NCBI GenBank assembly: GCA_963746775.1
Contig: CAVVCK010000002.1
Coordinates: forward strand, 75,571 to 139,570
Direction: 5' to 3'
Length of the DNA stretch: 64,000 nt
Origin: an uncultured bacterium
GTDB lineage: Bacteria; Patescibacteriota; JABMPQ01; CAVVCK01
The first letter of the stretch is position 1; each line of letters begins with the position of its first letter. This document shows positions 1 through 64,000 of the stretch, one piece after another. The notes beneath the pieces are model-generated. The model did no database searches, had not been told where the DNA came from, and worked only from the letters and a program-made list of their open reading frames with translations. A program made the translations under genes and the position numbers.

Positions 1-1728
1 ATATTTTTTTAAATTTAGAAAATTCTCTAACTTTATTGACTGGCTTTCTTCTCCTCCTTGAATAAACTCCTTTAAAATGACAATGTATTTAACATTATTT
101 TTCCTTAAAATGTAATTAGACAATCGATTATCGCTTTGTTTAACAAAATCAAGGTCGTGACCAAATATAGTGAATCCATAAAGAAGACTGTTAATAATAG
201 GGGTTTCTTTTTCCAGTGAAAAACTTCCTGGAATATCTCTGGCAGTGTTTATTTTTCCTAAAATTTTTTTATTATTTTGTGAATTATAGTACTGTGTTTT
301 CGAATAGCATAAATCACTAGTAGCACAAGGAATTTGTATTATAGAGTAAGTTTCATTGTTATTTTTTATTTTATTGTAAAAATCAGGAATTTTTACACTG
401 CTGCTGGGCATTATAAATATGTATTCCAAAATAATCATTATAAAGATAGAAGGTAAAATTAGAATGGCACATTTTCTTATTTTTACATACTTTTCTAAAA
501 TATATTTAATACCAAACCCAACTACAATTGATAAAGATAGCAAAGCTATTATAAATATTCTACCAGTAGCTCTAATATTGTTAAAAAATGGTACTATCTT
601 ATACAAAATGAAATAAGACAAAGGAATTTTAGTCAAATCACCTAAAATATGTAGATAGGGACCAAGAGAAAAAAATAAAAATAATACTGTTAAAATTTGC
701 CAAAATAATTTTTGCCTATTTTCTTCCTTATTTTTACTCTTGTAAATAAATGAAATGATCATAAAAAAGATAATAGAAAAACCTAAATAATACATCGAAC
801 CCATTTCACCTTCTGTAAATTTAAAGCTAATATTTTCACCAAAAAATTTACCCCAAATAGGATGAAGGAAAAATGGAGTAACAAAACTTATTAAATCTGC
901 AGAAAAACGTTCTACTTGCCAAAATCCTGGATCTAAATAATTATTTTCTAATAAAGATATTTTTATAAGGGGCAGATAGTAATATACTAACAATGATCCT
1001 CCTATAGCCAAAATTATAGTTGTAGTTATAATAAATCTTTTCTTTTTTAAATAACTACGGTAAAAAATTAAATGGTAAACAAATATAAAGAATATCAAAA
1101 TAGTTAGATAGGCTGCATAATGGCTTTCGGTAAAGACTGCCAAACAAAAAAACAGTAAAGAAAAAATGGCATTTTTTATTGATGCTTTCTTGAAATATTT
1201 AAAGATAAACAATATTAAAAATGGAATCCATTCAATATGCATAGCTCCAAAATGACCAAGACTATGCATTACATGATAAGGTGCAAAACCATAAATTATT
1301 CCAGAGAAAAAGGCAGCAGCTTTATTTTTGATAAAATAATTTGTGAGCAAATACATACCAAAGGCTGCTATAGGAAAAGATATAATCAGTAATAAATTAT
1401 AAGCCAGAGGTTCTCCAAAGATTATGTGAAAAACAAATAAAACAGAATGTAAATCAAATAATTTACGAGGATTCGTATAGAATTTTATTACTTTAAAATA
1501 ATCAAGATTACCATCCTGAATAAAAGTTTTCTCTTGATTATAGACAGTAGCTAGTTGTTGAAAATGATCTCCCCCAACACCCATAACCTCTGTCTTTAGA
1601 TTAATAATATTGGGAATAAAAAATATTACTGTTATAAATATGTAGATACAAAGAACAAAGTAACTGTAATATTTACTTAAAATATTATTATTAATATACT
1701 TATTATCTTTTTTAGTTAGTAATTTCAT
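1..1728 (-). CDS. Large polytopic membrane protein, 3' end off window (at least 575 aa); putative GT-C/YfhO-like glycan-processing membrane protein
   Basis: Hand translation of minus strand gives one uninterrupted frame from ATG at 1728 to window edge (MKLLTKKDNKYINN...FGMYLLTNYF...HFGAMHIEWIPF...); many hydrophobic segments. Missing from the ORF track because no stop falls inside the window. Confidence 0.5.
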   Translation of the reverse strand, partial: MKLLTKKDNKYINNNILSKYYSYFVLCIYIFITVIFFIPNIINLKTEVMGVGGDHFQQLATVYNQEKTFIQDGNLDYFKVIKFYTNPRKLFDLHSVLFVFHIIFGEPLAYNLLLIISFPIAAFGMYLLTNYFIKNKAAAFFSGIIYGFAPYHVMHSLGHFGAMHIEWIPFLILFIFKYFKKASIKNAIFSLLFFCLAVFTESHYAAYLTILIFFIFVYHLIFYRSYLKKKRFIITTTIILAIGGSLLVYYYLPLIKISLLENNYLDPGFWQVERFSADLISFVTPFFLHPIWGKFFGENISFKFTEGEMGSMYYLGFSIIFFMIISFIYKSKNKEENRQKLFWQILTVLFLFFSLGPYLHILGDLTKIPLSYFILYKIVPFFNNIRATGRIFIIALLSLSIVVGFGIKYILEKYVKIRKCAILILPSIFIMIILEYIFIMPSSSVKIPDFYNKIKNNNETYSIIQIPCATSDLCYSKTQYYNSQNNKKILGKINTARDIPGSFSLEKETPIINSLLYGFTIFGHDLDFVKQSDNRLSNYILRKNNVKYIVILKEFIQGGEESQSIKLENFLNLKKY

Positions 1729-2818
1729 GGTAGCAATCTATAATTTTTTGTACTAATCTTTTTATATCGAATTTATTTATTAATATCGAAATATTTTTAC
1801 TAAATTCATTTCTATTTTTTAAAATTTCAACTATTGCTTTTGATAGTGCTTCTATATTCTTTGGTTCGACAATAATTCCAGCTTTATATTCTTCAATCTT
1901 TTTAGCTATACCAACAATATTCGTAGTAATCACAGGAGTACCACAAGCTAAGGCTTCTAATAAAACAATTCCAAACCCTTCTTGTGTTGAATCTGTGGAT
2001 GGCAATACAAAAACTTCATACTTATTATAACATTCTACTAATTTTTCATCTGGAATAAATCCTTGAAATTCTACATTGTTTTCTATACCCAACTTTTTAG
2101 TTTTAACTTTGTAATATTCTAATAATTTTCCCTTACCTCCCACAATTAACTTTATATTTGGAATTTCTTTTTTTACACTTTTTATGGCTTCCAATAAATA
2201 ATCTAAACCTTTATAGGCATGATATTCATCTAGAATACTAAGAAAGAATATGGTATTATTTTGTTTTTTTATATCTATTTTTTTGAATATTTTTCTATTA
2301 ACGCCAATTGGGATAAATTGAACTTTTGATGAATATTTTTTAAGATACTTCGATGTTTGAAGATAATTTGGTCCAATGGTAATAATTTTATCAGCAAGTT
2401 TTAAAGTTAGTTTTAAAAGCGTGTTGTTATAAATTTTTGAAATTATATTCCCCGCTCCATTTCCTGTAATATCATTACAATATGAAATAACAACTTTTTT
2501 TCCCCTTAATTTAGCAATAATTGCCGACCAATCTGCGCTCCATGGAGTAGGTAGGTAAGTATGTATAATATCAAATTCTTCTTTCCATAATCTAAAAGGT
2601 AATATTAGGGTTAAATTTGTATTAGCAATTTTACATAAATAGTCTAATCTCTCTATTCTGAAACCATTGAGGTTTTTAATATCAGACTTAGGTTCATTGG
2701 CGCAAATAACTTTAACCTTATTACCCAATCTAACAAGTTCTTTCGAAATATCTAAGGCGTAATTTTCTACTCCGCCTGTATAGGGATAAAATCTAACTGG
2801 AGTTTGAACTATTTTCAT
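1712..2818 (-). CDS. Glycosyltransferase family 4 (GT-B fold)
   Basis: 368 aa; N-terminal YPYTGGVENY and C-terminal EGFGIVLLEALACGTPVI motifs typical of GT4/RfaG-like enzymes. Confidence 0.8.
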   Translation of the reverse strand: MKIVQTPVRFYPYTGGVENYALDISKELVRLGNKVKVICANEPKSDIKNLNGFRIERLDYLCKIANTNLTLILPFRLWKEEFDIIHTYLPTPWSADWSAIIAKLRGKKVVISYCNDITGNGAGNIISKIYNNTLLKLTLKLADKIITIGPNYLQTSKYLKKYSSKVQFIPIGVNRKIFKKIDIKKQNNTIFFLSILDEYHAYKGLDYLLEAIKSVKKEIPNIKLIVGGKGKLLEYYKVKTKKLGIENNVEFQGFIPDEKLVECYNKYEVFVLPSTDSTQEGFGIVLLEALACGTPVITTNIVGIAKKIEEYKAGIIVEPKNIEALSKAIVEILKNRNEFSKNISILINKFDIKRLVQKIIDCYHEITN

Positions 2819-3979
2819 TAATTATGTTTTTATAGTATTTTTCTAAATTTTCTATTACCTTTTTCCAATCATATTTAACAACCGACTCTTTAGAATTAAT
2901 ACTTAATTTATTTAATTTATTATTATTTTCTAAAATTTTCTTTGTTTTTCTATAAATATCATTAGTGTTTAATCCTAGCACAAAACCATTGTAATTTTCT
3001 TTAATTAAATCTTTGGCTGCATTATCCTTATGATTAATAGTTATAACTGGCAAACCACAAGCGTTAGCTTCTAACACAACTATTCCAAATCCTTCACGTA
3101 TTGAGGGTAATACAAAAACTTTAGATGATTTAAAATATGAATAAAGATCATGCTGTTTTTCTAAAAATCCTTTAAAAATTATATTTTCCTCTAACTGTAA
3201 GTTTTTAGTTAAATTAATAAGTTTTTCTTTTTCTGGACCATCGCCTATAATTAAACACTTTATTTCAGGAAATATTATTTTTAATTTTGCTACTGCCTCA
3301 ATAATTATATCTACATTTTTTTCCTTAATTAATCTGCCAGCAAAAATAATATCGGAATTGACTTGATTGGATTTAATTTTATTTATATTATTTATATCAA
3401 TCCCAATCCCGATAGTACTTATATTATTCTCTTTATTGGAATTATCTTTAATTATTCTGTTCGTTGTAAAATTCGATATTGAAATAATATTAGATGATAG
3501 TAAAATTACTATTTTTTCAATAAAATATCCTAAATATCCTGCTAGTTTTAAATATTTCCGCCAATATTCTTTTCCCCAATATTCAAACCAGGTAATTACT
3601 AAAGCTATTCTTTTTATCTTTGAATAAATAAAGCAAGGAAAAACTGAAAAATAAGGAAAAGCTGCGCAATCAACTAAATCAAATTTTTCTTTAAAAAGCG
3701 GCTTAATTAATTTTAGGCCAAAATAGATAGCTTGCCCATCGAGCGTCGACCAGATTCTATATATAATTTCTTAGGCTTACAAACACTATGATACCAAATA
3801 TTATTTTTAAAAATAATATCTTCTCCCTGCCAAAATTTCATAGAAAAAAAATGAATTTCGTGTTCATTCTTTCCGCCTACAGCCAATCTAGATAATCTTT
3901 TACCAATTTCATAATATCTTTTTTCACCCCCACCCTTAACATAAGGATACAAACAATCATATATAAAAGCTATTTTCAT
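2793..3979 (-). pseudogene. GT4 glycosyltransferase interrupted by a single frameshift near 3713-3780
   Basis: N-terminal GT4 domain ORF 3713..3979 ([24 protein letters not shown]...). A second frame, open from about 3780 to 2793, encodes the rest (...GRLIKEKNVDIIIEAVAKL...EGFGIVVLEANACGLPVI...). Joined they give about 395 aa. Confidence 0.55.
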
Positions 3980-5136
3980 TTACTGTCTTTATTTAAATTT
4001 ATATCAAGAATACCATAAAAAAATGCAGAAAATATTATCTGTAATCCTAAAATTATTAAAATCATAGAGGTTAAACTCTTCCTTATTTCATATAATTCTC
4101 CAAAATCCACTTTGTACCAAGTATAAAATACATATATCCCCATTATAATCCCTAGAAATAAAACTAAAAATCCTAATTTTAACATTTTCTCTAAAGAAAT
4201 ATACTTTTCTGAAAATTTATTCATTTTACCTTTAGATATTAAACCCTCAGAATAAGCATAAATTTTTGTAAAAAGTCCAAAACTAACTATTTGAAAGCCT
4301 ACTATTGTTAAAAGCGCTCCTAGAAACATCGGGTGAATATCCAGGGTAACATTTCCTAACTTAATTGGTCCAAAAGTCATCCAAATAACTAAAAGCAATC
4401 CTAGACCTGTTAAAAAAAATCCCGGAGCTAAAAATAAATAAGAAGGAGACATAATCAACATAAATTTTAAATGACGCCAACCATCATTAAATGTCTCTAG
4501 CTTAGATTCACCTTCTCTGATACCATACTCTATAGGCAATTCCTTAATTTTCAAATTTTCACGGGCAGCCGCCATAATCATTTCTGAAGCATATTCCATA
4601 CCCTCAGTTTTCAATTTTAATTTATCATAAGCCTGTCTTGTAAATGATCTAATACCGCAGTGAGCATCTTTAACCTTTACTTTAAATAAAATTCTTAAAA
4701 TAGCTGATAAAATAGGGTTACCTATATATCTATGTGAAAATGACATAGCTTTTTTCTGCATTTTTTGAGCAAATCTATCCCCTATTACCATATCATAACC
4801 AGCTCGCAGAGGTTTTATAAAATCATTTACAATTAAAAAATCATAAGTGTTATCAGAATCACCCATTAAGATATATTTACCCTGAGCTTCTTTAATTCCG
4901 GCATGATAAGCATTGCCATAGCCTTTTTTGGGCTGGTGCACTATTCTAGCTCCTAGGCTTTTAGCAATTTCAATCGATTTATCAGTTGAACCATTATCAG
5001 CTATTATAATTTCGCCATTGAGGTTATTTTTTTTTAATCCTTTTTGAGCCTTTTTTATACATATTCCAATAGTTTTCTCTTCATTCAGACAAGGCATAAC
5101 CACAGATATTTCTGGTTTGTTAAACTTCATTTTCAA
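3976..5136 (-). CDS. GT2 polyprenyl-phosphate sugar synthase (DPM1/GtrB/ArnC-like) with C-terminal TM segments
   Basis: [13 protein letters not shown]...[13 protein letters not shown]2 signature; hydrophobic C-terminal third. Confidence 0.75.
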
Positions 5137-6052
5137 AATATTTAATTGTTTTTTTTAATCCTTCCTTTAGATTAACTTTTGGTTCCCATTTTAATTTAGA
5201 TTTTGCCAAAGTAATATCTGGTTTTCTTTGTTTGGGATCATCTTGAGGTAAAGATTTATACATTATTTTACTCTTAGATTTAGTTAATTTAATAACTTTT
5301 TCCGCTAATTCCTTAACAGTAAATTCAACAGGATTACCCAAATTCACTGGTCCAGTAAAATCCTTTGGTTGTTGCATCATTCTATATATTCCTTCGACTA
5401 AATCATCTACATAACAAAATGAACGTGTTTGCAACCCTTTGCCATAAATTGTGATAGATTCCCCTCTTAGTGCTTGTAGAATAAAATTAGAAACTACGCG
5501 ACCGTCATCAGCAGCAAGTCGTGGTCCATAAGTATTAAAAATACGAATAATTTTAATGTTAACGTTATTTTGTCGATGATAGTCCATAAATAATGTTTCA
5601 GCACAGCGCTTGCCTTCATCGTAGCATGCTCTAGGACCTAAAGTATTTACATGACCGACATAACTTTCTTTCTGTGGATGCTCTTCTGGATCACCATAAA
5701 TTTCCGAGGTTGAAGCCTGCAGGATAGGTGCTTTAATTCTCTTAGCTAAACCTAGCATATTTATTGCTCCCTGTACCGAAGTTTTAGTGGTTTGTACTGG
5801 ATCTCTTTGATAGTGTATAGGAGAGGCTGGACAAGCTAAATTATAAATTTCATCCGTCTCTATATATAAGGGGAAATTAACATCATGACGAATTACTTCA
5901 AGTCGTTTATTACTTAATAAATGCTCAATATTTTTTTTCTGACCTGTATAAAAATTATCTACACAAATAACTTCATGGCCTCTATTTAATAGATACTCAC
6001 ACAAATGTGATCCTATAAAGCCTGCCCCGCCTGTGACTAAACTGGTTTTCAT
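5120..6052 (-). CDS. UDP-glucuronate decarboxylase (UDP-xylose synthase, UXS/ArnA-decarboxylase-like SDR)
   Basis: [22 protein letters not shown]...[18 protein letters not shown] and YDEGKR catalytic motif match the UXS family closely. Confidence 0.8.
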
Positions 6053-6063
6053 TGTTTTATAAA

Positions 6064-7005
6064 TTATTTATTCTCAATTATTTCTTTAATATTATAACTC
6101 TTTCTTTTGCTATTATAATAAGTTTTAACAGCGATGTCAGCGAGTAGTCCCGATATAAATAACTGCAAACCGGCTAATATCATAAAAACTGAAATAATAG
6201 GCCAGATTCTATTACTTAGAGTAAAATATTCCAAAAATCTACCAATTAATAAAAATACTAATATAAAAGATCCTGCACCACCTATTAGAATACCCAATCC
6301 TCCAAACAAATGCAGAGGTCGAGAAGAATATTTTCTCCAAAACCATACTGACCAAGCATCAATGAATCCTTTGACAATTCTTTTCCAATTATATTTGCTC
6401 TGACCATATTTTCTTTCCTCATGTCTTACTTTTACTTCGGTTATTTTAAATCCTTGCCAGCGTAGGATGGCTGGTATAAATCTATGCATTTCACCATAAA
6501 GATCTAAATCTTCAAAACATTCTCGCCTATAAACTTTTAGAGTACAACCAGAATCGTGAATATTATCTTTTATTAAAAAGCTACGTAAATATTCTGCTCC
6601 TTTGGAAAATAATTTCTTTGAAAATGGATCTTTCCTTGGAAATCGCCATCCAGAAACTACATCATAACCTTCTTCTAGTTTTTCTATCAATTTTGGAATT
6701 TCTGCTGGAGGATTTTGGCCATCTCCATCTAAAGTTATAATTATTTCCCCCCTACTTGCTTTAATTCCAGCATCCAAAGCAGCAGTCTGACCAAAGTTTT
6801 TACGAAATCTAATAATTTTTAGAGGAGTTAAACTTTTTATAATTTCAAAAGATTTATCTGTGCTGCCGTCATCGATGAAGATTATTTCATAAGAACTATC
6901 TATTGATTCTATTACTTTTACAATATCCTGATGTACTTCTCCAATAATCTCAGACTCATTAAAAATAGGAACTATAATTGAATATTTTAAATTATTTGAT
7001 GTCAT
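6064..7005 (-). CDS. GT2 polyprenyl-phosphate glycosyltransferase (GtrB/ArnC-like) with C-terminal TM helices
   Basis: [11 protein letters not shown]...[11 protein letters not shown]...[11 protein letters not shown]; two C-terminal hydrophobic helices. Confidence 0.75.
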
Positions 7006-7239
7006 TAGTTGTGCATTGTAAATGTTTGAATAATATTTTTATTATATTACCAATATAGAAATTCATGCCAGATAATTAATATCTATCTGTCTATTAATAA
7101 CTATGCTTATATATCCAAATTATTTATAAATCTACCTTAAATAATAACAAACTAAAAAATAGCTGTCTATCCTATTGTTTTTTATTGTACTTATGATAAA
7201 TTATTAATAATTATTATTTAAAATTTACGAAAAAATAAA

Positions 7240-8265
7240 ATGAAAAAGGCATTAATTACTGGCATAACCGGCCAGGATGGTTCTTATTTAGCTGAATTCT
7301 TGTTAAGAAAGAAATATAAAGTTTATGGTTTAGTCAGGCGTTCTAGTACAGAAAAATTTGATCGCATAGCTCATATAATTGATAAAATTGAACTTATCCA
7401 AGGTGATCTTACCGATCAAAGTTCTCTTATTTCTGCCTTACAAATTTCTAAACCAGACGAAGTCTACAACTTAGCTGCTCAGTCATTTGTTCCAACATCA
7501 TGGAATCAATCTATTTTGACTGGCAATATTACCGCCCTAGGAGTTACAAGAATACTTGAAGCTATAAGGACTGTTAATCCTAAAATAAGATTCTATCAGG
7601 CTTCTAGTTCAGAAATGTATGGTAAGGTCAGAGAAACTCCACAGAATGAAGATACTCCTTTTTATCCCCGCTCTCCCTATGGTGTATCTAAGGTTTATGG
7701 TCATTATATTACTGTTAATTTCAGAGAGAGTTATAATATGTTTGCCGTATCAGGTATATTATTTAATCACGAATCTCCACGTCGAGGCTTAGAATTCGTA
7801 ACGCGTAAAATTACTGACGGGGTAGCTAAAATTAAACTTGGCCTAGCTTCTGATTTGCAAATGGGTAATTTAGAAGCTAAAAGAGATTGGGGGTTCGCAG
7901 GTGATTATGTTCAATTAATGTGGAAAATGCTGCAACAGAAAAAACCAGAAGATTATGTTATCGGTACAGGAAAAACTCATTCTGTAAGAGAATTTATAGA
8001 AATTGCTTTTGATTATGTCGGTTTAGACTACAAGAAATATGTTAAAGTGAATAAAAAATTTGTCCGCCCTGCAGAAGTTGATTTATTAGTTGCTGATCCT
8101 AGTAAAGCTCATAAAAAACTTGGATTTAAGCCAAAGGTATCTTTTGAAATGTTAATCAAAATGATGGTAAAAGCAGATTTGGAAAGATTATCAAATGAGT
8201 CAAAATATCAATTAGTTAGCGGGAAAAAGGGTAAAAAATATCATAATACTGTAGGAAATATGTAA
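7240..8265 (+). CDS. gmd: GDP-mannose 4,6-dehydratase
   Basis: MKKALITGITGQDGSYLAEFLL...GLVRRSS...SEMYG...NHESPRRG, a canonical Gmd sequence. Confidence 0.9.
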   Translation: MKKALITGITGQDGSYLAEFLLRKKYKVYGLVRRSSTEKFDRIAHIIDKIELIQGDLTDQSSLISALQISKPDEVYNLAAQSFVPTSWNQSILTGNITALGVTRILEAIRTVNPKIRFYQASSSEMYGKVRETPQNEDTPFYPRSPYGVSKVYGHYITVNFRESYNMFAVSGILFNHESPRRGLEFVTRKITDGVAKIKLGLASDLQMGNLEAKRDWGFAGDYVQLMWKMLQQKKPEDYVIGTGKTHSVREFIEIAFDYVGLDYKKYVKVNKKFVRPAEVDLLVADPSKAHKKLGFKPKVSFEMLIKMMVKADLERLSNESKYQLVSGKKGKKYHNTVGNM

Positions 8266-8548
8266 ACTACGTACGAAAGGTATCTCTGGTAGGTGGCTTC
8301 TACGAGGTCGTAGACCTTAAACCACCTATTGATCACATACAAATTTTAATGTATAGATTATAATTATAATAAAGCTAGATAAATTCGTATGTGGTGAGAT
8401 AAACATTATAAACCTCTGCCTATGTCGCCACATACAGAATCTTAATGCTTCAAAATAAATATTTTAAATCAATTAGAGTCTAAACTTCAAATAGTATTTA
8501 ATAATATTTTAAGAATTTCATACGTGGTCGAAGGCTTTCGTACGTAGT
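8266..8548. repeat. MITE-like element bounded by a perfect 14-bp terminal inverted repeat (ACTACGTACGAAAG / CTTTCGTACGTAGT)
   Basis: Inverted repeats at 8266-8279 and 8535-8548, starting directly after the gmd stop. Internal hairpins (CTACGAGGTCGTAG; CGTATGTGG...CCACATACAG). Locally higher GC than the surrounding sequence. Confidence 0.45.
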
Positions 8549-8632
8549 AAAGATTTTAAAAAATAAAAAAATCTGTAATAACAATTAGTATAATATATAA
8601 ACTACAATTCATGATCTATAATATATAATTCT

Positions 8633-9553
8633 ATGTTTAAAAATGCTCTAATAACCGGCATTTCCGGCTTTGTCGGACCATATCTAGCCCAAGAACTCAT
8701 TAAACATGGATATGAAGTTTTTGGTTTGGATCGCGCTGGAAATAATCAGCTAGATTCAAGATTCCAAATACAAGATTCTCATATTTTAAAATGTGATTTA
8801 TTGGATAAAAATGATATTCTTAAAACAATAAATAAAATCAAACCAAAATATATTTTCCATCTAGCTGGTTTTAGTTCTGTTAGAGATAGTTGGAATAAGC
8901 CTGAATTATGCCGTAAAATTAATGTGGAAGGTACTAAAAATTTATTAGATAGTATTATTGAAGCTAAGCTAAACCCAAGAATTTTAATAGTTACTTCGGC
9001 TGAAGTTTATGGAAAGCCAAAAGAATTACCTCTAAAAGAAACTTCTCCCCTCTTCCCTGAGAGTCCTTATGCTAAATCAAGAGTAGAACAAGAAAAATTA
9101 CTCAAAAATTATAAAAATCTTGATTGGATTGTTTCCCGAAGTTTTAATCATACTGGTCCAGAACAACAACCTATTTTCGTTATCCCTGAATTTGCCCAGC
9201 AATTAATTAATATTAAAAATAATAAAATTGAACCAAAAATTATGGTGGGAAATTTAGAAGCAAAAAGAGATTTTAGTGATGTTAGGGATGTAGTTAGAGC
9301 TTATCGCCTACTTTTGGAAAAAGGTAAAATGCATGAAATTTATAATGTTTGTTCTGGTAAATCTTATATGATTAAAAATTTATTGAATAAAATGATTAAA
9401 ATAATTGGCAAGAAGGTTGATGTTGAAATTGATAAAAATAAGTTTAGGCCGGTGGATATTGAGGAATTAAGAGGAGATAATAGTAAGATTAGAGAGTTGG
9501 GATTTGAGAATAGATTTGGGATTGAAGAGACACTAGAAGATATGATGAAATAA
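8633..9553 (+). CDS. rmd: GDP-4-dehydro-6-deoxy-D-mannose reductase (GDP-D-rhamnose synthase)
   Basis: ITGISGFVGPYL...SPYAKSRVEQE...SRSFNHTGPEQQPIFVIPEF...VGNLEAKRDFSDVRDVVRAYRLLLEKG, parallel to Pseudomonas Rmd; located immediately after gmd. Confidence 0.7.
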   Translation: MFKNALITGISGFVGPYLAQELIKHGYEVFGLDRAGNNQLDSRFQIQDSHILKCDLLDKNDILKTINKIKPKYIFHLAGFSSVRDSWNKPELCRKINVEGTKNLLDSIIEAKLNPRILIVTSAEVYGKPKELPLKETSPLFPESPYAKSRVEQEKLLKNYKNLDWIVSRSFNHTGPEQQPIFVIPEFAQQLINIKNNKIEPKIMVGNLEAKRDFSDVRDVVRAYRLLLEKGKMHEIYNVCSGKSYMIKNLLNKMIKIIGKKVDVEIDKNKFRPVDIEELRGDNSKIRELGFENRFGIEETLEDMMK

Positions 9554-9599
9554 TTAGACTGATTTATATATTAAAAATTCAACGTTTTAATATATTATT

Positions 9600-9885
9600 A
9601 TGTTTTTTATCATTATTTAAAGAAAATATGTCATTTTTTTCTCCTAAAATATTCTTAGCTGCATAAATACTAATTAAGATGGAATGATCCATACTTGTTA
9701 TATTTAAACATACTATTTCTACCTGTAGTCTGTAAATTATCAAAATTATTTAAGAATTTTTTTATTTTTTCTAAATTATTTTTATAATCCTGATCATATA
9801 CAGGATAACCTTTGGCTAATTTTTCTAATAATTTTGGAATCTCCTCAGGAGGATTCTGACCGTCCTCATCTGGTGTTATAATTAT
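9600..9885 (-). pseudogene. Gene-fragment mosaic: degenerate copy of the C-terminus of the adjacent Glf-like gene, plus a GT2 fragment (…DEDGQNPPEEIPKLLEKLAKGYP)
   Basis: 9610-9800 aligns by eye with 9940-10130. 9770-9880 aligns with the GT2 gene segment near 6690-6760 ([18 protein letters not shown]). Confidence 0.45.
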
Positions 9886-11299
9886 TTTTCCTCATTTCAT
9901 GATACTCTTTATCAACGTTCACTGAAAATAAATCATTATTCTCTCCTAATATATTTTTAGCAGCATAAATTCCTGTTAAAATAGAATGATCCATATTATT
10001 ATACTTAAACATCCCATTTCTACCTATTATTTGCAGATTCTCAAATTTATTTAAAAATGATTTTATTTTTTCTAAATTATTTTTATAATCTTCATCATAT
10101 ACAGGATAAGCCTTGGGTACTCTAGCTACATAGCCATCTATAAATTTATCTTTTTCTCCTAATTTTATTTTCTCAAGCTCTTCTAACGCTTGATTTATTA
10201 AAAAGCCATCTTTTTTATTCCAAAAGTTATCGTTTTCATTACAAAAATATTCCATTCCCAAAACCGTTTTATTCTTATCCTTTAACATATGTATGCTCCA
10301 GTTTTTAAAATTCTGTATTCTACCTAGCTTTACTTCCGGAGAATGTATATAAACCCAATTGTCTGGGAAACATTCTTTTTTGTCTAATATTAAACTAATT
10401 ATGATAAAACTTCTATATTTTAGGTTTTTGGCAGATTTTAATACATCTACTGGAGGTTTGGGATTCATCTTTAATACTAATTCTGATATGGGCATGCTTG
10501 ATACAAAGCTATTAGCTTTAAACTCCTCAGTAATATTTTCTTTATTACTTACTTCTACAGAAAATATTTTATTGTTTTTCCAATTTATTTTTTCTACGTT
10601 CTTATTTTTCATAACCTTGCTACCAGTATTGTTAATGTTATCAGCCATTTTTTCGTACATCATGCCAGGACCATATTTGGGATACTTAAATTTATCAATT
10701 AATGTTTTTATTTTTTCTTTTTTATCAGGAAAAAGTGCATTCTTAACAGCCCGAGATAGAGAAAGACCTTTAATTCTTTGGGCAGCCCACTCTGCTTGAA
10801 TTTGATTACAAGGTATTCCCCATAATTTTTCAGTATAAGTTTCAAAAAATATTTCAAATAATTTTTTTCCAAATCTATTAGAAACCCATTGATCAAATGT
10901 CTTTTCTTTATTTATTGGAAAAATCTTTATCTTTACATAACTCCCCAATACAGAAAAAGAAGTAAATATGCCCAAATTAAATAAGGCATTGAAAGGTTTT
11001 AGTGGATAATAAAAGAATTTATTGTTGTAATATATTCTAGAAAGTCTTGGTCGTGTTGGAAAATCTTTTTGTAAAGTTTTATTCCAAAGATCTTCTACTT
11101 CTCTTGATTTGGTAAAAAATCGATGCCCTCCAAGATCAAATCTATAGCCCTTGTATTCAACCGTTTTACTTATTCCCCCTACCTGTTTTTCCTTTTCTAA
11201 AACTAAAATATCCTTATTATTATTAACTAAGGTAACTCCACAAGCAAGACCAGCTGGTCCAGCACCTATGATTATTGTATTGATTTTATTTATATTCAT
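9866..11299 (-). CDS. UDP-galactopyranose mutase-family (Glf-like) FAD flavoprotein, extended form
   Basis: IIGAGPAGLACG Rossmann motif; GGHRFFT and YTEKLWG motifs shared with Glf (GAHIFHT, YTEKQWG). 477 aa, longer than canonical Glf. Confidence 0.6.
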   Translation of the reverse strand: MNINKINTIIIGAGPAGLACGVTLVNNNKDILVLEKEKQVGGISKTVEYKGYRFDLGGHRFFTKSREVEDLWNKTLQKDFPTRPRLSRIYYNNKFFYYPLKPFNALFNLGIFTSFSVLGSYVKIKIFPINKEKTFDQWVSNRFGKKLFEIFFETYTEKLWGIPCNQIQAEWAAQRIKGLSLSRAVKNALFPDKKEKIKTLIDKFKYPKYGPGMMYEKMADNINNTGSKVMKNKNVEKINWKNNKIFSVEVSNKENITEEFKANSFVSSMPISELVLKMNPKPPVDVLKSAKNLKYRSFIIISLILDKKECFPDNWVYIHSPEVKLGRIQNFKNWSIHMLKDKNKTVLGMEYFCNENDNFWNKKDGFLINQALEELEKIKLGEKDKFIDGYVARVPKAYPVYDEDYKNNLEKIKSFLNKFENLQIIGRNGMFKYNNMDHSILTGIYAAKNILGENNDLFSVNVDKEYHEMRKNNYNTR

Positions 11300-11720
11300 T
11301 TTTTGCTGTAAATAGTAAGTATTTTCTAGCTAAAAAGTTCCATAGAAAAACGATAAAAATAGCAATAATCTTAGATAAAATATACCACAAATTAAATGTG
11401 GTTGTTAGAATCCACAAGACGATCCCATTAAATAACAGTCCAATAAAGCCAATAATGAAAAAAAATAGTATCTCTTTGCTAGCTTGATATTTATTTTTTG
11501 TAAAAATCCATATTTTACTTAGAACATAATTCACAATTCCTCCGATGACAAAACTAAGTGTGGCAGATACTAAATAATATAAATTAACATATTCAGTTAG
11601 TATAAATAATATGGAAATATCTAATATAGCCGACACGCTCCCAACAAATAAATATCTGAATAATTGAATATAGATATCTTCTGTTTTTTTCTTAAAAATG
11701 ATATTGAGAAAATATAGCAA
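11286..11720 (-). CDS. GtrA-family small membrane protein (lipid-linked sugar translocation)
   Basis: 144 aa, four predicted TM helices, YLFVGSVSAILDISILFILTEY signature of GtrA-like proteins. Confidence 0.7.
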   Translation of the reverse strand: MLYFLNIIFKKKTEDIYIQLFRYLFVGSVSAILDISILFILTEYVNLYYLVSATLSFVIGGIVNYVLSKIWIFTKNKYQASKEILFFFIIGFIGLLFNGIVLWILTTTFNLWYILSKIIAIFIVFLWNFLARKYLLFTAKNEYK

Positions 11721-11740
11721 TTTATTTTAATCTATTATTT

Positions 11741-12232
11741 TTATTTTCTAAAAATACCCCACTGAGACAACATGCCGACTTTTTTTATCTTTTTTTCTTT
11801 AAAATAAGTAATGTTTTGAATATAAATACAATTATGTTTACTTGTTCTTTTTTGATTTAAATTAACTTTTTCTAAAAATTTACAAAACCAGTCAAAATAT
11901 GGAACTGGAGTTGTGATTAATAACTCTCCTCCTTTTTTTAATAGATCATAACACTCTTTGAAGCAATTAATATGCTCTACTACTTCAAAAATAATTATTA
12001 TATCAAAAGATTCTTTTTTTAATCCTAGGGTTTTCCAGTTTTTAATACTGCCAACAATATCGGCAGGTGGTTTTATGTCTATTCCTGTATAAAATTTGTA
12101 CTGGTTCTTTAAAAAATAGCTTTTTACCCACCCTTCTCCACATCCAATTTCTAATATCCTACTATCTTTTGGGATATTCTTTAAAAAGTAATTTATTTTT
12201 TTTGCTTTAGCTATTTCACTCAATAAAGGCAT
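11741..12232 (-). CDS. Class I SAM-dependent methyltransferase
   Basis: ILEIGCGEGW motif I; 163 aa. Confidence 0.6.
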   Translation of the reverse strand: MPLLSEIAKAKKINYFLKNIPKDSRILEIGCGEGWVKSYFLKNQYKFYTGIDIKPPADIVGSIKNWKTLGLKKESFDIIIIFEVVEHINCFKECYDLLKKGGELLITTPVPYFDWFCKFLEKVNLNQKRTSKHNCIYIQNITYFKEKKIKKVGMLSQWGIFRK

Positions 12233-12346
12233 ATTATTATAAAGTTATTTATATATTTTAATATTTTTAAGGATTAATTCTGAATTATTATTCAATACAG
12301 GCTCAATTACAATATTTCAATAAGTCTATCGTATTTTTCCTGGTAA

Positions 12347-13921
12347 TTATTTTTTTAAATATACAGCATGCAAGCTATTATTTGTAATAATATTAATATA
12401 TTCAGATTCTAATGTTCCACTCTGGCTAAAAAATACTTCTGATTGGTTTTTATTAAGAACCAATATTATATCTGGCTTTCCGTTCATATTTTCTATGGTT
12501 TTGTCTTTAAACTTATTTTTCCATTTTTTTTCTAATCTTCTTTCATACTCTTTAGTATATTCTCTTTCTATTAGATAACCATATAAATTATTAACCCCCT
12601 CAATAGTTAAATATGTTATTGATGAAGAAATAACTTCAGACTTCTCTAATGGATCAAAGACAAAAAGTATTTTTGAATCTGATTTGGTGTTTTTTGTAAC
12701 AGTTGACAATAATTCATTAGTTTCTTTTCCTTCCTTGGCAAAGTTAGTAGCTTCTACCTTCACTGTCCAAAAAGATAAGGTAATAAAAATAAAAATAACT
12801 AAATAAACTAATCTTCTGCAAAATATTTTTTTAGTATTTTTTACAATAATAATAGCTAAAACAGATAATCCTAAAATACTTGGTAATAAATAACGCTCAG
12901 CCATCCCTGACTTTGAGTATAAGAATATATTAGGTAAAACAATCATTATAGAAAAAGAAAGGTAAAGTAAAAGATATTTTATTGATTGAATAAACTTCTT
13001 TTTTCTTTCATTTTTTATAAACAAGAAGGACATTCCATGTATTACTATTAAAATCAGTAATAATATTAACCAGCCTAATAAAGAATTTTTATTTAGTATA
13101 ATATTTTTTATTCCTTTAAGATATCCGTAGACAGATAAACCTGTCCCGGCATATCCGATTTTATCTGTTCCTACTACATATTTAATAAACCATAATTCAA
13201 ATAACATTATTATCATTGGTAATGCTAATAGCAAATTATTTTCAATGCTTTTCTTCATTGGAATATTAAATGTATTTTTTTCATTCCAAATTTTAAATAA
13301 TACAAAAGCTGGAATTATAATAACAAAACTTTCTTTACTTAAAGAAGCTAAAATTAAAAAAATAATAAATAGTATTGTATTCAATAAATATCTCTTCTTT
13401 TTAATGCACTTTGTCATAAAATAAAAACTAAATCCAAGAAATACCATGCCTATTGTTTCATTTGGCCCAAGCCGCCACCATATAGCCATTTGTGATCCTA
13501 TAAATGTTAAAAATATAAAAATTAACGATAGAAATACAGAAAGATTTAATTTTCTAGCACCTATGTAAAAAAGAGAAAAGGTCAAGGCTGCCAAAATTCC
13601 AGTATAAAATGAAAGAATAAAAAAATTAATTCCTAATAGTTTTATTTCTAAAACTCGATGTAAAAAATATATCGGCCTAAAACGAATATTAAAATCATTA
13701 CCGATCCATTCAGTTGACACATCTATAAAGGAATTACTTTCTAAATCAGAATGAATTTTTAACATTTCATGATCATCTATAAAATGATAACCTGAATTAA
13801 GCGTTCCAGTAAGAAATAAAAATAATAAAATACCAACAAAAAATAAAGTCACTATAGAATAATCAAAATATTTAGTACCTTTAAATTTTGAAACATACTT
13901 TATTATATTTCCTAGACTCAT
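12347..13921 (-). CDS. GT-C membrane glycosyltransferase (ArnT/PMT, GT39/GT83-like)
   Basis: 524 aa; about 11 TM helices then a soluble C-terminal domain. Sits downstream of a GT2 gene and a small flippase gene, an Arn-operon-like order. Confidence 0.6.
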   Translation of the reverse strand: MSLGNIIKYVSKFKGTKYFDYSIVTLFFVGILLFLFLTGTLNSGYHFIDDHEMLKIHSDLESNSFIDVSTEWIGNDFNIRFRPIYFLHRVLEIKLLGINFFILSFYTGILAALTFSLFYIGARKLNLSVFLSLIFIFLTFIGSQMAIWWRLGPNETIGMVFLGFSFYFMTKCIKKKRYLLNTILFIIFLILASLSKESFVIIIPAFVLFKIWNEKNTFNIPMKKSIENNLLLALPMIIMLFELWFIKYVVGTDKIGYAGTGLSVYGYLKGIKNIILNKNSLLGWLILLLILIVIHGMSFLFIKNERKKKFIQSIKYLLLYLSFSIMIVLPNIFLYSKSGMAERYLLPSILGLSVLAIIIVKNTKKIFCRRLVYLVIFIFITLSFWTVKVEATNFAKEGKETNELLSTVTKNTKSDSKILFVFDPLEKSEVISSSITYLTIEGVNNLYGYLIEREYTKEYERRLEKKWKNKFKDKTIENMNGKPDIILVLNKNQSEVFFSQSGTLESEYINIITNNSLHAVYLKK

Positions 13922-14247
13922 TTGATAATTAAAATTATTGATATAGCTCCTATTAGAATTCCCAAGAATTGTTTTAAAGCTATCTCCTCCTTAAATAAAA
14001 ATATTCCAGCAAAAACAACCCCCAGCATTGTACCGATTGTCATAATGGGACTAATTTTACTAAGATTAAATATTTTTAAAATATAGGCATAAATCCCGAA
14101 AGAAAATAAATAAAACAATCCACCAAAAATAAAATAAACAAAAAAATTAAATTCTTTCAAAAAAGTAAAATCACTGGATTTTTTTAACATAATCTGAGCT
14201 AGGGCACTAAACAAAATACCAAATATTATTAGTAAAATTTTAATCAT
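13918..14247 (-). CDS. Small DMT/EamA-type 4-TM membrane protein (ArnE/ArnF-like lipid-sugar flippase subunit)
   Basis: 109 aa, four hydrophobic helices, FSALAQIMLKK N-terminal motif; 4-bp overlap with both neighbours. Confidence 0.5.
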   Translation of the reverse strand: MIKILLIIFGILFSALAQIMLKKSSDFTFLKEFNFFVYFIFGGLFYLFSFGIYAYILKIFNLSKISPIMTIGTMLGVVFAGIFLFKEEIALKQFLGILIGAISIILIIK

Positions 14248-15172
14248 TGTTTTTCTCTTTAATTATATAGTTAGGTCTTTTTTTTGATTCCATAAATAAT
14301 TTCCCAATATATTCTCCTAAAATACCAATCATAATCATTTGAATGCCACCAATAAACAATATGCCAACAAGTACAGACGCCCACCCTGACAATGCTCTAT
14401 CCGTGAATAATTTTATAATAATTGCATATACCCCATATATAAATGCTACAGCAGCCATTATATAACCAAATATAGTAGAAATACGTAGTGGTTTTATACT
14501 AAAACTAGTAATGCCATCAATAGCAAATTTCATCATTTTTTTTAGAGTATATTTTGTCTTTCCATGGTACCTTTCGTCTGGCATATATTCGATTCCATAT
14601 TGTCTAAATCCAAGCCAAGAAATCATCCCTCTTAAAAAAAGATTACTTTCTTCAAAAGTTTTTATTATTTCCACTACTCTTCTATCTAACAAACGAAAAT
14701 CTGCAATACCTTTTTTAATTTTAACATCTGAAAAGTTATTCATAATATTATAAAAAATATTTGCTGTTTTTCTTTTAAAGAATGACAATCTCTGATTATC
14801 TTGACGAATTGTATATACTATATCATTACCTTCCTGCCATTTTCCAATTAATTTTGGAATAATATTTGGTGGATGCTGAAGATCACCATCCATAGAAATT
14901 ACACAATCACCAGTTGCAAAGTCTAAGCCAGCTCGTAAAGCATTTTGGTGACCAAAATTACGAGAAAATGATAAATAGTAAATTTTATTATTTTGTTTTC
15001 TTAATTTTTTTATAATTTTTAATGTATTATCAGTGCTTCCATCATCAATAAACAACAACTCATAATCAAAGTGATTTTCCAAAATATCTGTTATTTTTTT
15101 AACTAATATTTCTATATTTCCTTCTTCATTAAAGACTGGAATAATTACTGATGTTTTAAAATTATTATTCAT
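14240..15172 (-). CDS. GT2 polyprenyl-phosphate glycosyltransferase (ArnC/GtrB-like)
   Basis: VIIPVFNEEGNI...[11 protein letters not shown]...ISMDGDLQHPP; two C-terminal TM helices. Confidence 0.75.
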   Translation of the reverse strand: MNNNFKTSVIIPVFNEEGNIEILVKKITDILENHFDYELLFIDDGSTDNTLKIIKKLRKQNNKIYYLSFSRNFGHQNALRAGLDFATGDCVISMDGDLQHPPNIIPKLIGKWQEGNDIVYTIRQDNQRLSFFKRKTANIFYNIMNNFSDVKIKKGIADFRLLDRRVVEIIKTFEESNLFLRGMISWLGFRQYGIEYMPDERYHGKTKYTLKKMMKFAIDGITSFSIKPLRISTIFGYIMAAVAFIYGVYAIIIKLFTDRALSGWASVLVGILFIGGIQMIMIGILGEYIGKLFMESKKRPNYIIKEKNND

Positions 15173-15183
15173 TTTATATAATC

Positions 15184-16641
15184 TTATTTTAACTTATATA
15201 CTTGAAATTGTTTATTTTCAAAAACCATTTTATTATTTTGCTTTAAGTAATTTTGAGTATTTTCTTTGTCTATATTTTTTGTAAAAACAAAATAATTAAT
15301 TTCTGACTCTTTCAAAAATTTAACGGAGTCTATTTTCACAGATTTTCTTTCCGTAAATAAATACATTACCCTAGGTTTAAAAAATACTATTGTCTCTTCT
15401 TCTGGAATATTATTTTTTACATACTTAAACAATTCTATTGAATTGTTAGCATAAGGGCCATTTAGTGAATTATTTACCTTGAAAATGGTTAAATTTTGAA
15501 TTGAAAAAAATATTAATAAGAAAATACCTAGAGTATAAATAATTTTTTTCGAACTAAGCCTAACAATATTTTTAAAGTCAATAATTTGTAATCCTAGTAT
15601 AACAAAAAATAAATAGAAAGGAATAAGTGTTATAATAAATCTTAGCCCTTGTTGGTAAGGATAAATAAGAAACAATCCAAAAGTTAATATAGAAAATAAC
15701 GTATAAAGATAATATTTCTTAAAATCTTTTAAAAAACCTAACACGAAAAAGAAAATGCTAGTGTTATAAATAGCATTAAAAAGATATGTTTTATGAATTC
15801 CTAAAAAATTAGGTAAATAATTTTTATTTCCAAAAAATTTAGCAAATACATCTAAATAATAATAAAAATTATAGGCTACTTGATTTAGAAAATTATTCGG
15901 GAGCAGAGAATGATTGGCCGCATACGAGCCTGATGGCAATATTACTAATACCAATAAATAAGTTATCAGAGATATTAAATATGGCAAACTTTCATCAATT
16001 ATATTAGAAAATCTATGAAACCATTTTTTATATTCAATTAATTGAACTAAGGGTAATAATATAAAGATAATTATAGAATTAGTTCTTATAAAAACACTCA
16101 TAAACATACTAAATCCTAAAATAATTAAACATATTCTTTTTGCCTTTAGTCTTTTTTTTTCACAATAAATCTTCTGAATTAAAAAAACAGACAATAGTAA
16201 AAAAAACATAGCTGGTATATCTGAAAGAACATTTTGCTTAAATAAAAAAAAGAAAGGAGAAGTAGCTATAAGTAAAATTAAAATTAACGATAAATGTTTA
16301 TCTAACTTAGCTTTAAATAAATAATATAAAATAATTAAAGAGCTGATAAAAAAAATATAAGTGACAATTTTCAATATTAATATATTAGCACCAAATAATA
16401 TTATTACTGGAGTTAAAATCAAGGGATAACCCCAAGGATATAGATCTGGTCCAACTTGCTTTTCAGAAAAAGAAACTCTAAAATCTGAGGCATTCACTAG
16501 ATTGTTTATTTTGTTTTCCACTAAAGCCCTTGATTGTCCAATATAGCCGCTAAAATCTCCTCCCCAATTATGTTCTTTATTTAAAGTAGCAATGTTAATA
16601 AAAATTATGATAATAATAAGAGATAATAAAACTTTTTTCAT
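15184..16641 (-). CDS. Polytopic membrane protein, GT-C-like glycosyltransferase
   Basis: 485 aa, N-terminal signal/TM, many TM helices, soluble C-terminal domain; the genomic context is glycan biosynthesis. Confidence 0.5.
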   Translation of the reverse strand: MKKVLLSLIIIIIFINIATLNKEHNWGGDFSGYIGQSRALVENKINNLVNASDFRVSFSEKQVGPDLYPWGYPLILTPVIILFGANILILKIVTYIFFISSLIILYYLFKAKLDKHLSLILILLIATSPFFFLFKQNVLSDIPAMFFLLLSVFLIQKIYCEKKRLKAKRICLIILGFSMFMSVFIRTNSIIIFILLPLVQLIEYKKWFHRFSNIIDESLPYLISLITYLLVLVILPSGSYAANHSLLPNNFLNQVAYNFYYYLDVFAKFFGNKNYLPNFLGIHKTYLFNAIYNTSIFFFVLGFLKDFKKYYLYTLFSILTFGLFLIYPYQQGLRFIITLIPFYLFFVILGLQIIDFKNIVRLSSKKIIYTLGIFLLIFFSIQNLTIFKVNNSLNGPYANNSIELFKYVKNNIPEEETIVFFKPRVMYLFTERKSVKIDSVKFLKESEINYFVFTKNIDKENTQNYLKQNNKMVFENKQFQVYKLK

Positions 16642-16709
16642 TTAAATTTTTATATTGTTGATTGATAGCTCATCCTTTAGTTTTGGATAATATATTTATA
16701 TATTGTTTT

Positions 16710-17354
16710 CTAAAATTTATATTTAAATAATTCTATATCATCATTAAATAAATTTTTTACTATATTTCTTGTTTCGCTAGTATAATATTCTTTATAATTT
16801 TTATGAGTTGAAATGTTTGTTTTTTTTAATACAGCCTTTACTTTGATTTTATCACAAACTTTTTGAAAATCTTTTTCTAAATTTTCAAATCTACCTACAA
16901 AATCAATAATATTTTTATTTTGATCATCAAAAATATAATTTTTTTGTTGACTAACACGTTTAGTTTTTCCAATTATATATACATAATCTCTAAAAGTATT
17001 TTTTTTATTAATTTTAAGGATTTTTTGAAGATCTTTTCTTTTCTGAATTATATAAAAATAGTGAGAAACAATTTTATCCCAAGGGTTCCTTATGAAAGTA
17101 AATTTATAGTAATCTTCCCATATATTTTTATCAATTTTCTTCTTTATTTGTAACGCCGTAAGGTGTTGGAGACAAATCAATCTCTTTTTTTCTTGCAAAT
17201 TTAAACCATCTTTAATACTGTATCTGTTGCCATTTGAATCTTCAAAACCAAATAAATCATTGTTCCTGTTTAAATCCAAACAATCCTCAACACTATCTCC
17301 TCCGGTTTTTGGAATATGGATAAATATAAATTTTTGCTTATGTGATATAGGCAT
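16710..17354 (-). CDS. Sulfotransferase (Sulfotransfer_2-like)
   Basis: 5'-PSB-like FIHIPKTGGDS and 3'-PB-like FIRNPWDKIVSHY motifs. Confidence 0.7.
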   Translation of the reverse strand: MPISHKQKFIFIHIPKTGGDSVEDCLDLNRNNDLFGFEDSNGNRYSIKDGLNLQEKKRLICLQHLTALQIKKKIDKNIWEDYYKFTFIRNPWDKIVSHYFYIIQKRKDLQKILKINKKNTFRDYVYIIGKTKRVSQQKNYIFDDQNKNIIDFVGRFENLEKDFQKVCDKIKVKAVLKKTNISTHKNYKEYYTSETRNIVKNLFNDDIELFKYKF

Positions 17355-17428
17355 CTTAGAAAATTTTAATAATTATTTCAGTAAAAGTTCATTTCTCTGT
17401 AGTCAAAAATTATGCGCAATATCTAATT

Positions 17429-18367
17429 TTAAAATAAATTACTACTATCCAAATTAAAATACTCTTTAGCAACCAATCTATTTGATTCTCTGTATTTATT
17501 AGTAATATAATTAAATAGTTCTTTATTCATTTTAAGTTTTTTATTTTTAAAATATTTTTTATTTATGTTATTTATTTTTTCAATTGAAGAAGAACCGTGC
17601 CATGTTTTTGCTTCATGTTTTATAAGGTAGTGTATTTTATTAATTATTCTTAAAACTCTCAACGTATTAACATTTAATGATATATTTTTATTTTCAATGT
17701 CCCTTAGATTGTTATACTCAATAGGGAAAATAGAAATGAAATCATCTATTAAATTATTATCTTTAAAATTATTTTTATTGAACACCCTAACGATAATATT
17801 CTCTTTTTTAAAAACGGAGCTCCAAAAATTTAATAATTGATAATAATCAAAGTTACTATAATTAATACTTCTTATCCAATCAGAAAATTTCTCAGAACAA
17901 CCACTTTTAACAGCAGTAGAATACAAGCTTGTGAAAAATAAATCCTGTCTTCTTAAATAAATTATTATTTTTATATCACCAGAAATTAAATGTAACAATT
18001 CATATAATTTATTAATTTCTTCTGAATTTCTTATTCTACTACTTAAAAGTTCGCTACTTAGAATAATCGAATAAGATTTTATCATTTTTTTACATTTTCT
18101 AACAAAAATCTGAGGAAATTCTTTTTGAAATTTATTATATTCATTCATATTCATTTGTTTCATTCTTCTTATGTCTACAGAATGTTTAGGATTAGAAGAA
18201 TACATGGATAAATCAAAACAATAAATTCCAAGAAATTTTGGATAAATATAGCCCTGTTTTAATATTTTATTCCTATTTTGCCATAAAAAATTTTGAATTG
18301 TAGTTGTACCTGTCTTTTCTGTACCAATGTGTAGGTATATAGTTTTATTTTCTTTTTTTCTTTTCAT
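17429..18367 (-). CDS. Sulfotransferase-domain protein
   Basis: HIGTEKTGTTT (PAPS 5'-phosphosulfate-binding P-loop-like) and YLRRQDLFFTSLY (R-x-x-D-x-x-x-S-x-Y 3'-PB-like). Confidence 0.55.
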   Translation of the reverse strand: MKRKKENKTIYLHIGTEKTGTTTIQNFLWQNRNKILKQGYIYPKFLGIYCFDLSMYSSNPKHSVDIRRMKQMNMNEYNKFQKEFPQIFVRKCKKMIKSYSIILSSELLSSRIRNSEEINKLYELLHLISGDIKIIIYLRRQDLFFTSLYSTAVKSGCSEKFSDWIRSINYSNFDYYQLLNFWSSVFKKENIIVRVFNKNNFKDNNLIDDFISIFPIEYNNLRDIENKNISLNVNTLRVLRIINKIHYLIKHEAKTWHGSSSIEKINNINKKYFKNKKLKMNKELFNYITNKYRESNRLVAKEYFNLDSSNLF

Positions 18368-18722
18368 ATTAAAAAATCTTTGAATTATTATTTTTGTTAA
18401 AAAGCCGCTTCCAAATTTTTATTAAACAAAAATACTCTTGCACTTACAATAAAGTAATTTATTTGTTATTGATGTAATAATATTATGTATCGCTATAAAA
18501 ACATTTTTATTTTTTCCTTATTTTCTTTAATGGTGCAAGAGTACCTCTACCATACTTAATATAATTCCAAGTTCGTTTAATTGTTTTTTTTAAACCTTCA
18601 TTTTGTAAATTTGATAAAGCTGAATCAGTAAGATACCTTAGTTTAAATTTGTATATAAATTTATTTACTATCATAATTTCAAATTTTAATTAATTTTATC
18701 ACAAGTAAATTTTTTATTACTA

Positions 18723-19268
18723 TTATTGAATGTCAGTATCAAAGAAAGGAAAATACCTTGATTTATATCGTAAATTTTTATTTCGTGTTTTTATTACTTT
18801 AGCCGGATTGCCAACAGCTATATTATAGGCAGGAATATCTTTTGTGACAACTGCTCCTGCACCAATCACTGCTCCCTCTCCTATAACCACCCCTGGAAGA
18901 ATAATCACTCTTGTTCCAATCCATGCGTTATCTCTAATAATAACCGGTTTTACTAAACAAGCAAAGTCTGGATTCTGTGGATCATGAGTTAAGGTTTGAA
19001 TTAATGTTTGATGAGAAATATTAACATTATTTCCAATTTTAACACCAGCACGTCCATCTAAATATGTCTGTCTATTAACTACGGTATTATTACCAATCTC
19101 TATCTTAGATCCAGTTACAAAACAATTCATATGTATACTAGAATTTTTACCAATTTTTAAATGACAAAAATGTCTTAGAAACCAATGTCGTAAAGTATAA
19201 GATGGTATTTTAGCAAATAAATGATTTGCCAAGTAAAAGCATAGGGCAAAAATTATTTTAATCAACAT
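18723..19268 (-). CDS. Hexapeptide-repeat O-acetyltransferase (WcaF/maltose acetyltransferase-like)
   Basis: Left-handed beta-helix repeats IGNNVNISHQ...IGTRVIILPGVVIGEGAVIGAGAVV. Confidence 0.8.
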   Translation of the reverse strand: MLIKIIFALCFYLANHLFAKIPSYTLRHWFLRHFCHLKIGKNSSIHMNCFVTGSKIEIGNNTVVNRQTYLDGRAGVKIGNNVNISHQTLIQTLTHDPQNPDFACLVKPVIIRDNAWIGTRVIILPGVVIGEGAVIGAGAVVTKDIPAYNIAVGNPAKVIKTRNKNLRYKSRYFPFFDTDIQ

Positions 19269-20505
19269 TTTGTTTATAACTTTTTGCTAAATTTGAAAAT
19301 ATTTTCTCGTATTCAATTATAGTATTTTTTAAATTGTAATATTTTATTATTTTATCTCTTCCCTTTTTCCCAGCATTTTTCCAGTACTCTTCATTATCTG
19401 TAAATTTTATCATAGCAGCAGCTAAATCATTCGCAGTATTATAATTTTTCTTGTTATAAGCAATATCATCTAATATCTGAGAATTAAAATCTGTAATATT
19501 TCCATATTCGTTTTTTATAATAATCCCAATATCATTATTTTCTATTACTTCTGACGAACCTCCGGTATCAGTTAATATCATAGGTTTCCTGTAAAACATA
19601 GCTTCATTCATTGCAATACTCCAACCCTCTATAAAAGAAGGAAGTAAAAATGCATCAGTAATATTATAAAATGACTCTATATTTGAGAAATATCCTGGCA
19701 TAATTATGTGTTTATTTAAGCCTTCTTTATTTAGATAATTTTGAAATTCTTCTATATGGTTTGGATTTATTATATTTCCTATACAAAGTATTTTAATGTT
19801 TTTGCGTTTTTTTAAAATATTTTTCATTGCATCAGCCATTAAATAATGTCCTTTGTGTAAATTATATGAGGCTACATTTAAAAATATATAATCATTTTTT
19901 GCTAATCCAAAATCATTTCTATTAATTTTATTTATGTTTTTCTCTCTCTGAAGATGTTCATCAATATTTAAACCATTGGAAATTGTGATAATTTTTTTAT
20001 TAGGAATTCCTAAAATTTTATTAGCATATATAGTCGCATTTTTCGATACAGATATATATAAATCAACATATAAATCATTTTCTTTAAATTTTTGTAATGC
20101 AGAATTATCTAAAAATGCATAAACATTATGAATAAATGTAATATTGGGAATTTTATTATTTTTTAATATTTTATACCCAAAATTAGAAAAATGGGAACAG
20201 CTTAAATTTATATTTTCTTTTTTTATAATTTTAGAATATTTTTTAGCTTTATTAAATAATCCAGCTAGATTATATGTTTTTATTCCCTTAGCTAGTGCTA
20301 TTTTACTCATATGTCCTGCTTTATTAATATTCACAATAACTGGATTAAATTTCTCTTTATCTAAAAATAAAGCATGATCCAAAATAACTTTTTGTAATCC
20401 GCCTTTATCAAAAGAATCTACCTCGATTAAAAGATTTATTTTTTTATCATCTTTAACAAATCTTGATTTGTTTTTCTTGAATAAATTTTTTAATAAATTT
20501 TTCAC
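19258..20505 (-). CDS. GT4 glycosyltransferase
   Basis: 415 aa; C-terminal ...LPSFIEGWSIAMNEAMFYRKPMILTDTGG... GT-B motif. Confidence 0.7.
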   Translation of the reverse strand: MKNLLKNLFKKNKSRFVKDDKKINLLIEVDSFDKGGLQKVILDHALFLDKEKFNPVIVNINKAGHMSKIALAKGIKTYNLAGLFNKAKKYSKIIKKENINLSCSHFSNFGYKILKNNKIPNITFIHNVYAFLDNSALQKFKENDLYVDLYISVSKNATIYANKILGIPNKKIITISNGLNIDEHLQREKNINKINRNDFGLAKNDYIFLNVASYNLHKGHYLMADAMKNILKKRKNIKILCIGNIINPNHIEEFQNYLNKEGLNKHIIMPGYFSNIESFYNITDAFLLPSFIEGWSIAMNEAMFYRKPMILTDTGGSSEVIENNDIGIIIKNEYGNITDFNSQILDDIAYNKKNYNTANDLAAAMIKFTDNEEYWKNAGKKGRDKIIKYYNLKNTIIEYEKIFSNLAKSYKQNVD

Positions 20506-21428
20506 TATTTTAGCATAGCTATTAATAATAATTTTGTTTCATCTTGCATAATTAAATCATAAAATTTATTTCTATCTTTAATATTAATATAAAGCATTAT
20601 ACATAAGATAATAATATTTGATAAATTTTTATTTTTTAAAAATAATTTTAGATATTCTATATTTTCAGGTAATAATTTTTTGATTAAATTAATATTATCT
20701 TCGACAACTGAAACGGCTGTTACTGCAGCCACTTCAATTTGCACTTTCGTAACAGTTTCTTTAATTGTATTTGATGAATGAATTCTATATTGAATATGAA
20801 CATGATTATCATAATAATACTCTGCTTGTCGCAAAGATGTAATTATAAAATCTAAATCATGACAATAACGCAATGGTTGAAATCCACCCACAGATTCCCA
20901 TAATTTCTTTGTAAAAAATAAGTTCGAAGTTGTTGTTATAAAATTTTCATTTAAAATTGATAATTGTAGGTAATTTGTTTTTTTAAAATAATCTAGCGCT
21001 CTTTTACGCCACTCCTTCTCCACTCCCGAGGTTATTATAGAACCTTTATCATTAATAAATTCTATTTCGCCAAAAATTAATTCAATCTTTGGATTATTTT
21101 GAATAATATCAACACATCTTCTAATTTTATCCTCTTTATAAATATCATCAGAATTTAGAACACTAATATATTCACCTGTTGCTAAGCTAATACATCTATT
21201 AATAGTATTATGAGCACCGGCATTTTCTTGTGAATAAAATTTAATATTTGAATATTTTTCTGCAAAATCCTTACAAATATCAGCAGAATTATCTTCTGAT
21301 CCATCATCAATTATTATTAATTCTATATTCTTATATGTTTGATTCAATACACTTTTAATTGTTCTCTTTATATATTTTTCATGGTTATAAGAAGGAATAA
21401 CCATGCTTACCTTCTTCATGTTTTTCAT
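20505..21428 (-). CDS. GT2 glycosyltransferase
   Basis: VSMVIPSYNHEKYIKRTIKSVLNQTY...IIIDDGSEDNS. Confidence 0.75.
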   Translation of the reverse strand: MKNMKKVSMVIPSYNHEKYIKRTIKSVLNQTYKNIELIIIDDGSEDNSADICKDFAEKYSNIKFYSQENAGAHNTINRCISLATGEYISVLNSDDIYKEDKIRRCVDIIQNNPKIELIFGEIEFINDKGSIITSGVEKEWRKRALDYFKKTNYLQLSILNENFITTTSNLFFTKKLWESVGGFQPLRYCHDLDFIITSLRQAEYYYDNHVHIQYRIHSSNTIKETVTKVQIEVAAVTAVSVVEDNINLIKKLLPENIEYLKLFLKNKNLSNIIILCIMLYINIKDRNKFYDLIMQDETKLLLIAMLK

Positions 21429-24373
21429 TATTTTAATAATTCTTTTAATACTTTTTTGGCATTTTCAGTTGAAAATTCTTTTTGTACGTGCTTTACAGAT
21501 TCTTTAGATATCTTCTCCCATAATAACTTATCATGATATAGGTTTACTACTTTTTTAGCAAAAACTTTTTTATCATCTGCCAAACAAGCGTTACGACCAT
21601 CAATTAATCCTATCCCCTCGGCTCCAATACTTGTAGTTACTACTGGAACCCCGAAACTCATTGCTTTAGCAATTTTACCTTTAAATCCTGCTCCAAATCT
21701 AAGAGGTGCAATAAAAACTTTTGATTCGGAAAACAACTCCGGAAGTTTGTTTTCTTCAACAAAACCCGTAATTTTAAATTGTCTTTCATTTAATTTTTCT
21801 ATTTCTTTTGGTACATTACTTCCCACAATAACAACTTTAAAATTTTTAATTTTATTTTTTAAAACCGGGAAAATTTCATCGTGAAACCAAATAACAGCAT
21901 CAATATTTGGTGCATGTGAAAACCCTCCTAAAAATATAATATTTTTTCTCTGTTGATATTTATCAAGAATATTATTTTCCATAACTGGCTGTATCCATGG
22001 CAAAGTAGCAGTTTTAATATTAGAATCTATTTTATCAATTATTTTTATTTCTTCTTTACTATAAAATAAGGAAATATCCGCTTTTCTCATTATTGAAAAT
22101 TCTTTTTTTTGCATAGTTTGATCTTTTTTTTCAAGATTTTTATTCATTATCTCTGACATTCTTTGTTCCCTTAAAAAATGTAGATCAACTCCGATATAAA
22201 GTATTTTTGTATTAGAATATTTTTTGATTATATTAAAAAATTCATTAGCTATAAGTGGTCTAGAAAGAAATGTATAATTAATATATTCTCCATTTATTTT
22301 TATAAAATTTAGAAAGGCTGAAGGACCATAAATAACTTTAATTCCTAAATTTGTTAATATTGTATTATATGGTTCTAGATGATTTTCATTATAAGAACAA
22401 AAAATAACATTATAACCAAGCTTTACTAAAATTAATAAATATTTATAGGCAATATATGACCCTGCATCTTTATCATAAGTAGGAAGAGTAAGGTCTATAA
22501 AAAGTATATTTTTTTTATCTTTTGAAATTATATTATTATAACTATGTTTATTTTTCTTATATTTAAAAAATATTAGAGGTAATTTAATAAATTTAAATAG
22601 AAATTTTGGAATAAATTTTTTAATCTGTTTCTTATAAATTTTATAAAAATAATTTGGTATTTTCCAACGTAATGTATTTTTTAAAGTGTATATTTCTTGA
22701 TTAAGATTTTTTATATACTCATCTCTATTCTTTATTTCATTCTCTCTATTCTTTATTTCGTTATCTTTTTGTTCAATTTTAATATTTTTACATTTTATTA
22801 AATCCTCATTATTATTTATCTTATTATTTTTAATACTTTCATAAATATAGTAATAATGCATTTGCAGTTCCTCTTGCATCTTAATTAATTTCTTGCAGAC
22901 ATCATTCTTGCTTTTAAATAATACTCCTAATCCAAAAGAATGGTGAAACTCTATAGTCTGATATTCTTGTTTTAATTCCTCCCAAAGTTTACATACTCCG
23001 AAACCTGACTCTCCAACCTTAATATCATGAAAAAGAATAATTCCGCTATCCTTTATTTTAATAAGCCAATTTTCAAAATCATGCTTTACCGCTTCATAGG
23101 TATGCAAACCATCAATATGAAGAATATCAATTGATTTATCTTTAAATTCAGAAATGGCATTATCAAAAGTTTTTTTAATCAGTTTAATTTCCACACCTGA
23201 ATATAATTTATTGACTACTTTTTGTACAAATTTATAAATATCATCTCCATAAAAACCCGCATGCTTATCGCCTTCCCATGTATCAATAGCATTAATTTCT
23301 GTCTTAATACCCTCATCTTTTACGGCTTGACAAAAAGAAAAAAACGATGTTCCTTTATGAGTTCCTAATTCAACAATTTTTTTTGGTTTAATATTTCTAA
23401 TTAAATCATACGAAAATAATTTATGACCAGCCCATGGCCAACTAATGTCTTGAAATTCTTTTTCGTATTCAAATACAGGAACAAAATATTTCCAATCTTT
23501 ATTTTTTGATTTATTAATAAAATTTTGAAAATCAAAAGATTCTATAATACCAATTCGCTGCATTTCCATTGCCTTTTCTTTAGATATTAATAATTTACTA
23601 TACTCTTCATCTAACTTTCCTAATTTATAAGCATCAAACCAACGACGAATGTGCCAATTTATATCTTTGCTAAAAGAATTATTTCTTTCCATAGCTCTAC
23701 CGTAATTAATAACTTTTCTATAAAATTCTTTTTTTTCTCTTAATGGAAAATGAAAAATATTAATATTTTCAGATTTTCTAGTATTGATTACTTTTTTTTT
23801 ATTAATAATAGAATGATTACCCATCGAGACCTTAAGTAGTCCTTCTCCTGTTTTAAAAATAACCTTAGGGGGATACCTAAAAAAATATAAATTTTCCTTT
23901 TTTGAATCTTCTTGGAAATTTTCAGTTTCTATTGGATGAACTACCGCATATTTTGCATTTTCTGGAAACGATTCCTTGCCACCTTTATTCTCAAGTAATA
24001 TATTAATTAAATTAACCTTCAAAACATCAGCAGATGAATTCCATATTTCAGCTTTCAAGTCCCCACTTTTAGGAAACCAAAATTCATCCGCATCGCAATG
24101 AAAAACGATATCAGCTTTATAATTATCAATCGCAATTCTAGCCATTTTATTATTCCACTTTGATTGAGATATGTCTCTACCTGGCTCATCTATCAAATAA
24201 AGCTTTCCTTGATTTTGGTATTTAACAAAGACATTTCTTGTATTATCGCTAGAAGCATTATCAGTAGCTATAATAAAATCAACTCCATGATTAAGATGAA
24301 ATTCTATATTTTTTTCTATAATATCACCCTCATCCCTAGCAAGGATGGTCATTATTAGCTTCGGATCTTTCAT
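21428..24373 (-). CDS. 981-aa multidomain enzyme: N-terminal GT2-like domain, CmcI/TylF-like class I methyltransferase, coiled coil, C-terminal GT4
   Basis: N-terminus TILARDEGDIIEKNIEFHLNHGVDFIIATDNASSDNT; middle IVELGTHKGTSFFSFCQA...DTWEGD...DGLHTYEAV; coiled coil with KNRENEIKNRDE repeat; C-terminus ...FKGKIAKAMSFGVPVVTTSIGAEG. Confidence 0.7.
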   Translation of the reverse strand: MKDPKLIMTILARDEGDIIEKNIEFHLNHGVDFIIATDNASSDNTRNVFVKYQNQGKLYLIDEPGRDISQSKWNNKMARIAIDNYKADIVFHCDADEFWFPKSGDLKAEIWNSSADVLKVNLINILLENKGGKESFPENAKYAVVHPIETENFQEDSKKENLYFFRYPPKVIFKTGEGLLKVSMGNHSIINKKKVINTRKSENINIFHFPLREKKEFYRKVINYGRAMERNNSFSKDINWHIRRWFDAYKLGKLDEEYSKLLISKEKAMEMQRIGIIESFDFQNFINKSKNKDWKYFVPVFEYEKEFQDISWPWAGHKLFSYDLIRNIKPKKIVELGTHKGTSFFSFCQAVKDEGIKTEINAIDTWEGDKHAGFYGDDIYKFVQKVVNKLYSGVEIKLIKKTFDNAISEFKDKSIDILHIDGLHTYEAVKHDFENWLIKIKDSGIILFHDIKVGESGFGVCKLWEELKQEYQTIEFHHSFGLGVLFKSKNDVCKKLIKMQEELQMHYYYIYESIKNNKINNNEDLIKCKNIKIEQKDNEIKNRENEIKNRDEYIKNLNQEIYTLKNTLRWKIPNYFYKIYKKQIKKFIPKFLFKFIKLPLIFFKYKKNKHSYNNIISKDKKNILFIDLTLPTYDKDAGSYIAYKYLLILVKLGYNVIFCSYNENHLEPYNTILTNLGIKVIYGPSAFLNFIKINGEYINYTFLSRPLIANEFFNIIKKYSNTKILYIGVDLHFLREQRMSEIMNKNLEKKDQTMQKKEFSIMRKADISLFYSKEEIKIIDKIDSNIKTATLPWIQPVMENNILDKYQQRKNIIFLGGFSHAPNIDAVIWFHDEIFPVLKNKIKNFKVVIVGSNVPKEIEKLNERQFKITGFVEENKLPELFSESKVFIAPLRFGAGFKGKIAKAMSFGVPVVTTSIGAEGIGLIDGRNACLADDKKVFAKKVVNLYHDKLLWEKISKESVKHVQKEFSTENAKKVLKELLK

Positions 24374-24406
24374 AATATCTAAATAATTATTTATTAGTTA
24401 TTCTTG

Positions 24407-26230
24407 CTAAAAAACTTTCCTAAAATATTTTTTAACAAATTTTTTAGGATTATGTATCGCCCAATTTAATTTTCCCATATAGGTATTACCCAGCTTTTCT
24501 AATCTATTTAACCTATCACTTAATTGCTGTATTTGATTATTCTTCTGTCGAATCAAGCTAACATAGTTATCTATCTTCTTAGTTTTTGAATTCAACAATT
24601 CTCTTTCTAACTTGATTTTCTCTTTTTTCTTTTTAATATTTCTATTCATCAGTTCGGTAATTTGATAAAAATATTCAGCATCATCATTTGAATAATGTTT
24701 CTTAATAAAATTACCGATTACATTTTTGTCTCTACTAGACAAACTATATTGCCATGGTAAGGCAAGTGCATAAAAAACATTATGAATATATTTCTTAAGC
24801 TCTAGAGTTATTCTAAAAGCAACTATATTGGGCAACACAAAATCCTTAAGATATTCTTCTGGAAATATTTTTTTAGAAGCCAAAAGACTCATTAAAACAC
24901 CGGTAGCATAAGAATCACCAAGGTATTGTAAATTACTACTATCAGCATTCTTTGAAACACGTATGGTTCCATTTTGAACAGGTAAGTTCTGTAAATTTAC
25001 ATCATGCAAAACGCAAATTGCATTCTCTTTCAAATATGGTAATAACATTAGAAAATCGAGTAATTCGCCAGGAAGAATATGTAAGGTATCCAAAATACAA
25101 AAATCAATATTATCGCCTATTTCATCTAGAAAACAGGCAGCAACTCCACCTGTAAAAATATTTAACTTATCACTTAATTCGGGATAAAGTTCATTGACAA
25201 CCCAACCTGATTTTTTTGAATCATCTCTATAATATTTTTTATTATAATCGATTCCTAAAACTTTTACGTTATCTTTATTTTTTGTTTCGTTTAATATAAT
25301 TGCCAAACAACTACCCGCCGCTATTCCAACTTCCAAAATTTTTTTAGGCTGTTCTTTTATTATTAAATTTTTAATAAATTCAACCTCTGATTTTTGCATT
25401 TCCGAATACTGCAAAGCAAAATTTTCACATATTAAGTCATAAAATGGATTAATTTTTGCATATTTCCAAAAATATTCAGACAAAAACATTTCCTTATTGT
25501 TCCATGGTTTTGTTGGTCCACAATAGTGAATAGTATGTATATTTTCAGTTAATTTAGACAATTTCTTTTCGTTCTCATAATAGGATAACTGAATATTGTA
25601 TTTTTCTGGTAATTTTTTAATAGAACCACTCAAAACAACATTTAGAACATCTTGATCTACAAAATCTATTTTTTCCCTATTATTTTTTGCCCATTCAAAT
25701 AATTTCTGTTCGATTTTGTCACTTCTCCATTTATTAAGATTTAAAAGCATTAACCCTGCATTAAAATAGTAGCTATTTAGTGGTAACTCAAGTCTTAATA
25801 ATTGTGAACCCAAGAATTCTATTGTACTAGCATTCAAAATCATTCCCGCATAATAGTTTCTTATATCTGTATTAAAAAGATCCAGAACGTCTTTCGATAT
25901 TATCATATCACTATCAAGGTATATGACTTTATCAATATTAGGAAATAAAGAAGCCAATTTAAATCTAAAATAGTTTTCTATTGAAAAATAATGAGTAATT
26001 GGGCAATGCTTAAAATCATTTTTATCAACGATAATAAAATCAATGGAACATTTTTTTATTTTTGTTAATTCCTGAAATTTATTTCTAGTTTCTTTTGATA
26101 AATTTGTTGCTAGAATATAAAAATTTAATTCTGTTTCCTTTTTTGAATTAGTTAATATAGATGCAATAGTCGTTGCACAGTATGGGGCATAATTTTCGTC
26201 TGTAGATAATATTATAGGGATTGTGGTCAT
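24407..26230 (-). CDS. 607-aa GT8 glycosyltransferase fused to a class I methyltransferase-like domain, coiled coil and shared C-terminal tail motif
   Basis: GT8 motifs IPIILSTDENYAPYCATTIASIL and YLDSDMII; ILEVGIAAGSCLAIIL...DTLHILPGE; C-terminus ...LEKLGNTYMGKLNWAIHNPKKFVKKYFRKVF. Confidence 0.7.
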   Translation of the reverse strand: MTTIPIILSTDENYAPYCATTIASILTNSKKETELNFYILATNLSKETRNKFQELTKIKKCSIDFIIVDKNDFKHCPITHYFSIENYFRFKLASLFPNIDKVIYLDSDMIISKDVLDLFNTDIRNYYAGMILNASTIEFLGSQLLRLELPLNSYYFNAGLMLLNLNKWRSDKIEQKLFEWAKNNREKIDFVDQDVLNVVLSGSIKKLPEKYNIQLSYYENEKKLSKLTENIHTIHYCGPTKPWNNKEMFLSEYFWKYAKINPFYDLICENFALQYSEMQKSEVEFIKNLIIKEQPKKILEVGIAAGSCLAIILNETKNKDNVKVLGIDYNKKYYRDDSKKSGWVVNELYPELSDKLNIFTGGVAACFLDEIGDNIDFCILDTLHILPGELLDFLMLLPYLKENAICVLHDVNLQNLPVQNGTIRVSKNADSSNLQYLGDSYATGVLMSLLASKKIFPEEYLKDFVLPNIVAFRITLELKKYIHNVFYALALPWQYSLSSRDKNVIGNFIKKHYSNDDAEYFYQITELMNRNIKKKKEKIKLERELLNSKTKKIDNYVSLIRQKNNQIQQLSDRLNRLEKLGNTYMGKLNWAIHNPKKFVKKYFRKVF

Positions 26231-26234
26231 GTTA

Positions 26235-27056
26235 TTAAAATTTTACTACAAGATAAGAACCGTTTCTACAAATTACTTTTTTGTGATCCAAAATATTCTG
26301 ATAAAAAAGATTATCAATAGTGCTACAATGTTCATTAGTATTCCTAATAATTGGATAAGAGTCTATCCAGTTTGTAATAATTAAGTAACCCTTGTTTTTA
26401 TGCAATACTTTACTTATTCTTTTAAAAACTATATTGGACTCCTCTTTATTTATATGCTCTATAGATTCAGTAAAAATAACAGTATCTATTTTCTTCCAAT
26501 TAATTTTCTCAAGTGCCTCAATTAGATTACAATTTATTAATTTTACATTATTCTTTATTTCCAATCTTTTGCTTGTTTTTTGTAATAATTCTTGTGCACA
26601 TTTACAAGACTCCACCATTTGCACATCAATTCCTAAGTAGCTTAAAGCAAGACTTACTTCTCCTCTTCCACCACCAATGTCTAAAACATGTTTTGGTTTT
26701 CTAGAATGATTATCAAAAATTTTAGACACTTGTTCTTTGGCTATCATTTGTGGAAACGGAATCTTGCCTACACCTTTGAAATTTAAAATTCTTTTAACTT
26801 TTTCAAAAGATTCTATTCCTAATGCGCAGGCTATTGCTGGACACTGATCTCCAAATCTAATCATATTATAATCCCAAGCATGTTGTTCTGGTATATTTTT
26901 TTTAGTAAAATATTTTTCATTGCAGATGCAATTTAAATTATTTGATTTATAAAAATCTTTTTTTACGATTTTTATTATCAGTAGATTTAATGATTTTAAA
27001 AAAAATATTTCTTGAGAAATTTGCGCGGATTGGTTAATGCCCAGCCATATCTCCAT
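26235..27056 (-). CDS. Class I SAM-dependent methyltransferase
   Basis: VLDIGGGRGEVSLALSYLGIDVQMVE motif I/II. Confidence 0.6.
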   Translation of the reverse strand: MEIWLGINQSAQISQEIFFLKSLNLLIIKIVKKDFYKSNNLNCICNEKYFTKKNIPEQHAWDYNMIRFGDQCPAIACALGIESFEKVKRILNFKGVGKIPFPQMIAKEQVSKIFDNHSRKPKHVLDIGGGRGEVSLALSYLGIDVQMVESCKCAQELLQKTSKRLEIKNNVKLINCNLIEALEKINWKKIDTVIFTESIEHINKEESNIVFKRISKVLHKNKGYLIITNWIDSYPIIRNTNEHCSTIDNLFYQNILDHKKVICRNGSYLVVKF

Positions 27057-27636
27057 TGCTTGGAATTCTTCAATTTTTGTATATCTTCCCCTGCTTTTAT
27101 GAAAATTTTTTTTGTCGCCAATGATGTTTTAGCCTTAATGCTTTTTTGTTTTTTTAGAAATTCTGTTAATTCATTTCGCTTAATATTTAATTTACAATTT
27201 TTCTCTAACCACAAAACCAGTGAATATTCTTTAAAGATAATTTGGTAATCTCTTTTATTGGGTTTTGTTAATTTTTTTACCCAAAAATATTTTGATTTAT
27301 CAATAACATTTTCCATATATGTTTTATTAGATTCATTTTTTACATACTCCCAACAACCACCCCAACCATCTTTTTTTTGATTTATAATAATTTCTGGAAG
27401 TTTCAATTTTTAACATATTTTCTAAAATATTTTGACCCATCTATTCCCCAAATATTTTTATTGTAAAGGGTATATAAATTTTCTATTAAATATGCATTTC
27501 CGCAACCAATATCACCAAATATTTTTCCTTTAATATTATTACTTATCCATTTGGAAATCTCAAAATAGTCATCTTTCCAATTAAAGTGCATTTTATAGAA
27601 TTGATCATTGTAGTATTTAAGATTTTTATCTCCCAT
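26996..27636 (-). CDS. Two adjacent ORFs (77 aa with GDIGCGNAYL methyltransferase motif I; 136 aa ending in the shared WALTNPRKFLKKYFF tail motif); possibly one split gene
   Basis: ORFs 27403..27636 and 26996..27406 overlap by 4 nt (TTGA); the C-terminal motif is homologous to the tails of three other proteins in the locus. Confidence 0.35.
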
Positions 27637-27639
27637 AAT

Positions 27640-28066
27640 TATTATTTTTTAGGTTATTTATTTTCCAAATATCTTTTAATTATTTCTGCGCTGTTATCCT
27701 TAAAATCCTTAATTTTACCTTTTTCTAGCCACATAACTTTATTGCAATAATCTTTAATATTTTGCATTGAATGGGTTACATACAAAACTGTTTTTTGTTT
27801 TCTTTCATTTTTTTATAAAATCCCTCGCATTTTTTCTGAAAAGCAAAATCACCCACGGAAGAAAACTCATCTATTAAATAAAGTTTCCCCTTATTTTTAT
27901 ACTCAGTTAAAATATCTCTTGTATTATCGCTAGAAGCATTATCAGTAGCTATAATAAAATCAACTCCATGACTTAAATGAAATTCAATGTTTCTTCTTAT
28001 AATATCACCCTCGTCTCTAGCGAGAAGAGTCATTACTAATTTAGGATTTTTTTTAATAACACCCAT
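27640..28066 (-). pseudogene. Mosaic gene remnant: duplicate of the N-terminus of the 981-aa protein's GT2-like domain (about 150 bp near-identical to 24238-24375), fused to a degenerate copy of the ABC ATPase 3' end
   Basis: 96-aa ORF MGVIKKNPKLVMTLLARDEGDIIRRNIEFHLSHGVDFIIATDNASSDNT... then ...GDFAFQKKCEGFYKKMKENKK, similar to ABC ATPase ...GDFVFKKKCEKVFNNMKKERK. 27660-27860 aligns with 30600-30800. Confidence 0.5.
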
Positions 28067-28080
28067 AATTTTTAGACAAT

Positions 28081-30591
28081 TTAATTTATTTTTTCTTTTT
28101 GTACTGCAAAAGATAAGTATTTTACTAAAAACTTCTTTGGATTATGAATTGCCCAATTAATTTTTTCAAAATATTTCTTAATAAACTTCTTCGGATTGTG
28201 CACCGCCCAATTTAATTTCCCCAAAAAAGTATTATTTAATTTATTAAAAGCTTCTAGGGTTTTATTCTGATTTGCTATTAAGTCATCTTTACTCTTTATT
28301 TTATTCTCTTTCCATTCTATTTGTTTATCTTTATCTATAATATTATCTATAATATTTAATTGAAGATTACGTATTTGAATAATCAATTGTTTTTTTGAGG
28401 CATGTCTTTCATCACTAACAAAATTAATGCTCGATTTATTATTTCTGTATGCATTATTTGTTAAAGCTTTAATCTTAAAATTATTTTTCCATAATACATA
28501 AACTAAACTTAATTGGTCTCTATATGAATAATTTTTAATCCAATACCACCAATCACTCATAATTTTTATTATTTTTTTGTTGTTATGTTTTCTGTATACA
28601 ATATTAGTTTCAAAAAAAGTTCCAAAGCTTCCAGAAAAACCAGAATTTTTAATAATTGATTTTTGTTTTTCAATAGTTTTAATATTATCTTTTTTTAAAA
28701 ATTCACAAGCATCAAATTCATCATATATATTATGTCTTTCTGGATGAGGACCAATAGACATTAATTGTCTAGCAATATCGGCTCTCTTAATATCTTGAAA
28801 AATTCTATTATTTAATATATCAATATTAGCATCAACATATAAACTTTCATTATATTCTGGGAAAAGAATATGGGGATGTAATTTGTGCCAGCGGCTATTA
28901 CGCACATCATTTAATTTGTCAAATTTTAATGATCTAAATTTCCAAATAAATTTGTTTTTATCTTTGGGAATATTGTCTGTAAAACAAACATAATTCCAGT
29001 CATCATTAATATATTTGTGATTTATAATTTCATCATAATTACCCGTAACACAAGTATACACTACTTTAGTTTTTTTCTTTTTAATTTTCTGTATCCTGTG
29101 TTTAATTTTATTAGTGGATACAATTGTTAGTTCGTTTTTGCTATCAACTTTAAGACTGGGATAAACTAGTTTAAGTTTTTTGCTAATTTTACTATTATCT
29201 TCTATAAAATATATAAAATTTTTAGACAAGTGGGGTAATATACTTTTCATGGTATTTAAAATACTTTCATCAGAATGAAAACCATCATCAATAACAATAT
29301 CTATTTTATCTCCTTTAAGAATTTTTTCTAAATAATTTTTATTATCAACAGATTGATCAAATTCATAAAGTTCTGGTTGGTTTTTCAAAAAAGCACTAAG
29401 TTTTTTTAAATTTTTTATGTTGTTTTTGATATGATTCAAATCTTTATCAAGACAAATAATTCTTCCCTTTTCAAAAAGATCACACCAAACAGCCAGACCA
29501 CTTCCTTTCAAAATCCCTGTTTCCACAAAAACAGGTAGCTTTTTTGCCTTGATGATTGGCGAAAGATACTCCGCATACTTTTCTGCGTATCCATGATAAA
29601 GCATTCTATCTCCTCCTGTATTTATCTCTTCTCTTGTTCTTGTGTCAAAAGGAGAAACTTTGTTTCTTGGAACATTAGTAGCAATTCCTCCATACCTTAT
29701 TTCCTTTTCGATAAGCCATTTTTGTAAGTTTAACTGGTCTTTAGTCAACTTTTTTGGTAACTTTATCATTTCTCCAAATTCATAATCCCATTCAACTGGT
29801 TTAAAAGGATCTAATCCGGCACCTGGATAAAATGTCATTTCTCCAAAATAAGTTTTTCCTTTAGTTGAGTATAAATCTACTCTAACAAAAGGAAATTTTG
29901 ATGATAATTTTTTTGCAACAACTAACATTTCGTTTAAATTCGGTGGTTTTGGTATGTTAAAAGAATCATCCTTAGGATAAGCAAATTTTTCTATGTTTAA
30001 GTAATTCCAATTCAAGTCATAAAAATTTCTCCTATGGTTTGTAAATCTACCCACATCAACGCCAATGCATATAGGTTTTCCAGAAAAACAAAATATTTTA
30101 TAATCAAGAAGATTATCACCTAAATATTCTTCACAAATTATTTTTGGTTTAATGTTTTTGTAGCCCCATTCATATGAAAAATAATAATGATTAGAACTTG
30201 ATTTAATCCATTCTTTTAATTTATTTTTAACATCTTTTTCATTTAGCTTCAGTTTGTTTTTGCAAATAATATTTTGTCCACTACCATGATTTATCTTTAA
30301 AATAAATTTATTTGGTAGTTTATTAAAATTTATTTTATTCTCATTATTGTAAACACCTAATAGATTTGTTAAATATTTCTTTCCGATTATTTTTTTTACG
30401 TAATCTCTCACCTTATATTTATCAGCACATAATGTTAATAATGGATTTTTGTAATATAATTTTAGCCACTGCAATTTTTCATTAAAAGTTGTTGGGTTAT
30501 CTATATCTGGATTGTAACCAAAACTATTGATAAATTGTTTTTGAATATGTTCTTTAGTAAGAAATATATTATTGCTTATATTATTTTGCAT
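28081..30591 (-). CDS. 836-aa multidomain protein: TupA-like ATP-grasp domain, CmcI-like methyltransferase domain, DUF616-like putative glycosyltransferase domain, coiled coil, doubled C-terminal tail motif
   Basis: NPDIDNPTTFNEKLQWLKLYYKNPLLTLCADKYKVRDYV (TupA-like); VETGILKGSGLAVWCDLF...IDDGFHSD; KVVYTCVTGNYDEI...VCFTDN (DUF616-like); C-terminus GKLNWAVHNPKKFIKKYFEKINWAIHNPKKFLVKYL. Confidence 0.65.
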   Translation of the reverse strand: MQNNISNNIFLTKEHIQKQFINSFGYNPDIDNPTTFNEKLQWLKLYYKNPLLTLCADKYKVRDYVKKIIGKKYLTNLLGVYNNENKINFNKLPNKFILKINHGSGQNIICKNKLKLNEKDVKNKLKEWIKSSSNHYYFSYEWGYKNIKPKIICEEYLGDNLLDYKIFCFSGKPICIGVDVGRFTNHRRNFYDLNWNYLNIEKFAYPKDDSFNIPKPPNLNEMLVVAKKLSSKFPFVRVDLYSTKGKTYFGEMTFYPGAGLDPFKPVEWDYEFGEMIKLPKKLTKDQLNLQKWLIEKEIRYGGIATNVPRNKVSPFDTRTREEINTGGDRMLYHGYAEKYAEYLSPIIKAKKLPVFVETGILKGSGLAVWCDLFEKGRIICLDKDLNHIKNNIKNLKKLSAFLKNQPELYEFDQSVDNKNYLEKILKGDKIDIVIDDGFHSDESILNTMKSILPHLSKNFIYFIEDNSKISKKLKLVYPSLKVDSKNELTIVSTNKIKHRIQKIKKKKTKVVYTCVTGNYDEIINHKYINDDWNYVCFTDNIPKDKNKFIWKFRSLKFDKLNDVRNSRWHKLHPHILFPEYNESLYVDANIDILNNRIFQDIKRADIARQLMSIGPHPERHNIYDEFDACEFLKKDNIKTIEKQKSIIKNSGFSGSFGTFFETNIVYRKHNNKKIIKIMSDWWYWIKNYSYRDQLSLVYVLWKNNFKIKALTNNAYRNNKSSINFVSDERHASKKQLIIQIRNLQLNIIDNIIDKDKQIEWKENKIKSKDDLIANQNKTLEAFNKLNNTFLGKLNWAVHNPKKFIKKYFEKINWAIHNPKKFLVKYLSFAVQKEKIN

Positions 30592-31315
30592 TATTATTAT
30601 TCAAATATTCTTTTATAATTTCACTATTATTATCCCCAAAATCTTTAATAACCCCTTTCTCTAGCCATATAACCTTATTACAATATTTTTTTACCTGCTC
30701 TGAAGAATGAGAAACAAATATAATAGTTTTTCTTTCTTTTTTCATATTGTTAAATACCTTTTCACATTTCTTTTTAAAAACAAAATCTCCTACCGCTAAC
30801 ACTTCATCTAATAAATAGATGTCAGCTTCAGCATGAATAGCAATAGAAAAAGCTAATCTTACTTTCATACCCGAAGAAAAATTTTTTAATGGAACGTCTA
30901 GAAATTCTCTGATTTCAGCAAAATCAACTATTTCATTAAACCTATTATTTAATTCTTTTTTTGTAATATTTAATATTGTACCATTCAAAAATATGTTGTC
31001 TCTGGCTGACAAATTCTGATTGAAACCAACTCCTAATTCTAAAAAAGGTACTAGCGTTCCGTTTTTGATTATTTCTCCTTTGTCTTGTTCGTAAATTCCA
31101 GCAATAATTTTAAGCAAGGTAGACTTGCCGGAACCATTTTTACCAATCAATCCTAGCCAATCTCCCCTCTTTAAATCAAAGCTGATATTCTCCAGCGCTT
31201 TAAATTTCTTGTACTTAATTTTATTAACATTAAAAAAATAAGCTCTTAAACTATTTTGAGTTGGTATTCTAAATGATTTATAAACATTTTTAACCTCTAA
31301 AATATTGTTTTCCAT
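30581..31315 (-). CDS. ABC transporter ATP-binding protein, polysaccharide/teichoic-acid export type (Wzt/TagH-like)
   Basis: Walker A GLIGKNGSGKST, signature FSSGMKVRL, Walker B IYLLDEVLAVGD. Confidence 0.85.
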   Translation of the reverse strand: MENNILEVKNVYKSFRIPTQNSLRAYFFNVNKIKYKKFKALENISFDLKRGDWLGLIGKNGSGKSTLLKIIAGIYEQDKGEIIKNGTLVPFLELGVGFNQNLSARDNIFLNGTILNITKKELNNRFNEIVDFAEIREFLDVPLKNFSSGMKVRLAFSIAIHAEADIYLLDEVLAVGDFVFKKKCEKVFNNMKKERKTIIFVSHSSEQVKKYCNKVIWLEKGVIKDFGDNNSEIIKEYLNNNNAK

Positions 31316-32080
31316 TTAAAAAAATTCTGCTACTTTTTTAATTTTTTTCTTAAAGAAAAAATAACCAATTATGAAAGTAGTAATACTTATTAGTAATAAA
31401 ACTATCAAAAATTTTAAATCCGGAAGTTGATTTTCAATAATTATTTGCCTAACTTGATAAATAATGATAGTAGTTGGATTTAGAAACATTATGTATCTAT
31501 ATTTTTCTGGAATAATGGTTATGGGGAAAAAAACAGCGCTAGCATAAAAATTAAGCTGTAATAGCACTCCCCATATTTTTTGTAAATCTCGAAAACGTAC
31601 ATATAAAATACTTGCGATAAACGTAAAGCCAATTATAAAGATAGTTAAAATTATAATATAAATAGGCAGAAGAAGCCATAAATAAGTTATAGCTGTAGGC
31701 TTAAATATCCAAAAAGCGATAAATACAACAAAACTAAAAAGCATAGCTATAAAAGAATTTATGACTGAGGCTACTACTGCTATCTGCCTAGGAAAATTAA
31801 CTTTTAAAATAATATTTGCTTTATTTAAAATAGAACTAAGCCCAGCTGATGTGCCTTCATTAAAATATTCCACTATTAACAAGCCTAAAATTAATCGTAA
31901 AACAAAATATTCATCCCCTCTGGCAAATATAAAGCCGAAAATTAAGTATAAAACTAAAAAATGAAGCAAAGGCTGAAATAAAACCCAAATAAAACCTAAA
32001 ACGGAATCATTATACCTCATCTTAAAATCAGTCTTGATCATTTGCCACAATAAATCTTTATTGGCTCTAGTTATTTTCAT
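31316..32080 (-). CDS. ABC-2 type transporter permease (Wzm/TagG-like)
   Basis: 254 aa, six TM helices; directly upstream of the ATPase gene and overlapping it by 1 nt. Confidence 0.8.
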   Translation of the reverse strand: MKITRANKDLLWQMIKTDFKMRYNDSVLGFIWVLFQPLLHFLVLYLIFGFIFARGDEYFVLRLILGLLIVEYFNEGTSAGLSSILNKANIILKVNFPRQIAVVASVINSFIAMLFSFVVFIAFWIFKPTAITYLWLLLPIYIIILTIFIIGFTFIASILYVRFRDLQKIWGVLLQLNFYASAVFFPITIIPEKYRYIMFLNPTTIIIYQVRQIIIENQLPDLKFLIVLLLISITTFIIGYFFFKKKIKKVAEFF

Positions 32081-33098
32081 TATCTATTATATCTCTAGAA
32101 AAATTATTAAAGTAATTCTTTAAAATTATACGATTAATTATATATTTCTTTCTTATTTTGCATCTTTTGACTATCATCCTGGGTAAATTTATTATAATAC
32201 TATAACATATTTTGAATAATAACTTCAAAAATCCTAATATTCCTTCCCTTCTTTTAAATTCTTTTACCGATTTATATTGATTCTTCTTAAAAACTTGCCC
32301 TAAACTCAAATATAAGTCTCCGAATAGAAAAGTAATTAAATAATACAAGCTAAAATATTTTATGGCAATAAAATAAGCATTTCTTTTGGTATAAAAAGCT
32401 TTAAATGAAGAACCAAAACCGGCTGTTTTAGAGTGTAAATGAATTAATTGTGATTTTGAATTATAAATACACTTATATCCGGCCAACCTTGTTCTAATTC
32501 CAAAATCTAAATCCTCCGCATAACAAAAATAATCTTCGTCAAATAAGCCTATTTTTTCTATAGCTTCCCTCTTATATAAGGCAGATACTCCGGAGGGAGC
32601 AAATATTTCTATTTCTTTATTGAATTTATCACTATCTTCATTGTATCCAATAGATATTCCACCCTCTTTAGAGCCATGAATATTCTTTTCTAAACTTAAT
32701 CCTATTGTTTGCACCTGTCCATCTGAAAATAACGCCTTACTGCTTACCATGCCTATTTTTTTATCTTTTTTGGCAGTTTTAATTAACTCCTCCAGCCAAT
32801 TATTATTTACAATAGTATCATTATTAAGTAAAACAATGTATTCTATGTTTTTGTTTTTTAATGATTCTTTAATGCCATAATTATTACCTCTAGCATAGCC
32901 TGTATTTGTTTTTAAATTTATTATTTTGGTTTCTGGAAAATTTGATTTTACAAATTCAACCGAATTATCTTCCGAACCATTATCAACTAAAATAACATCA
33001 AAATTACTGCATGTTTGATTATATACAGCCTCAAGACAGTTTTTTAAATATTTCTGACCATTCCAATTGACTATTATAATAGAGGCTTTTTTAGACAT
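32067..33098 (-). CDS. GT2 glycosyltransferase (WbbL/rhamnosyltransferase-like)
   Basis: ASIIIVNWNGQKYLKNCLEAVYNQT...VILVDNGSEDNS. Confidence 0.75.
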   Translation of the reverse strand: MSKKASIIIVNWNGQKYLKNCLEAVYNQTCSNFDVILVDNGSEDNSVEFVKSNFPETKIINLKTNTGYARGNNYGIKESLKNKNIEYIVLLNNDTIVNNNWLEELIKTAKKDKKIGMVSSKALFSDGQVQTIGLSLEKNIHGSKEGGISIGYNEDSDKFNKEIEIFAPSGVSALYKREAIEKIGLFDEDYFCYAEDLDFGIRTRLAGYKCIYNSKSQLIHLHSKTAGFGSSFKAFYTKRNAYFIAIKYFSLYYLITFLFGDLYLSLGQVFKKNQYKSVKEFKRREGILGFLKLLFKICYSIIINLPRMIVKRCKIRKKYIINRIILKNYFNNFSRDIIDNENN

Positions 33099-33223
33099 GA
33101 TTTTATATTTTTCTTGTCCCTCTCAATTAGTTCTCCCTCTTTGCAAAAGAGGGAGCTAGAGGGAGATTTTTATGATTGACGCTGAGGGTATGTATATTAT
33201 TGTAATCTAATTATTTAGTTTCT

Positions 33224-33568
33224 CTATAGATAACCTCTAATACACCGTTCTATATTTTCTAAAACATCTAAATTATTAAATCTTAATACCTTTAAATTTA
33301 AGGTTCTTTTTAGGAAATATTCTCTTTCTTTGTCTTTAACTATATTTTCTTCTTCATAATGCTGGCTGCCATCTACTTCTATTACTAATCTTTTGGTAGG
33401 ACAGTAGAAATCTACTACATATCTATCTAAAGGTTTTTGTCTATAGAATTGGACATTATTGATTTGTTTTCTTCTAATTCTAGCCCATAGTATTATTTCA
33501 GCTTCAGTCATAGTTTTTCTTAGCTTTCTGGCTATAGGCTTTATATACGGCTGATAATATTTTCTCAT
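33224..33568 (-). CDS. DUF559 endonuclease-domain protein (Vsr/restriction-endonuclease-like fold)
   Basis: 114 aa: TEAEIILWARIRRKQINNVQFYRQKPLDRYVVDFYCPTKRLVIEVDGSQH, typical DUF559. Flanked by GC-rich hairpins in AT-rich intergenic DNA. Confidence 0.75.
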   Translation of the reverse strand: MRKYYQPYIKPIARKLRKTMTEAEIILWARIRRKQINNVQFYRQKPLDRYVVDFYCPTKRLVIEVDGSQHYEEENIVKDKEREYFLKRTLNLKVLRFNNLDVLENIERCIRGYL

Positions 33569-33699
33569 TTTATAGTATTGTTCATAAAAATCCCTCTCTA
33601 GCTCTCCCTTTTTTAAAAGGGAGAGGACTATATTTATTTTGTCAGACTATATTTGTAATTTATTTGCGTCTATATAGCTAATTATATGCCATTGCAAAT

Positions 33700-34842
33700 T
33701 TATAACATACAATAATCTAAATACTTCCCCGCTATTTTCTTCATGTTAAATTCTTTTATTAACTCTACATTATTTTCTCTAATTTTTCTATATAATCCCC
33801 TATTTTCTTTTAATTCTAAAATCAATTTAGCAATTTCTCTATAATCATCATTATTTTCAATATACAAAGCATTTTGCCTATCGATTAAAAATGATCTCGG
33901 TCCGCCTGATTTGGTTGATATAATTGGCAGGCCACAATATAGCGCTTCTTGAAAATTTATGCCAAATCCTTCATGTTCTGAAGTACTAATAAATACATCC
34001 GAACAATCCAAATATTGATATTTTTTTCTCTCTGAAACAAATCCTAAAAATTTAACCCTATTATCTAAATTATATTTTTTATTTAATTTTTCTAAGCTTT
34101 CTTTTTCCGGTCCATCGCCTATTATTAATAATTTTATATTTTTATCTTCTATATTACTTAGAGCTTTAATTATTCTATCTATTCTTTTTCTTCTTATTAA
34201 GCGGCCCAATGATATTAAATAAAAAATATTTTCACTCAGGTCTAAATTTTTCCTGGAAACTTTTTTAAACTCATAAGGTTTATATCCAATAGGAATAATT
34301 TTTATTTCTTTTTTTATTTTATAATATTTTATTGCCTTATTTTTTACATCCTGAGAGTGGGCAATTATTTTATTAGCCCTATTCAATAGAAATTTTATAA
34401 TATTTTTAAATAATAAATTTTTATGCGGTTTTATTTTATAATTAGGATTATATATATCTCCACCATGAATATCTAATATATTTTTTATTCTAAATATTTT
34501 AGATAATAAATAACCTACAGGCCCAGTTGGAATTACAAAGTGAGTATTAATAAATTCATATTTATTTTCTCTACATAATTTATACCCTTTTATCAAGGCA
34601 CTAATATTATAAGTAAACATAGATAAAAATGTAGCGCTATTTTTATCTTTTCTATTTAATACTTTTACTCTAAAAATATTAATACTATCTTTGCTTTCAT
34701 ATTTTAATAAATTTTTATACTTAGAAGTAATAATATCAATTTTATAATCTAATTTGATCCATTCATTAATTAAATCCTGAATTACTCTTCCTCCTCCCCC
34801 ACCTAAAGGTGGGTATTCATAATTTAAAACTAATATTCTCAT
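33700..34842 (-). CDS. GT4 glycosyltransferase
   Basis: MRILVLNYEYPPLGGGGGRVIQDL...; C-terminus EHEGFGINFQEALYCGLPIISTKSGG. Confidence 0.75.
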   Translation of the reverse strand: MRILVLNYEYPPLGGGGGRVIQDLINEWIKLDYKIDIITSKYKNLLKYESKDSINIFRVKVLNRKDKNSATFLSMFTYNISALIKGYKLCRENKYEFINTHFVIPTGPVGYLLSKIFRIKNILDIHGGDIYNPNYKIKPHKNLLFKNIIKFLLNRANKIIAHSQDVKNKAIKYYKIKKEIKIIPIGYKPYEFKKVSRKNLDLSENIFYLISLGRLIRRKRIDRIIKALSNIEDKNIKLLIIGDGPEKESLEKLNKKYNLDNRVKFLGFVSERKKYQYLDCSDVFISTSEHEGFGINFQEALYCGLPIISTKSGGPRSFLIDRQNALYIENNDDYREIAKLILELKENRGLYRKIRENNVELIKEFNMKKIAGKYLDYCML

Positions 34843-34952
34843 AAAAATATAATTTATTCTTCAAATATAAAATACCCCTTCAAAAAATATAAAGCAATTA
34901 AATAATTATACTTTCTAAAGGGGTATTAGGAGACTCGTGGAAACGAATCTCC

Positions 34953-36167
34953 CTATTCAAGGTAGGAGTTGTAGATATCATGAACCTCGTCCTCGGAGAG
35001 AGGGCGAGGGTAGAAAGAAATTTGAGATAGCTCACCGTTAAATGATGAGCCACCAGGATTACTGAGGGGGCACCAACCCTTTCCTATCCGAACAGGGCGG
35101 TCCGGAATGTCTATTTCTCCAGCAACATGATCCACCCTGTCCAATCTCCCGTTGACATATATTTGCACCCCTGTATTTGATCTTACCACTGTGTAGTAGT
35201 ATCTACCCACTCCACAGATGGAAGATCCCACCCATTCTTGAGAGATGCCGTCAACACTATACGTAAATATCAGACAATTCCCCCCCAAATTGTGGCGGAG
35301 TACTTCCCAACTGAAGTTCTCAGTTGAAAGACACGCCCTCCCACGACCGATAATGATTTCTGTATTTTCATTAATTTCTTCTCTGATTGTGACCCAGAAC
35401 GCCACGGAAAACTCCGTGACATCCACGAGATCCGGCCGATTCCCAGCCGATTCTTCGGTATAGACCTCGGAATAGGCCCCTCCCTCGAATGAGAGGGCTC
35501 CGTCCGAGGCCTCGGCCCCATAATTGTACGAATGGTTGTAGCCACTCGTAGAATATAATACTTCTCCATCATCCATAAGGGATGACGCTCCAATATAGCA
35601 GAACCCAAGGCCGTTCTCAACGACCTCGTCACAGTCGTTGTCGATGCCGTCGCATATTTCGAGCGCACCCGGATAGACGTAGGGGTCGCTGTCATCGCAG
35701 TCGCCGTCACAGACCATGTAGCCGTTGCCGTCGCTGTCGAGCTCTTCCTCGGGAATCCCGTCGCAGTCGTCGTCCACGCCATTGCAGATCTCCTCGGCAT
35801 CGGGGTTGATGGTCGGGTCGGTATCGTCGCAGTCTTCCGCAACGAGCACCCACCCGCCTTTCTCCCCGCAGGGGTCCTCCTCTGACAGGGCCGGATTCCC
35901 CCAGCCATCGCCGTCCGCATCGCGGTAGAAGGTGCAGAGCACCTCCTCGTCGCCATCGCCATCGCCATCGATGTCACCATCACCATCACCATCGATGTCA
36001 CCATCACCATCACCATCGATGTCACCATCACCATCACTATCGATGTCACCATCACCATCACTATCGCCGACATCATCGATCGGGCGCAGCACAATACCGC
36101 ACCCAGTTACAAACAAGCACGCCAATACCAAAATCAAACCCTTCATCTCTTCCTCCTCAGGAGCCAA
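34953..36167 (-). CDS. High-GC secreted lipoprotein, copy 1: lipobox, (GDGDID)n Asp/Gly tandem repeats, Cys-rich Myxococcales-type putative metal-binding repeats, C-terminal LamG/ConA-like domain
   Basis: Probable start at internal MKGLILVLACLFVTGC (lipobox VTGC). DSDGDGDIDGDGDGDID x5; CDDTDPTINPDAEEICNGVDDDCDG / CDDSDPYVYPGALEICDGIDNDCDE; C-terminal domain FSVAFWVT...YVNGRLD. Codon third positions overwhelmingly G/C, unlike the rest of the window. Confidence 0.7.
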   Translation of the reverse strand: MAPEEEEMKGLILVLACLFVTGCGIVLRPIDDVGDSDGDGDIDSDGDGDIDGDGDGDIDGDGDGDIDGDGDGDEEVLCTFYRDADGDGWGNPALSEEDPCGEKGGWVLVAEDCDDTDPTINPDAEEICNGVDDDCDGIPEEELDSDGNGYMVCDGDCDDSDPYVYPGALEICDGIDNDCDEVVENGLGFCYIGASSLMDDGEVLYSTSGYNHSYNYGAEASDGALSFEGGAYSEVYTEESAGNRPDLVDVTEFSVAFWVTIREEINENTEIIIGRGRACLSTENFSWEVLRHNLGGNCLIFTYSVDGISQEWVGSSICGVGRYYYTVVRSNTGVQIYVNGRLDRVDHVAGEIDIPDRPVRIGKGWCPLSNPGGSSFNGELSQISFYPRPLSEDEVHDIYNSYLE

Positions 36168-36384
36168 CCATTGGCCCCGTCATTATTTTCACCTATTTAA
36201 ATAAATTCTACATTTATCCACTTCTTAATATAAGTAATAATAAAAACAGGGCCAAAACAAGAATAGCAAGACTGATTTTTAAACACGTGGGTATATTCGA
36301 TTCTTGGGGTATATTGTCATCTTAATTTATTTCCTACCTAATTTAAAAAGAACTTACCAAAACACATAATTCCTTCTATGTCAA

Positions 36385-36413
36385 ATAATAGAGAAAATAC
36401 TCTAAAATGTCAA
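36385..36413 (-). promoter_or_regulatory. Sigma70-like promoter (TTGACA-17-TATTAT) for lipoprotein copy 1; an identical copy lies upstream of copy 2 near 38105-38135
   Basis: Minus-strand TTGACA at 36413-36408 and TATTAT at 36390-36385 with 17-nt spacer; about 230 nt upstream of the start codon. Confidence 0.4.
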
Positions 36414-36439
36414 GCTTTAGTGATATATATTTATTTTTT

Positions 36440-36560
36440 TAAAAAAGAGGTAATAATATCAATTTCATATCCTAACTTATCCCATTCATTAATTAAATCC
36501 TGAGTTACTCTTCCTCCTCCCCCACCTAAAGGTGGGTATTCATAATTTAATACTAATATC
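36440..36560 (-). pseudogene. Truncated duplicate of the first 40 codons of GT4 gene 33700..34842, left behind by the tandem duplication
   Basis: 36440-36600 is near-identical to 34720-34880 (MRILVLNYEYPPLGGGGGRVTQDLINEWDKLGYEIDIITS...), then breaks off. Confidence 0.55.
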
Positions 36561-36676
36561 CGCATAAAAAATATAATTTATTCTTCAAATATAAAATACC
36601 CCTTCAAAAAATATAAAGCAATTAAATAATTATACTTTCTAAAGGGGTATTAGGAGACTCGTGGAAACGAATCTCC

Positions 36677-37897
36677 CTATTCAAGGTAGGAGTTGTAGAT
36701 ATCATGAACCTCGTCCTCGGAGAGAGGGCGAGGGTAGAAAGAAATATTGGAGAGTTCGCCATTAAAGGACGAACCGCCAGGACTATCAATGGGGCACCAC
36801 CCTTTTCCTATCCGAATATTACGGTCAGGAGGAATAGGTATTTCTCCTACATAGGTGGTTTCCTCGACCTCCAGGATGCCGTTGACGTACACCCTCACGG
36901 CAGTCTCTGCCTCCGTGACTGCGATATGGTATCTCCCTGCTCTGCAAACGGAAGACACCAACCAATTCAGATTTTCTCCATCAATGCTATAGGCAAAGAC
37001 TAAGCAATGCCCATCTACATTGTGACGCAATATCTCCCAGGCAAGTCTCCCTGCGAGACACGCCCTCCCACGACCGATAATGATTTCTGTATTATCATTC
37101 ACATCTTCTATAAGTGTCACCCAAAACGCCACCGTAAACTCGGTGACGTCCACGAGATCCGGCCGATTCCCAGCCGATTCTTCGGTATAGACCTCGGAAT
37201 AGGCCCCTCCCTCGAATGAGAGGGCTCCGTCCGAGGCCTCGGCCCCATAATTGTACGAATGGTTGTAGCCACTCGTAGAATATAATACTTCTCCATCATC
37301 CATAAGGGATGACGCTCCAATATAGCAGAACCCAAGGCCGTTCTCAACGACCTCGTCACAGTCGTTGTCGATGCCGTCGCATATTTCGAGCGCACCCGGA
37401 TAGACGTAGGGGTCGCTGTCATCGCAGTCGCCGTCACAGACCATGTAGCCGTTGCCGTCGCTGTCGAGCTCTTCCTCGGGAATCCCGTCGCAGTCGTCGT
37501 CCACGCCATTGCAGATCTCCTCGGCATCGGGGTTGATGGTCGGGTCGGTATCGTCGCAGTCTTCCGCAACGAGCACCCACCCGCCTTTCTCCCCGCAGGG
37601 GTCCTCCTCTGACAGGGCCGGATTCCCCCAGCCATCGCCGTCCGCATCGCGGTAGAAGGTGCAGAGCACCTCCTCGTCGCCATCGCCATCGCCATCGATG
37701 TCACCATCACCATCACCATCGATGTCACCATCACCATCGCTATCGGTATCACCATCACTGTCAGCGTCTCCATCACTGTCAGTGTCGATCGGGTGCAGCG
37801 CAAGGCCGCACCCAGTTACCAACAAGACCACCAAAGCCACCAGAATTAGGTTCTTCATCTCGTTCTCCTTCATGAGGCCAACCATTGGCCCCGTCAT
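36677..37897 (-). CDS. High-GC secreted lipoprotein, copy 2 (paralog of 34953..36167) with divergent C-terminal LamG-like cassette
   Basis: Probable start MKNLILVALVVLLVTGC. Central Cys-rich region DNA-identical to copy 1; C-terminal about 110 aa diverged (…GRGRACLAGRLAWEILRHNVDGHCLVFAYSIDGENLN…) before an identical ISFYPRPLSEDEVHDIYNSYLE tail. Confidence 0.7.
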   Translation of the reverse strand: MTGPMVGLMKENEMKNLILVALVVLLVTGCGLALHPIDTDSDGDADSDGDTDSDGDGDIDGDGDGDIDGDGDGDEEVLCTFYRDADGDGWGNPALSEEDPCGEKGGWVLVAEDCDDTDPTINPDAEEICNGVDDDCDGIPEEELDSDGNGYMVCDGDCDDSDPYVYPGALEICDGIDNDCDEVVENGLGFCYIGASSLMDDGEVLYSTSGYNHSYNYGAEASDGALSFEGGAYSEVYTEESAGNRPDLVDVTEFTVAFWVTLIEDVNDNTEIIIGRGRACLAGRLAWEILRHNVDGHCLVFAYSIDGENLNWLVSSVCRAGRYHIAVTEAETAVRVYVNGILEVEETTYVGEIPIPPDRNIRIGKGWCPIDSPGGSSFNGELSNISFYPRPLSEDEVHDIYNSYLE

Positions 37898-38275
37898 TAT
37901 TTTTACCTATTTAAATAAATTCTACATTTATCCACTTCTTAATATAAGTAATAATAAAAACAGGGCCAAAATAAGAATAGCAAGACTGATTTTTAAACAC
38001 GTGGGTATATTCGATTCTTGGGGTATATTGTCATCTTAATTTATTTCCTACCTAATTTAAAAAGAACTTACCAAAACACATAATTCCTTCTATGTCAAAT
38101 AATAGAGAAAATACTCTAAAATGTCAAGCTTTAGTGATATATATTTATTTTTTTAAAAAATATGAATAATCAGTCTAAATTATACTCTGCTTAAATTTTC
38201 ATAGCTATTTTATTGAAATAATTTCTTTTACCCTTGTTTTTATCTAAATTAAGATAAAAAATAGATTATTTAAAA

Positions 38276-38312
38276 ATAAAAAGCTTAATAAATATCCCTA
38301 TTAAGCTTTTTA
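38276..38312 (-). terminator. Rho-independent terminator downstream of tRNA-Ser
   Basis: AAAAAGCTTAATA-loop-TATTAAGCTTTTT hairpin followed by a T-rich tract on the minus strand. Confidence 0.5.
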
Positions 38313-38331
38313 TACTAGTTATAAATACATT

Positions 38332-38420
38332 CGGAAGCGGGAGGATTCGAACCTCCGATCGCCTAAAAAGACGACAGCAGTTTTCGAGACTGCCCCATTC
38401 AACCACTCTGGCACGCTTCC
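38332..38420 (-). tRNA. tRNA-Ser (anticodon CGA), type II with long variable arm
   Basis: Minus strand GGAAGCG-TG-CCAGAGTGGTTGAATGG...GCAGT-CTCGAAA-ACTGC-long variable arm-GGAGGTTCGAATCCTCC-CGCTTCC-G; T-loop GTTCGAATC. Confidence 0.85.
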
Positions 38421-38690
38421 AAAACCATAAAAACACAAGAACATAAAAATCCACCTCTTTGGCGGATCCGCCGTTAGAGGCGGACAAAATAACAAAAATT
38501 ACAAATACACATTATTTACAATAATTTAGCTATTCACCAAGTTAACAATTTATTCAATTGACCAGTTTTAAAATTATTGTTAATATCATCTTAATTCTAT
38601 TAAAGCTATTATATCTTTAACTATTTAACAATTCAACTATTTCCGCCTCTAACGGCAGATCCGCCGTTAGAGGCGAATAACATAAAATCT

Positions 38691-38828
38691 ATGCCCAAGA
38701 GAACTTATCAACCAAAAAAAAGAAAAAGAAAAAAAACCCACGGCTTTCGCAAAAGAATGAGAACTAAAGATGGACAAAATGTCTTAAAAAGAAGAAGAGC
38801 TAAAAAAAGAAAGAAATTGACTGTTTAG
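38691..38828 (+). CDS. rpmH: 50S ribosomal protein L34
   Basis: [45 protein letters not shown] (45 aa), found by hand translation; absent from the ORF track, which has no ORF this short. Confidence 0.9.
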
Positions 38829-38836
38829 TTTTTTAT

Positions 38837-39178
38837 ATGCTACCTAAAATAAATAGGTTAACTAAAGAAAGGGATTTTAATCAAATTCATAAGTTTGGAA
38901 TATTTGTTGGTGAAAATTTTTTAGCTATAAAGTTCAAAAAAAACAATTTAGATATATCTCGTTTTGGTTTTCTGGTTGGCACTAAAATTTCTAAAAAAGC
39001 AGTTCAAAGAAACTTAATCAAAAGAAGGCTCAGAGAATCAGTTAAATCAAAGCTTAATAAAATCAAACCAGGATATGATATTGTTTTTTTTACCAAACCA
39101 GAGATCGTGAATAAAAGTTATAGCGAAATTAATAAAGCAGTGGAGAATGTATTTGGTAGAAGTAAATTGATTGTATAA
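38837..39178 (+). CDS. rnpA: Ribonuclease P protein component
   Basis: 113 aa, basic, LIKRRLRE motif; position after rpmH. Confidence 0.85.
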   Translation: MLPKINRLTKERDFNQIHKFGIFVGENFLAIKFKKNNLDISRFGFLVGTKISKKAVQRNLIKRRLRESVKSKLNKIKPGYDIVFFTKPEIVNKSYSEINKAVENVFGRSKLIV

Positions 39179-39241
39179 TAATTTCTAATTTCCCATGCCT
39201 CTTCGACAGGTCAGCCGAAGAGGCTGATAACAAAAATCATA

Positions 39242-39541
39242 ATGACCAAAGGAGGAAAAATTTATGATTTAGAAGAGCGAACCGCAAAATTTGGTGAAAA
39301 TATTATAGAGTTATCTAAGGTAATTATCAGAGACACTATTACTCTTCCCCTAATAAATCAATTAATAAAATCAGGTACATGTGTAGGTGCTAATTATTGT
39401 GAAGCAGATTGTACCGAATCTAGAAAAGATTTTGAACACAAACTAAGTATATGTAAAAAAGAAGCTAGGGAAACTAAACATTGGTTAAGAATGATTGCTA
39501 AAGCAAATCCAAGCATCAAAGACAAAGCTAAAGTATTATAG
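39242..39541 (+). CDS. Four-helix-bundle protein (23S rRNA intervening-sequence protein family)
   Basis: 99 aa; ...SGTCVGANYCEA...KDFEHKLSICKKEARETKHWLRMIAKA, typical of this family. Confidence 0.6.
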   Translation: MTKGGKIYDLEERTAKFGENIIELSKVIIRDTITLPLINQLIKSGTCVGANYCEADCTESRKDFEHKLSICKKEARETKHWLRMIAKANPSIKDKAKVL

Positions 39542-39675
39542 AAAGAATCTAAAGAATTACAATTAATTTTTATTGCTATAATAAATAAATCCAAGACTAA
39601 TGAAATAAAAAAGTAATTTAGCATTAGAAATTAAACATTTTATTAGATATTGGAAATTGGATATTAGTTATTAAA

Positions 39676-39942
39676 ATGATGTATTATCTTCGCCTACCAT
39701 TACTATTTATAATTCGTCTTTACCAAAAAACCCTCTCCCCCGACCACGGTCTTCTTTCTTATTTTATTCCCCATGGCACATGCAAATTCCGACCCACCTG
39801 TTCCGAATATAGCTATCAAGCCATTAAAAAGTATGGTATTTTAAAAGGAGGATTATTAGGTATAAAAAGAATTTTTAGATGCCATCCTTGGAGTCAAGGA
39901 GGATATGATCCTATCCCCAATAACAAAGATGCAAATTTCTAA
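39676..39942 (+). CDS. yidD: Membrane protein insertion efficiency factor YidD
   Basis: LYQKTLSP...[19 protein letters not shown]...[13 protein letters not shown]. Confidence 0.85.
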
Positions 39943-40010
39943 TTTCCAACAAAAATCCAAATGACAAATGTATTAAAAATTTAGACATTAAAACTATTAA
40001 TTAAATAAAC

Positions 40011-40745
40011 ATGAGTCAGATATACAACATTATTCTCTTCCAGCCATTATTGAATCTTCTTGTCTTTCTTTATAATAATATTGGTGATCTTGGTATCGCT
40101 ATCATAATAATTACTATCCTTATTCGTCTGATATTATTATACCCTTCTTATAAAGCCTTAAAATCACAAAGAGCTCTTCAAGAATTACAGCCTAAAATAA
40201 AAGATTTACAGAAAAAACATAAAGACAATAAAGAAGATCAAACTAAGGCTTTAATGGAATTTTACAAGGAAAATAAAGTTAATCCTTTTTCTTCCTGCTT
40301 GCCCATGTTAATTCAGCTGCCCATTATCTTTGCTCTATACCGTGTCTTTAGAACAGGCTTATCAGAAATAAATACTGATTATTTATACCCTTTCATAAAA
40401 GCACCTGAACATATTAATACTTTATTTCTTGGTTTTCTAAATTTAAATGATACCAATATATTTTTAGCAGTCTTGGCTGGTGTCCTACAATTCATTCAGT
40501 CTAAAATGATGTTAGCTAAAACAAAAAATAAAAATCAAGCTAAAGAAAAAGCACCTCAGGGACTAGGCGATATGTCTGGTATGTTGGGCAAGCAAATGAC
40601 TTATTTAATGCCAGCTATGACCGTCTTTATAGCTATGAGCCTACCCTCTGGCTTGGCCTTATACTGGGTTACTACTACCCTATTTGCAATCGCTCAACAG
40701 TATGTTATAATGCGTCCTCAAGCAAAAAATACAGACAAAAAATAA
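40011..40745 (+). CDS. yidC: Membrane protein insertase YidC/Oxa1 (short form)
   Basis: 244 aa, five TM helices, position after yidD; ...NPFSSCLPMLIQLPIIFALYRVF. Confidence 0.8.
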   Translation: MSQIYNIILFQPLLNLLVFLYNNIGDLGIAIIIITILIRLILLYPSYKALKSQRALQELQPKIKDLQKKHKDNKEDQTKALMEFYKENKVNPFSSCLPMLIQLPIIFALYRVFRTGLSEINTDYLYPFIKAPEHINTLFLGFLNLNDTNIFLAVLAGVLQFIQSKMMLAKTKNKNQAKEKAPQGLGDMSGMLGKQMTYLMPAMTVFIAMSLPSGLALYWVTTTLFAIAQQYVIMRPQAKNTDKK

Positions 40746-40789
40746 ACGTTGTCGGATTTCTTCCCTGAATATTAATTAGCTTAAAATAT

Positions 40790-41308
40790 ATGTCAGAAAT
40801 CAATGAAAATAATATTGAACTTTTAAAACAAACAATTGATCAAATTTTAAAAAGAATAGGAATTAAGGGTCAAATATTTGCCCGTATAGTTGAGCCTTTT
40901 GAAAATCAAAAAGTTTTTACTAATTCGCTTGAATCGGAAGATTTAGAAACTATTGTTTTTAATATTAAAACTGATGAAGCTAATATTTTAATTGGCCATA
41001 ATGGAGAAAACTTATTAGCTCTACAACATTTAATTAGAATTCTAGCTAGACGAAAAGATAATGAACTTATTCCTTTTAATTTAGATATTAATAATTACAG
41101 AAAAGAAAAAGGAGAAATATTACAAAGTATTGCAGAAAGTGCAGCTAAAAAAGCTCGCGAAACAGGCAAAAGAGTAATTCTTAGACCTATGCCTTCCTAC
41201 GAAAGAAGAATTGTCCACCTCTTTCTATCTAAAGAAAAAGATTTGATCACCCAAAGCGAAGGTATTGATCCAGATAGAAAAATAACAGTCACCTTATCTG
41301 TAGCTTAA
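40790..41308 (+). CDS. khpB: Jag/KhpB RNA-binding protein (KH + R3H)
   Basis: C-terminal R3H motif ...RVILRPMPSYERRIVHLFLSKEKDLITQSEG. Confidence 0.75.
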   Translation: MSEINENNIELLKQTIDQILKRIGIKGQIFARIVEPFENQKVFTNSLESEDLETIVFNIKTDEANILIGHNGENLLALQHLIRILARRKDNELIPFNLDINNYRKEKGEILQSIAESAAKKARETGKRVILRPMPSYERRIVHLFLSKEKDLITQSEGIDPDRKITVTLSVA

Positions 41309-41311
41309 TTT

Positions 41312-41833
41312 ATGTTAATTACTTACAATAATTTAATTAATTTACCAGTTTATTATGAAGATAATAAGATTGGCATAATTTCTGATATTTTTATAAGCCC
41401 TGAAAATGGGCTTTTTATGTATTTAATTTTAAATAATAAGCAATACCTTGAAGCTGTAAATATAAAAGAAATTTTAAAAAACAAAGTTATAGTAAAAAAT
41501 AATAATTGTCTTAATAAAATTACAAAAAAATATAATAATCTCATTATCAATAATAATGTTTTTACACAATTAGGTGAAAAAATAGGAAAAGTATCAGATT
41601 TTGAAATAGATTTGATGATTAATAGACTTTCAAAATTATATGTATCAGGTGGAAATATTATTAAAAATTTGATACGTGGTGAATTAATAATCAATAAAGA
41701 TCAAATTATTTCAATTGAAAAAGAAAAAATCATTGTTGAAAACATAATTGCTAGAAAAAAACAAAAAAATAAAATATTACCAGAAAGAAATAAAGAACTG
41801 GCTGGAGCAAGTTTTTGTATAAAAATAGATTAA
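41312..41833 (+). CDS. Hypothetical protein, possibly tandem PRC-barrel-like
   Basis: 173 aa ORF in the operon after khpB; weak resemblance to PRC-barrel (…YYEDNKIGIISDIF…; …EKIGKVSDFEID…). Confidence 0.35.
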   Translation: MLITYNNLINLPVYYEDNKIGIISDIFISPENGLFMYLILNNKQYLEAVNIKEILKNKVIVKNNNCLNKITKKYNNLIINNNVFTQLGEKIGKVSDFEIDLMINRLSKLYVSGGNIIKNLIRGELIINKDQIISIEKEKIIVENIIARKKQKNKILPERNKELAGASFCIKID

Positions 41834-41934
41834 GTTGTAATCCTATAAAAAGCAGACAATATCCAAAAAGTCTGTTTTTTTATTATAATAAATGATAAAA
41901 TCTTAATAATTTCCATATTAATATTTACTAACCA

Positions 41935-43353
41935 ATGTCTACTGCCCGCAACATTGCTCGTAATACTATAGTTCAATTCACCGGTAAAATAATTGGCTCT
42001 ATTTTGGCTGTTTTTACCCTGGCCATAATTTTAAGGTATTTAGGTCAGACCGGTTTTGGTAAATATACTACTATTATTACTTACACTAGTATATTTTCCA
42101 TAATGGCTGATTTGGGATTGTATTTGATCGTTACTCGTGAAATTTCCAAGCCAGGAGCTAATGAAGAAAAATTATTAAGCAATGCTTTTACTATCAAATT
42201 AACTGCCGCTATTATAATCTTAGTTCTAGCCTGTCTGGTTTCTCCCCTGCTCTATTCTGGCATTATAATATACGGTATTATCATTGCTGCTTTCTCTTTT
42301 ATTTTTGTATTACTAAATCAAGTCTTAATTGGACTTTTCCAAAAATATTTTGATATGTCCAGCGTCGCTATTGGTGAAGTGGTTGGTCGAATTATTTGGT
42401 TAATTGGCGCTTATATAATTGCCAAATTTGACATGGGTCTTTTATGGCTTTTATTTACAGTTGTTTTAAGTAATTTGGCAAATTTTTTAATCGTTTTCAT
42501 ATCAAGCCGTAAATATGTAAAAATTAAATTAGCCTACGATAAAATATTGTGGAAAAAAATTATTAAAATGACAGCACCGTTAGCTTTCTCGGTTATTTTT
42601 AATTTAATATATTTCAAAATTGCTACTATATTTTTATCAATCATGAAAGAAGAAAGCGATGTTGGCATCTACGGCGCACCTTTTAAAGTGCTAGAAAGCT
42701 TAATTGCTTTTGCCGCTATTTTTGCTGGATTATTACTGCCCCTGCTTTCTAGATATTACAAAGAAGATAAGGATAAATTTTTAAATATTTTTAAAAAAGG
42801 TATCAATGTCTTAATCATTTTTGTTATACCAATGTGTATTGGTACCATTTATTTTGCCCAGGAAATTATGGCTCTGGCTGGAGGTGATGAATTTAGAGGA
42901 TCTGCTGAAGTTCTAAAAATATTAATATTTGCTGTCGGCGCTATCTTTTTTTCTCATGTCTTTGGTAATACAGCCATCGCCTGCCATCAACAGAAAAAAA
43001 TTATGTGGATTTATATGAGCGTAGCTCTATTATCTGTTATTTTAAATTTAATTTTAATACCTAAATATTCTTATTTCGGTGCCTCAATTGCTGTAACAGC
43101 CTCTGAAATAAGCGTTGCTTTAGCCATTTTAATTTTAATTTATATAAAGGCTCATGTAGCTATTGATTTTAAAACTCTTTCTAAATCAATTGTTTCGGCC
43201 GGAGGAATGCTAGTTATTTTATATGTACTTCCACCTTGGTATTTTTTAATAAATGCATGCCTAGCTTCAGTAGTATACTTCGCCCTATTATTTTTATTAA
43301 AAGGTTTTTCCAAAGAAATGGTCTGGGAAATAATTAGTGCTAAGAAAAAATAA
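41935..43353 (+). CDS. MOP-superfamily oligosaccharide flippase (Wzx/polysaccharide biosynthesis protein)
   Basis: 472 aa, about 14 TM helices, N-terminal ARNTIVQFTGKIIGSILAVFTLAIILRYLGQTGFGKY, typical of Wzx-like flippases. Confidence 0.7.
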   Translation: MSTARNIARNTIVQFTGKIIGSILAVFTLAIILRYLGQTGFGKYTTIITYTSIFSIMADLGLYLIVTREISKPGANEEKLLSNAFTIKLTAAIIILVLACLVSPLLYSGIIIYGIIIAAFSFIFVLLNQVLIGLFQKYFDMSSVAIGEVVGRIIWLIGAYIIAKFDMGLLWLLFTVVLSNLANFLIVFISSRKYVKIKLAYDKILWKKIIKMTAPLAFSVIFNLIYFKIATIFLSIMKEESDVGIYGAPFKVLESLIAFAAIFAGLLLPLLSRYYKEDKDKFLNIFKKGINVLIIFVIPMCIGTIYFAQEIMALAGGDEFRGSAEVLKILIFAVGAIFFSHVFGNTAIACHQQKKIMWIYMSVALLSVILNLILIPKYSYFGASIAVTASEISVALAILILIYIKAHVAIDFKTLSKSIVSAGGMLVILYVLPPWYFLINACLASVVYFALLFLLKGFSKEMVWEIISAKKK

Positions 43354-43469
43354 TATATTGAAAATAAATTTGTTCCTTCTACCCTGCTTTAGCAGAGGGT
43401 TATCGGACATAATTATTCCAAGGCTTTAGCCACGACTTTTTCAAAATAATTTTAAATAATAGTTAAGTT

Positions 43470-44054
43470 ATGCCAGACATTCAAAAACCGCACTGGCCAG
43501 ATAATAGCATTTATTTTTTAACTGGTTCGACATTTTTGCACTATCCATATTTCAGAGAAGAGAAACAAAAGCAAATTGTTTTAAATCAAATTAAAAATGT
43601 TAAGAAAAATTTAAATATTCCTATATCAGCTTATAGTATAGCTGTAAACCATTATCACTTAAAATTTTTTTTGAAAAGAGGCTTAGAATTAGCTCGGGTA
43701 AGACAGATAATGCATGGTGGAACTTCCTTTGTTTATCACAAAGAATATAAAAAAAGACACGAAGAAATGTGGCAATCAGATTATGCAATCGTTATTACTT
43801 CAGAAGAGCTTAATATGAAAATAGCAGGATATACAAGTGGAAATTTACTTAAACATAAAGAAGTCAGCACTTTTCAGGAATTAGAAGATAATCGTTTTTC
43901 AAGTTATTGGTATTTAGTTAAAAAGTTAGGAAATCAATTTGCTCAAGAATTAGTTAGAAGTATTATTAATACAGAAGAAGACAATGATGGCAGAATCAAT
44001 AGAAAAGAACTTGGGAAGCTAAAGCTTCCCAAACCCTTGGCTAAAGCCAGGTAG
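43470..44054 (+). CDS. IS200/IS605-like Y1 HUH transposase-family protein (RAYT-like), probably solitary or domesticated
   Basis: IYFLTGSTF... (cf. YHVTxRG), AYSIAVNHYHLKFFL (HUH motif, cf. MPNHVHLL), MWQSDY (cf. WQGRF). Hairpins in both flanks. Confidence 0.6.
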   Translation: MPDIQKPHWPDNSIYFLTGSTFLHYPYFREEKQKQIVLNQIKNVKKNLNIPISAYSIAVNHYHLKFFLKRGLELARVRQIMHGGTSFVYHKEYKKRHEEMWQSDYAIVITSEELNMKIAGYTSGNLLKHKEVSTFQELEDNRFSSYWYLVKKLGNQFAQELVRSIINTEEDNDGRINRKELGKLKLPKPLAKAR

Positions 44055-44065
44055 AAAAATATAAT

Positions 44066-45205
44066 ATGCCCAATATTTTAATCCTAAAATTTCCCTACAA
44101 TTCTAATCTTGGCGGAGGAGAAAAACATACTCTAACATTAGTTGAAAAACTAAAAACAAGAGGTTTTAATTTTTATTTAGCCTCATCTTGCAAAGTTTTA
44201 CTAGAAGAGTTTAATAAAAGAAAATATAACTTTAAAAAGGTTTGGCTTGGATTAGAGCCTGTATCTATTAAAGGACTTATAGTTTTTACAGCTACTCTGC
44301 CTTATACTTTTTGGCGAATGTTTTTTTTATTAGTTTATTATAAAATTAAACACAAAACACACACTCTGTATTGCCTAAATTTAACAGAAAAATTATTAGC
44401 CACCCTACCTGCCAAATTACTAGGCTATAGAATATTTTGGATGGAACATTTACGAATTGAGAAATGGCTACTGCAAAATCCCTATCGTCCATTCTACGTT
44501 TTATTATCAAATTTTGTCACTACTATTACAGTTTCTAACTCAGTTAAAAAACAATTACTTGATTTAGGTTTAAAAAAAAGTAAAGTTAAAGTTATTTACA
44601 ACGGGATTGATACAAACAATTTTAAACCCAAAGTACCAAACTCTAAGCCCTACTCCCTACCCTCTATTATTGGAACAGCAGGACGTCTAAACACCGAAAA
44701 AGGTATGAATTATTTAATTAAAGCTTTTAAAATTGTTCTAGAAAAATATCCCCATACGGAGCTGCATATTGCCGGCCAAGGTCCAGAAGAAGAAAATTTA
44801 AAAAAATTAATAAATAACTTAGCAATAGAGAATAAAGTCAAATTTTTAGGATATATTGATTATAAAAAATTATCTGATTTTTATAATAACATTGATATTT
44901 TTGCCCTAGCTCCTACTAGACGTGAATCATTCGGTATGGCTGCCGCTGAAGCCTCTGCCTGTGCAAAATCTGCAGTGGTTACTAATATTTCCGGACTTAC
45001 TGAGGTCGTAGAAAATAATAAAACTGGATTTGTTGTAGAAGCTAAAAATATAGATAAAATAGCAAAAGCTTTAATAAAATTAATTAAGAATAAAGAATTA
45101 AGAAAAGAATTTGGAAAAAATGCTAGAGAAAGAATTTTAAATAATTTTACGGAAGAAAAAATGATTAAAGAATTTGAAAAAATATTTACCTATGAAAAAC
45201 TTTAA
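44066..45205 (+). CDS. GT4 glycosyltransferase
   Basis: FPYNSNLGGGEKHTLTLVEKL...; C-terminus RRESFGMAAAEASACAKSAVVTNISG. Confidence 0.75.
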   Translation: MPNILILKFPYNSNLGGGEKHTLTLVEKLKTRGFNFYLASSCKVLLEEFNKRKYNFKKVWLGLEPVSIKGLIVFTATLPYTFWRMFFLLVYYKIKHKTHTLYCLNLTEKLLATLPAKLLGYRIFWMEHLRIEKWLLQNPYRPFYVLLSNFVTTITVSNSVKKQLLDLGLKKSKVKVIYNGIDTNNFKPKVPNSKPYSLPSIIGTAGRLNTEKGMNYLIKAFKIVLEKYPHTELHIAGQGPEEENLKKLINNLAIENKVKFLGYIDYKKLSDFYNNIDIFALAPTRRESFGMAAAEASACAKSAVVTNISGLTEVVENNKTGFVVEAKNIDKIAKALIKLIKNKELRKEFGKNARERILNNFTEEKMIKEFEKIFTYEKL

Positions 45206-46619
45206 CCTCAAAACAATATTTTTATCCTTGATATCAATTATCGCAATTGCAATAATCTCTTTATATTTTTTTAAATTAACACCCTTTTTAGTTATAGCCT
45301 TAATTATATGTTTAGGCTTATCTTTAGCTATATTTAAAAATCCATTTTTCGGAATATTGTTTATTGCTTTTCTGCTGCCTTTTGAACGCATCGGTTCTTT
45401 CGAGCTAGCCGGTATTACTGTCAGAGCTAGCCAAATATTTTCACTTATTACTTTTCTAGCTTGGATTTTTATATTTTTAATTAAAAGAAAAAACTTTAGT
45501 GCTAAAAATCCGCTTTTAATTCCTATTTTTCTATTTCTAGGAAGTTCTATTATCTCTCTAATCAATGCCCAAAATATTCAAAGAGGAATTATAGTATTAT
45601 TATTTACTATTTTTACTATTTTTATAACTTTTGTTATTCCTAATCTTGTAAAAAATAAAAATCGTTTAGAAAAAATAATTAAAGCTATTTTAGTTTCTTC
45701 TGTTTTTGTTTCCCTATTTGGTATTTATCAATTTGTCGGTGATGTTATCGGCCTGCCTAAAGAAATTACTGGTCTTCGAGAACAATACACTAAAATAGTT
45801 TTTGGATTTCCCCGCATTCATTCTGTTTCTGTCGAGCCTCTTTATTTTGCCAATTATCTGCTTATTCCTATTTCACTTCTACTCAGTTTTTTATTATCCA
45901 GAAAAAAAATAAAGCTGCCCTTTAGCATCTTTATTTCATTTTTAATTTTAATTTTAACAACGCTAAATCTATTTTTAACTCTGTCTCGAGGTGGATATTT
46001 AGCCCTAGCTTTTCTATTTCTTCTATATGGAATATTCTTTATTAAATCTATTTTATCTCCCAAAAAATTAATTATTCTTTCTTTGATTATTCTTATTGCC
46101 CTATTTTCTTCTTACGAATTTTTACTATTCACTGGCAAAAAAAATAATATAGATATTTTTATAAAACAAGCTACTACTTTTAATGATGGTGCTGGAGTAG
46201 AAGATAGATTTAATACTTACGACCAAGCAATCACTATGATCAAAGAATATCCAATTATTGGCGGTGGAATCGGCAATTTTGGACCCTACAGCGCCCGTAA
46301 TCCCAACGCCGAGCCGAAAGATGGCTGGGCTATTGTTAATAATGAATTTCTAGAAATATGGGCTGAACAAGGAATAATAGGATTATTAATATTCCTATCT
46401 TTAATATTTATAATAACGATAAGATCAATCAAGGCTATAACACGCAAAAATGTTAACCCTTACCTTAAAACAATTTTAATTGGATTGTTATTTGCTTATT
46501 TAGCTATTATGGTCCAGTATCAAACTTTCTCTACTTTATATATTTTACATATTTGGTTTTTGATTGGTTTAATTGTAGCAGTTCAAAATGTTATTCTGAA
46601 ATATAGTAGAAACTCATAG
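45174..46619 (+). CDS. O-antigen ligase/polymerase-like (Wzy_C family) membrane protein
   Basis: 481 aa, at least 10 TM helices with a central loop; context between a GT4 gene and a GT-C gene. Confidence 0.55.
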   Translation: MKKYLPMKNFNLKTIFLSLISIIAIAIISLYFFKLTPFLVIALIICLGLSLAIFKNPFFGILFIAFLLPFERIGSFELAGITVRASQIFSLITFLAWIFIFLIKRKNFSAKNPLLIPIFLFLGSSIISLINAQNIQRGIIVLLFTIFTIFITFVIPNLVKNKNRLEKIIKAILVSSVFVSLFGIYQFVGDVIGLPKEITGLREQYTKIVFGFPRIHSVSVEPLYFANYLLIPISLLLSFLLSRKKIKLPFSIFISFLILILTTLNLFLTLSRGGYLALAFLFLLYGIFFIKSILSPKKLIILSLIILIALFSSYEFLLFTGKKNNIDIFIKQATTFNDGAGVEDRFNTYDQAITMIKEYPIIGGGIGNFGPYSARNPNAEPKDGWAIVNNEFLEIWAEQGIIGLLIFLSLIFIITIRSIKAITRKNVNPYLKTILIGLLFAYLAIMVQYQTFSTLYILHIWFLIGLIVAVQNVILKYSRNS

Positions 46620-46730
46620 AAATACATAGAAATTAATTGCAGTTTATTATAATCTATAATAAAACAATGTATTTCTATATTTTTCAATTGTATCTCTATT
46701 GTGTTTCTCTATTTTTTATATCTTTACTAA

Positions 46731-48197
46731 ATGAATTTTGTTAACAATCTTATTATTAAAATTAAACGAAATAAAGTAGAGTTTTTTTTACTTTTATTAA
46801 TATTAATTATCGCTTCTATCCTGCGTTTTTATAATATTGTTGACTTCCTCCACTTTGCTAATGACGAAGCCAGAGATGCTTTCGTCGTTAAAAATATTTT
46901 CAACAAAGGCTCTATTCCTTTGCTTGGTCCAGAAACTAGTATTGGTCATTTTTATTTAGGCCCTATTTTTTATTATCTTTTAATTCCTTTTTTTCTAATT
47001 TTCAAATTCCATCCTGTCTCAGGAGCAATTCTATCTGCTATATTGGGCATAATTAGTGTTTTTTTAATGTGGAAATTAACCAGAAATATTTTTTCCAAAG
47101 AAGCAGCTTTAATTTCTTCATTTTTATATTCTATTTCATTTATAGTAATACTTCACTCTAGGTGGTCTTGGAACCCAAATTTGGTTCCCTTTTTCTTTCT
47201 ACTTTATTTATATTCTTTTTATAAACTTACAACCTTAAAAATCAATTTGAGTAAATTTTTATATTTATGGATTTTTTCCTTAGGCGTTTTGATTCAATTG
47301 CATGCTTCGGCTTTTATTTTAATTCCAGCCAATATAATTTTATTAATTTTATACCGTCCTAAAAATTTAAAATGGCCAGCTTATTTATTAAGCTTTTTAA
47401 TAATCATACTTTTGTTCATTCCTTTTATAACCTACGAGTTATCTAGTAATTTCGAGAATATTCATAAAATAATTAGTGTAATTTTCAATAATTCCGAAAA
47501 TATAAGTTTTTTTAGTAAGCTTAAATTTAATTTGGTAGGTTTTGTTGCGCTATTCAATGTTATTATTCTGGCTAATTTTTCAGGATTGAATAATAATTTT
47601 TCCTTTTTAGAAAATGTAAATATTTATAGCTTCTCTTTCCTTTCTGGCTTACTAATTTTTTTAAGTACTATTATTATCTCTATTTTCCATATATGTAAAA
47701 ATAAAATTAAATCTAATTTTTTATTTATACTATTTCTAATTTTGGTGATTTTCTTTGTCTGTTCTAAAAAAATTCTTTTTCTTCATTACTATATTATTTT
47801 CTTTCCTTTAATATTTATTTTATTTGGATTCTTATTGTCTTGGCTTTATAAAATAAATATTTTTACAAAATTAATTGCAATTTTAATCATTCTTATTATT
47901 GCAATTAGCAATCTTTTATATATTTATAATTATTTTTCAGGATTAAAAAATAATACTTGGCAAAAGTATCATAATATTCCATTTTTTCAAATAAACAAAG
48001 CAGTAAATTTCATTGTAAAAGAAGCAAAAAATGATACAATAAACTTAAATTGTGAAATAAATGATTACTGTAAATCTTTTGAATATTTATTAGATTTAAA
48101 TAATATTAAAATAAACAGTAATTCCAGCGATAAGTTTAGAATTTATCAATCATTTGAAATTGAATCTGATTTTAAACCGATCCAATTAGAACATTAA
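46731..48197 (+). CDS. GT-C membrane glycosyltransferase (ArnT/PMT-like)
   Basis: N-terminal LRFYNIVDFLHFANDEARDAFVVKNIF...GPETSIGHFYLGPIFYY, resembling ArnT/GT39 loop-1 region; many TM helices. Confidence 0.55.
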   Translation: MNFVNNLIIKIKRNKVEFFLLLLILIIASILRFYNIVDFLHFANDEARDAFVVKNIFNKGSIPLLGPETSIGHFYLGPIFYYLLIPFFLIFKFHPVSGAILSAILGIISVFLMWKLTRNIFSKEAALISSFLYSISFIVILHSRWSWNPNLVPFFFLLYLYSFYKLTTLKINLSKFLYLWIFSLGVLIQLHASAFILIPANIILLILYRPKNLKWPAYLLSFLIIILLFIPFITYELSSNFENIHKIISVIFNNSENISFFSKLKFNLVGFVALFNVIILANFSGLNNNFSFLENVNIYSFSFLSGLLIFLSTIIISIFHICKNKIKSNFLFILFLILVIFFVCSKKILFLHYYIIFFPLIFILFGFLLSWLYKINIFTKLIAILIILIIAISNLLYIYNYFSGLKNNTWQKYHNIPFFQINKAVNFIVKEAKNDTINLNCEINDYCKSFEYLLDLNNIKINSNSSDKFRIYQSFEIESDFKPIQLEH

Positions 48198-48250
48198 AAC
48201 AAGTTTACAAATATATTTGTTTTAATGTTTCTTGTTTTTATAAAATACTT

Positions 48251-48838
48251 ATGTTAGAAACATCAGCTATTATTGCTTTACTACTCGAGTTCAAATATTT
48301 AGGAGTATTTGCCGGTGTTTTTATTGGTGGTGAAATTTTATTAACCATTATTGGTTTTATGGCCTCTTTGGGTTTTTTTAAGATACATTTTGCTATAGTT
48401 TTTGCTATTTTAGGAGTTTTAATAGGTGATATAATTTGGTACATATTGGGACATCAAGGTAGAAATCTAAAATTATCTCAGAAAATTAGAAAAAAATTAG
48501 GTGAAGAAAAAATTACAAAATTAGAAAATAAATTTAAGCATCATTCTGTAAAAACCATTCTTTTAGTACGTGTAATTTATGGACTAAGATCTGTTACCCT
48601 TTTCATGGCTGGATTCACTAAAATGCATTTTTTTAGTTTTATAACTCTTAATTTTATTGGGACGTTCATTTGGGGAATTGTTTTAATTTCTTTAGGCTAT
48701 TTCTTTGGACAAAGCATTATGCTTTTACAAAAATACATTGAAAATATTATGCTATTAATCAGTATAGCCGTATTTTTTATATTTTTAATTTTAGCCATTA
48801 TATATTTTACAAAGAAATCCTTAATTAAAAAAATATAA
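48251..48838 (+). CDS. DedA/SNARE-associated (VTT-domain) membrane protein
   Basis: LGVFAGVFIGGEILLTIIGFMASLG...GDIIWYILGHQG. Confidence 0.75.
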   Translation: MLETSAIIALLLEFKYLGVFAGVFIGGEILLTIIGFMASLGFFKIHFAIVFAILGVLIGDIIWYILGHQGRNLKLSQKIRKKLGEEKITKLENKFKHHSVKTILLVRVIYGLRSVTLFMAGFTKMHFFSFITLNFIGTFIWGIVLISLGYFFGQSIMLLQKYIENIMLLISIAVFFIFLILAIIYFTKKSLIKKI

Positions 48839-48842
48839 ACAA

Positions 48843-50642
48843 ATGAAAGAAAAAATTTTAAAGCATTCTAATCTTATTGCTTGTTTTATGTTGGTTTTAA
48901 TGTTTTGCCTCGGTTTATTTAGTATGTTGGGTGATTCTGGAACTACCGATGAAGTAGCTCATATACCATCTGGTTATACTTATTTAAAATACCATGATTA
49001 TAGATTAAATCCTGAACATCCTCCTTTAATTAAAATGCTTGCCGCTCTTCCTCTACAATTTCTAGATGTAACCTTTCCTACCGAAGAATTAGCCTGGCAA
49101 GAGGGTAATCAATGGGAATCTGGTTGGAAATTTATATATCATCCAGATAACAATGCTGATCAAATATTTTTTTGGGCAAGATTACCCATTTTATTATTAT
49201 CAATTTTATTAGGAATTTATATTTATAGATGGACAAAAGAAGTCTTCAATAAAAAAGTTGCTCTAATTGCTCTATTTCTATTTACCCTATCTCCTAATAT
49301 TATTGCCCATAGTCGTTTAGTTACCACCGATTTGGGAGTAACAGCTACTTTTTTTATCGCCATGTATTATTTCTATAAATTTATCAAAAAACCATCTTGG
49401 AAATATATTATCATATCAGGCATAACATTAGGTATCGCTCAGTTAGTTAAATTTTCTAACATATTGCTTTTAGCATATTTGATTATATTAATTATAGTAC
49501 TTGTTTTATTTTACAATAAAAAAATTGAATTTAATTTTCTGGGTGCCCTAAAAATAAAGCGTGAATGGCTAAAAAGGTTATACGTATTTTTCGGATCCTT
49601 CATAATTATGTGCTTAATTTGTTTTATATTAGTTGAAATAGTTTATGCTCTAGTTATTTTTAATACTCCCCAAGATCTGTTACACACTATTATAAATGGC
49701 TCTATTACCAATGTAGAATTAAATCCAGCCAAAGATATATTACATACCATGATTGATAACCCCGTTTTAAAACCTATAGGATATTATCTCTTAGGACTAA
49801 TGATGGTTTTTGTTAGAGTGGGTGGTGGCAATACAACTTATTTCTTAGGAGAAACTACCAATCAATCATTCTGGTATTTTTATCCAATCTCTTTTCTAAT
49901 TAAAACACCTATTACTACATTAATATTATTTATTCTCTCTATAATTGGTGCATTTAAATTTGCTGTAGCAAAAGCTATCAATCATGATAATGTTTCTTTC
50001 CTTAGAAAATTTTGGCGCACTATAAAAAATTATATTAATGATAATCTTTTAGAATTTATTGCTATTTCTGTTATTGCTATGTTTTTCTTTGTTGGAATTA
50101 AAGGTAATCTAAATATAGGCATGCGCCATATTCTCCCTCTATACCCTTTTCTTTTTATTTTGTGTGCTAAATATTTTGCAAAATTATTTGGCAAAACTAA
50201 TATTGCTTTAAAAGTTTTTGGCGTACTACTTCTTGTCTGGTATGCTTTTTCAAATTTTATAACCTATCCTTCCTATCTTGCCTATTTTAATGAATTTGCT
50301 GGTGGAGTAAAGAATGGTTATAGATATACAACCGATTCTAATGTCGATTGGGGACAAGATTTAAAAAGATTAGCCAAATTTGTAGATAAAAATAACATCG
50401 ATCATATTACTATTGATTATTTTGGCGGCAGCGTTCCTAAATACTACATAGATGAAAGTAAAATTACTCTTTGGCACTCAAGTTTAGGTAAGCCGCACGG
50501 TTGGTTTGCTGTTTCAGCTACTTATTATCAGAACAGCCAATGGTATGCCAAAACAGAAGGACAGCTGGATTATACCTGGTTAAATGATATTAAACCCGTG
50601 GAGATTATTGGAGGATCAATATTGGTGTATAATTTGAAATAA
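48843..50642 (+). CDS. GT-C membrane glycosyltransferase, PMT_2/ArnT family (GT39-like) with C-terminal soluble domain
   Basis: DEVAHIPSGYTYLKYHDYRLNPEHPPLIKMLAALPL motif characteristic of the PMT/ArnT loop-1 region; 599 aa. Confidence 0.65.
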   Translation: MKEKILKHSNLIACFMLVLMFCLGLFSMLGDSGTTDEVAHIPSGYTYLKYHDYRLNPEHPPLIKMLAALPLQFLDVTFPTEELAWQEGNQWESGWKFIYHPDNNADQIFFWARLPILLLSILLGIYIYRWTKEVFNKKVALIALFLFTLSPNIIAHSRLVTTDLGVTATFFIAMYYFYKFIKKPSWKYIIISGITLGIAQLVKFSNILLLAYLIILIIVLVLFYNKKIEFNFLGALKIKREWLKRLYVFFGSFIIMCLICFILVEIVYALVIFNTPQDLLHTIINGSITNVELNPAKDILHTMIDNPVLKPIGYYLLGLMMVFVRVGGGNTTYFLGETTNQSFWYFYPISFLIKTPITTLILFILSIIGAFKFAVAKAINHDNVSFLRKFWRTIKNYINDNLLEFIAISVIAMFFFVGIKGNLNIGMRHILPLYPFLFILCAKYFAKLFGKTNIALKVFGVLLLVWYAFSNFITYPSYLAYFNEFAGGVKNGYRYTTDSNVDWGQDLKRLAKFVDKNNIDHITIDYFGGSVPKYYIDESKITLWHSSLGKPHGWFAVSATYYQNSQWYAKTEGQLDYTWLNDIKPVEIIGGSILVYNLK

Positions 50643-50760
50643 TGCCTTTAAATTTCAGTTTAATTTCCAATAAAATGTTCTAAGTTTGCTTATTTATCAT
50701 TAGGCATTTGAAATTTTATTAGTAGTTAGAAATTGGTAATTAGGAATTTAACTATAATTT

Positions 50761-52050
50761 ATGAGTTTAATGCTAATAATTATATTACTCATCGTTTTCA
50801 CAATAATCTCCTTCAAAAAAACCTCCTTAGGTTTATATTTAATTTCTTTTCTATTGCCAACTTATTTAATCCGTTTTAATATTGGTCCTATTCCTTTCAC
50901 TTTCCTGGAAGGAATGATTTTAATTTTATTTCTTATTTGGATTATAAAAGAAATAAGAAATAAAAATTTATTAAAAATAATTAAAGAGCTTCCTCAAAAT
51001 AAGTTCTTTATTCCTATTATTTTATTATTAATCGCCTCTACTATTTCTATCTTTGTCGCCCCAGGCCAGAGGGCAGCTCTGGGAATCTGGAAAGCTTATT
51101 TTATAGAACCACTATTTCTATTTTTAGTAATTATCCATACCATTAAAACCAGAAAACAAATTAAGCTTATTTTTTATTCACTGGGCTTCTCTGCTTCTAT
51201 AATTGCTCTTATTGCCATTATTCAGTACCTATTAGGCTACAATATACCAGAAGCCTATAATTTACCCAATATCAAAAGAGCAACTTCAATTTACCAATTT
51301 CCCAGTGCACTTGGTTTATTTTCAGCGCCTATTTTGACTTTATATATTGGAATGGTTATTGAAAAACTTAGAATTAAGGATTATAAATTAAGGATTATGA
51401 ATAGAAAAATACTATTTTATTTAACAGTAATCATTTTCTTAGCGATTGCTATAATCCTTGCCAAAACAGAGGGCGCAGTTATTGCCGTGTCAGCAGCTAC
51501 ATTTTTTATGCTTATGTTTACTAAATACCGTAAACACGTAGTTATTGGCAGTTTAATTATTATCCTCTTGTTATTTTTAATACCTCAAACACAAAATTAT
51601 CTTATTACTCTTCTAACTTTTAGAGATGTTTCTGGAGATGTTCGAATCGCTCTCTGGCAAGGAACCTTGAGGCTTATAAAAAATCATCCCATCTTCGGAG
51701 CAGGGTTAGCTGGATTTCCAACACTGTACGAGAAATATAAAGAAGCAAAACACGTAGAGCTCCTGCAATACCCTCATAATATATTTTTAAATTTTTGGGT
51801 GGAAACTGGGTTGCTAGGATTAATTTCTTTAATTTGGTTAGTTATAAATTATTTTAGAGAAGGATTTAAAAAAATAGACTACAAACTGCAAACTACAAAC
51901 TACTCCCTAATCTTAATTGCTATTATGATTTCTGTCCTCGTTTATGGCCTAGTTGATGCCCCTTATTTTAAAAACGATCTCACTTGTTTATTTTGGATTT
52001 GGATTGGATTGTTAGTGGTTATAAAAAATAAGACATCCGACGTCTCTTAA
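50761..52050 (+). CDS. O-antigen ligase-like (Wzy_C) membrane protein
   Basis: 429 aa, multi-TM, large loop; paralogous in architecture to 45174..46619. Confidence 0.55.
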   Translation: MSLMLIIILLIVFTIISFKKTSLGLYLISFLLPTYLIRFNIGPIPFTFLEGMILILFLIWIIKEIRNKNLLKIIKELPQNKFFIPIILLLIASTISIFVAPGQRAALGIWKAYFIEPLFLFLVIIHTIKTRKQIKLIFYSLGFSASIIALIAIIQYLLGYNIPEAYNLPNIKRATSIYQFPSALGLFSAPILTLYIGMVIEKLRIKDYKLRIMNRKILFYLTVIIFLAIAIILAKTEGAVIAVSAATFFMLMFTKYRKHVVIGSLIIILLLFLIPQTQNYLITLLTFRDVSGDVRIALWQGTLRLIKNHPIFGAGLAGFPTLYEKYKEAKHVELLQYPHNIFLNFWVETGLLGLISLIWLVINYFREGFKKIDYKLQTTNYSLILIAIMISVLVYGLVDAPYFKNDLTCLFWIWIGLLVVIKNKTSDVS

Positions 52051-52066
52051 AAACGTCGGATGTCTT
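52030..52066. terminator. Bidirectional intrinsic terminator between convergent genes
   Basis: Perfect 13-bp stem AAGACATCCGACG / CGTCGGATGTCTT; A-run on one side reads as a T-run for minus-strand queA. Confidence 0.6.
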
Positions 52067-52090
52067 ATTCTAATCTACGTCTATCCGCAT

Positions 52091-53176
52091 CTACATAACC
52101 AACATAGCATCTCCAAAACTATAAAACCTATATTTTTTATTTATGGCCTCCCTATAGGCTTTTTTCAATATTTCTATTCCGTCTTTTTTATCCTCAGATA
52201 TAAAAGCAGATACTAACATTAAAAGTGTTGTTTTTGGCAGGTGAAAATTAGTTATAATTCCATCTATAATCCTAAATTTATAGCCTGGATATATAAAAGT
52301 ATTTATTTCCCCTATAAAAGGCTTAATTTTACAATCACTTTTTAAATATTTTGGCAAAACTGTTTCTAAAGTTCGGATAGAAGTTGTTCCACAAGCAATT
52401 ATTCTTTTACCCTCTTGCTTTGCTTTTATAATATTTTGAATTGTTTGCACGCTAACTTCAGCATATTCAGCATGCATTTTATGATCTTCAATATTTTCAG
52501 TCTTTACTGCTTTGAAAGTTCCCAATCCGACATGTAAAGTTATATATTCAAATTTAATCCCCTTTTTCTTTAGTTTATTAATTAATCTCTTTGTAAAATG
52601 TAAACCGGCAGTAGGGCAGGCGATAGAGCCTTCTTTTTTGGAATCCGCATAAATCGTTTGATAATATTTTTTAATATTATTCTTTATTTTTATATTTTTA
52701 TATTCTTGTTTTTTTATATATGGGGGCAGGGGAGTCTCCCCTATTTTCTCTAAAATTTTTCTGAATCCCCTCTTATCAATATTAAATTTAATTTCAAAAA
52801 TTCCTTCTCCTAAATTTTTTATAATTTTTCCTTTTAAATTTTTATCAAATTTTACATCTAACCCAATTTGGGGATTTTTAATTTTTAAAATACATTCCCA
52901 CCTATTCCCTTCCCCACTTCTTGGCTTAGATAGTAACAATTCTACCTTCCCCCCTGTCTTTTTATAGCCCATTAGCCTCGCTGGAATTACTTTGGAATTA
53001 TTTAAAACTACCATATCCCCCTCTTTTAAATATTTTTCAATTTCATAAAACTTTTTATGTTCTATCTTTTTACTTATTTTATTTAAAATTAAAAGCCTCG
53101 AATGATCTCGAGGTGATACTGGGTATTGGGCTATTAAATTCTTAGGTAAATTATAATTGAATTGAGATAATCTCAT
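52091..53176 (-). CDS. queA: S-adenosylmethionine:tRNA ribosyltransferase-isomerase
   Basis: MRLSQFNYNLPKNLIAQYPVSPRDHSRLLIL...ETPLPPYIKK; start probably the internal Met, since the ORF-track start overlaps the upstream gene. Confidence 0.85.
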   Translation of the reverse strand: MRLSQFNYNLPKNLIAQYPVSPRDHSRLLILNKISKKIEHKKFYEIEKYLKEGDMVVLNNSKVIPARLMGYKKTGGKVELLLSKPRSGEGNRWECILKIKNPQIGLDVKFDKNLKGKIIKNLGEGIFEIKFNIDKRGFRKILEKIGETPLPPYIKKQEYKNIKIKNNIKKYYQTIYADSKKEGSIACPTAGLHFTKRLINKLKKKGIKFEYITLHVGLGTFKAVKTENIEDHKMHAEYAEVSVQTIQNIIKAKQEGKRIIACGTTSIRTLETVLPKYLKSDCKIKPFIGEINTFIYPGYKFRIIDGIITNFHLPKTTLLMLVSAFISEDKKDGIEILKKAYREAINKKYRFYSFGDAMLVM

Positions 53177-53180
53177 AATA

Positions 53181-53735
53181 CTAGCTATCTTTATTTCTTT
53201 TTTCATCCTCCATCTCCCCTTGCAAATCAATAATCAATCTTCTTACCATTTGCGATCTAGGTATTTGTTCAAAAGTAAATCGCTGGACTGATCCAGCAGT
53301 CTGTACGTATATACTGCCATAATGAAACATAGAAGCAAAAAAACCTTTTTCTTCAAAAGTTACATCCTGAATTTTATCCAAACGCAATTCTGAAGTTATA
53401 TGATTAAATAAACTTTTTTGCTCAATATTAATTAATCTTTTATTAGTTATAATCCAGACATCATAGTAATACTCTATCCAATTAATCATAGTAAAAAGAG
53501 TCACAAATAAATAATACACACTCATAACTAGAATAACTATAGGAAAAAATATATATTCTGTGATATTTAAGTCAAAGTAATGAAGCGTCCCACTAATAAT
53601 GACCGGAAAAATAAAAAAAAATAAAAAAATAATAGTTTGTCTAATTAAAACAATAAAACTCCTCCTAACTGTCATATATACTTTTTCATCATCTTCCTTA
53701 CTTGGAAAATCAAATTTTATAGGTTGATTAATCAC
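53181..53735 (-). CDS. Bacterial PH-domain (bPH_2/YdbS-like) membrane protein
   Basis: Two TM helices then ...WIITNKRLINIEQKSLFNHITSELRLDKIQDVTFEEKGFFA..., typical bPH_2. Confidence 0.55.
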   Translation of the reverse strand: MINQPIKFDFPSKEDDEKVYMTVRRSFIVLIRQTIIFLFFFIFPVIISGTLHYFDLNITEYIFFPIVILVMSVYYLFVTLFTMINWIEYYYDVWIITNKRLINIEQKSLFNHITSELRLDKIQDVTFEEKGFFASMFHYGSIYVQTAGSVQRFTFEQIPRSQMVRRLIIDLQGEMEDEKRNKDS

Positions 53736-53740
53736 TTATT

Positions 53741-53962
53741 TTATATACTAAATAAAGTCTGACCCCAATCTATTTGGAATATAAATATTTGGGTAGCTAT
53801 GATAATAGCTACTATCAAAAATAAATAAGATATAAGCATACTACCCACTACTCCTGGTCCTAAATATTTTAATTTATAAATATAATGCAGCGCAAAAATA
53901 TTAAATATAACAAATATAACTAAAATAATATAGTAACCAATTAAAAATGGATATAGTGTCAT
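53741..53962 (-). CDS. Small hydrophobic membrane protein (73 aa)
   Basis: Two TM helices; tightly packed between neighbouring genes. Confidence 0.3.
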   Translation of the reverse strand: MTLYPFLIGYYIILVIFVIFNIFALHYIYKLKYLGPGVVGSMLISYLFLIVAIIIATQIFIFQIDWGQTLFSI

Positions 53963-53965
53963 AAT

Positions 53966-54991
53966 TTATATCAAAGCTTTTTGATTATTTTCATTATATT
54001 CAGAAATAAATCCCATATGCTTATACGCTGCTTCAGTGGCTACTCTTCCTCTGGAAGTTCGAGCAATAAATCCTAATTGTAATAAATACGGCTCATAAAC
54101 TTCCTCCAGTGTATCTTGCTCTTCGGAAGTAATAGATGATAATACTTGCAAACCACAAGGTCCTCCTTTAAATTTTTTTATAATTGTTTCTAGAATTTTT
54201 CTATCTGTATTATCTAAACCTAAGCCGTCTATTTCCATCATTTTTAATGAATCACTAGCCATAGTATAGTCAATTATACCATTTCCCTTAACTTCAGCAT
54301 AATCTCTGACTCTCTTTAATAATCTATTAGCAATTCTAGGGGTCTTTCTCGCTCTCTTGGCTATTTCCTCAGCTCCTTCTTCTTCTAATTTTATATTTAA
54401 AATTCCGGCTGATCTTTCTATAATTTTTTTAATATCATTGTGCACATAATAGTTCAAGCGATAGATGCCACCAAATCTATCTCTTAGAGGAGATGATAAC
54501 AGACCCATTCTAGTTGTAGCACCAATTACTGTAAATTTTGGTAAATCTAATTTTAGTGAACGAGCCGATGGACCCTTACCAATTATAATATCCAAAGAAT
54601 AATCCTCCATAGCCGGATATAATATTTCTTCGACAATTTTAGGAACCCGGTGGCATTCATCAATAAATAAAATATCATTATCTTCAAGATTAGTTAAAAT
54701 AGCAGCCAAGTCTCCAGCTTTTTCAATAGCTGGTCCTGAAGTACATTTTATATTAGCATTCATTTCACGAGCCATTATATACGACAAAGATGTTTTACCT
54801 GTACCTGCTGGACCACAAAAAAGAATATGCTCTAATACTTCTTTTCTTTTTTGGGCTGCCTGGATTGATATTCTTAAATTTTCTTTTATCTTTTCTTGTC
54901 CTATAAATTCATCCAAATCCCTAGGCCTTAGCGTCAAATCAAAAGTTTTATCTTCTTTATTTTGATTAGGAGTAACTACTCTTTTTTCCAT
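53966..54991 (-). CDS. ruvB: Holliday junction branch migration ATPase
   Basis: [14 protein letters not shown]...[15 protein letters not shown]...LFIDECHRV. Confidence 0.9.
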
Positions 54992-55049
54992 AATATTGGC
55001 TTATTTTAGCTGAATTTTCTATTTATTTAATTATAACATCAAAAAAGTA

Positions 55050-55079
55050 TTGACACAAATCATAATATTTGCTAAATTA
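55050..55079 (+). promoter_or_regulatory. Candidate sigma70 promoter (TTGACA-18-TAAATT) firing rightward into a GC-elevated, gene-free stretch
   Basis: TTGACA at 55050-55055; no plus-strand ORF downstream; T7 run at about 55209-55215. Confidence 0.3.
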
Positions 55080-55347
55080 CATAGTCACGTCCTATTCAGA
55101 TAACTGTAGGCAGCTGAGGTAAATCATTTCCAGGGTTTGAGAAGGTGGTTAACTTTCTTAGCATCTGGGGGATTTTTTCCTCGTCTACAGGATTCTGGAT
55201 AGGATTTTTTTATTTATTTAATAAATTTATAATTATATCCATAATTGCTAATTTTAGTAGAAATTAGTTGTATGGAAAATAGAAAATTGTATAAATCTAA
55301 TTTCCAATTTCTATTACCATTATCCAATCTCTATATAACTAATTTCC

Positions 55348-57030
55348 CTAATGGTATTTATCAGGTGAATCATAAAAACTTTTAAATTCATCTCTTCTTT
55401 CAGTTCCATCAGTCATTTTAACAACCTGGGTGAATCTTGCTTTAAATGATCCATCTCCCTTTCTATCCCAATAATAAGGTCCTTCAATACTAACTTCTCT
55501 ACCATCTTCTGTCCCATAGAATTCAAATGTCAGCTTATATCCCTCTATTCTTACCTGCAATAAAACAGCATGGTCGGTGTTATTTACAAATTGTAAATCT
55601 GGATGAGGAATATATATAGTAGCATCCATTCCTTGAGGATTATAATATGAAACTGCATAAGAATGACTCTGCCGTTCTGTAATATAAAAACCAGCATTAA
55701 TAGCAGCTCTAAATAAAGTAGTGGCAATTTGGCAGAGACCTCCTCCATATTCTGGTATAGTTTTATTTTCTTTAATAACCAATTCTGGCAAATAACCAGC
55801 TTCAGCATTAACTTCCCCTATATTTTCCACCAAAGAATATGTTTCTTGCGGACCAATAAATGTACCATTCAATTTTTCTACAGCGGTCTCAATATTATGA
55901 ATTCTATTTTGAGGAGAACCTGCAAAATTAGATTCACCGGATCCCACTAATTCTTTAATACCAAGTTTATCAATATTTTCCTGATTTATTTCTGCACCTA
56001 CTTCTTTAGTTTGTAAAATTAAAGTTCTATCATTGCTTTTAACTTTCTTCCTTAATTCATTATAATTAGCCTCAACTAATAAATCACGCCCTACACTTGA
56101 TGGTTTAGAAACCTCTATTTTATTGTCTGCTACCTGAAAACGTGGATTTTCTGGCTTTTTTTCTATATCCCCCTTCAATGACTCTAAAAATGTTCCAACC
56201 TTTTTTCTATCGATATCCACCACAATTTTCTTCTTATATCCTCCCTCTACAATCTCATCCTCTAGATTAAAACATATCCAACCTTTTAATAAATCTTCAT
56301 TTATTTCCCAAGTCTTATCTTCAAATTTTAAAATAAATTTTGATGATATAATATTCTTAATATCATCCTTAGCTTTCTCTAAATTACTCTGATCAACCTG
56401 TGAATATAACGATATAAAATTAAGACTTATAGGCTCACTCGACATCTTTTCTATATTATTTTCAACTCGGATTATTAGAGCTTCTTTGTCTAAACTCCTC
56501 CCTTGTTTTCCAAACACAATTTCGAAATTATTGCCTTTTTTTTCAAAATTAATATCACTTGAAGTAACACCCAAAGGTTCTAATTCTGATCGTACAAAAT
56601 TATCAAAATTTTCCTGCCGTATTGATGTCTCAATTTTATAATTTCTACCAATAAACAAATTCTTTATTCCTTCTTCTAATCCTTGTAGCATAAAAAGATC
56701 TCGCCCATAATTATAAGCTTTATCTATCGTGCTATCTAAATATATTTCAACACCTATATTTTCTGGTTTTATTTTCTTTTTGAATTCTCCATCTACAAAA
56801 GTTATTTCCTGATTAAAACTATTTAGTTTTTTATAAAAATCATTTCTTACCTCATTATATGTTTTGTCTGTAACCGAAATTCCTGAAATTTTGGTTCGGG
56901 GATAAAATTTGCTTTTATAATGAGTATTTAGGATAATTAAACCTATTCCGAATAATATAAAAACAAAACCTAAAGTTAAAAAAGAATAAGTTGATATATT
57001 TTTTAACCATTTTATTATTTTGTTCTTCAT
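55348..57030 (-). CDS. VanW-domain protein with N-terminal TM anchor
   Basis: C-terminal ...PEYGGGLCQIATTLFRAAINAGF...SHSYAVSYY VanW signature. Confidence 0.75.
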   Translation of the reverse strand: MKNKIIKWLKNISTYSFLTLGFVFILFGIGLIILNTHYKSKFYPRTKISGISVTDKTYNEVRNDFYKKLNSFNQEITFVDGEFKKKIKPENIGVEIYLDSTIDKAYNYGRDLFMLQGLEEGIKNLFIGRNYKIETSIRQENFDNFVRSELEPLGVTSSDINFEKKGNNFEIVFGKQGRSLDKEALIIRVENNIEKMSSEPISLNFISLYSQVDQSNLEKAKDDIKNIISSKFILKFEDKTWEINEDLLKGWICFNLEDEIVEGGYKKKIVVDIDRKKVGTFLESLKGDIEKKPENPRFQVADNKIEVSKPSSVGRDLLVEANYNELRKKVKSNDRTLILQTKEVGAEINQENIDKLGIKELVGSGESNFAGSPQNRIHNIETAVEKLNGTFIGPQETYSLVENIGEVNAEAGYLPELVIKENKTIPEYGGGLCQIATTLFRAAINAGFYITERQSHSYAVSYYNPQGMDATIYIPHPDLQFVNNTDHAVLLQVRIEGYKLTFEFYGTEDGREVSIEGPYYWDRKGDGSFKARFTQVVKMTDGTERRDEFKSFYDSPDKYH

Positions 57031-57046
57031 ATTTTATTTTTAAAAA

Positions 57047-57268
57047 CTATTCTTCTCCATTCAGTATTTCTTCTAATACTGTTACAGCTAATTCTTTTTT
57101 GTTTTCTGCATCAATTAAACTTTTTTGTATTTTTAAATATATATATGATCCTTCTTGCAATTCGAAATCAATATATTCTGAAGGCAAAATAATTTCTTTA
57201 TGTTCTTCATTTTCAAGAATAATGGAATCTTCCTTTTTTCGCTTAAAATATAGTTTTATGGCTTTCAT
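57047..57268 (-). CDS. Small hypothetical protein (DUF3006-like?)
   Basis: 73 aa, acidic; directly upstream of the vanW-like gene. Confidence 0.3.
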   Translation of the reverse strand: MKAIKLYFKRKKEDSIILENEEHKEIILPSEYIDFELQEGSYIYLKIQKSLIDAENKKELAVTVLEEILNGEE

Positions 57269-57300
57269 GATATATTATAATAATGTGTATCACAATATTA

Positions 57301-57370
57301 AATAAATGATCTACAGTATCCGCTAAATCCGCCTTATCCACAACATAAAAAATAGCGGATAAAGCGGATT
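57301..57370. promoter_or_regulatory. Cluster of DnaA-box-like / ATCCGC motifs in both orientations next to an AT-rich tract
   Basis: gTATCCGCTaaATCCGCCTTATCCACAacataaaaaaTAGCGGATAaAGCGGATTA includes a perfect TTATCCACA (57321-57329) and four 7/9 variants arranged palindromically. Confidence 0.35.
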
Positions 57371-57457
57371 ATTGCGAATAGGCGGAAGTGTTATTGATAA
57401 ATTTAGTAATTTATATAATTTAATATAAAACTATATCAATTATATACAAAAAGTAAA

Positions 57458-57558
57458 CCACGTATGAAATTTTAAGTATATATAAATATTATTTAATTAA
57501 AAAATAGACTTGTTAATTAGAAAAACTTAAGCTACAAGCGTTAAAATTTCATACGTGG
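57458..57558. repeat. 18-bp perfect inverted repeat (CCACGTATGAAATTTTAA ... TTAAAATTTCATACGTGG) around a 65-bp AT-rich spacer
   Basis: Seen directly in the sequence; the TTTCATACGTGG core also occurs inside the MITE-like element at 8516-8527. Confidence 0.45.
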
Positions 57559-57586
57559 TAAAGAGAGGCTCCAAACCTCTCTTTAG

Positions 57587-60280
57587 TTAAGATGTAATTG
57601 GAATTTTTCTTTTTATTGTTTTCTTAACAGTTTTAAATTTTATAACATTATCTTTATCCGCTGTAGCTTTTATTTTATCACCATTTTTGAAATTTCCTGA
57701 TAATAACATTTCTGATAGAGGATTTTCTATTTTTCTTTGTATAACACGTCTTAGAGGTCTTGCCCCAAAGGTTGGATCATAGCCTTCATTTGCTAAAATA
57801 TTTTTAACTTTACTATCTATTTCTATTTCAATATTTTGACCTCTCAGTAATTTTTTAACTTCATACAACATTATTTCAACTATTTTTTTGATTTGTTTTT
57901 TATTTAAAGAATGGAAAACTATTATCTCATCAATACGATTCAAAAATTCTGGTTTAAAATATTTTTTTAATTCTTGCATTAACTGATTTTTCACACCTTG
58001 ATAACCACTTTTTTCTTCTAATGTCTTTTTCTTTTCCTTGTCTTTACCGAAACCAATATTATTTTCAGCTGCATCTGAAATTAGTTGTGATCCAATATTA
58101 CTTGTAGCAATTAAAACGATATTTCTAAAATCAACCGTTTTGCCTCTAGAGTCTGTAAGCCTACCATCCTCTAAAATTTGTAATAAAGAATTAAAAACAT
58201 CCGGATGTGCCTTTTCAATTTCATCTAATAAAACAACACTGTAGGGTTTTCTCCTGACAGCTTCAGTAAGCTGCCCTCCCTCTTCATGTCCAACGTAACC
58301 TGGAGGTGATCCTATTAATTTAGAAACCGTATGCCTTTCCATATATTCTGACATATCTAATCTTATTATGGCCTCTTCGTCACTAAATAATAAATAGGCA
58401 AGAGACTTAGCTAATTCGGTTTTCCCTACTCCGGTTGGACCTAAAAATATAAATGAACCAATTGGTCTCTTTGGATCAGATAAACCTGCCCTGCCTCGCC
58501 TAATACAAGCAGATACAGCTGATACTGCTTCTTCTTGACCTATTATTTTTTCATGCAGTTTTTTCTCTAATTTTAACAATTTTTCTCCCTCTTCTTCAGA
58601 TATTCTGGACACAGGAATCTTAGTCCATGAGGATACTATTTCTTCAATATCACCAGCACCAACTTCTGGCTCAGATATACCCTTGGCTTTTTCCCAGGCG
58701 CTTTTTACTTTATCCTTTTCTTTCTGTTTTTCTTTTAAATTTTTACCAATAGATAAGGCTCGTCTTCTGTTTTTTATACTTTCGGCTGCTTCTTTTTCTT
58801 TTTTTAATTTTAAAATCTCTGATTCTAATTCTTTCAATTTCTCTGGGGCAGTAATTGTGGTAAGTCTTATTTTAGCTGCCGCTTCATCTATTAAATCTAT
58901 GGCCTTGTCAGGTAAAAATCTATCTGTAATATATCTATCCGCTAACGTTACCGCTGCAATTACGGCTTCATTAGTAATTTTTACTTTATGATGAGCTTCA
59001 TATTTATCACGAATTCCTCTTAATATTTCAATAGCAGTGTTAACAGTTGGCTCGGCTACAATCACCGGCTGAAATCTACGTTCTAGAGCTGCATCTTTTT
59101 CTATATGCTTTCTATATTCATCTAGAGTCGTAGCACCTATAGTTTGCAATTCCCCACGAGCTAGAGCAGGTTTTAACATATTAGAGGCATCTATCGAGCC
59201 TTCTGAAGCACCTGCTCCTACTACCATGTGCAGCTCATCTATAAATAATATAATATCTTTTTTAGCATCTTTTATTTCTTGTAAAACATTTTTCATTCTC
59301 TTTTCAAATTCTCCGCGAAATTTTGTTCCGGCTAACATTTGAGAAATATCCAGTGATACTACCCTTTTCTTTTTTAAAGTTTCCGGCACACTTCCCAAAA
59401 CTATTTGTTGAGCCAGCCCTTCGGCAATAGCTGTCTTGCCTACTCCAGGTTCTCCTATTAATACCGGATTATTTTTAGTTCGACGCGATAATACTTGGAT
59501 TACCCTAGTTACTTCATCTACTCGTCCAATAATGGGATCAATTTTACCTTCCCTAGCTTGCACAGTTAAGTCTATAGAATATTTATCTAGCGTTGGTGTA
59601 TTGCTCTTAATTATTTTTTCTTTCGATTGAACTAATTTTCTTTTTAATAAATCACTTACTTTTTTTGAATTAACACCATATTTAGATAATACCTGAGCGG
59701 CCATGCCCTCTCCTTCGGCTACTAAACCCAAAATAATATGTTCAGAACCCACATAATTATGTCCCATATCACGAGCTGCATAAAATGCTAATTCTAAAAC
59801 CTTTTTAGCTCTTGATGAAAATTCTGGTTCCTTGTCCTCATCTCCTGTTCCTTCTATAATATTTTTTTCTAAGTATTTTTGGAGATCGCCTATTTTAATA
59901 CCTAAATTTGATAATAATTTTGAAGCGACTTCTTCCTCCAGCAAACCTAAAAGCAAATGTTCTGTATCCACATATTTAGAATTAAATTCTCTGGCTTTTT
60001 CAATGCTCTCTTCTATAACTTCTTTGGCTCTATCTGAAAAATAATCTAGAATATTTATTCTTTTGGGTTGAGGATTAGAACCCTCTAAATTAGATCTAGA
60101 TAAAGGAGTTTTATTACTAAAAAATGAATTAAATAATGAATCGCCCAATAAACTATTGCTATTTAAAAATTCTCGGTCTGAAGCACAAACATGGCATAGA
60201 TTTAATGATTTTATCTGGCCATTAATTTCTTCTTTGACCGTTATTGAAGCTATTCTTTTGCGACATATTTGACAAAGCAT
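57587..60280 (-). CDS. clpC: ATP-dependent Clp protease ATP-binding subunit ClpC with an extra N-terminal CxxC...CxxC zinc-ribbon
   Basis: Two AAA+ modules (GEPGVGKT; GPTGVGKT), Clp_N repeats, UVR-like linker; N-terminus MLCQICRKR...LCHVCA. Confidence 0.85.
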
Positions 60281-60344
60281 ATATTTAAAATTTATTTATT
60301 AATTAGCACTCTTACTATTTGACTGCTAATTATATTTTAACTTT

Positions 60345-61250
60345 TTAAATTTTCGTGTCAAGAAAAATTGGTGGTTTTAATTCTGATAAATTTTTTTCTG
60401 GGTTTCTTGAATCCAAAGCCCAAAGAATTGAATATATAAAATATAAACTTCTTATAATCCTATACTTCTCTTCACTAAATTTTATATTTTTATTTAATCC
60501 TTCAATAAATCTCATTGTAAAATCATATTCAAAAAACTCATCTTTTTCTTCTTCCATATAAGCCTTGGCACACTCCTGATAATAAATTATTCTGGCCAGA
60601 TCATAAAAATAGTCGCCATACTGAGCACATTCCCAGTCTAAAATTCCAGTTAATCTTCTTCCGTCGGTTAAGAGGTTATGTATTATTAAATCACCGTGCA
60701 CCAAGGTAGGAGTAATATTAGAAAATATTTTTTTCGCTTTGTTATTATCTAAGTTATGAGAAATTTTTAGATATAAACTATAAGCTTTTTTATTCTTAAA
60801 TATCTTTTCTTTATTTAGATCAAATTTATAAAATAGAAGTTCACTATAACTATTAAACTTTTTAGTACACTGGGCTGACCAAAAATAATTATATTTTTTC
60901 TTGTTAAATTCTAAGATTATATTAACTAAATCTTGGATTATTTTATTTTTATCTTTTGTATCAAGAGTTCGCCAAATTTCATCAATAGACTGGCCTACTA
61001 ATTTCTTCTCTATTAAAACACCGTGATTTTGGATTACTAAAAAATCAATAACTTTCGGAACAACATCAAAATCTAAAGACTTTAATATTGCATATTCATT
61101 TTTTAAAAATTCAATCTTTTTATTTATTTTTATTACAAAATTATCAGATAAATAAACTTGAGATTTTGTTCCCTTTTCTGCTTTTTTAAAAGTTTCTGTT
61201 ATACTTAGTCTGTTTTTGGCTTTTTTAATGATTGGATAGGGATTATTCAC
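60345..61250 (-). CDS. Aminoglycoside/choline-kinase-type phosphotransferase (APH family)
   Basis: ...LVHGDLIIHNLLTDGRRLTGILDWECAQYGDYFYDLA (catalytic HGD and DWE motifs). Confidence 0.65.
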   Translation of the reverse strand: MNNPYPIIKKAKNRLSITETFKKAEKGTKSQVYLSDNFVIKINKKIEFLKNEYAILKSLDFDVVPKVIDFLVIQNHGVLIEKKLVGQSIDEIWRTLDTKDKNKIIQDLVNIILEFNKKKYNYFWSAQCTKKFNSYSELLFYKFDLNKEKIFKNKKAYSLYLKISHNLDNNKAKKIFSNITPTLVHGDLIIHNLLTDGRRLTGILDWECAQYGDYFYDLARIIYYQECAKAYMEEEKDEFFEYDFTMRFIEGLNKNIKFSEEKYRIIRSLYFIYSILWALDSRNPEKNLSELKPPIFLDTKI

Positions 61251-61557
61251 AAGTTTTATTATGTATTACTAGAAAATAAAATGGAAGAGTTTAGCTTATT
61301 AAAGTCAGCAACCTATAGGTCGCCTAAAGAGATCCAGAAACTGTAATCCTTCATCATTGACAACTCGAGGATTACCATACAGAGCGTGATAAACCATTGC
61401 TATTCCCAATTCAGACTCAGGTATTATGCGCACGTATGGAGATAACATGTACTCTAACATTGTTGATTCCTTTCTCTGTTTTTCAAGGTGCTACTCTTAG
61501 TTTATGTCCCTTTAAAGGAATGTCAATGTATGCTTATCCACTTTTTTCTATAATTAC

Positions 61558-63144
61558 TTACATCTTCTCCGGTGCCTCAATTCCTAAAATATCCAAAGTA
61601 TTTTTTAAAACAATTTTAGATGCTAAAAGTAGGGTCAGTCTTGCCTTCTGCAACTCTTCATCTTCACCAATAACCTTGCATTTCTCATAGAATTTATGAA
61701 ATTTATCAGCTAGAGATTTAGCATAAGTTGTTAATTTATGTACTTCATAGCTTTGCGCTACATCCAATACTAATTCAGGTAAGATATTAAGTTCTCTAAT
61801 TAAATCTATTTCAGCCACTTCTTTTAATAAACTTAAATCTGCTTTTTCTATATCACTTTCTCTAATTCCTGCTTTTCTAAAAATACTACAAATCCTGGCA
61901 TGAGCATATTGAACATAGAATACTGGATTTTTACTGGATTTCTCTTTGGCTAAATCTAAATCAAAATCCATATGAGTATTATGAGAATGCATTAAAAAGA
62001 AAAATCTAACAGCATCTTTTCCAACTTCATTTAATAAATCATCAATGGTTACATAAGTACCAGCTCGCTTAGACATTTTGAATTCCTGCCCATCCTTTAT
62101 AACCCTGACAAACTGAGTTAAAATTATTTCTAGTTTTCCTTCATACCCCAAGGCTTTCATCGCACCCATTACCCTCGCTACATCCCCATGATGATCAGCT
62201 CCCCATATATCTATAACCCTATCAAATCCTCTTTCAAATTTATCCTTGTGATAAGCTATATCTCCACCAAAATAGGTTATTTCTCCAGTTGATTTTCTAA
62301 TAACCCTGTCTTTTTCATCACCAAATTTTATTGCTCTAAACCATAGCGCTCCCTCTTTTTCATAAATTAAATCCTTCTTTTTTAGCTCCTCAAATCTTTT
62401 TTCAATCTTTCCCTCCTCATGTAAACTTTTTTCATAAAAATAATTATCAAATTTAATACCTAATTTTTCCATAGAAGGCTTAATAATGTTTTCTACAATT
62501 TCGTTTGCAGCCTCTTGACCTACTCCGAACGGATCGTTCCCTTTGATCTTGCTATGTAAATTATCAATGTAATCACCCCTATACTGAGCTTCTTCATCTT
62601 TTAAAACAGAATGCCCCAATACTTTTATTTGATTTCCATAATTATTTACATAATACTCTCTACTTACATCATAATTAGCTTTTTCTAAAACATTAGCCAA
62701 TACGTCACCATAAGGACCACCTCTGCCGTTGCCTAAATGAACAGGACCAGTTGGATTAGCCGATACAAATTCAACCATCACTTTTTTCTTTTCTCCTAAA
62801 TTACAATTACCAAAGTTTTCTTTTTCTTTAATAATTTTTTCGATTTTATCTTGAAAATATTTATTAGATAAATAAAAATTAATAAAACCAGGTTTTACTG
62901 CTTCGACTTTTTTTATATTTTCATTTTCTTCAATATTATTTTTAATAATTTCAGTAATCTCAAAAGGATTTTTCTTTACTACCTTAGCTATTTGCATGGC
63001 AATATTAGATGAATAATCACCAAATTCACTATTCTCTGGATGTTCTAATTTAATTTCAGGTATATCAAAATAAGGTAAATCTTTATTTTCTTGCGCTGAT
63101 TTTATAGCCTTTTTTATTAATTCTTTTATTTCCTTATTTATCAT
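61558..63144 (-). CDS. argS: Arginine--tRNA ligase
   Basis: 528 aa; HLGN-type motif region (...ANPTGPVHLGNGRG...) and C-terminal DALR anticodon-binding domain. Confidence 0.9.
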   Translation of the reverse strand: MINKEIKELIKKAIKSAQENKDLPYFDIPEIKLEHPENSEFGDYSSNIAMQIAKVVKKNPFEITEIIKNNIEENENIKKVEAVKPGFINFYLSNKYFQDKIEKIIKEKENFGNCNLGEKKKVMVEFVSANPTGPVHLGNGRGGPYGDVLANVLEKANYDVSREYYVNNYGNQIKVLGHSVLKDEEAQYRGDYIDNLHSKIKGNDPFGVGQEAANEIVENIIKPSMEKLGIKFDNYFYEKSLHEEGKIEKRFEELKKKDLIYEKEGALWFRAIKFGDEKDRVIRKSTGEITYFGGDIAYHKDKFERGFDRVIDIWGADHHGDVARVMGAMKALGYEGKLEIILTQFVRVIKDGQEFKMSKRAGTYVTIDDLLNEVGKDAVRFFFLMHSHNTHMDFDLDLAKEKSSKNPVFYVQYAHARICSIFRKAGIRESDIEKADLSLLKEVAEIDLIRELNILPELVLDVAQSYEVHKLTTYAKSLADKFHKFYEKCKVIGEDEELQKARLTLLLASKIVLKNTLDILGIEAPEKM

Positions 63145-63259
63145 TTTTTATTCTTAATTCTTAATTCTAGATTCATGATTCTATCTTATCAAATATAAAT
63201 AATAATGTTAAAATCACTATACTACAAAATCAATTATAACAACATTTAACAATTTTTCC

Positions 63260-63736
63260 ATGCCAATTTTAGCCAAAAACAAAAGAGCTACTTTTGATTA
63301 TAACATACTAGAAAAATTTGAAGCAGGCATAGAATTAAATGGACCTGAAGTGAAATCAGTCAGATTAGGCCAAGTAAACTTAAAAGGAAGTTATGTTGTA
63401 GTCCAAAATACAGGAAATTCTGGAAAATCAGAAGCTTGGCTTCTAAATTGCCATATATCAGCTTATAAATTTTCTAGCAAACTTTATAAGAAAAATTACG
63501 ATCCAGATCGATCTAGAAAATTATTATTACATAAGAAAGAAATTAACTATCTGAGCGGAAAACAAAAGGAAAAGGGCTTGACCTTAGTGCCGCTTTTATT
63601 GTATACTTCAGGAAGAAAAATCAAAGTTAAAGTAGGAATCGGACAAGGAAAAAAGAAATTTGAGAAAAGAGAAGACATTAAAAAAAGAGAAGACAATAGG
63701 GTTATAAAAAGAGCTATGAGAGGAAAAGTAGAATAA
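63260..63736 (+). CDS. smpB: SsrA-binding protein
   Basis: ...ATFDYNILEKFEAGIELNGPEVKS...; basic C-terminal tail. Confidence 0.9.
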   Translation: MPILAKNKRATFDYNILEKFEAGIELNGPEVKSVRLGQVNLKGSYVVVQNTGNSGKSEAWLLNCHISAYKFSSKLYKKNYDPDRSRKLLLHKKEINYLSGKQKEKGLTLVPLLLYTSGRKIKVKVGIGQGKKKFEKREDIKKREDNRVIKRAMRGKVE

Positions 63737-63742
63737 CTCTTA

Positions 63743-64000
63743 GGGGATGCCAAGAATCGATGGAAAGATGTATATTAAAAAATTCAAATCGAGATGTTAG
63801 TGCTCGTAAAATACTAGCAAAATTATAAGTGCAAACTTATTAACAAAGGCTAGAGAAGGATTTGCTTCTTTCTCAATGCCCCAACTTGCAGTAGCCTAAA
63901 TTCTGCTGCCGTCTCACCTAATTTTACCTGCAAGCTAGGATGAGACGTTATATGCAGGTGTAGATAGTCTTTCGCGCTTTCAAAAGATTATCGAATATTT
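63743..64000 (+). ncRNA. ssrA: tmRNA (ssrA), 3' end beyond window; predicted tag peptide ANLLTKAREGFASFSMPQLAVA
   Basis: Starts GGGGATG...AATCGATGG right after smpB; CTCGTAAAA then resume codon GCA AAC ... ends GCA GTA GCC TAA, parallel to E. coli ...CUCGUAAAAA...GCAAACGACGAAAACUACGCUUUAGCAGCUUAA. Confidence 0.75.

Follow-up and report, generated by a model that had tools for sequence, protein, structure and literature searches.

Two operons predicted to glycosylate outside the membrane through lipid-linked sugars in a probable Patescibacteria genome

The window, the whole 64,000-nucleotide stretch of DNA analysed here, holds two operons that probably glycosylate acceptors outside the membrane with sugars loaded onto undecaprenyl phosphate, within a cell-envelope glycan island of a probable CPR genome. 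This island spans ~45 kb and is rich in GT4, GT2 and GT8 genes, as judged by profile matches, and it is predicted to encode three GT2 enzymes for charging a lipid carrier with sugars, a pair of small putative flippases and five GT-C transferases. The machinery is of a known type, namely three-component extracytoplasmic glycosylation, and as such an ordinary kind of system; it is made up mostly of unstudied protein families, and its GT-C families are uncharacterised. The window proteins were found on a contig of 547,535 bp, and the source genome is probably of the Patescibacteria (CPR); the contig fits the remark in the first-pass annotation that the genome is small. All the ORFs in that annotation recur in our ORF list with exactly matching coordinates, and its GT2, GtrA-like, GT-C, UXS and Wzy_C assignments are backed by HMM, sequence or structure. 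Its observation of a region combining GT2s of the polyprenyl-phosphate sugar synthase type, flippase-type small membrane proteins and GT-C-fold transferases, adjoining a true UXS, is confirmed, and its interpretation is partly supported by what follows.

Within 1-16641, the ORFs so named lie on the minus strand throughout, in DNA of 22-31% GC; at such low GC, with its many stop codons, open frames of 300-580 codons are not chance occurrences. Both operons are tightly packed, with intergenic gaps of <=20 bases and overlaps between most neighbours, the sole exception being a gap of 114 bases 3' of GT-C B. Operon 1 (16641 to 9866) reads as follows:

15184..16641, minus: GT-C "A", PMT_2/LA_3751-like (PMT_2, 28.6 bits, cut-off 26.1)
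14240..15172, minus: GtrB-type GT2 ending in two helices, candidate polyprenyl-phosphate sugar synthase (GtrB 5ekp, 267 bits)
13918..14247, minus: 109-aa SMR/EamA-type protein of four helices, candidate flippase with distant likeness to ArnE/F (EamA, 30.5 bits, cut-off 28.2)
12347..13921, minus: GT-C "B", ArnT-like fold, HFxDDHE after the first helix (AlphaFold model and Foldseek)
11741..12232, minus: class I SAM-dependent methyltransferase (Methyltransf_23, 51 bits; Methyltransf_11, 44 bits)
11286..11720, minus: GtrA-family four-helix protein, candidate lipid-sugar flippase (GtrA_DPMS_TM, 73.9 bits, cut-off 26.1)
9866..11299, minus: FAD enzyme related to UDP-galactopyranose mutase, UGM (NCBIfam PRK07208.1-4, 670 bits)

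The three GT2 proteins of the two operons (14240-15172, 6064-7005 and 3976-5136) match PF00535 at 96-121 bits, are full-length, carry a D-x-D motif within residues 93-97 and end in two or four hydrophobic helices each. By sequence, they are membrane-anchored polyprenyl-phosphate glycosyltransferases of the GtrB-like, ArnC-like and DPMS/AglJ-like types, respectively. The operon 1 enzyme matches Synechocystis GtrB (5ekp) over its full length, against 165 bits for ArnC, has its motif (DGD) at residue 95, and scores 310 bits against the NCBIfam PgfS model (cut-off 500). By homology its architecture is fully that of GtrB and ArnC, which move a sugar from a nucleotide sugar onto undecaprenyl phosphate at the cytoplasmic face, and the enzyme would similarly load a sugar onto undecaprenyl phosphate on the cytoplasmic side.

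The gene for the 109-aa protein overlaps its neighbours on both sides, and in 20 related loci the small protein is sited between the GT2 and GT-C B. It had earlier been called ArnE/F-like, and the surrounding genes had been taken to mirror an arnC-arnE/F-arnT order. The likeness holds for the family, with weak matches to the ArnF model in 8 of 9 members (best E 7.8e-6) and to the ArnE model in five of the nine (best E 7.7e-8); S14, K22, Y46, F50, P67 and E87 are invariant. However, the window protein falls below the curated ArnE/ArnF cut-offs (14 bits versus 99), for which we reject it as an ArnE/ArnF orthologue, and BLASTP against an approximate E. coli ArnE sequence gave no alignment. The arn order is not mirrored, since that of the E. 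coli operon is arnBCADTEF. The conserved position of this four-helix protein, together with its weak ArnE/ArnF and SMR similarity, suggests that it may flip the lipid-linked sugar, probably as a dimer.

GT-C B has no match by sequence in Pfam, NCBIfam or the PDB and belongs to a discrete GT-C family (1,935 representatives at E<=1e-3) whose members almost never match Pfam. Its AF2 model (pLDDT 90.7) finds ArnT 5f15 as the best Foldseek match (E 1.8e-5), the first 32 matches all being GT-C enzymes, and in the family alignment (A1) H46, D49, D50, D76, R80, R82, K196 and E197 are invariant. A GtrB-type GT2 lies <=6 kb from GT-C B in 30 of 63 genome loci, drawn from Bacteroidota, Patescibacteria, Lachnospiraceae and others, and a GT2 is also present in most metagenome loci with sufficient upstream flank. 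The GtrB-type GT2, the 109-aa protein and GT-C B constitute a module conserved across phyla, in which GT-C B would hand the sugar to a surface acceptor, as its fold, invariant DD motif and conserved adjacency suggest. GT-C A, which also matches PMT (21.5 bits) and NF047440 (31 bits) and has orthologues upstream of the GT2 in loci L071 (530 bits) and L145 (460 bits), is probably likewise a sugar transferase to a surface acceptor. Of the multiple three-component modules envisaged at first, this one (14240-15172, 13918-14247, 12347-13921) is complete, but the ArnC-type pair of operon 2 lacks a dedicated flippase gene, no GT-C is assigned to the third GT2, and the distal GT-C pair has no GT2. The GtrA gene had been listed as nearby; it shares a sub-operon not with a GT2 but with the methyltransferase and the UGM-like flavoenzyme, whose gene overlaps it by 14 bases and whose closest relatives of solved structure are UGMs of the eukaryotic type (84 bits, residues 6-350).

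A likely sugar source is encoded by two further genes:

7240..8265, plus: GDP-mannose 4,6-dehydratase, Gmd (GDP_Man_Dehyd, 444.6 bits)
8633..9553, plus: GDP-4-keto-6-deoxy-D-mannose reductase, Rmd-like (best structure match 2pk3, GDP-6-deoxy-D-lyxo-4-hexulose reductase, 222 bits)

Together, Gmd and Rmd (7240-9553) would yield and supply GDP-D-rhamnose. These two genes, and those of the UGM-like flavoenzyme and a DedA protein described below, are absent from the first-pass annotation. Across related loci, Gmd and/or Fcl lie <=6 kb away in 9 of 20 with the small protein but in none of the 122 that lack it (Fisher p = 3e-9, a statistic that ignores the relatedness of the loci); the Fcl of L013 scores 328 bits against GDP-L-fucose synthase. 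In L011 and L049, Gmd, Fcl, GT2, small protein and GT-C are packed as a single operon, which in L049 includes two short soluble GT2 genes. This link of the small-protein variant to GDP-6-deoxyhexose genes points to a 6-deoxyhexose as either the donor sugar of the operon 1 core or a component of its acceptor.

A serious contender, to which we give somewhat less than an even chance, is that operon 1 is of the classical Gtr type, with the GT2 using a UDP-sugar to make undecaprenyl-phosphate glucose (or GlcNAc) and the 6-deoxyhexose genes serving cytoplasmic glycosyltransferases that build the acceptor polymer, on the model of streptococcal rhamnan decoration. GtrB is indeed the closest solved relative of 14240-15172 and streptococcal PgfS its closest NCBIfam model; many GT2/GT-C B loci have no sugar-nucleotide genes nearby, and the many GT4, GT2 and GT8 genes of the island could consume GDP-rhamnose. 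Further, GtrB-type enzymes have been described as UDP-sugar users (PMC11127046), and the window GT2 gives similar scores to GT2s whether or not their loci carry the small protein; hence, the Gmd/Fcl link could reflect the acceptor polymer or a shared ancestry of CPR loci. In contrast, the single packed operon of L011 and L049, the lack of any other glycosyltransferase in the L011 run, and the confinement of the Gmd/Fcl link to the small-protein variant all speak against this alternative.

Operon 2 (7005 to below 1) consists of:

6064..7005, minus: ArnC-type GT2 ending in two helices, candidate undecaprenyl-phosphate sugar synthase (ArnC structures, 149 bits, full length)
5120..6052, minus: UDP-glucuronate decarboxylase (UDP-xylose synthase, UXS; human UXS1 4gll, 393 bits)
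3976..5136, minus: DPMS/AglJ-type GT2 with four C-terminal helices (PF00535, 96.5 bits)
2793..3979, minus: GT4 gene with one frameshift, a pseudogene or a sequencing error (C-terminal piece matches Glycos_transf_1)
1712..2818, minus: GT4 glycosyltransferase, cytoplasmic, Leloir type (Glycos_transf_1, 147.6 bits)
1..1728, minus: GT-C-fold membrane transferase, DUF6311/YfhO-like (AlphaFold model and Foldseek)

The first of these scores 102 bits against the GtrB structure and 162 bits against the ArnC model PRK10714 (cut-off 529); it has >8000 homologues at E<1e-30, and identity is 58-89% for the 120 listed, which include many named Patescibacteria. Its neighbour matches human UXS1 over the full length (E 8.5e-117), versus 85 bits for ArnA, and carries the motifs GGAGFIG (8), TSEIYG (115) and YDEGK (144); by these marks it is a true UDP-glucuronate decarboxylase rather than an ArnA-like protein, and its expected product is therefore UDP-xylose and not the 4-keto intermediate. 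Profile searches of the window ORFs found no UDP-glucose dehydrogenase to feed it. In relatives of the ArnC-type GT2 locus, SDR genes, either UDP-GlcA 4-epimerase-like or GalE/WbpP-like, overlap or touch the GT2 (L067, L068, L154, L151 and L152), an adjacent SDR being absent in three of nine; UXS adjoins it only in the window and lies 2 kb distant in L065. As the neighbour is a varying UDP-sugar SDR, here UXS, this gene neighbourhood makes xylose the most likely lipid-linked sugar of operon 2. The pentose proposed at the outset (xylose or an Ara4N-like sugar) is thereby narrowed, the window containing no Ara4N genes.

The GT-C at 1-1728 has its N-terminal 576 aa in the window and loses its C-terminus at the edge (relatives have 700-1034 aa). 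It has no match in Pfam or NCBIfam; among its 28 homologues, some contain PF19830 and one PF09586, and D54 in the motif PGxGxDxFQ is nearly invariant. The 17 best Foldseek PDB matches of its AF2 model (pLDDT 85.4) are all GT-C enzymes (STT3, PglB, AglB, DPY19, AftD). Its homologues directly follow the ArnC-type GT2 in L069 and L070, overlapping the end of the GT2 gene, and share one operon with it in L065. The two form a conserved pair, in which the GT2 would make the lipid-linked donor, probably xylose, and the STT3-like-fold GT-C would transfer it.

The gene of the remaining GT2 shares 17 bases with that of UXS; the protein has a DSD motif at residue 93, and scores 57 bits against P. furiosus DPMS (5mlz); in L065, its 724-bit orthologue, with PF26629 GT2_TM_C, comes after the ArnC-type GT2, and a 498-bit orthologue of the GT4 at 1712-2818 lies at the equivalent position. 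Such an arrangement might be read in an archaeal style: the AglJ-type GT2 would start an oligosaccharide on undecaprenyl monophosphate, the GT4s extend it, and the 1-1728 GT-C pass the whole chain to a protein or polymer, with the ArnC-type GT2 adding a last xylose outside. AglJ (TIGR04182) is the best NCBIfam model for 3976-5136, the GT2, GT4, GT4 and GT-C genes are co-linear in both the window and L065, and the 1-1728 protein is structurally closest to oligosaccharyltransferases. However, we regard this reading as unlikely: the AglJ score (172 bits) is far under its cut-off of 325, the 576 available residues of the GT-C contain no WWD motif, L069 and L070 have the GT-C straight after the ArnC-type GT2, with neither an AglJ-type GT2 nor a GT4, and one GT4 of the window is frameshifted, its N-terminal 88 aa (3713-3979) and the remainder, open down to 2793, lying in different frames.

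The other two GT-C genes of the window lie in a distal cluster:

45174..46619, plus: Wzy_C-domain protein of the polymerase, ligase or O-oligosaccharyltransferase type (Wzy_C, 88.9 bits)
46731..48197, plus: GT-C of the PMT_2 type, NDEARD after the first helix (PMT_2, 42.2 bits)
48251..48838, plus: DedA/VTT-domain protein, candidate carrier-lipid recycling flippase (VTT_dom, 68.6 bits)
48843..50642, plus: GT-C of the PMT_2/PMT type, TDEVAH after the first helix (PMT_2, 58.4 bits; PMT, 38.9 bits)
50761..52050, plus: Wzy_C-domain protein (Wzy_C, 77.8 bits)

All five candidates bear the GT-C signature, two by AlphaFold/Foldseek and three by Pfam PMT_2 (cut-off 26.1). That they might be other polytopic membrane proteins, with the GT2s acting on soluble or polymer acceptors, is highly improbable: two of them lack an HMM match and 15184-16641 exceeds the PMT_2 cut-off by just 2.5 bits, but the top matches of the two models are solely GT-C enzymes (ArnT or STT3/PglB best), ranked before any transporter, and the adjacency to GT2 genes of the lipid-phosphate sugar synthase type is conserved. 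The acidic loop motifs, whose lack the first-pass annotation would have taken as a sign of non-GT proteins, are present: all five have an Asp or Glu 10-25 residues past the first helix, and in the two aligned families D49/D50 and D54 are invariant or nearly so. The count of five also stands, but pairwise sequence comparison detected no similarity among them, so that the term paralogue does not apply in its ordinary meaning.

Least credible of all is an Ara4N-like pathway as in polymyxin resistance, in which the decarboxylase would feed a 4-amino-pentose for loading onto lipid by the ArnC-type GT2; ArnC is the closest solved structure to 6064-7005, the adjacent gene acts on UDP-glucuronate and a small ArnE/F-like protein is present, but the decarboxylase is a UXS by its scores, the scanned window ORFs include no DegT-type aminotransferase, formyltransferase or deacetylase-type deformylase, the curated ArnC, ArnE and ArnF cut-offs are all missed, and lipid A is not known from CPR bacteria.

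In the distal cluster, the DedA gene is flanked by the two GT-C genes. DedA proteins function as C55-P flippases (PMC12893004, PMC11474028), and this one may return the carrier lipid released outside.

The glycan genes at the start of the window constitute, as a whole, a known kind of machinery, namely three-component extracytoplasmic glycosylation, built of mostly uncharacterised families. They fall into two minus-strand operons, operon 1 (16641 to 9866) and operon 2 (7005 to below 1), with a plus-strand gene pair between them:

15184-16641, minus strand, GT-C enzyme (GT-C A)
14240-15172, minus strand, GtrB-type GT2
13918-14247, minus strand, small SMR/EamA-type membrane protein
12347-13921, minus strand, GT-C enzyme (GT-C B)
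11286-11720, minus strand, GtrA protein
9866-11299, minus strand, flavoenzyme of the PRK07208 group (670 bits)
8633-9553, plus strand, Rmd (best match GDP-6-deoxy-D-lyxo-4-hexulose reductase, 222 bits)
7240-8265, plus strand, GDP-mannose 4,6-dehydratase, Gmd (444 bits)
6064-7005, minus strand, ArnC-type GT2
5120-6052, minus strand, UDP-glucuronate decarboxylase (UXS)
3976-5136, minus strand, DPMS/AglJ-type GT2
2793-3979, minus strand, GT4 gene with a frameshift
1-1728, minus strand, GT-C enzyme cut at the window edge

The first-pass annotation had proposed Gtr/Arn-like three-component modules, and this was largely right in kind: every ORF that it listed is present with exactly the same ends, and those within 1-16641 all lie on the minus strand. 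The plus-strand pair at 7240-9553, and with it the GDP-rhamnose genes, went unmentioned, as did a DedA gene, and the pairing of the components, the arn-like order, the paralogy of the GT-C enzymes and the Ara4N option have to be given up for the reasons set out below.

Judged by homology and topology, all three GT2 proteins are of the polyprenyl-phosphate glycosyltransferase type, complete in length and anchored in the membrane. The GtrB-type enzyme matches Synechocystis GtrB over residues 3-305 (267 bits, against 165 bits for ArnC), the ArnC-type enzyme matches ArnC over residues 7-309 (149 bits, followed by GtrB with 102 bits), and that at 3976-5136 matches Pyrococcus DPMS over residues 4-249 (57 bits). 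All carry a D-x-D motif within residues 93-97 together with C-terminal hydrophobic helices, two in each of the former pair and four in the last. They are predicted to act like the ArnC, PgfS and AglJ enzymes, yet are not their orthologues, because none reaches the curated cut-offs of these: the ArnC equivalog PRK10714 (cut-off 529 bits) gives 162 bits with 6064-7005 and 178 bits with 14240-15172, the AglJ equivalog TIGR04182 (cut-off 325 bits) gives 172 bits with 3976-5136, and the PgfS model, at 310 bits with 14240-15172, likewise stays below its own threshold. For the ArnC-type GT2, homologues at E<1e-30 number more than 8000; the best 120 listed are 58-89% identical, with many in named CPR lineages. 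Its closest named homologues, at 58-67% identity, come from MAGs of Patescibacteria (Kerfeld-, Nomura- and Moranbacteria among them), so that the window is probably of CPR/Patescibacteria origin.

The five GT-C candidates are united by fold and motif rather than by detectable sequence similarity. Three of them pass the Pfam PMT_2 gathering score (15184-16641 with 28.6, 46731-48197 with 42.2 and 48843-50642 with 58.4 bits), and it is this match that supports their GT-C fold. For GT-C B, HMM and PDB sequence searches yielded no match (the latter returned noise only), and 79 of its 80 homologues are devoid of a Pfam domain; nevertheless, its AlphaFold model (pLDDT 90.7) has ArnT as best structural match (E 1.8e-5; TM-score 0.49, 10% identity), followed by ALG12, DPY19, STT3, PglB, AftA and PMT, with no other fold among the first 32. 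The model of 1-1728 (pLDDT 85.4) likewise has its 17 best matches all in STT3, PglB, AglB, DPY19 and AftD, so that for both proteins the GT-C fold is shown by the predicted structures. The likeness of GT-C B to ArnT is structural only, because the curated ArnT (GT83) model is absent from the NCBIfam matches (E<=0.01) of 12347-13921, as it is from those of 15184-16641 and 1-1728. A profile search of 1.84 billion cluster representatives recovered 1,935 relatives of GT-C B, which therefore form a discrete family and not the broad PMT_2 superfamily. The relatives of 1-1728 are 700-1034 aa long, and among 28 homologues some carry DUF6311 and one YfhO; the oligosaccharyltransferase WWDxG motif was sought in its 576 residues and neither WWD nor WWE occurs there, the C-terminal 130 or more residues lying outside the window.

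The acidic residues by which the first-pass annotation would tell GT-C enzymes from other membrane proteins are present shortly after the first helix, in the putative first extracytoplasmic loop, of all five candidates, and this check thus gives no ground for rejecting them; they occur as 'DE' at residues 45-46 of 46731-48197 and 36-37 of 48843-50642, and as D29 in 15184-16641. Conservation across homologues concerns GT-C B and 1-1728, the other three being represented by single sequences: in an alignment of 40 GT-C B sequences H46, D49, D50, D76, R80, R82, K196 and E197 are invariant, and Asp54 of 1-1728 is kept in at least 90% of 26 sequences. The five had also been called paralogues, a term that cannot be retained: all-against-all phmmer detected no similarity among them, and the GT-C B alignment, compared by hhalign with each of the four remaining candidates, gave a probability of at most 1.4%, which indicates at least three families.

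The gene neighbourhoods of GT-C B were compared through profile scans, which returned 64 loci in species-representative genomes and 80 in metagenomes, spread over Bacteroidota, Cyanobacteria, Lachnospiraceae, Ignavibacteria, Patescibacteria and others. Of 63 genome loci, 30 have a GtrB-type GT2 no more than 6 kb from the GT-C B relative, as a rule as its immediate upstream neighbour, and most of the metagenome loci with enough upstream sequence have one too. The small protein stands between the two in 20 loci, mostly from CPR, with a gammaproteobacterial MAG and another proteobacterial MAG among the others. In the two closest relatives (loci L071 and L145) GT-C A is again found upstream of the GT2. 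This conserved synteny establishes the triad of GT2, small protein and GT-C B as a conserved unit, with the four-gene form of the window common to near relatives. The components pair differently from the first-pass scheme, in that the ArnC-type GT2 accompanies the 1-1728 GT-C. In several Parcubacteria-type relatives, an additional ORF of 436-466 aa, matching no window protein, is inserted between the GtrB-type GT2 and the small protein (L018 6329-7645, L027 6242-7642, L075 3223-4533).

The small protein itself has 109 aa with four hydrophobic segments and matches Pfam EamA with 30.5 bits (cut-off 28.2). EamA is matched by all nine family members taken from related loci and the SMR family (Multi_Drug_Res) by seven; among NCBIfam models ArnF comes up most often (8/9), then SMR exporters and ArnE (5/9). 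All nine fall far below the curated cut-offs of the ArnE/ArnF models (NF011625, NF002816; 99 for ArnF, with the window protein at 14 bits). These EamA/SMR and sub-cut-off matches make the earlier label 'ArnE/F-like' fair at the superfamily level only, and a BLASTP comparison with an unverified E. coli ArnE sequence, a weak test, produced no alignment. The second candidate flippase, the GtrA protein, reaches 73.9 bits with Pfam GtrA_DPMS_TM (cut-off 26.1) and misses the NCBIfam subfamily model gtrA_1 (20.5 bits versus 50). It is packed with a methyltransferase and the UDP-galactopyranose-mutase-like flavoenzyme in 9866-12232 (minus strand), overlapping the flavoenzyme gene by 14 bases; the trio is conserved in none of the 154 loci fetched.

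The presence of the small protein is associated with genes for GDP-6-deoxyhexoses. Of the 20 loci that have the small protein, 9 carry Gmd and/or GDP-L-fucose synthase (Fcl, assigned from the match in L013, 328 bits) at a distance of up to 6 kb, as against 0 of 122 without it (Fisher p = 3e-9, shared ancestry being left uncorrected); all four of the metagenome loci that combine the small protein with long flanks carry them. A single packed operon holds Gmd, Fcl, GT2, small protein and GT-C both in L011 (Doudnabacteria) and in L049 (Gammaproteobacteria), and in a neighbour-joining tree the GT2 enzymes of small-protein loci mostly group together. The window has the small-protein variant, with Gmd and Rmd, which together would yield GDP-D-rhamnose, 2.8-5 kb from GT-C B. 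Two readings are consistent with this linkage: either operon 1 links a 6-deoxyhexose to the lipid, or its module decorates a polymer that contains 6-deoxyhexose. GtrB-type enzymes have been described as users of UDP-sugars (PMC11127046). In an Erysipelotrichaceae MAG (L055 6053-8672), the gene for a true UXS (484 bits) immediately precedes those for a GtrB-type GT2 and a member of the GT-C B family, a second hint that the family can couple to UDP-xylose. The solved relatives of the flavoenzyme of operon 1 are UDP-galactopyranose mutases only (84 bits).

As for operon 2, its decarboxylase matches human UXS1 with 393 bits over residues 2-309, the next family reaching 131 and ArnA 85 bits, and has the extended-SDR motifs GGAGFIG at residue 8, TSEIYG at 115 and YDEGK at 144; on these grounds the first-pass call of a UXS decarboxylase holds, and the protein is a true UDP-glucuronate decarboxylase. 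An Ara4N-like sugar, which had been offered as an alternative, does not agree with a UXS-type decarboxylase, nor with the window ORFs scanned, among which there is no Arn-type aminotransferase, formyltransferase or deformylase; neither do these include a UDP-glucose dehydrogenase. Nine distinct loci with orthologues of the ArnC-type GT2 were examined, with genes labelled by phmmer. One of them, L065, keeps in a single operon the window order of ArnC-type GT2, AglJ-type GT2, two GT4 and GT-C (the homologue of 1-1728), with UXS 2 kb upstream, and in L069 and L070 the homologue of 1-1728 overlaps the end of the ArnC-type GT2. In five others an SDR gene overlaps or abuts the GT2 start, its product being closest to UDP-glucuronate 4-epimerase-type structures in L067, L068 and L154 (6zl6, 211 bits) and to GalE/WbpP-type 4-epimerases in L151 and L152. 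It is as if the adjacent SDR sets the sugar. Since the gene beside the ArnC-type GT2 varies among UDP-sugar modifiers and is UXS in the window, we infer that the most likely product here is undecaprenyl-phosphate xylose. The AglJ-type GT2 gene overlaps the UXS gene by 17 bases. The GT4 gene at 2793-3979 has its first 88 codons (3713-3979) in one frame and the remaining approximately 300 in another; its counterpart in L065 (10098-11252) is intact, and the window version is either a pseudogene or an assembly error.

Based on homology, each GT2 would load undecaprenyl phosphate, at the cytoplasmic face, with a single sugar taken from a nucleotide sugar. For operon 1 the small SMR/EamA protein would then flip the lipid-linked sugar, and for operon 2 GtrA may do so; direct demonstration of flipping is missing even for the prototype systems (PMC11127046). 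Fold, motif and synteny suggest that the GT-C enzymes pass the sugar to an extracytoplasmic acceptor. Finally, the DedA protein encoded at 48251-48838 (Pfam VTT_dom 68.6 bits, cut-off 33.9) may close the cycle by returning free carrier lipid, a flip for which its family is known (PMC12893004, PMC11474028). This DedA/VTT-domain gene (plus strand) is placed between the two PMT_2 GT-C genes at 46731-48197 and 48843-50642, a trio bracketed in turn by two Wzy_C genes, which suggests carrier-lipid recycling coupled to GT-C activity. CPR cells are generally considered to be without an outer membrane, and the candidate acceptors would hence be wall polymers, lipoglycans or surface proteins.

More specifically, we tentatively propose, as a possibility that we hold to be on the doubtful side, that the two operons use donors new to GtrB/ArnC-type systems: a GDP-derived polyprenyl-phosphate 6-deoxyhexose in operon 1 and undecaprenyl-phosphate xylose in operon 2. 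The former would be D-rhamnose here and L-fucose in relatives with Gmd and Fcl, flipped by the dedicated ArnE/F-like small protein and then used by the GT-C B family; the latter would be made by the ArnC-type GT2, highly conserved in Patescibacteria, and used by the DUF6311-like GT-C. If true, the envelope of CPR bacteria would receive its decoration chiefly on the outer side, from a modular set of donors chosen by the adjacent sugar-nucleotide gene. A search of the open-access literature, itself weak evidence of novelty, found nothing relevant on lipid-linked xylose, fucose or rhamnose donors and nothing linking CPR to GT-C enzymes.

Among known systems, the Arn pathway of Gram-negative bacteria shares with the scheme predicted for the window a GT2 with two C-terminal helices that loads a UDP-glucuronate-derived pentose onto undecaprenyl phosphate (6064-7005 is closest to ArnC among solved structures), a small four-helix candidate flippase of the DMT/SMR type, and an ArnT-like GT-C fold acting outside the membrane, with GT-C B closest to ArnT by structure. 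However, the window is without genes for the ArnA formyltransferase, ArnB and ArnD, its decarboxylase is UXS-type, it has one small gene rather than an ArnE/ArnF pair, and its proteins miss every curated Arn cut-off. The gene order, which had been thought to mirror that of arn, also differs from arnBCADTEF, and a lipid A acceptor is not to be assumed. A second group comprises the Gtr O-antigen glucosylation (GtrA, GtrB, GtrC) and, as its counterparts in Gram-positive bacteria, the CsbB/GtcA/YfhO, GacI/J/K/L and Streptococcus mutans PgfS/PgfM1/PgfM2 systems. Here, 14240-15172 aligns full-length with GtrB (267 bits) and the PgfS model (310 bits), the window has a GtrA-family gene, one relative of 1-1728 has a YfhO domain, and, as in Pgf, where one GT2 is flanked by two GT-C genes, so is the window GT2. 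In contrast to these systems, the protein between GT2 and GT-C is of the SMR/EamA type and not the GtrA type, the GT-C B family almost never matches a Pfam model, and the module is linked to GDP-6-deoxyhexose genes, not UDP-glucose.

Other systems are more distant. In Rhizobium galacturonosylation, the ArnC-like GT2 RgtE supplies the GT-C enzymes RgtA-D with a lipid-phosphate uronic acid donor; this would resemble the ArnC-type GT2 in operon with a UDP-GlcA 4-epimerase-like SDR in L067, L068 and L154, whereas the window neighbour is UXS. The N-glycosylation of Haloferax volcanii, with AglJ, AglD, AglS and AglB, is paralleled by the AglJ-like GT2 with a multi-helix C-terminal domain and by GT4 genes and an STT3-like-fold GT-C in one operon, but the score with the AglJ model comes to roughly half of its curated threshold, the search for a WWD motif was negative and the genome is bacterial. 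The pentofuranose (GT136) system of Citrobacter youngae, evidence that new GT-C families of such kind are still being founded, follows a like concept, in which a lipid-phosphate donor is flipped and a GT-C then decorates a glycan on the far side of the membrane (PMC11127046). Its donor comes from a PRPP-dependent polyprenyl phosphoribose synthase, its flippase is of the MATE type, and its xylofuranose arises by epimerisation of lipid-linked ribose (PMC11127046), unlike the GT2 synthases and UDP-xylose synthase of the window.

The CPR/Patescibacteria have genomes of around 0.5-1 Mb and lead a life attached to other microbes, and, to our knowledge, their surface chemistry is almost unknown. The first-pass remark on a small genome is reasonable, the window proteins being encoded on a contig of 547,535 bp. 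Glycan-related genes take up 1-34842 and 41935-52050 of the window, about 45 kb or about 8% of this contig, those for five GT-C and three lipid-phosphate sugar synthase-type enzymes among them, which makes extracytoplasmic decoration look like a major investment. Three leads emerge: a discrete GT-C family that almost never matches Pfam keeps company, in several phyla, with a GtrB-type GT2; the ArnE/F-like small protein of this module tracks with GDP-fucose or GDP-rhamnose genes; and the ArnC-type GT2 has a varying SDR neighbour (UXS, uronate epimerase-like, hexose 4-epimerase-like). They are substrate hypotheses and not a new kind of system.

The remainder of the island includes large multi-domain glycan enzymes and an ABC-2 transporter pair in 21428-32080 (minus strand), as well as a Wzx-type gene:

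within 21428-32080, minus strand, GT2_4 + methyltransferase + GT4 fusion, 981 aa
within 21428-32080, minus strand, GT8-methyltransferase fusion
within 21428-32080, minus strand, TupA-like ATP-grasp + methyltransferase + TOD1/MUCI70 protein, 836 aa
30581-32080, minus strand, ABC-2 transporter pair
41935-43353, Wzx-type gene

The transporter pair implies that an ABC-transporter-dependent polymer route is also present, and the two Wzy_C genes pass Pfam Wzy_C with 88.9 and 77.8 bits (cut-off 31.7). Because the window is AT-rich (22-31% GC across most of its extent), its ORFs of 300-580 codons are not due to chance. Its housekeeping genes are bacterial (YidC, Jag, RnpA, RuvB, QueA, ClpB, ArgRS, SmpB), and an Rfam scan of the window gave a single RNA match, one tRNA-Ser. 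A scan of the AT-rich 1-18500 for promoters and terminators returned the same counts as shuffled sequence.

An IS200-like Y1 transposase gene (43470-44054, plus strand) and a DUF559 endonuclease-like gene (33224-33568, minus strand) are located inside the island. Directly upstream of GT-C A there is a Sulfotransfer_2 gene with an adjoining gene for a 312-aa protein (16710-17354 and 17429-18367, minus strand), the latter with no Pfam match and a P-loop-like 'GTEKTGTTT' close to its start; together they give a hint that a CPR bacterium may have a sulfated glycan. The segment 38331-41833 encodes tRNA-Ser(CGA), rnpA, a 23S rRNA intervening-sequence protein, yidC, jag and a PRC-barrel protein, the usual place of the rnpA-yidC-jag set being near the replication origin, and the cumulative GC skew levels off at about 38-50 kb. 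The GC-rich 34-38 kb region was considered as rRNA and rejected, as two protein genes are found there: these are tandem, near-identical genes (34953-36167 and 36677-37897, minus strand) with Cu-binding_MopE repeats and a Laminin_G_3 domain, at 39-46% GC against about 26% in the remaining window. A gene resembling them (852-2234) is present near the GT2/GT-C pair of L069.

Follow-up and report, generated by a model that had tools for sequence, protein, structure and literature searches.

Two adjacent genes that resemble sulfotransferases lie among the surface-glycan genes of an uncultured CPR bacterium, in a 64,000-nucleotide stretch of DNA that we analyzed as a whole and refer to here as the window. 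They raise the question of whether this bacterium sulfates its surface sugar polymer. The bacterium was assigned to Parcubacteria/Patescibacteria through the sequence neighbors of its ArgRS. CPR bacteria are believed to live attached to their host cells, and their surface chemistry therefore probably governs host attachment. A polyanionic coat carrying sulfate, methyl, and acetyl groups would be a concrete candidate for the host-attachment interface. Our literature search found no sulfated glycan described for CPR/Patescibacteria, and for CPR, Patescibacteria, or Peregrinibacteria it turned up nothing relevant on sulfotransferases or on PAPS synthesis.

Two intact genes with PAPS-binding motifs

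The initial annotation had placed two adjacent sulfotransferase ORFs at positions 16710-18367. Both ORFs were found to be intact, on the minus strand, and at exactly these coordinates, with a spacer of 74 nt between them:

16710-17354, minus strand: ST-A, intact ORF for a soluble protein of 214 aa in the Pfam Sulfotransfer_2 family
17429-18367, minus strand: ST-B, intact ORF for a soluble protein of 312 aa, a predicted divergent sulfotransferase related to Sulfotransfer_1/3

No TM-like segments were detected in ST-A or ST-B. The 5'-PSB and 3'-PB motifs that had been quoted for the two proteins are present in both, and the motif residues are nearly invariant in 120 homologues of each. The 5'-PSB of ST-A is H13-I-P-K16-T-G-G19-D-S21; among its homologues, position 16 is Lys in 105 and Arg in 12, and G19 and S21 are retained in 115/120 and 116/120, respectively. 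Its 3'-PB, R89-N-P-W-D-K-I-V-S97-HY, follows the pattern R-x7-S, with R89, P91, and S97 each found in 120/120 homologues, and aligns with RNPRDVLVS of SULT2A8 when the ST-A profile is compared to PDB sequences. Outside these motifs, H64 (118/120) and E157 (119/120) are conserved, and H64 is a candidate catalytic base. In HS2ST-type enzymes, the catalytic base is a His.

The corresponding 5'-PSB of ST-B, G15-T-E-K18-T19-G20-T21-T22, fits K-x-G-[TS]-T, with K18 and T19 present in all 120 homologues and G20 in 118. Its 3'-PB, R139RQDLFFTS147LY, again has the R-x7-S spacing (R139, 120/120; S147, 118/120). E106, found in 120/120 homologues, is a candidate catalytic base of ST-B. The next position is His in 109/120 homologues and Leu in ST-B itself; this L107 is one of the observations that count against our main reading.

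A search with the Pfam sulfotransferase HMMs, which had been proposed as a check on the pair, bore out the assignment for ST-A only. ST-A matched Sulfotransfer_2 (PF03567) at 56.2 bits (gathering score, 22; E=7.4e-15), and the match spans model positions 5-252 of 252. The sequence of ST-B itself had no match in Pfam or NCBIfam, with no sulfotransferase HMM above its gathering threshold, and this too counts against our main reading. Single-sequence phmmer searches of PDB sequences returned nothing useful for either protein, and profiles were needed. Sulfotransferases were the sole matches of the ST-A profile among PDB sequences, and all of the top 50 Foldseek matches in the PDB to an AF2 model of ST-A (pLDDT 94.5) were PAP/PAPS sulfotransferases. 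HS6ST and HS2ST were among both the profile and the structure matches, the profile matches being weak (E 0.2-0.7). Judged by its sequence, ST-A is a clear member of its family, an ordinary bacterial Sulfotransfer_2 enzyme. An hhalign comparison of the ST-B and ST-A families gave 6.9% probability and aligned the 3'-PB segment alone; ST-A and ST-B therefore represent different subfamilies rather than the products of a recent duplication.

The surrounding glycan operon

ST-A and ST-B sit inside a co-directional Wzm/Wzt (ABC-transporter-dependent) glycan operon of ~25 kb, flanked by an acetyltransferase and glycosyltransferases (GTs) on one side and by a GT-C/ArnC-like module on the other. The genes of this locus that bear on the function of the pair are as follows:

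7240-8265, plus strand: gmd, GDP-mannose 4,6-dehydratase (NCBIfam TIGR01472 equivalog, 442.6 bits; cut-off, 415)
8633-9553, plus strand: Gmd-family short-chain dehydrogenase (SDR) beside gmd (Pfam GDP_Man_Dehyd, 6e-70)
13918-14247, minus strand: small EamA protein, ArnE/F-like (Pfam EamA, four TM-like segments)
14240-15172, minus strand: ArnC/PgfS-like polyprenyl-phosphate sugar synthase, GT2 with two C-terminal TM segments (Pfam Glycos_transf_2)
15184-16641, minus strand: GT-C membrane glycosyltransferase (PMT_2, ArnT-like), directly downstream of ST-A (Pfam PMT_2/PMT, nine TM-like segments)
18723-19268, minus strand: WcaF-like hexapeptide O-acetyltransferase, directly upstream of ST-B (Pfam Hexapep, NCBIfam WcaF-family similarity)
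21428-24373, minus strand: multidomain GT2/Methyltransf_24/GT1 protein, 981 aa (Pfam)
30581-31315, minus strand: Wzt/TagH-like ABC transporter ATPase, 244 aa (Pfam ABC_tran, NCBIfam TagH/galactan Wzt similarity)
31316-32080, minus strand: Wzm ABC-2 permease for glycan export (Pfam ABC2_membrane)

The 981-aa protein is likely a chain-building enzyme, and the EamA protein is a candidate flippase for a lipid-linked sugar. The ArnC/PgfS-like GT2 scored 310 bits with the NCBIfam PgfS model and 179 bits with the ArnC model, both below cut-off. The 244-aa Wzt has no C-terminal carbohydrate-binding domain. The sugar genes named in the initial annotation fared unevenly. The identification of gmd holds, and its product, as identified by the equivalog match, would supply a GDP-6-deoxyhexose precursor. 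The neighboring SDR falls below every NCBIfam equivalog cut-off; its reading as rmd (GDP-4-keto-6-deoxymannose reductase) is plausible. The gene called UXS (5120-6052) encodes an SDR whose identity as UXS was not confirmed, and the gene called Glf-like encodes instead a PRK07208-type FAD oxidoreductase (670 bits), scoring 68.8 bits as a UDP-galactopyranose mutase against a cut-off of 303.75. Decoration with methyl and acetyl groups, also suggested earlier, is in keeping with the WcaF-like acetyltransferase and with several methyltransferase domains detected in the locus by Pfam and NCBIfam.

Recent horizontal acquisition of the pair was considered and rejected, as the GC3 of ST-A and ST-B (0.16-0.17) is the same as that of the neighboring operon genes. 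No terminator-like sites were found in the stretch from 15 to 20 kb in the window. A promoter scan was uninformative in this DNA of 22-25% GC, yielding 42 sites compared to 43.7 expected.

The arrangement recurs in related bacteria. Three independent CPR loci from Peregrinibacteria-type MAGs (L002, L088, and L090) carry ST-A orthologues with 47-50% identity, syntenic with Wzm/Wzt and a large GT; each has at least two sulfotransferases. In two of the three, the ST-A orthologue directly abuts the large GT, which is the next gene after it. The window Wzt is 50-51% and the Wzm 38-40% identical to their counterparts in L002 and L088, and the 981-aa GT shares 36-38% identity across 374 aa with the large GTs (~1000 aa) of the same two loci. 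A hexapeptide acetyltransferase next to the sulfotransferases is also kept in related CPR loci, with that of the window 42-45% identical to those of L090 and L002. The ArnC-like GT2 is 30% identical to a GT2 of L002 and L090, and the EamA module is common to the related loci. There are differences as well: in L002 and L088, Wzt carries a Wzt_C carbohydrate-binding domain that the window Wzt lacks, and the second sulfotransferase of the related loci is of the Sulfotransfer_1 type, whereas that of the window is of the ST-B type.

A proposed sulfation route and its alternatives

We consider it likely that ST-A and ST-B are soluble cytoplasmic PAPS-dependent O-sulfotransferases of the CPR Wzm/Wzt surface-glycan operon. 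The proposal made earlier, that a sulfotransferase pair within a glycan locus implies a sulfated glycan, is supported by the families, the motifs, and the operon context; the surface sugar polymer of this CPR bacterium is probably sulfated, a trait that is plausible and not unprecedented. The analysis establishes the families and the fold, the conservation of the motifs, the operon context, and the shared gene order; PAPS as the donor, a glycan as the acceptor, and the timing of sulfation are inferred. In the proposed reaction, PAPS would be held by the Lys of the 5'-PSB (K16 in ST-A and K18 in ST-B) and by the Arg...Ser pair of the 3'-PB (R89/S97 and R139/S147, respectively). The conserved base, H64 in ST-A and E106 in ST-B, would remove the proton of a sugar hydroxyl, and this hydroxyl would then attack the sulfuryl group with release of PAP. 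The likeliest acceptor would be an undecaprenyl-linked glycan during its assembly on the cytoplasmic face by the neighboring glycosyltransferases. Sulfation would precede export by Wzm/Wzt, and the acetyltransferase and methyltransferases could add further decorations. Less likely, the acceptor may be a polyprenyl-phosphate monosaccharide from the adjacent ArnC-like GT2, in which case the sulfated monosaccharide would cross the membrane by flipping (EamA/GtrA), and the GT-C enzyme would carry out its transfer on the outside. PAPS would come from genes beyond the 64-kb window.

No such gene is visible in the window itself, as the initial annotation had stated. Pfam scans of its large ORFs revealed no PAPS-synthesis gene, and six-frame phmmer searches with Sat, CysD, CysN-CysC, CysC, CysQ, and sulfate-permease queries gave zero matches at E<=10 in the window and ~11 kb of flanking DNA. 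These searches covered the ORFs in all six frames of the window, L001, L086, and L087; the flanks, which extend the window by ~8 kb to the left and ~3 kb to the right, are short Logan contigs from run ERR11571143. PAPS-synthesis genes are present in the related loci L002, L090, and L062. In L002 and L090, a CysN-APS kinase fusion and a CysQ-like Inositol_P protein lie directly beside the sulfotransferases, and L090 also has CysD, whereas the window has none of the three. This difference counts against our main reading, and it poses a comparative question about the origin of PAPS: cysDNC and cysQ are grouped with the sulfotransferases in related CPR loci but not in the window.

The absence of these genes would be expected if ST-A and ST-B were real sulfotransferase homologues in a cell that carries out no sulfation because PAPS is not made, being either decaying relics or enzymes dependent on PAPS or APS that is scavenged from a host cell. 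CPR genomes are metabolically reduced. Sulfate-activation genes have been reported only sporadically in CPR, whose sulfur pathways have been described as fragmentary (PMC12153355), and the Leu at position 107 of ST-B in place of the usual His would also suit this explanation. However, both ORFs are full length, every PAPS-contacting motif residue is conserved, and their composition matches that of the operon. H107 is missing from 11/120 ST-B homologues too, and E106 is invariant. Furthermore, the search covered ~75 kb of a 547,535-bp contig, and PAPS genes may therefore lie elsewhere in the genome. We regard an absence of sulfation for want of PAPS synthesis as unlikely. A small probability attaches to the specific proposal that the CPR bacterium has kept its two sulfotransferases, has lost cysDNC and cysQ, and relies on its host cell for the PAPS or APS with which the surface glycan is sulfated; if true, the construction of a cell envelope would involve a metabolic dependency not described before.

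The clade of ST-B comprises about 6,600 clusters at 50% identity (E<=1e-30) and, among species-representative genomes, 475 loci. By these sequence comparisons it is a very large, mostly unannotated bacterial clade that standard Pfam models largely miss. The initial description of carbohydrate sulfation as uncommon in bacteria is thus overstated at the level of genes; it stands for proven products, as there are still few bacterial glycans whose sulfation is biochemically proven (PMC8205485, PMC11641403, PMC11625862). Profile bias has been reported to hide bacterial polysaccharide sulfotransferases (PMC11625862), a point that the ST-B clade supports. The closest homologues of ST-B are orphan genes of cyanobacteria without glycan context, which counts against our main reading. 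Wzm/Wzt genes were found near ST-B homologues in only ~11-17 of 80 loci, and an APS kinase in only 2 of 80; in Fredinandcohnia humi, an ST-B homologue lies ~5 kb from a sat-permease-cysC-cysQ cassette.

These non-glycan cyanobacterial neighborhoods and the scarcity of nearby Wzm/Wzt are what one would expect if the acceptor were not a polysaccharide at all but a lipid, small metabolite, peptide, or protein, with the position in the glycan operon being incidental; sulfotransferase families do span glycolipid, steroid, and peptide acceptors (PMC11625862). Yet the pair is embedded co-directionally between glycan genes with no terminator-like sites, ST-A remains syntenic with Wzm/Wzt and the large GT across the three independent CPR loci, and ST-B-type domains occur fused to polysaccharide pyruvyl transferase. 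We consider a non-polysaccharide acceptor improbable.

Sulfation of a surface glycan by both enzymes also presupposes that ST-B is a sulfotransferase, and several lines of sequence and model evidence place it in that superfamily as a divergent member. Its best match in the PDB, both by profile and by Foldseek with an AF2 model (pLDDT 92.2; Foldseek E 3.3e-4, prob 1.0), was the sulfotransferase 3rnl, with ~12% identity and modest TM-scores of 0.44 and 0.54; CurM-ST, NDST1, TPST2, and SULTs were also matched, with P-loop kinases interleaved at similar scores. The 3'-PB of ST-B aligns with those of 3rnl, ST-A, and the Sulfotransfer_1 protein of L002 (L002:6646-7383). With this last protein, hhalign gave 82.6% probability (E 9.7e-6) over 153 columns that cover both PAPS motifs. 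Fourteen of 34 ST-B homologues match Sulfotransfer_1/3 (best E, 1.9e-6), and the ST-B-type domain of a multidomain relative, P0367, passes Sulfotransfer_4 with 33.9 bits against 22.8. Other members of the clade are fused to further sulfotransferase domains. The lack of a Pfam or NCBIfam match for ST-B, the weak hhalign result against the ST-A family, and the presence in the Foldseek list of PSTK, PezT, GPN-loop GTPases, gluconokinase, and APS kinase (E ~5e-3 to 0.2), whose TM-scores resemble the sulfotransferase values, could mean that ST-B is a P-loop kinase or phosphotransferase, for example one phosphorylating a glycan or sugar, that resembles sulfotransferases through related folds, but we find this very improbable given a loop of the 5'-PSB type rather than Walker A (GTEKTGTT has no Lys after its second Gly, and GxxxxGK[ST] is absent), an invariant R139-x7-S147 3'-phosphate-binding motif after the expected strand, the first rank of a sulfotransferase in the PDB by both profile and structure, the alignment to the Sulfotransfer_1 protein, and homologues that match Sulfotransfer_1/3/4, one of them above the gathering score.

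Comparison with known sulfotransferases and sulfated polysaccharides

Eukaryotic Sulfotransfer_2 enzymes (the CHST family, HS2ST, and HS6ST) share with ST-A the Pfam family, the 5'-PSB, and an RNPxxRxxS-type 3'-PB. They are type-II membrane proteins of the Golgi, 300-450 aa long, and have large inserts for acceptor binding, whereas ST-A is a minimal, soluble protein of 214 aa with no TM segment. The best PDB match of ST-B, 3rnl, is a sulfotransferase from Alicyclobacillus acidocaldarius, and we know of no established function for the crystallized protein. Its alignment with ST-B covers the strand-helix of the 3'-PB and the following FG.E.v.V..FE segment; ST-B differs in its additional helical insertions and in a helical region at its C-terminus.

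Among bacterial enzymes, NodH of rhizobia and Stf0 of mycobacteria are PAPS-dependent glycolipid O-sulfotransferases. NodH belongs to Sulfotransfer_3, and bacterial PAPS-dependent O-sulfotransferases such as LpsS/KpsS act on lipid-linked or lipo-oligosaccharide sugars (PMC11625862). As described, NodH, LpsS/KpsS, and Stf0 differ from ST-A and ST-B in subfamily, acceptor, and gene context.

Closer precedents come from polysaccharide clusters that contain sulfotransferases, namely the synechan xss cluster (PMC8205485) and the CPS cluster of Vibrio sp. KMM 8419 (PMC11641403). The xss cluster of Synechocystis PCC 6803, like the window, combines two sulfotransferases of distinct subfamilies (XssA and XssE) with many GTs (PMC8205485). 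The likeness is one of cluster layout: xss belongs to another taxon and uses Wzx/Wzy polymerization, whereas the window has Wzm/Wzt.

The Vibrio cluster carries cysC, cysN, and cysD, which its authors regard as a hallmark (PMC11641403), and the window does not. When the criteria of that study for sulfated-polysaccharide clusters are applied to the window, sulfotransferases are found within an assembly and export cluster, and in-cluster cysD/N/C or sat are not (PMC11641403). The organisms differ as well, KMM 8419 being a proteobacterium with KpsMT and the window coming from a CPR bacterium with a Wzm/Wzt-TagH-like transporter. In both, however, sulfotransferases reside in an ABC-transporter-dependent locus that also contains GTs, nucleotide-sugar genes, and an acyltransferase, and the route that we propose for the CPR bacterium would match that of the Vibrio strain in placing PAPS-dependent sulfation in the cytoplasm, before export (PMC11641403).

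Two sulfotransferase-fold proteins in a glycan operon

Pfam and NCBIfam scans revealed a co-directional operon that runs on the minus strand from ~34.8 kb down to 9.9 kb.

Genes of the operon in operon order, all on the minus strand
GT4 at the operon head
33224-33568 (-): DUF559 (endonuclease-like) gene, between the first GT4 and GT2
GT2, then Wzm
30581-31315 (-): Wzt, 244 aa, TagH/galactan-Wzt-like, without a carbohydrate-binding domain
28081-30591 (-): 836-aa fusion of TupA-like ATP-grasp, Methyltransf_24 and TOD1/MUCI70 glycosyltransferase-like domains, directly downstream of Wzt; no NCBIfam match
Methyltransferase, GT8-methyltransferase, 981-aa GT2/methyltransferase/GT1 protein, GT2, GT4
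18723-19268 (-): WcaF-like hexapeptide acetyltransferase, upstream of the sulfotransferase pair
17429-18367 (-): ST-B, intact ORF, 312 aa; motifs GTEK18TGTTT and R139RQDLFFTS147LY
16710-17354 (-): ST-A, intact ORF, 214 aa, 74 nt from ST-B; motifs HIPK16TGGDS and R89NPWDKIVS97HY
15184-16641 (-): GT-C (PMT_2) membrane glycosyltransferase, downstream of the pair
ArnC/PgfS-like GT2, then a small EamA protein
12347-13921 (-): 524-aa protein with ~9 TM-like segments, matching no Pfam or NCBIfam family; possibly an unrecognised GT-C, or a membrane enzyme that modifies the polymer
Methyltransferase, GtrA, PRK07208-type FAD oxidoreductase

An initial annotation had proposed that ST-A and ST-B are adjacent sulfotransferases, and the ORF list places both at exactly the coordinates it gave, with the quoted motifs. 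Pfam Sulfotransfer_2 matched ST-A from end to end, scoring 56.2 bits where the gathering cut-off is 22 (E 7.4e-15), the outcome that the proposed HMM search had anticipated. All 120 listed homologues (>400 in total) contain PF03567, and among these 120, R89, P91 and S97 are invariant, H64 is retained in 118 and E157 in 119, and position 16 is Lys or Arg in 117. An AlphaFold2 model made from 38 sequences had a pLDDT of 94.5, and its best 50 Foldseek matches in the PDB were all PAP- or PAPS-bound sulfotransferases; matches included cytosolic SULTs, retinol dehydratase, HS6ST and 3rnl. The ST-A family profile retrieved only sulfotransferases from the PDB sequences, save one marginal unrelated match, and aligned to them over the RNPxDxxVS 3'-phosphate-binding element. 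Together, the Pfam match, homologue conservation, model and profile matches leave no reasonable doubt that ST-A is a sulfotransferase, and it is a new member of Sulfotransfer_2.

Neither ST-A nor ST-B has TM-like segments, and their GC3 (0.16-0.17) equals that of the adjoining genes. No terminator-like sites were found between 15 and 20 kb of the window, and a promoter scan was uninformative in the AT-rich DNA of the window. The 355-nt gap between the acetyltransferase gene and ST-B (18368-18722), which may hold an internal promoter, contains a 55-aa ORF annotated by gene callers in the Logan contig and without family evidence. Both proteins are soluble, have the sulfotransferase fold and retain their PAPS-binding motifs, and their genes lie inside a Wzm/Wzt glycan operon.

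The D-rhamnose, xylose and galactofuranose composition proposed initially was sustained in part. A gmd gene (equivalog match) and a Gmd-like SDR gene lie just past the operon on the opposite strand; the SDR is plausibly rmd, which would lead to D-rhamnose or another GDP-6-deoxyhexose. The "UXS" gene is an SDR without assigned function, and the "Glf-like" gene, at 68.8 bits against a cut-off of 303.75, is no UDP-galactopyranose mutase equivalog.

The nearest named relatives of the ArgRS in the window (55-66% identity) are all Parcubacteria, Patescibacteria, Pacebacteria or Moranbacteria, and therefore the host is a CPR bacterium. ST-A and ST-B are both encoded on a 547,535-bp NCBI/ENA contig and also present in a Logan assembly of run ERR11571143. 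Other features of the window, the GC content of which is ~25%, are as follows.

34953-36167 (-) and 36677-37897 (-): paralogues that share a Laminin_G_3 (ConA-like) domain and metal-binding motifs of the MopE type; over 333 aa they are 83% identical, without differences in the initial ~180 aligned residues; in a 39-46% GC island against the ~25% background, which may reflect recent duplication, foreign DNA or both
38331-38421: tRNA-Ser(cga), adjoining this island
41935-52050 (+): second glycan-related cluster, on the strand opposite to the operon, with a Wzx-like Polysacc_synt flippase, GT4, two Wzy_C/O-antigen-ligase-like proteins, two PMT_2 GT-C and VTT/DedA
43470-44054: IS200-like Y1 transposase within the second cluster

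ST-B and its divergent family

The proposed HMM search gave a different result for ST-B, whose own sequence returned no sulfotransferase match from Pfam or NCBIfam and no match among PDB sequences. Five independent lines bear on its placement. First, 14 of 34 aligned homologues match Sulfotransfer_1 and 14 of 34 match Sulfotransfer_3 (best E 1.9e-6); a few homologues carry the NCBI or UniRef name "sulfotransferase domain-containing protein." Second, the top PDB match of the family profile is the sulfotransferase 3rnl, aligned over the 3'-PB region. Third, 3rnl also ranked first in a Foldseek search (E 3.3e-4; probability 1.0) with a model of ST-B (pLDDT 92.2; pTM 0.90). Fourth, hhalign aligned the family with a bona fide Sulfotransfer_1 protein of L002, a Peregrinibacteria-type locus (82.6% probability; E 9.7e-6; 153 columns), pairing GTEKTGTT with GAQRSGTT and YLRRQD....S with ILRDPIQRALS. 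Fifth, K18, E106 and R139 are invariant and S147 is retained in 118 of 120 homologues. Together, these lines place ST-B in the sulfotransferase superfamily. Lower Foldseek ranks held CurM-ST, NDST1, TPST2, retinol dehydratase and SULTs, with P-loop kinases mixed in; the loop G15-T-E-K-T-G20-T-T is a 5'-PSB, unlike the Walker A motif GxxxxGK[ST], which counts against reading ST-B as a kinase. Position 107 is Leu in ST-B and His in 109 of 120 homologues (missing in 11), and judging from conservation, the invariant E106 would be the better candidate for the catalytic base.

ST-B belongs to a large divergent clade already sometimes labelled sulfotransferase in databases: an exhaustive profile search found 6,588 clusters (50% identity) at E<=1e-30 and 20,748 at E<=1e-10. 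Some members have tandem copies of the ST-B-type domain or are fused to Sulfotransfer_1/3/4 domains or polysaccharide pyruvyl transferase, and the ST-B-type domain of P0367 exceeds the Sulfotransfer_4 threshold on its own. The giant relatives P0361, P0363, P0366, P0367 and P0401 (1,100-1,700 aa) contain 3-5 such domains in tandem, some with fused Sulfotransfer_1/4 domains or polysaccharide pyruvyl transferase.

Linkage to glycan loci is looser for this family than for the gene set shared with ST-A. Wzm or Wzt lies near the ST-B homologue in ~11-17 of 80 genome loci, extra sulfotransferases in a few, and APS kinase in two; among cyanobacterial homologues, the closest are orphan genes. One of the two loci with APS kinase is in Fredinandcohnia humi, a cultivable Bacillaceae species and possible experimental host for studying the family.

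L062:14053-20452: F. humi region with the ST-B homologue (37% identity, inside a 485-aa ORF), rmlB- and rmlD-like genes, then a sat, permease, cysC, cysQ-like cassette ~5 kb from the homologue

Related CPR loci and PAPS supply

The initial annotation saw no PAPS-synthesis genes in the window, and this was borne out: six-frame ORFs of the window plus ~11 kb of flank from Logan contigs (~75 kb in all, from a contig of 547 kb or more) contained no homologues of sat, cysD, cysN, cysC, cysQ or the associated permease, even at E<=10. At this coverage, the result counts neither for nor against the refuting condition set initially, a complete genome devoid of any PAPS source. In contrast, such genes are present at related CPR loci. 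Among the matches listed, the closest named ST-A homologue is P0125 (51% identity; NCBI annotation Candidatus Peregrinibacteria bacterium), which defines L002; L088 and L090 are both from a second MAG, GCA_964473745.1.

L002: CysN-APS kinase fusion, Wzt with Wzt_C, Wzm, 747-aa protein, hexapeptide acetyltransferase, GT2, Sulfotransfer_1, 117-aa protein, EamA, DegT aminotransferase, Inositol_P (CysQ-like), Sulfotransfer_2, 1010-aa GT2/GT1 protein
L088: minimal locus of Wzm, Wzt, Sulfotransfer_1, Sulfotransfer_2 and 1004-aa GT
L090: two Sulfotransfer_2 genes directly adjoining CysN-APS kinase and CysD; also a CysQ-like gene
L002:5724-9929 and L090:5134-13459: Arn-like module of GT2, Sulfotransfer_1, ~117-aa protein, EamA and DegT aminotransferase, in which start and stop codons overlap; adjoining genes encode a CysQ-like protein, Sulfotransfer_2 proteins and CysN-APS kinase, plus CysD in L090

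BLASTP of the window against these loci gave identities of 47-50% for ST-A, ~50% for Wzt, 38-40% for Wzm, 36-38% over 374 aa for the ~1000-aa GT, 42-45% for the acetyltransferase and 30% for the ArnC-like GT2. Of the contextual evidence that this gene set makes a sulfated, ABC-exported glycan, the strongest is this retained association combined with the neighbouring genes for PAPS supply and PAP removal in those loci.

Wzt of L002 (782-2005) and L088 (984-2171) is 395-407 aa long with a Wzt_C carbohydrate-binding domain, whereas the 244-aa Wzt of the window is without Wzt_C. In O-antigen systems, this domain recognises a chain-terminating cap. One idea is that sulfate could serve as a terminal export signal in L002 and L088.

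Proposed acceptor and comparison with known systems

With PAPS from the cytoplasm as donor, ST-A and ST-B would O-sulfate the hydroxyls of sugars on an undecaprenyl-linked polymer prior to export. We favor sulfation at the polymer level because the large GT gene immediately adjoins the ST-A orthologue in L002 and L088. The adjacent ArnC-like/EamA/GT-C module might offer an alternative acceptor, a polyprenyl-phosphate monosaccharide, to which we give about half as much weight; a Sulfotransfer_1 gene is translationally coupled within the comparable Arn-like module of L002 and L090, beside the DegT aminotransferase. That module suggests a sulfated amino-sugar on polyprenyl phosphate, of which we know of no described example.

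The less expected features are the CPR host and the missing local PAPS genes. We found no paper tying CPR bacteria to sulfotransferases or sulfated glycans in the literature searched. Glycolipid sulfotransferases are known from rhizobia and mycobacteria (PMC11625862), and earlier examples of sulfotransferases encoded within polysaccharide clusters come from synechan (PMC8205485) and from the capsules of marine Vibrio and Cobetia (PMC11641403). Unlike the locus in the window, the Vibrio KMM 8419 cluster has co-located PAPS genes, the presence of which together with sulfotransferases its authors called a hallmark (PMC11641403).

What the first reader, a model, noticed from the sequence alone, without database searches (positions are those of the whole stretch)
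21428..30591. Cluster of giant GT-methyltransferase fusion enzymes with unusual domain combinations
Three neighbouring genes encode proteins of 981, 607 and 836 aa that each fuse a CmcI/TylF-type class I methyltransferase-like domain to glycosyltransferase modules. The 981-aa protein has a GT2-like N-terminus, the MT domain and a GT4 C-terminus. The 607-aa protein has a GT8 N-terminus and the MT domain. The 836-aa protein has a TupA-like ATP-grasp domain, the MT domain and a DUF616-like putative GT domain. All three carry coiled coils. A TupA-like ATP-grasp domain, known from teichuronopeptide or amino-acid-decorated polymers, fused to MT and GT modules would build, methylate and possibly aminoacylate a glycan in one polypeptide. 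I do not recognise this fusion architecture. The products are likely methylated sugars on a surface glycan or glycoprotein.
Basis: partly seen in the sequence, partly recalled or inferred. Interest (0 to 1): 0.6.

Follow-up and report, generated by a model that had tools for sequence, protein, structure and literature searches.

The report
Modular sugar-building and methylating enzymes
Three large fusion enzymes in a surface-sugar gene cluster of a small, AT-rich bacterium are real and do combine sugar-adding, sugar-methylating and amide-forming parts, but they are new permutations of a known, widespread modular design, not a new kind of system.

Summary
Homologues from independent assemblies show the same fusions, so they are not frameshift artefacts.

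The middle segments are methyltransferases. Two are Methyltransf_24. The 836-aa one is a MycE/TylE-type metal-dependent sugar O-methyltransferase with the Asp/His/Asp active-site residues conserved.

The genes lie in one tightly packed operon just downstream of Wzm/Wzt ABC-transporter genes. This is an ABC-transporter-dependent glycan assembly locus.

The architecture is not unprecedented:
- The GT92-like + MT24 + heptad-helix unit, with or without further GT modules, gave more than 1,500 hits, some source-named "O-antigen biosynthesis protein".
- It matches the WbdD, WbbB, K. pneumoniae O7 ORF6 and WsaE design.
- TupA-type ATP-grasp domains fused to GTs are common and are characterised in C. 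jejuni Cj1438, a glucuronate amidoligase.

What is unusual:
- The three-way ATP-grasp–MT–GT116-like fusion has only one other full-length homologue cluster.
- Four proteins of the locus share one tail: a helix plus a basic "NWAxHNPKKFxKKYF" motif. That tail variant appears lineage-restricted.
- Wzt lacks the carbohydrate-binding module that goes with cap-gated export.

Verdict: new variant of a known kind, of moderate interest.

The parts
31316..32080 (-). Wzm-like ABC-2 permease (254 aa)
   Evidence: Pfam ABC2_membrane, 43.3 bits. It overlaps the upstream GT2 gene and abuts Wzt.
30581..31315 (-). Wzt-like ABC ATPase (244 aa), with no C-terminal carbohydrate-binding module
   Evidence: Pfam ABC_tran at residues 41-172, and no other domain in a 244-aa protein. 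It overlaps the 836-aa gene by 11 nt.
28081..30591 (-). 836-aa protein. Modules: TupA-like ATP-grasp (about 29752-30564); MycE/TylE-type O-methyltransferase (about 29107-29715); GT116/TOD1_MUCI70-like GT (about 28414-29076); heptad region (about 28207-28386); two copies of the NWAxHNPKKF motif (28084-28206).
   Evidence: Pfam. Family alignment with invariant D435, D436, G437, H439 and E464. Profile against the PDB hits MycE at E=1.9e-6. AF2 model, mean pLDDT 81. Foldseek best match MycE, with ATP-grasp ligases LysX and RizA also matched. Motif scan. Coordinates.
27057..28080 (-). Recombination scar made of gene fragments. A copy of the N-terminus of the 981-aa gene is joined to a Wzt C-terminal fragment (27654-28066). 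It is followed by a frameshifted small methyltransferase (27403-27636, then 26996-27406) that ends in the shared tail motif.
   Evidence: ORF translations. A 193-nt direct repeat, 24185-24377 versus 27866-28058, at 81% identity. Motif at 27002-27043.
26235..27056 (-). Stand-alone class I SAM methyltransferase (273-aa ORF)
   Evidence: Pfam Methyltransf_23, _25, _31 and _11.
24407..26230 (-). 607-aa protein. Modules: GT8 (about 25451-26230; DSD at residues 106-108, HxxGxxKPW at 235-243); Methyltransf_24 (about 24731-25408); heptad helix (about 24467-24634); C-terminal NWAIHNPKKFVKKYF motif (24410-24466).
   Evidence: Pfam. PDB sequence hits to LgtC (1e-29) and WbbM. Heptad test, 1 of 5000 shuffles reached the observed score. 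Full-length homologues P0242-P0245. Motif positions.
21428..24373 (-). 981-aa protein. Modules: GT-A (GT2_4/GT92-like, about 23504-24373); Methyltransf_24 (about 22904-23476); 66-residue helix (about 22679-22876); W-x4-P basic/aromatic junction (about 22574-22678); GT-B GT4 (about 21431-22510).
   Evidence: Pfam. AF2 model, mean pLDDT 86.3, with helix 500-565, disordered 587-614 and GT-B at 622-981. Foldseek matches retaining GT4 enzymes MshA and BshA. Family invariants in the methyltransferase domain. Junction motif conserved across the family.
18723..21428 (-). Downstream genes, each overlapping the next by 1-11 nt: GT2 (20505-21428), GT4 (19258-20505), hexapeptide acyltransferase (18723-19268).
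   Evidence: Pfam. Overlaps of 1-11 nt.
32067..33098 (-). GT2 gene upstream of Wzm (343 aa)
   Evidence: Pfam Glycos_transf_2, 93.1 bits.
7240..9553 (+). GDP-mannose 4,6-dehydratase (7240-8265) and a Gmd-paralogous SDR (8633-9553). These are the probable source of a GDP-6-deoxyhexose donor.
   Evidence: NCBIfam gmd, 442.6 bits against a cut-off of 415. For the second gene the best hit is gmd at 145 bits, below the cut-off.

Best explanation
These are multi-module enzymes of an ABC-transporter-dependent (Wzm/Wzt) surface-glycan pathway. The host is a small-genome, roughly 26% GC bacterium, probably from the Patescibacteria/CPR.

Shown:
- Each protein joins one or two glycosyltransferase modules to a SAM- and metal-dependent sugar O-methyltransferase. 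The GT modules are GT92-like plus GT4, GT8, or GT116-like.
- The 836-aa protein also carries a TupA-type ATP-grasp domain.
- In every case the catalytic 'head' that contains the methyltransferase is followed by a heptad-repeat helix of about 45-66 residues. After the helix comes a basic/aromatic W-x4-P motif (NWAxHNPKKFxKKYF). In the 981-aa protein a GT4 module follows the motif.

Inferred:
- The helix oligomerises the proteins.
- The basic/aromatic motif holds them at the cytoplasmic face of the membrane beside Wzm/Wzt, as in WbdD, WbbB and O7-ORF6.
- The heads then act on the growing, non-reducing end of a polyprenol-linked glycan. The GT module adds a sugar, probably a 6-deoxyhexose made through Gmd, and the fused methyltransferase O-methylates it.
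- In the 836-aa protein the ATP-grasp amidates a sugar carboxylate, by analogy with Cj1438.
- Wzt has no carbohydrate-binding module. Methylation is therefore more likely an end-decoration or capping step that is not read by the transporter.
For: - Domain identities: Pfam, AF2 models, Foldseek, PDB sequence and profile hits.
- Active-site conservation: D436, H439 and D465 of the 836-aa protein align with MycE Asp275, His278 and Asp304. These are invariant or nearly invariant in its family. PMC9275233 describes these residues as the metal-binding and active-site residues of rhamnose/6-deoxyallose 2'-O-methyltransferases.
- Operon context: GT2, Wzm, Wzt and the 836-aa gene follow one another with overlapping or abutting ends.
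- Synteny: the related locus L002 has Wzm, Wzt, a stand-alone TupA ATP-grasp, a sulfotransferase-GT2 fusion and a GT92-MT24-GT2-GT2 protein. All three of the latter carry the same tail.
- The same module set as separate genes: L005, from an unrelated 5.2-Mb genome, has Bac_transf, Wzm, a short Wzt, a TupA ATP-grasp and a GT92-MT24 protein.
- Family-wide layout: heptad region followed by S-x-S-W-(R/K)-x-T-x-P-L-R after the methyltransferase domain.
- Literature: in the characterised systems the terminating enzyme lies at the distal end of a coiled coil and the polymerising GTs at the other end (PMC11231755). WbdD's C-terminal region recruits the polymerase WbdA to the membrane (PMC3482155); PMC11231755 describes a membrane-associated amphipathic helix there. 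WsaE is a methyltransferase plus two rhamnosyltransferases encoded next to wzm/wzt (PMC2943079). The Cj1438 C-terminal TupA-like domain amidates GlcA (PMC11800379).
- Sugar donor: Gmd plus a Gmd-paralogous SDR in the window.
Against: - Wzt is 244 aa with no CBM. PMC11231755 states that in all the terminated O-polysaccharide examples a CBM is attached to Wzt.
- The helices span 45-66 residues. The C-terminal coiled-coil-containing domain of WbdD spans about 250 residues (PMC3482155).
- Three or four proteins of one locus carry a helix-plus-motif tail. The characterised systems have one such protein each.
- Coiled-coil support for the 836-aa protein is marginal.
- No UDP-glucose dehydrogenase gene lies in the window or in the related loci fetched. 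The uronic-acid/amidation step therefore has no local support.
- No initiating phosphoglycosyl transferase was identified in the window.
- Membrane binding, oligomerisation and all enzyme activities are inferred, not shown.
Confidence: 0.55

Rival explanations
1. In-chain methylation. The GT + MT pairs build a polymethylated polysaccharide in which most or all added residues are O-methylated, as in mycobacterial 3-O-methylmannose polysaccharide, which is made by a GT4 mannosyltransferase working with methyltransferases. On this view the helices only oligomerise the enzymes and have no role in termination.
For: - Three or four methyltransferase-bearing proteins in one locus fit repeated decoration better than a single cap.
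- Wzt lacks a CBM, so no cap is read.
- The 981-aa protein's best sequence hit in the PDB is the M. hassiacum methyltransferase MeT1 (6g7d, E=0.05). Its GT4 module matches the M. hassiacum methylmannose-polysaccharide mannosyltransferase 7qsg among the top Foldseek hits.
Against: - The matches to the MMP enzymes are weak and generic (E=0.05; one of many GT4 hits).
- The conserved order, methyltransferase head then helix then membrane-proximal GT or anchor, is the layout described for terminators (PMC11231755).
- MMPs are cytoplasmic and are not linked to ABC exporters (own knowledge).
Confidence: 0.27
2. Strict WbdD/WbbB-type system. The methyltransferase heads are chain terminators, the helix is a molecular ruler that sets glycan length, and export depends on the cap.
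For: - The architecture [terminator-type head]-[coiled coil]-[GT or membrane anchor] lies next to wzm/wzt.
- The 981-aa protein has the same order as K. pneumoniae O7 ORF6: methyltransferase, coiled coil, then GT modules (PMC11231755).
Against: - Wzt has no CBM. The CBM accompanies every characterised terminated system (PMC11231755).
- The helices are short, at 45-66 residues.
- There are several tailed proteins per locus.
Confidence: 0.12
3. The fusions are assembly or frameshift artefacts, or decaying pseudogenes, so the 'giant' proteins do not exist as such.
For: The locus does contain real debris. There is a chimeric fragment and a frameshifted small methyltransferase at 27057-28080.
Against: - The three ORFs are uninterrupted.
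- An identical 836-aa product appears in an independent assembly.
- Homologues with 89%, 64% and 61% identity and the same GT8-MT24 fusion exist.
- The homologue P0002 covers 84% of the 836-aa protein, from the ATP-grasp through the GT116-like module.
- Hundreds of GT92-MT24 fusions exist.
- Catalytic motifs are intact.
- The AF2 models are confident.
Confidence: 0.03

Closest known systems
K. pneumoniae O7 ORF6 and O12 WbbB, coiled-coil polymerase-terminator proteins of ABC-transporter-dependent O-antigen assembly (PMC11231755)
   Same: Like the 981-aa protein, they have an N-terminal modifying head, a central coiled coil and C-terminal GT module(s). In O7 ORF6 the head is a methyltransferase. 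Their genes lie next to wzm/wzt.
   Different: - The head here is a GT92-like GT plus a Methyltransf_24 domain, not a methyltransferase-kinase or a Kdo transferase.
- The helix is much shorter, at about 66 residues.
- Wzt has no CBM.
- Several proteins of the locus carry the helix + motif.
- The host is not a proteobacterium.
E. coli O9a/O8 WbdD (PMC3482155)
   Same: [quoted passage not shown] It is a trimer held together by the helix.
   Different: - WbdD has no GT module and uses a different methyltransferase family.
- Its C-terminal domain is about 250 residues.
- Its cap is read by the Wzt CBM.
- The tail motif here (NWAxHNPKKF) was not compared with the WbdD C-terminus, because no sequence was available to the tools.
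Geobacillus stearothermophilus WsaE, a trifunctional 2-O-methyltransferase plus two rhamnosyltransferases for the S-layer glycan (PMC2943079)
   Same: A methyltransferase is fused to GT modules in one polypeptide. The gene follows wzm and wzt directly, with overlapping stop and start codons. The host has a Gram-positive-type envelope. The substrate is a 6-deoxyhexose polymer.
   Different: The domain order and the GT families differ. No sequence comparison was made here.
C. jejuni Cj1438 and HS19.11, a GT2 fused to a TupA-like ATP-grasp amidoligase (PMC11800379)
   Same: A TupA-like ATP-grasp is fused to a polymerising GT in a transporter-dependent polysaccharide locus. The ATP-grasp amidates the C6 carboxylate of GlcA.
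   Different: - Here the ATP-grasp is N-terminal.
- It is followed by a MycE-type methyltransferase and a GT116-like rather than a GT2 module.
- No Ugd gene is nearby, so the acceptor is unknown.
MycE, TylE and SpnK, SAM/Mg-dependent deoxysugar O-methyltransferases (PDB 3ssm and 8ia9; PMC9275233)
   Same: The middle domain of the 836-aa protein matches them by profile (E=1.9e-6) and by fold. The Asp, His and Asp active-site positions are conserved.
   Different: Those enzymes act on glycosylated macrolides as free tetramers with their own N-terminal auxiliary domain. Here the domain is embedded in a glycan-assembly protein and has a different, family-specific N-terminal extension (…VSPxDPRT…GGDRM…HGY…).

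Membership tests
Coiled-coil terminator/polymerase proteins of ABC-transporter-dependent glycan assembly (WbdD, WbbB, O7-ORF6 class) | Encoded in a locus with wzm/wzt ABC-transporter genes | tested here: met
   Wzm lies at 31316-32080 and Wzt at 30581-31315, directly upstream and overlapping the 836-aa gene. The syntenic locus L002 has the same arrangement.
Coiled-coil terminator/polymerase proteins of ABC-transporter-dependent glycan assembly (WbdD, WbbB, O7-ORF6 class) | An extended coiled coil that separates the terminating module from the membrane-proximal region or the polymerising GTs | tested here: inconclusive
   - 981 aa: AF2 helix 500-565, lying between the methyltransferase and the GT4. 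21 of 5000 shuffles reached the observed heptad score.
- 607 aa: 1 of 5000 shuffles.
- 836 aa: 381 of 5000 shuffles, with low AF2 confidence.
- Lengths are 45-66 residues, far shorter than the roughly 250-residue C-terminal domain of WbdD (PMC3482155).
- The oligomeric state was not modelled.
Coiled-coil terminator/polymerase proteins of ABC-transporter-dependent glycan assembly (WbdD, WbbB, O7-ORF6 class) | A terminating-type enzyme (methyltransferase, kinase or Kdo transferase) on the distal side of the coiled coil | tested here: met
   Methyltransferase domains lie N-terminal to the helix in all three proteins. Terminating activity itself was not tested.
Coiled-coil terminator/polymerase proteins of ABC-transporter-dependent glycan assembly (WbdD, WbbB, O7-ORF6 class) | Wzt carries a C-terminal carbohydrate-binding module that recognises the cap | tested here: not met
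   Wzt is 244 aa with only the ABC_tran domain. The related loci L002 and L005 also have short Wzt proteins of 246 and 238 aa.
Coiled-coil terminator/polymerase proteins of ABC-transporter-dependent glycan assembly (WbdD, WbbB, O7-ORF6 class) | The modification is confined to the non-reducing terminus and controls chain length | not testable with these tools
   This needs the glycan structure and mutants.
Methyltransf_24 (PF13578; class I SAM methyltransferases of the CmcI/TylF-like clan) | Score above the Pfam gathering threshold, with SAM-binding and acidic/His motifs intact | tested here: met
   - 981 aa: 90.3 bits. 607 aa: 31.8 bits. The cut-off is 26.3.
- The motifs ELGTHKGTS, HIDGLH and FHD are invariant in the family alignment.
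- The 836-aa protein scores only 22.6 bits, so it is not a member by this test. It is assigned to the MycE type instead.
MycE/TylE-type SAM/metal-dependent sugar O-methyltransferases | Significant sequence-profile and fold similarity, plus conserved equivalents of Asp275, His278 and Asp304 | tested here: met
   - Profile hits: 3ssm at E=1.9e-6 and 8ia9 at E=7e-4. The DDGxH and IED segments are aligned.
- Foldseek top hits are MycE chains.
- D436 and H439 are invariant and D465 is nearly invariant.
- The residue roles are taken from PMC9275233.
MycE/TylE-type SAM/metal-dependent sugar O-methyltransferases | N-terminal auxiliary domain and tetrameric assembly of MycE | not tested
   The aligned region covers only the methyltransferase core (MycE chain residues 200-326). 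The segment upstream is a different, family-specific extension.
TupA-like ATP-grasp (PF14305) amidoligases | Full-length match to the family model, with conserved ATP-grasp residues | tested here: met
   - 202.4 bits, covering profile positions 1-241 of 241.
- K39, K44, K58, K99, E141, E154, R237, D239 and E251 are invariant among 28 homologues.
- The model also matches the ATP-grasp ligases LysX and RizA.
TupA-like ATP-grasp (PF14305) amidoligases | ATP-dependent amide formation on a sugar carboxylate, as in Cj1438C | not testable with these tools
   This rests on analogy only (PMC11800379). No Ugd gene lies in the window.
GT116 / TOD1_MUCI70 (PF04765) | Score above the Pfam gathering threshold over most of the domain, and a folded alpha/beta domain | tested here: met
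   - 31.1 bits against a cut-off of 21.4, covering profile positions 72-299 of 314.
- AF2 gives mean pLDDT mostly between 77 and 97 per 10-residue block over residues 509-720, with one block at 68.
- A stand-alone homologue in Lactovum miscens is 41% identical.
- The donor sugar is unknown. PF04765 equals GT116, whose characterised plant member is a galacturonosyltransferase (PMC11765706).
GT8 retaining glycosyltransferases | Strong family match, a DxD motif and the HxxGxxKPW motif | tested here: met
   201.5 bits. LgtC hit at E=1.2e-29. DSD at residues 106-108 and HYCGPTKPW at 235-243.
GT4 (GT-B) glycosyltransferases | Family match and GT-B fold | tested here: met
   Glyco_trans_1_4 at 91.3 bits. 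Two Rossmann-like halves at 622-981. Foldseek matches to MshA, BshA and SPS at E down to 7e-14.

The most novel reading that the evidence does not exclude
The shared tail is a lineage-specific docking module. It consists of a heptad helix plus one to three copies of the NWAxHNPKKFxKKYF motif. On this reading the tail lets several different finishing enzymes co-assemble into one hetero-oligomeric, membrane-tethered complex beside a CBM-less Wzm/Wzt exporter. The enzymes concerned are the ATP-grasp amidoligase, the sulfotransferase-GT2 (in L002), the GT-methyltransferase heads and a small methyltransferase.

The roughly 200-nt tail-coding repeat is 80-89% identical between genes. It would double as a recombination handle that swaps catalytic heads and so diversifies the surface glycan between closely related CPR strains.
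Probability: 0.2. Interest if true: 0.55.

Novelty: new variant of a known kind. Interest (0 to 1): 0.35.

Why it matters
Surface glycans of CPR/Patescibacteria are essentially uncharacterised. Yet these episymbionts depend on cell-surface contact with their hosts.

This locus shows that they use the same modular logic as O-antigen and S-layer glycan pathways: GT and modifying modules strung on a coiled coil beside an ABC exporter. It differs in its module permutations, in a common tail on several enzymes, and in lacking the transporter's cap-reading module.

If the shared tail turns out to be a docking or recombination module, it would explain how tiny genomes diversify their surface sugars quickly. 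It would also give a handle for engineering multi-enzyme glycan assembly.

The predicted products are O-methylated 6-deoxyhexoses, possibly with amidated uronic acids. These are concrete targets for glycan analysis.

Tried and rejected
(1) The genome-contig scan with the 836-aa protein returned only a stand-alone TOD1-like gene in Lactovum miscens. It neither named the organism nor found close relatives. The CPR assignment therefore rests on source names of homologues (Shapirobacteria, Parcubacteria, Moranbacteria), the 547-kb contig and the roughly 26% GC.

(2) The listing of cluster members gave no names or accessions.

(4) AF2 gave a low-confidence tail for the 836-aa protein because the alignment had no depth there.

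(5) My first crude coiled-coil scan was uninformative. I replaced it with a heptad shuffle test.

(6) A profile of the tail searched against 1.84 billion representatives found only the four window proteins and two L002 proteins over its full length. The remaining hits were generic coiled coils. This tail variant is therefore not a widespread family.

(7) Recent duplication of the methyltransferase domains is rejected. They are only 25-30% identical to each other.

(8) The frameshift-artefact explanation is rejected.

(9) A tblastn search for Ugd in the window and the related loci found nothing. The uronic-acid step stays hypothetical.

Full report
**Observation.** The three ORFs exist exactly as described, on the minus strand: 21428-24373 (981 aa), 24407-26230 (607 aa) and 28081-30591 (836 aa).

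- 981 aa: Glyco_tranf_2_4 (13-102), Methyltransf_24 (334-451, 90.3 bits) and Glyco_trans_1_4/GT4 (803-958).
- 607 aa: Glyco_transf_8 (6-245, 201.5 bits) and Methyltransf_24 (299-411, 31.8 bits), with a weak RMNT_CmcI hit.
- 836 aa: ATPgrasp_TupA (38-277, 202.4 bits), TOD1_MUCI70/DUF616 (509-709, 31.1 bits) and a sub-threshold Methyltransf_24 hit (22.6 bits).

The genes are not strictly adjacent. A 273-aa stand-alone methyltransferase gene and about 1 kb of gene debris lie between the 607- and 836-aa genes.

**Are the middle segments methyltransferases?** Yes.

For the 981- and 607-aa proteins the Pfam scores exceed the curated cut-off. The SAM-binding and acidic/His motifs (ELGTHKGTS, HIDGLH, FHD in the 981-aa protein) are invariant across 29 homologues.

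For the 836-aa protein I aligned it with its closest homologues. The segment 293-490 is the best-conserved part of that family. Its string of invariant residues includes GGDRM, E357-x-G359, D382-x-D384, D435-D436-G437-x-H439 and E464.

A profile of that alignment hits the solved sugar O-methyltransferases MycE (3ssm, E=1.9e-6) and 8ia9 (E=7e-4). The DDGxH and IED segments are aligned. Allowing for the 20-residue tag offset of the PDB chain, D436, H439 and D465 correspond to MycE Asp275, His278 and Asp304. PMC9275233 describes these as the Mg-binding and active-site residues of this family of 6-deoxysugar 2'-O-methyltransferases.

The AlphaFold model (mean pLDDT 81) has MycE as its best Foldseek match (E=1.6e-6). 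Other metal-dependent O-methyltransferases and, for the N-terminal part, ATP-grasp ligases follow.

The three methyltransferase domains are only 25-30% identical to one another. They are old paralogues of two subfamilies, not recent copies.

**Are the fusions real?** Yes.
- The exact 836-aa product is also encoded on a contig of an independent Logan assembly.
- A 607-aa JGI protein is 89% identical over 98% of the GT8-MT24 protein. Homologues at 64%, 61% and 56% identity keep the fusion, while split forms (methyltransferase only, GT8 only) also exist.
- P0002 (885 aa) is 49% identical over 84% of the 836-aa protein and aligns through the ATP-grasp, methyltransferase and TOD1-like modules.
- The 981-aa query returns more than 1,500 proteins. 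Most combine a GT92/GT2_4-like domain and Methyltransf_24 with various GT2 and GT4 modules.

**Context.** The genes form one co-directional array in which neighbours overlap, abut or lie a few bases apart. The order is GT2 (32067-33098), Wzm (31316-32080), Wzt (30581-31315), the 836-aa gene, debris, the 273-aa methyltransferase, the 607-aa gene, the 981-aa gene, GT2, GT4 and an acyltransferase.

Further downstream on the same strand lie a sulfotransferase, a GtrA/GT2/GT-C three-component set and another methyltransferase. On the plus strand are Gmd (442.6 bits, above the cut-off) and a Gmd-paralogous SDR. Housekeeping genes (YidC, QueA, RuvB, ClpB, ArgS) show that this is a bacterial chromosome.

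The window is about 26% GC. The proteins come from a 547-kb contig. Named homologues are from Shapirobacteria, Parcubacteria and Moranbacteria. A CPR/Patescibacteria origin is therefore likely, though it is inferred.

This is an ABC-transporter-dependent glycan assembly locus.

**Anatomy common to the three proteins.** The AF2 model of the 981-aa protein (mean pLDDT 86.3) has these parts:
- a GT-A domain (1-290);
- the methyltransferase (300-490);
- one uninterrupted helix (500-565);
- a second helix (568-587) that carries RWKIPNYFYKIYKKQIKKF;
- a disordered basic/aromatic linker (587-614);
- a GT-B domain (622-981) that matches retaining GT4 enzymes.

The helix has Ile or Leu every seventh residue. 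In the heptad test 21 of 5000 shuffles reached the observed score. For the 607-aa protein the figure is 1 of 5000, and for the 836-aa protein 381 of 5000.

The 607- and 836-aa proteins end, after this helix, in a nearly identical motif, (G)KLNWA(I/V)HNPKKF(V/I)KKYF. It is present twice in the 836-aa protein. A fourth copy ends the frameshifted small methyltransferase at 26996-27406. The tails of the 607- and 836-aa proteins are 41% identical over 83 residues, although their catalytic parts are unrelated.

Across the wide family of the 981-aa protein, the heptad region is followed by S-x-S-W-(R/K)-x-T-x-P-(L/I)-R or a related sequence. The window's motif keeps the same W-x4-P spacing, so it is a local variant of a widespread junction element.

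A profile of the local tail finds only the four window proteins and two proteins of the related locus L002 over its full length, among 1.84 billion representatives.

**Related loci.** L002 comes from a 1.05-Mb contig and is syntenic. Its order is MopE/LamG protein, GT4, GT2, Wzm, GT4, Wzt, a stand-alone TupA ATP-grasp (410 aa), a sulfotransferase-GT2 fusion (695 aa) and a GT92-MT24-GT2-GT2 protein (1272 aa, 75% identical to the N-terminal 58% of the 981-aa protein). All three of these enzymes carry the same tail: C-terminal in the first two, internal in the third. The tail-coding DNA is 86-89% identical among them and 80-82% identical to the window's 836-aa tail.

L005, from an unrelated 5.2-Mb genome, has the same parts as separate genes: Bac_transf, Wzm, a short Wzt (238 aa), GT2, TupA ATP-grasp, a radical-SAM protein, GT92-MT24 (589 aa) and GT2.

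The module set is therefore conserved and the fusion pattern is fluid. The debris at 27057-28080 is direct evidence of recombination inside the locus. It includes a copy of the N-terminus of the 981-aa gene spliced to a Wzt C-terminal fragment, and a 193-nt repeat at 81% identity.

[quoted passage not shown] The terminating enzyme sits at the distal end and the polymerising GT modules are variably fused. K. pneumoniae O7 ORF6 is a methyltransferase(-kinase), a coiled coil and two GT2 modules. O12 WbbB is a Kdo transferase, a coiled coil and two GTs. [quoted passage not shown] WsaE of G. stearothermophilus is a 2-O-methyltransferase fused to two rhamnosyltransferases. Its gene follows wzm and wzt with overlapping codons, and it makes an S-layer glycan (PMC2943079).

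The 981-aa protein has the WbbB/ORF6 layout. The 607- and 836-aa proteins have the WbdD layout with an extra GT in the head.

TupA-like ATP-grasp domains fused to polymerising GTs are characterised in C. jejuni Cj1438 and HS19.11, where the ATP-grasp amidates the C6 carboxylate of GlcA (PMC11800379). In one search the ATP-grasp is fused to:
- PF04765 in 19 of the 120 listed clusters;
- GT8 in 8 clusters;
- GT4 in 6 clusters;
- FkbM or class I methyltransferases, and even ABC ATPase domains.

PF04765 corresponds to CAZy GT116, whose one characterised plant member is a galacturonosyltransferase (PMC11765706). The stand-alone bacterial homologue in Lactovum miscens sits in an EPS cluster that ends with a UDP-glucose dehydrogenase gene. 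This suggests a uronic-acid transferase coupled to an amidoligase, but it does not prove it. No Ugd gene lies in the window or the related loci fetched.

**Where it departs from the prototypes.**
- Wzt is 244 aa with no carbohydrate-binding module. PMC11231755 says that in all the terminated O-polysaccharide examples a CBM is attached to Wzt. L002 and L005 also have short Wzt proteins.
- The helices span 45-66 residues. The C-terminal domain of WbdD spans about 250.
- Three or four tailed enzymes occur per locus instead of one.

I therefore do not file the system as a cap-gated, ruler-controlled WbdD-type system. I do think it works by the same spatial logic: heads held on a helical stalk at the membrane.

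**Mechanism (shown versus inferred).** Shown: the domain identities, intact catalytic motifs, operon linkage to Wzm/Wzt, the shared helix-plus-motif tail, and the conserved module set in relatives.

Inferred:
- The helix oligomerises the proteins.
- The basic/aromatic motif binds the membrane surface. It has a net charge of +5 to +7 per full copy, +3 for the second copy in the 836-aa protein.
- The heads act on the non-reducing end of a polyprenol-linked glycan, adding and O-methylating sugars. The sugars are probably GDP-derived 6-deoxyhexoses made through Gmd.
- The ATP-grasp forms an amide on a sugar acid.
- Methylation is an end-decoration or cap that the CBM-less transporter does not read.

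The main rival is in-chain methylation, giving a polymethylated polymer. Several methyltransferase-bearing enzymes per locus and the lack of a CBM favour it. The conserved head-helix-anchor order argues against it.

**Verdict.** The architecture class is known and widespread. The specific ATP-grasp–MycE-type methyltransferase–GT116-like fusion is rare, with one other full-length cluster among the hits. The shared, lineage-restricted tail on several enzymes beside a CBM-less exporter is a real variation on the theme. This is a new variant of a known kind, of moderate interest (0.35).

Noticed in passing
window 27057-28080 (-): A mosaic of gene fragments. ORF 27776-28066 begins as a copy of the first ~64 residues of the 981-aa protein (193 nt, 81% identical to 24185-24377). 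It then switches in frame to a Wzt C-terminal fragment, which continues, frameshifted, in ORF 27654-27785. A small class I methyltransferase follows, split by a frameshift (27403-27636, then 26996-27406), and it ends in the shared tail motif. This looks like a recombination or deletion scar in a shuffling locus.
   Followed up: partly
window 34953-36167 and 36677-37897 (-): Two tandem paralogous genes at 39-46% GC in a roughly 26% GC genome, with 94% nucleotide identity over 1063 nt. They encode lipoprotein-like products with an LVTGC lipobox, long D-G-D repeats, MopE metal-binding motifs and a LamG/concanavalin-like domain. An orthologue flanks the syntenic glycan locus L002 (276-1496). They may be a surface lectin or a glycosylation target.
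   Followed up: partly
window 11286-17354 (-): A GtrA-like flippase (11286-11720), a GT2 (14240-15172) and a PMT_2-type GT-C (15184-16641) form a three-component extracytoplasmic glycosylation set. A sulfotransferase (16710-17354) and a methyltransferase (11741-12232) lie alongside. The glycan is probably further decorated outside the membrane and sulfated.
   Followed up: no
window 41935-52050 (+): A second, Wzx/Wzy-type glycan locus. It holds a Wzx-like flippase, a GT4, two Wzy/O-antigen-ligase-like proteins and an Agl23-like GT-C. A REP-associated tyrosine transposase gene (43470-44054) sits inside it.
   Followed up: no
window 7240-9553 (+) and 5120-6052 (-): Gmd (442.6 bits, above the cut-off) plus a Gmd-paralogous 306-aa SDR (Rmd-like?) suggest a GDP-6-deoxyhexose donor. 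A third SDR (5120-6052) has sub-threshold similarity to dTDP-glucose 4,6-dehydratase (its best hit), LegB, UDP-xylose synthase, ArnA and TviC.
   Followed up: no
window 9866-11299 (-): A 477-aa FAD oxidoreductase matches the uncharacterised PRK07208 family very strongly (670 bits) and UDP-galactopyranose mutase weakly. It lies at the edge of the glycan cluster and may be a sugar-nucleotide mutase or oxidase.
   Followed up: no
Alignment A3 (homologues of the 981-aa protein); window 22574-22678: Across Proteobacteria, Myxococcota and CPR members of the GT92-MT24 family, the heptad region is followed by a conserved S-x-S-W-(R/K)-x-T-x-P-(L/I)-R motif. W570 is at least 90% conserved. I could not check whether WbdD, WbbB or O7-ORF6 share it.
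   Followed up: partly
L002 6650-13819; window 24410-24560 and 28084-28300: The roughly 200-nt tail-coding segment is repeated in three different enzyme genes of L002 at 86-89% nucleotide identity. It is 80-82% identical to the window's 836-aa tail. This conservation is much higher than that of the catalytic parts and could promote head swapping by homologous recombination.
   Followed up: partly
window 33224-33568 (-): A DUF559 (endonuclease-like) gene sits between the GT4 at 33700-34842 and the GT2/Wzm/Wzt block. It is a small inserted element inside the glycan cluster.
   Followed up: no
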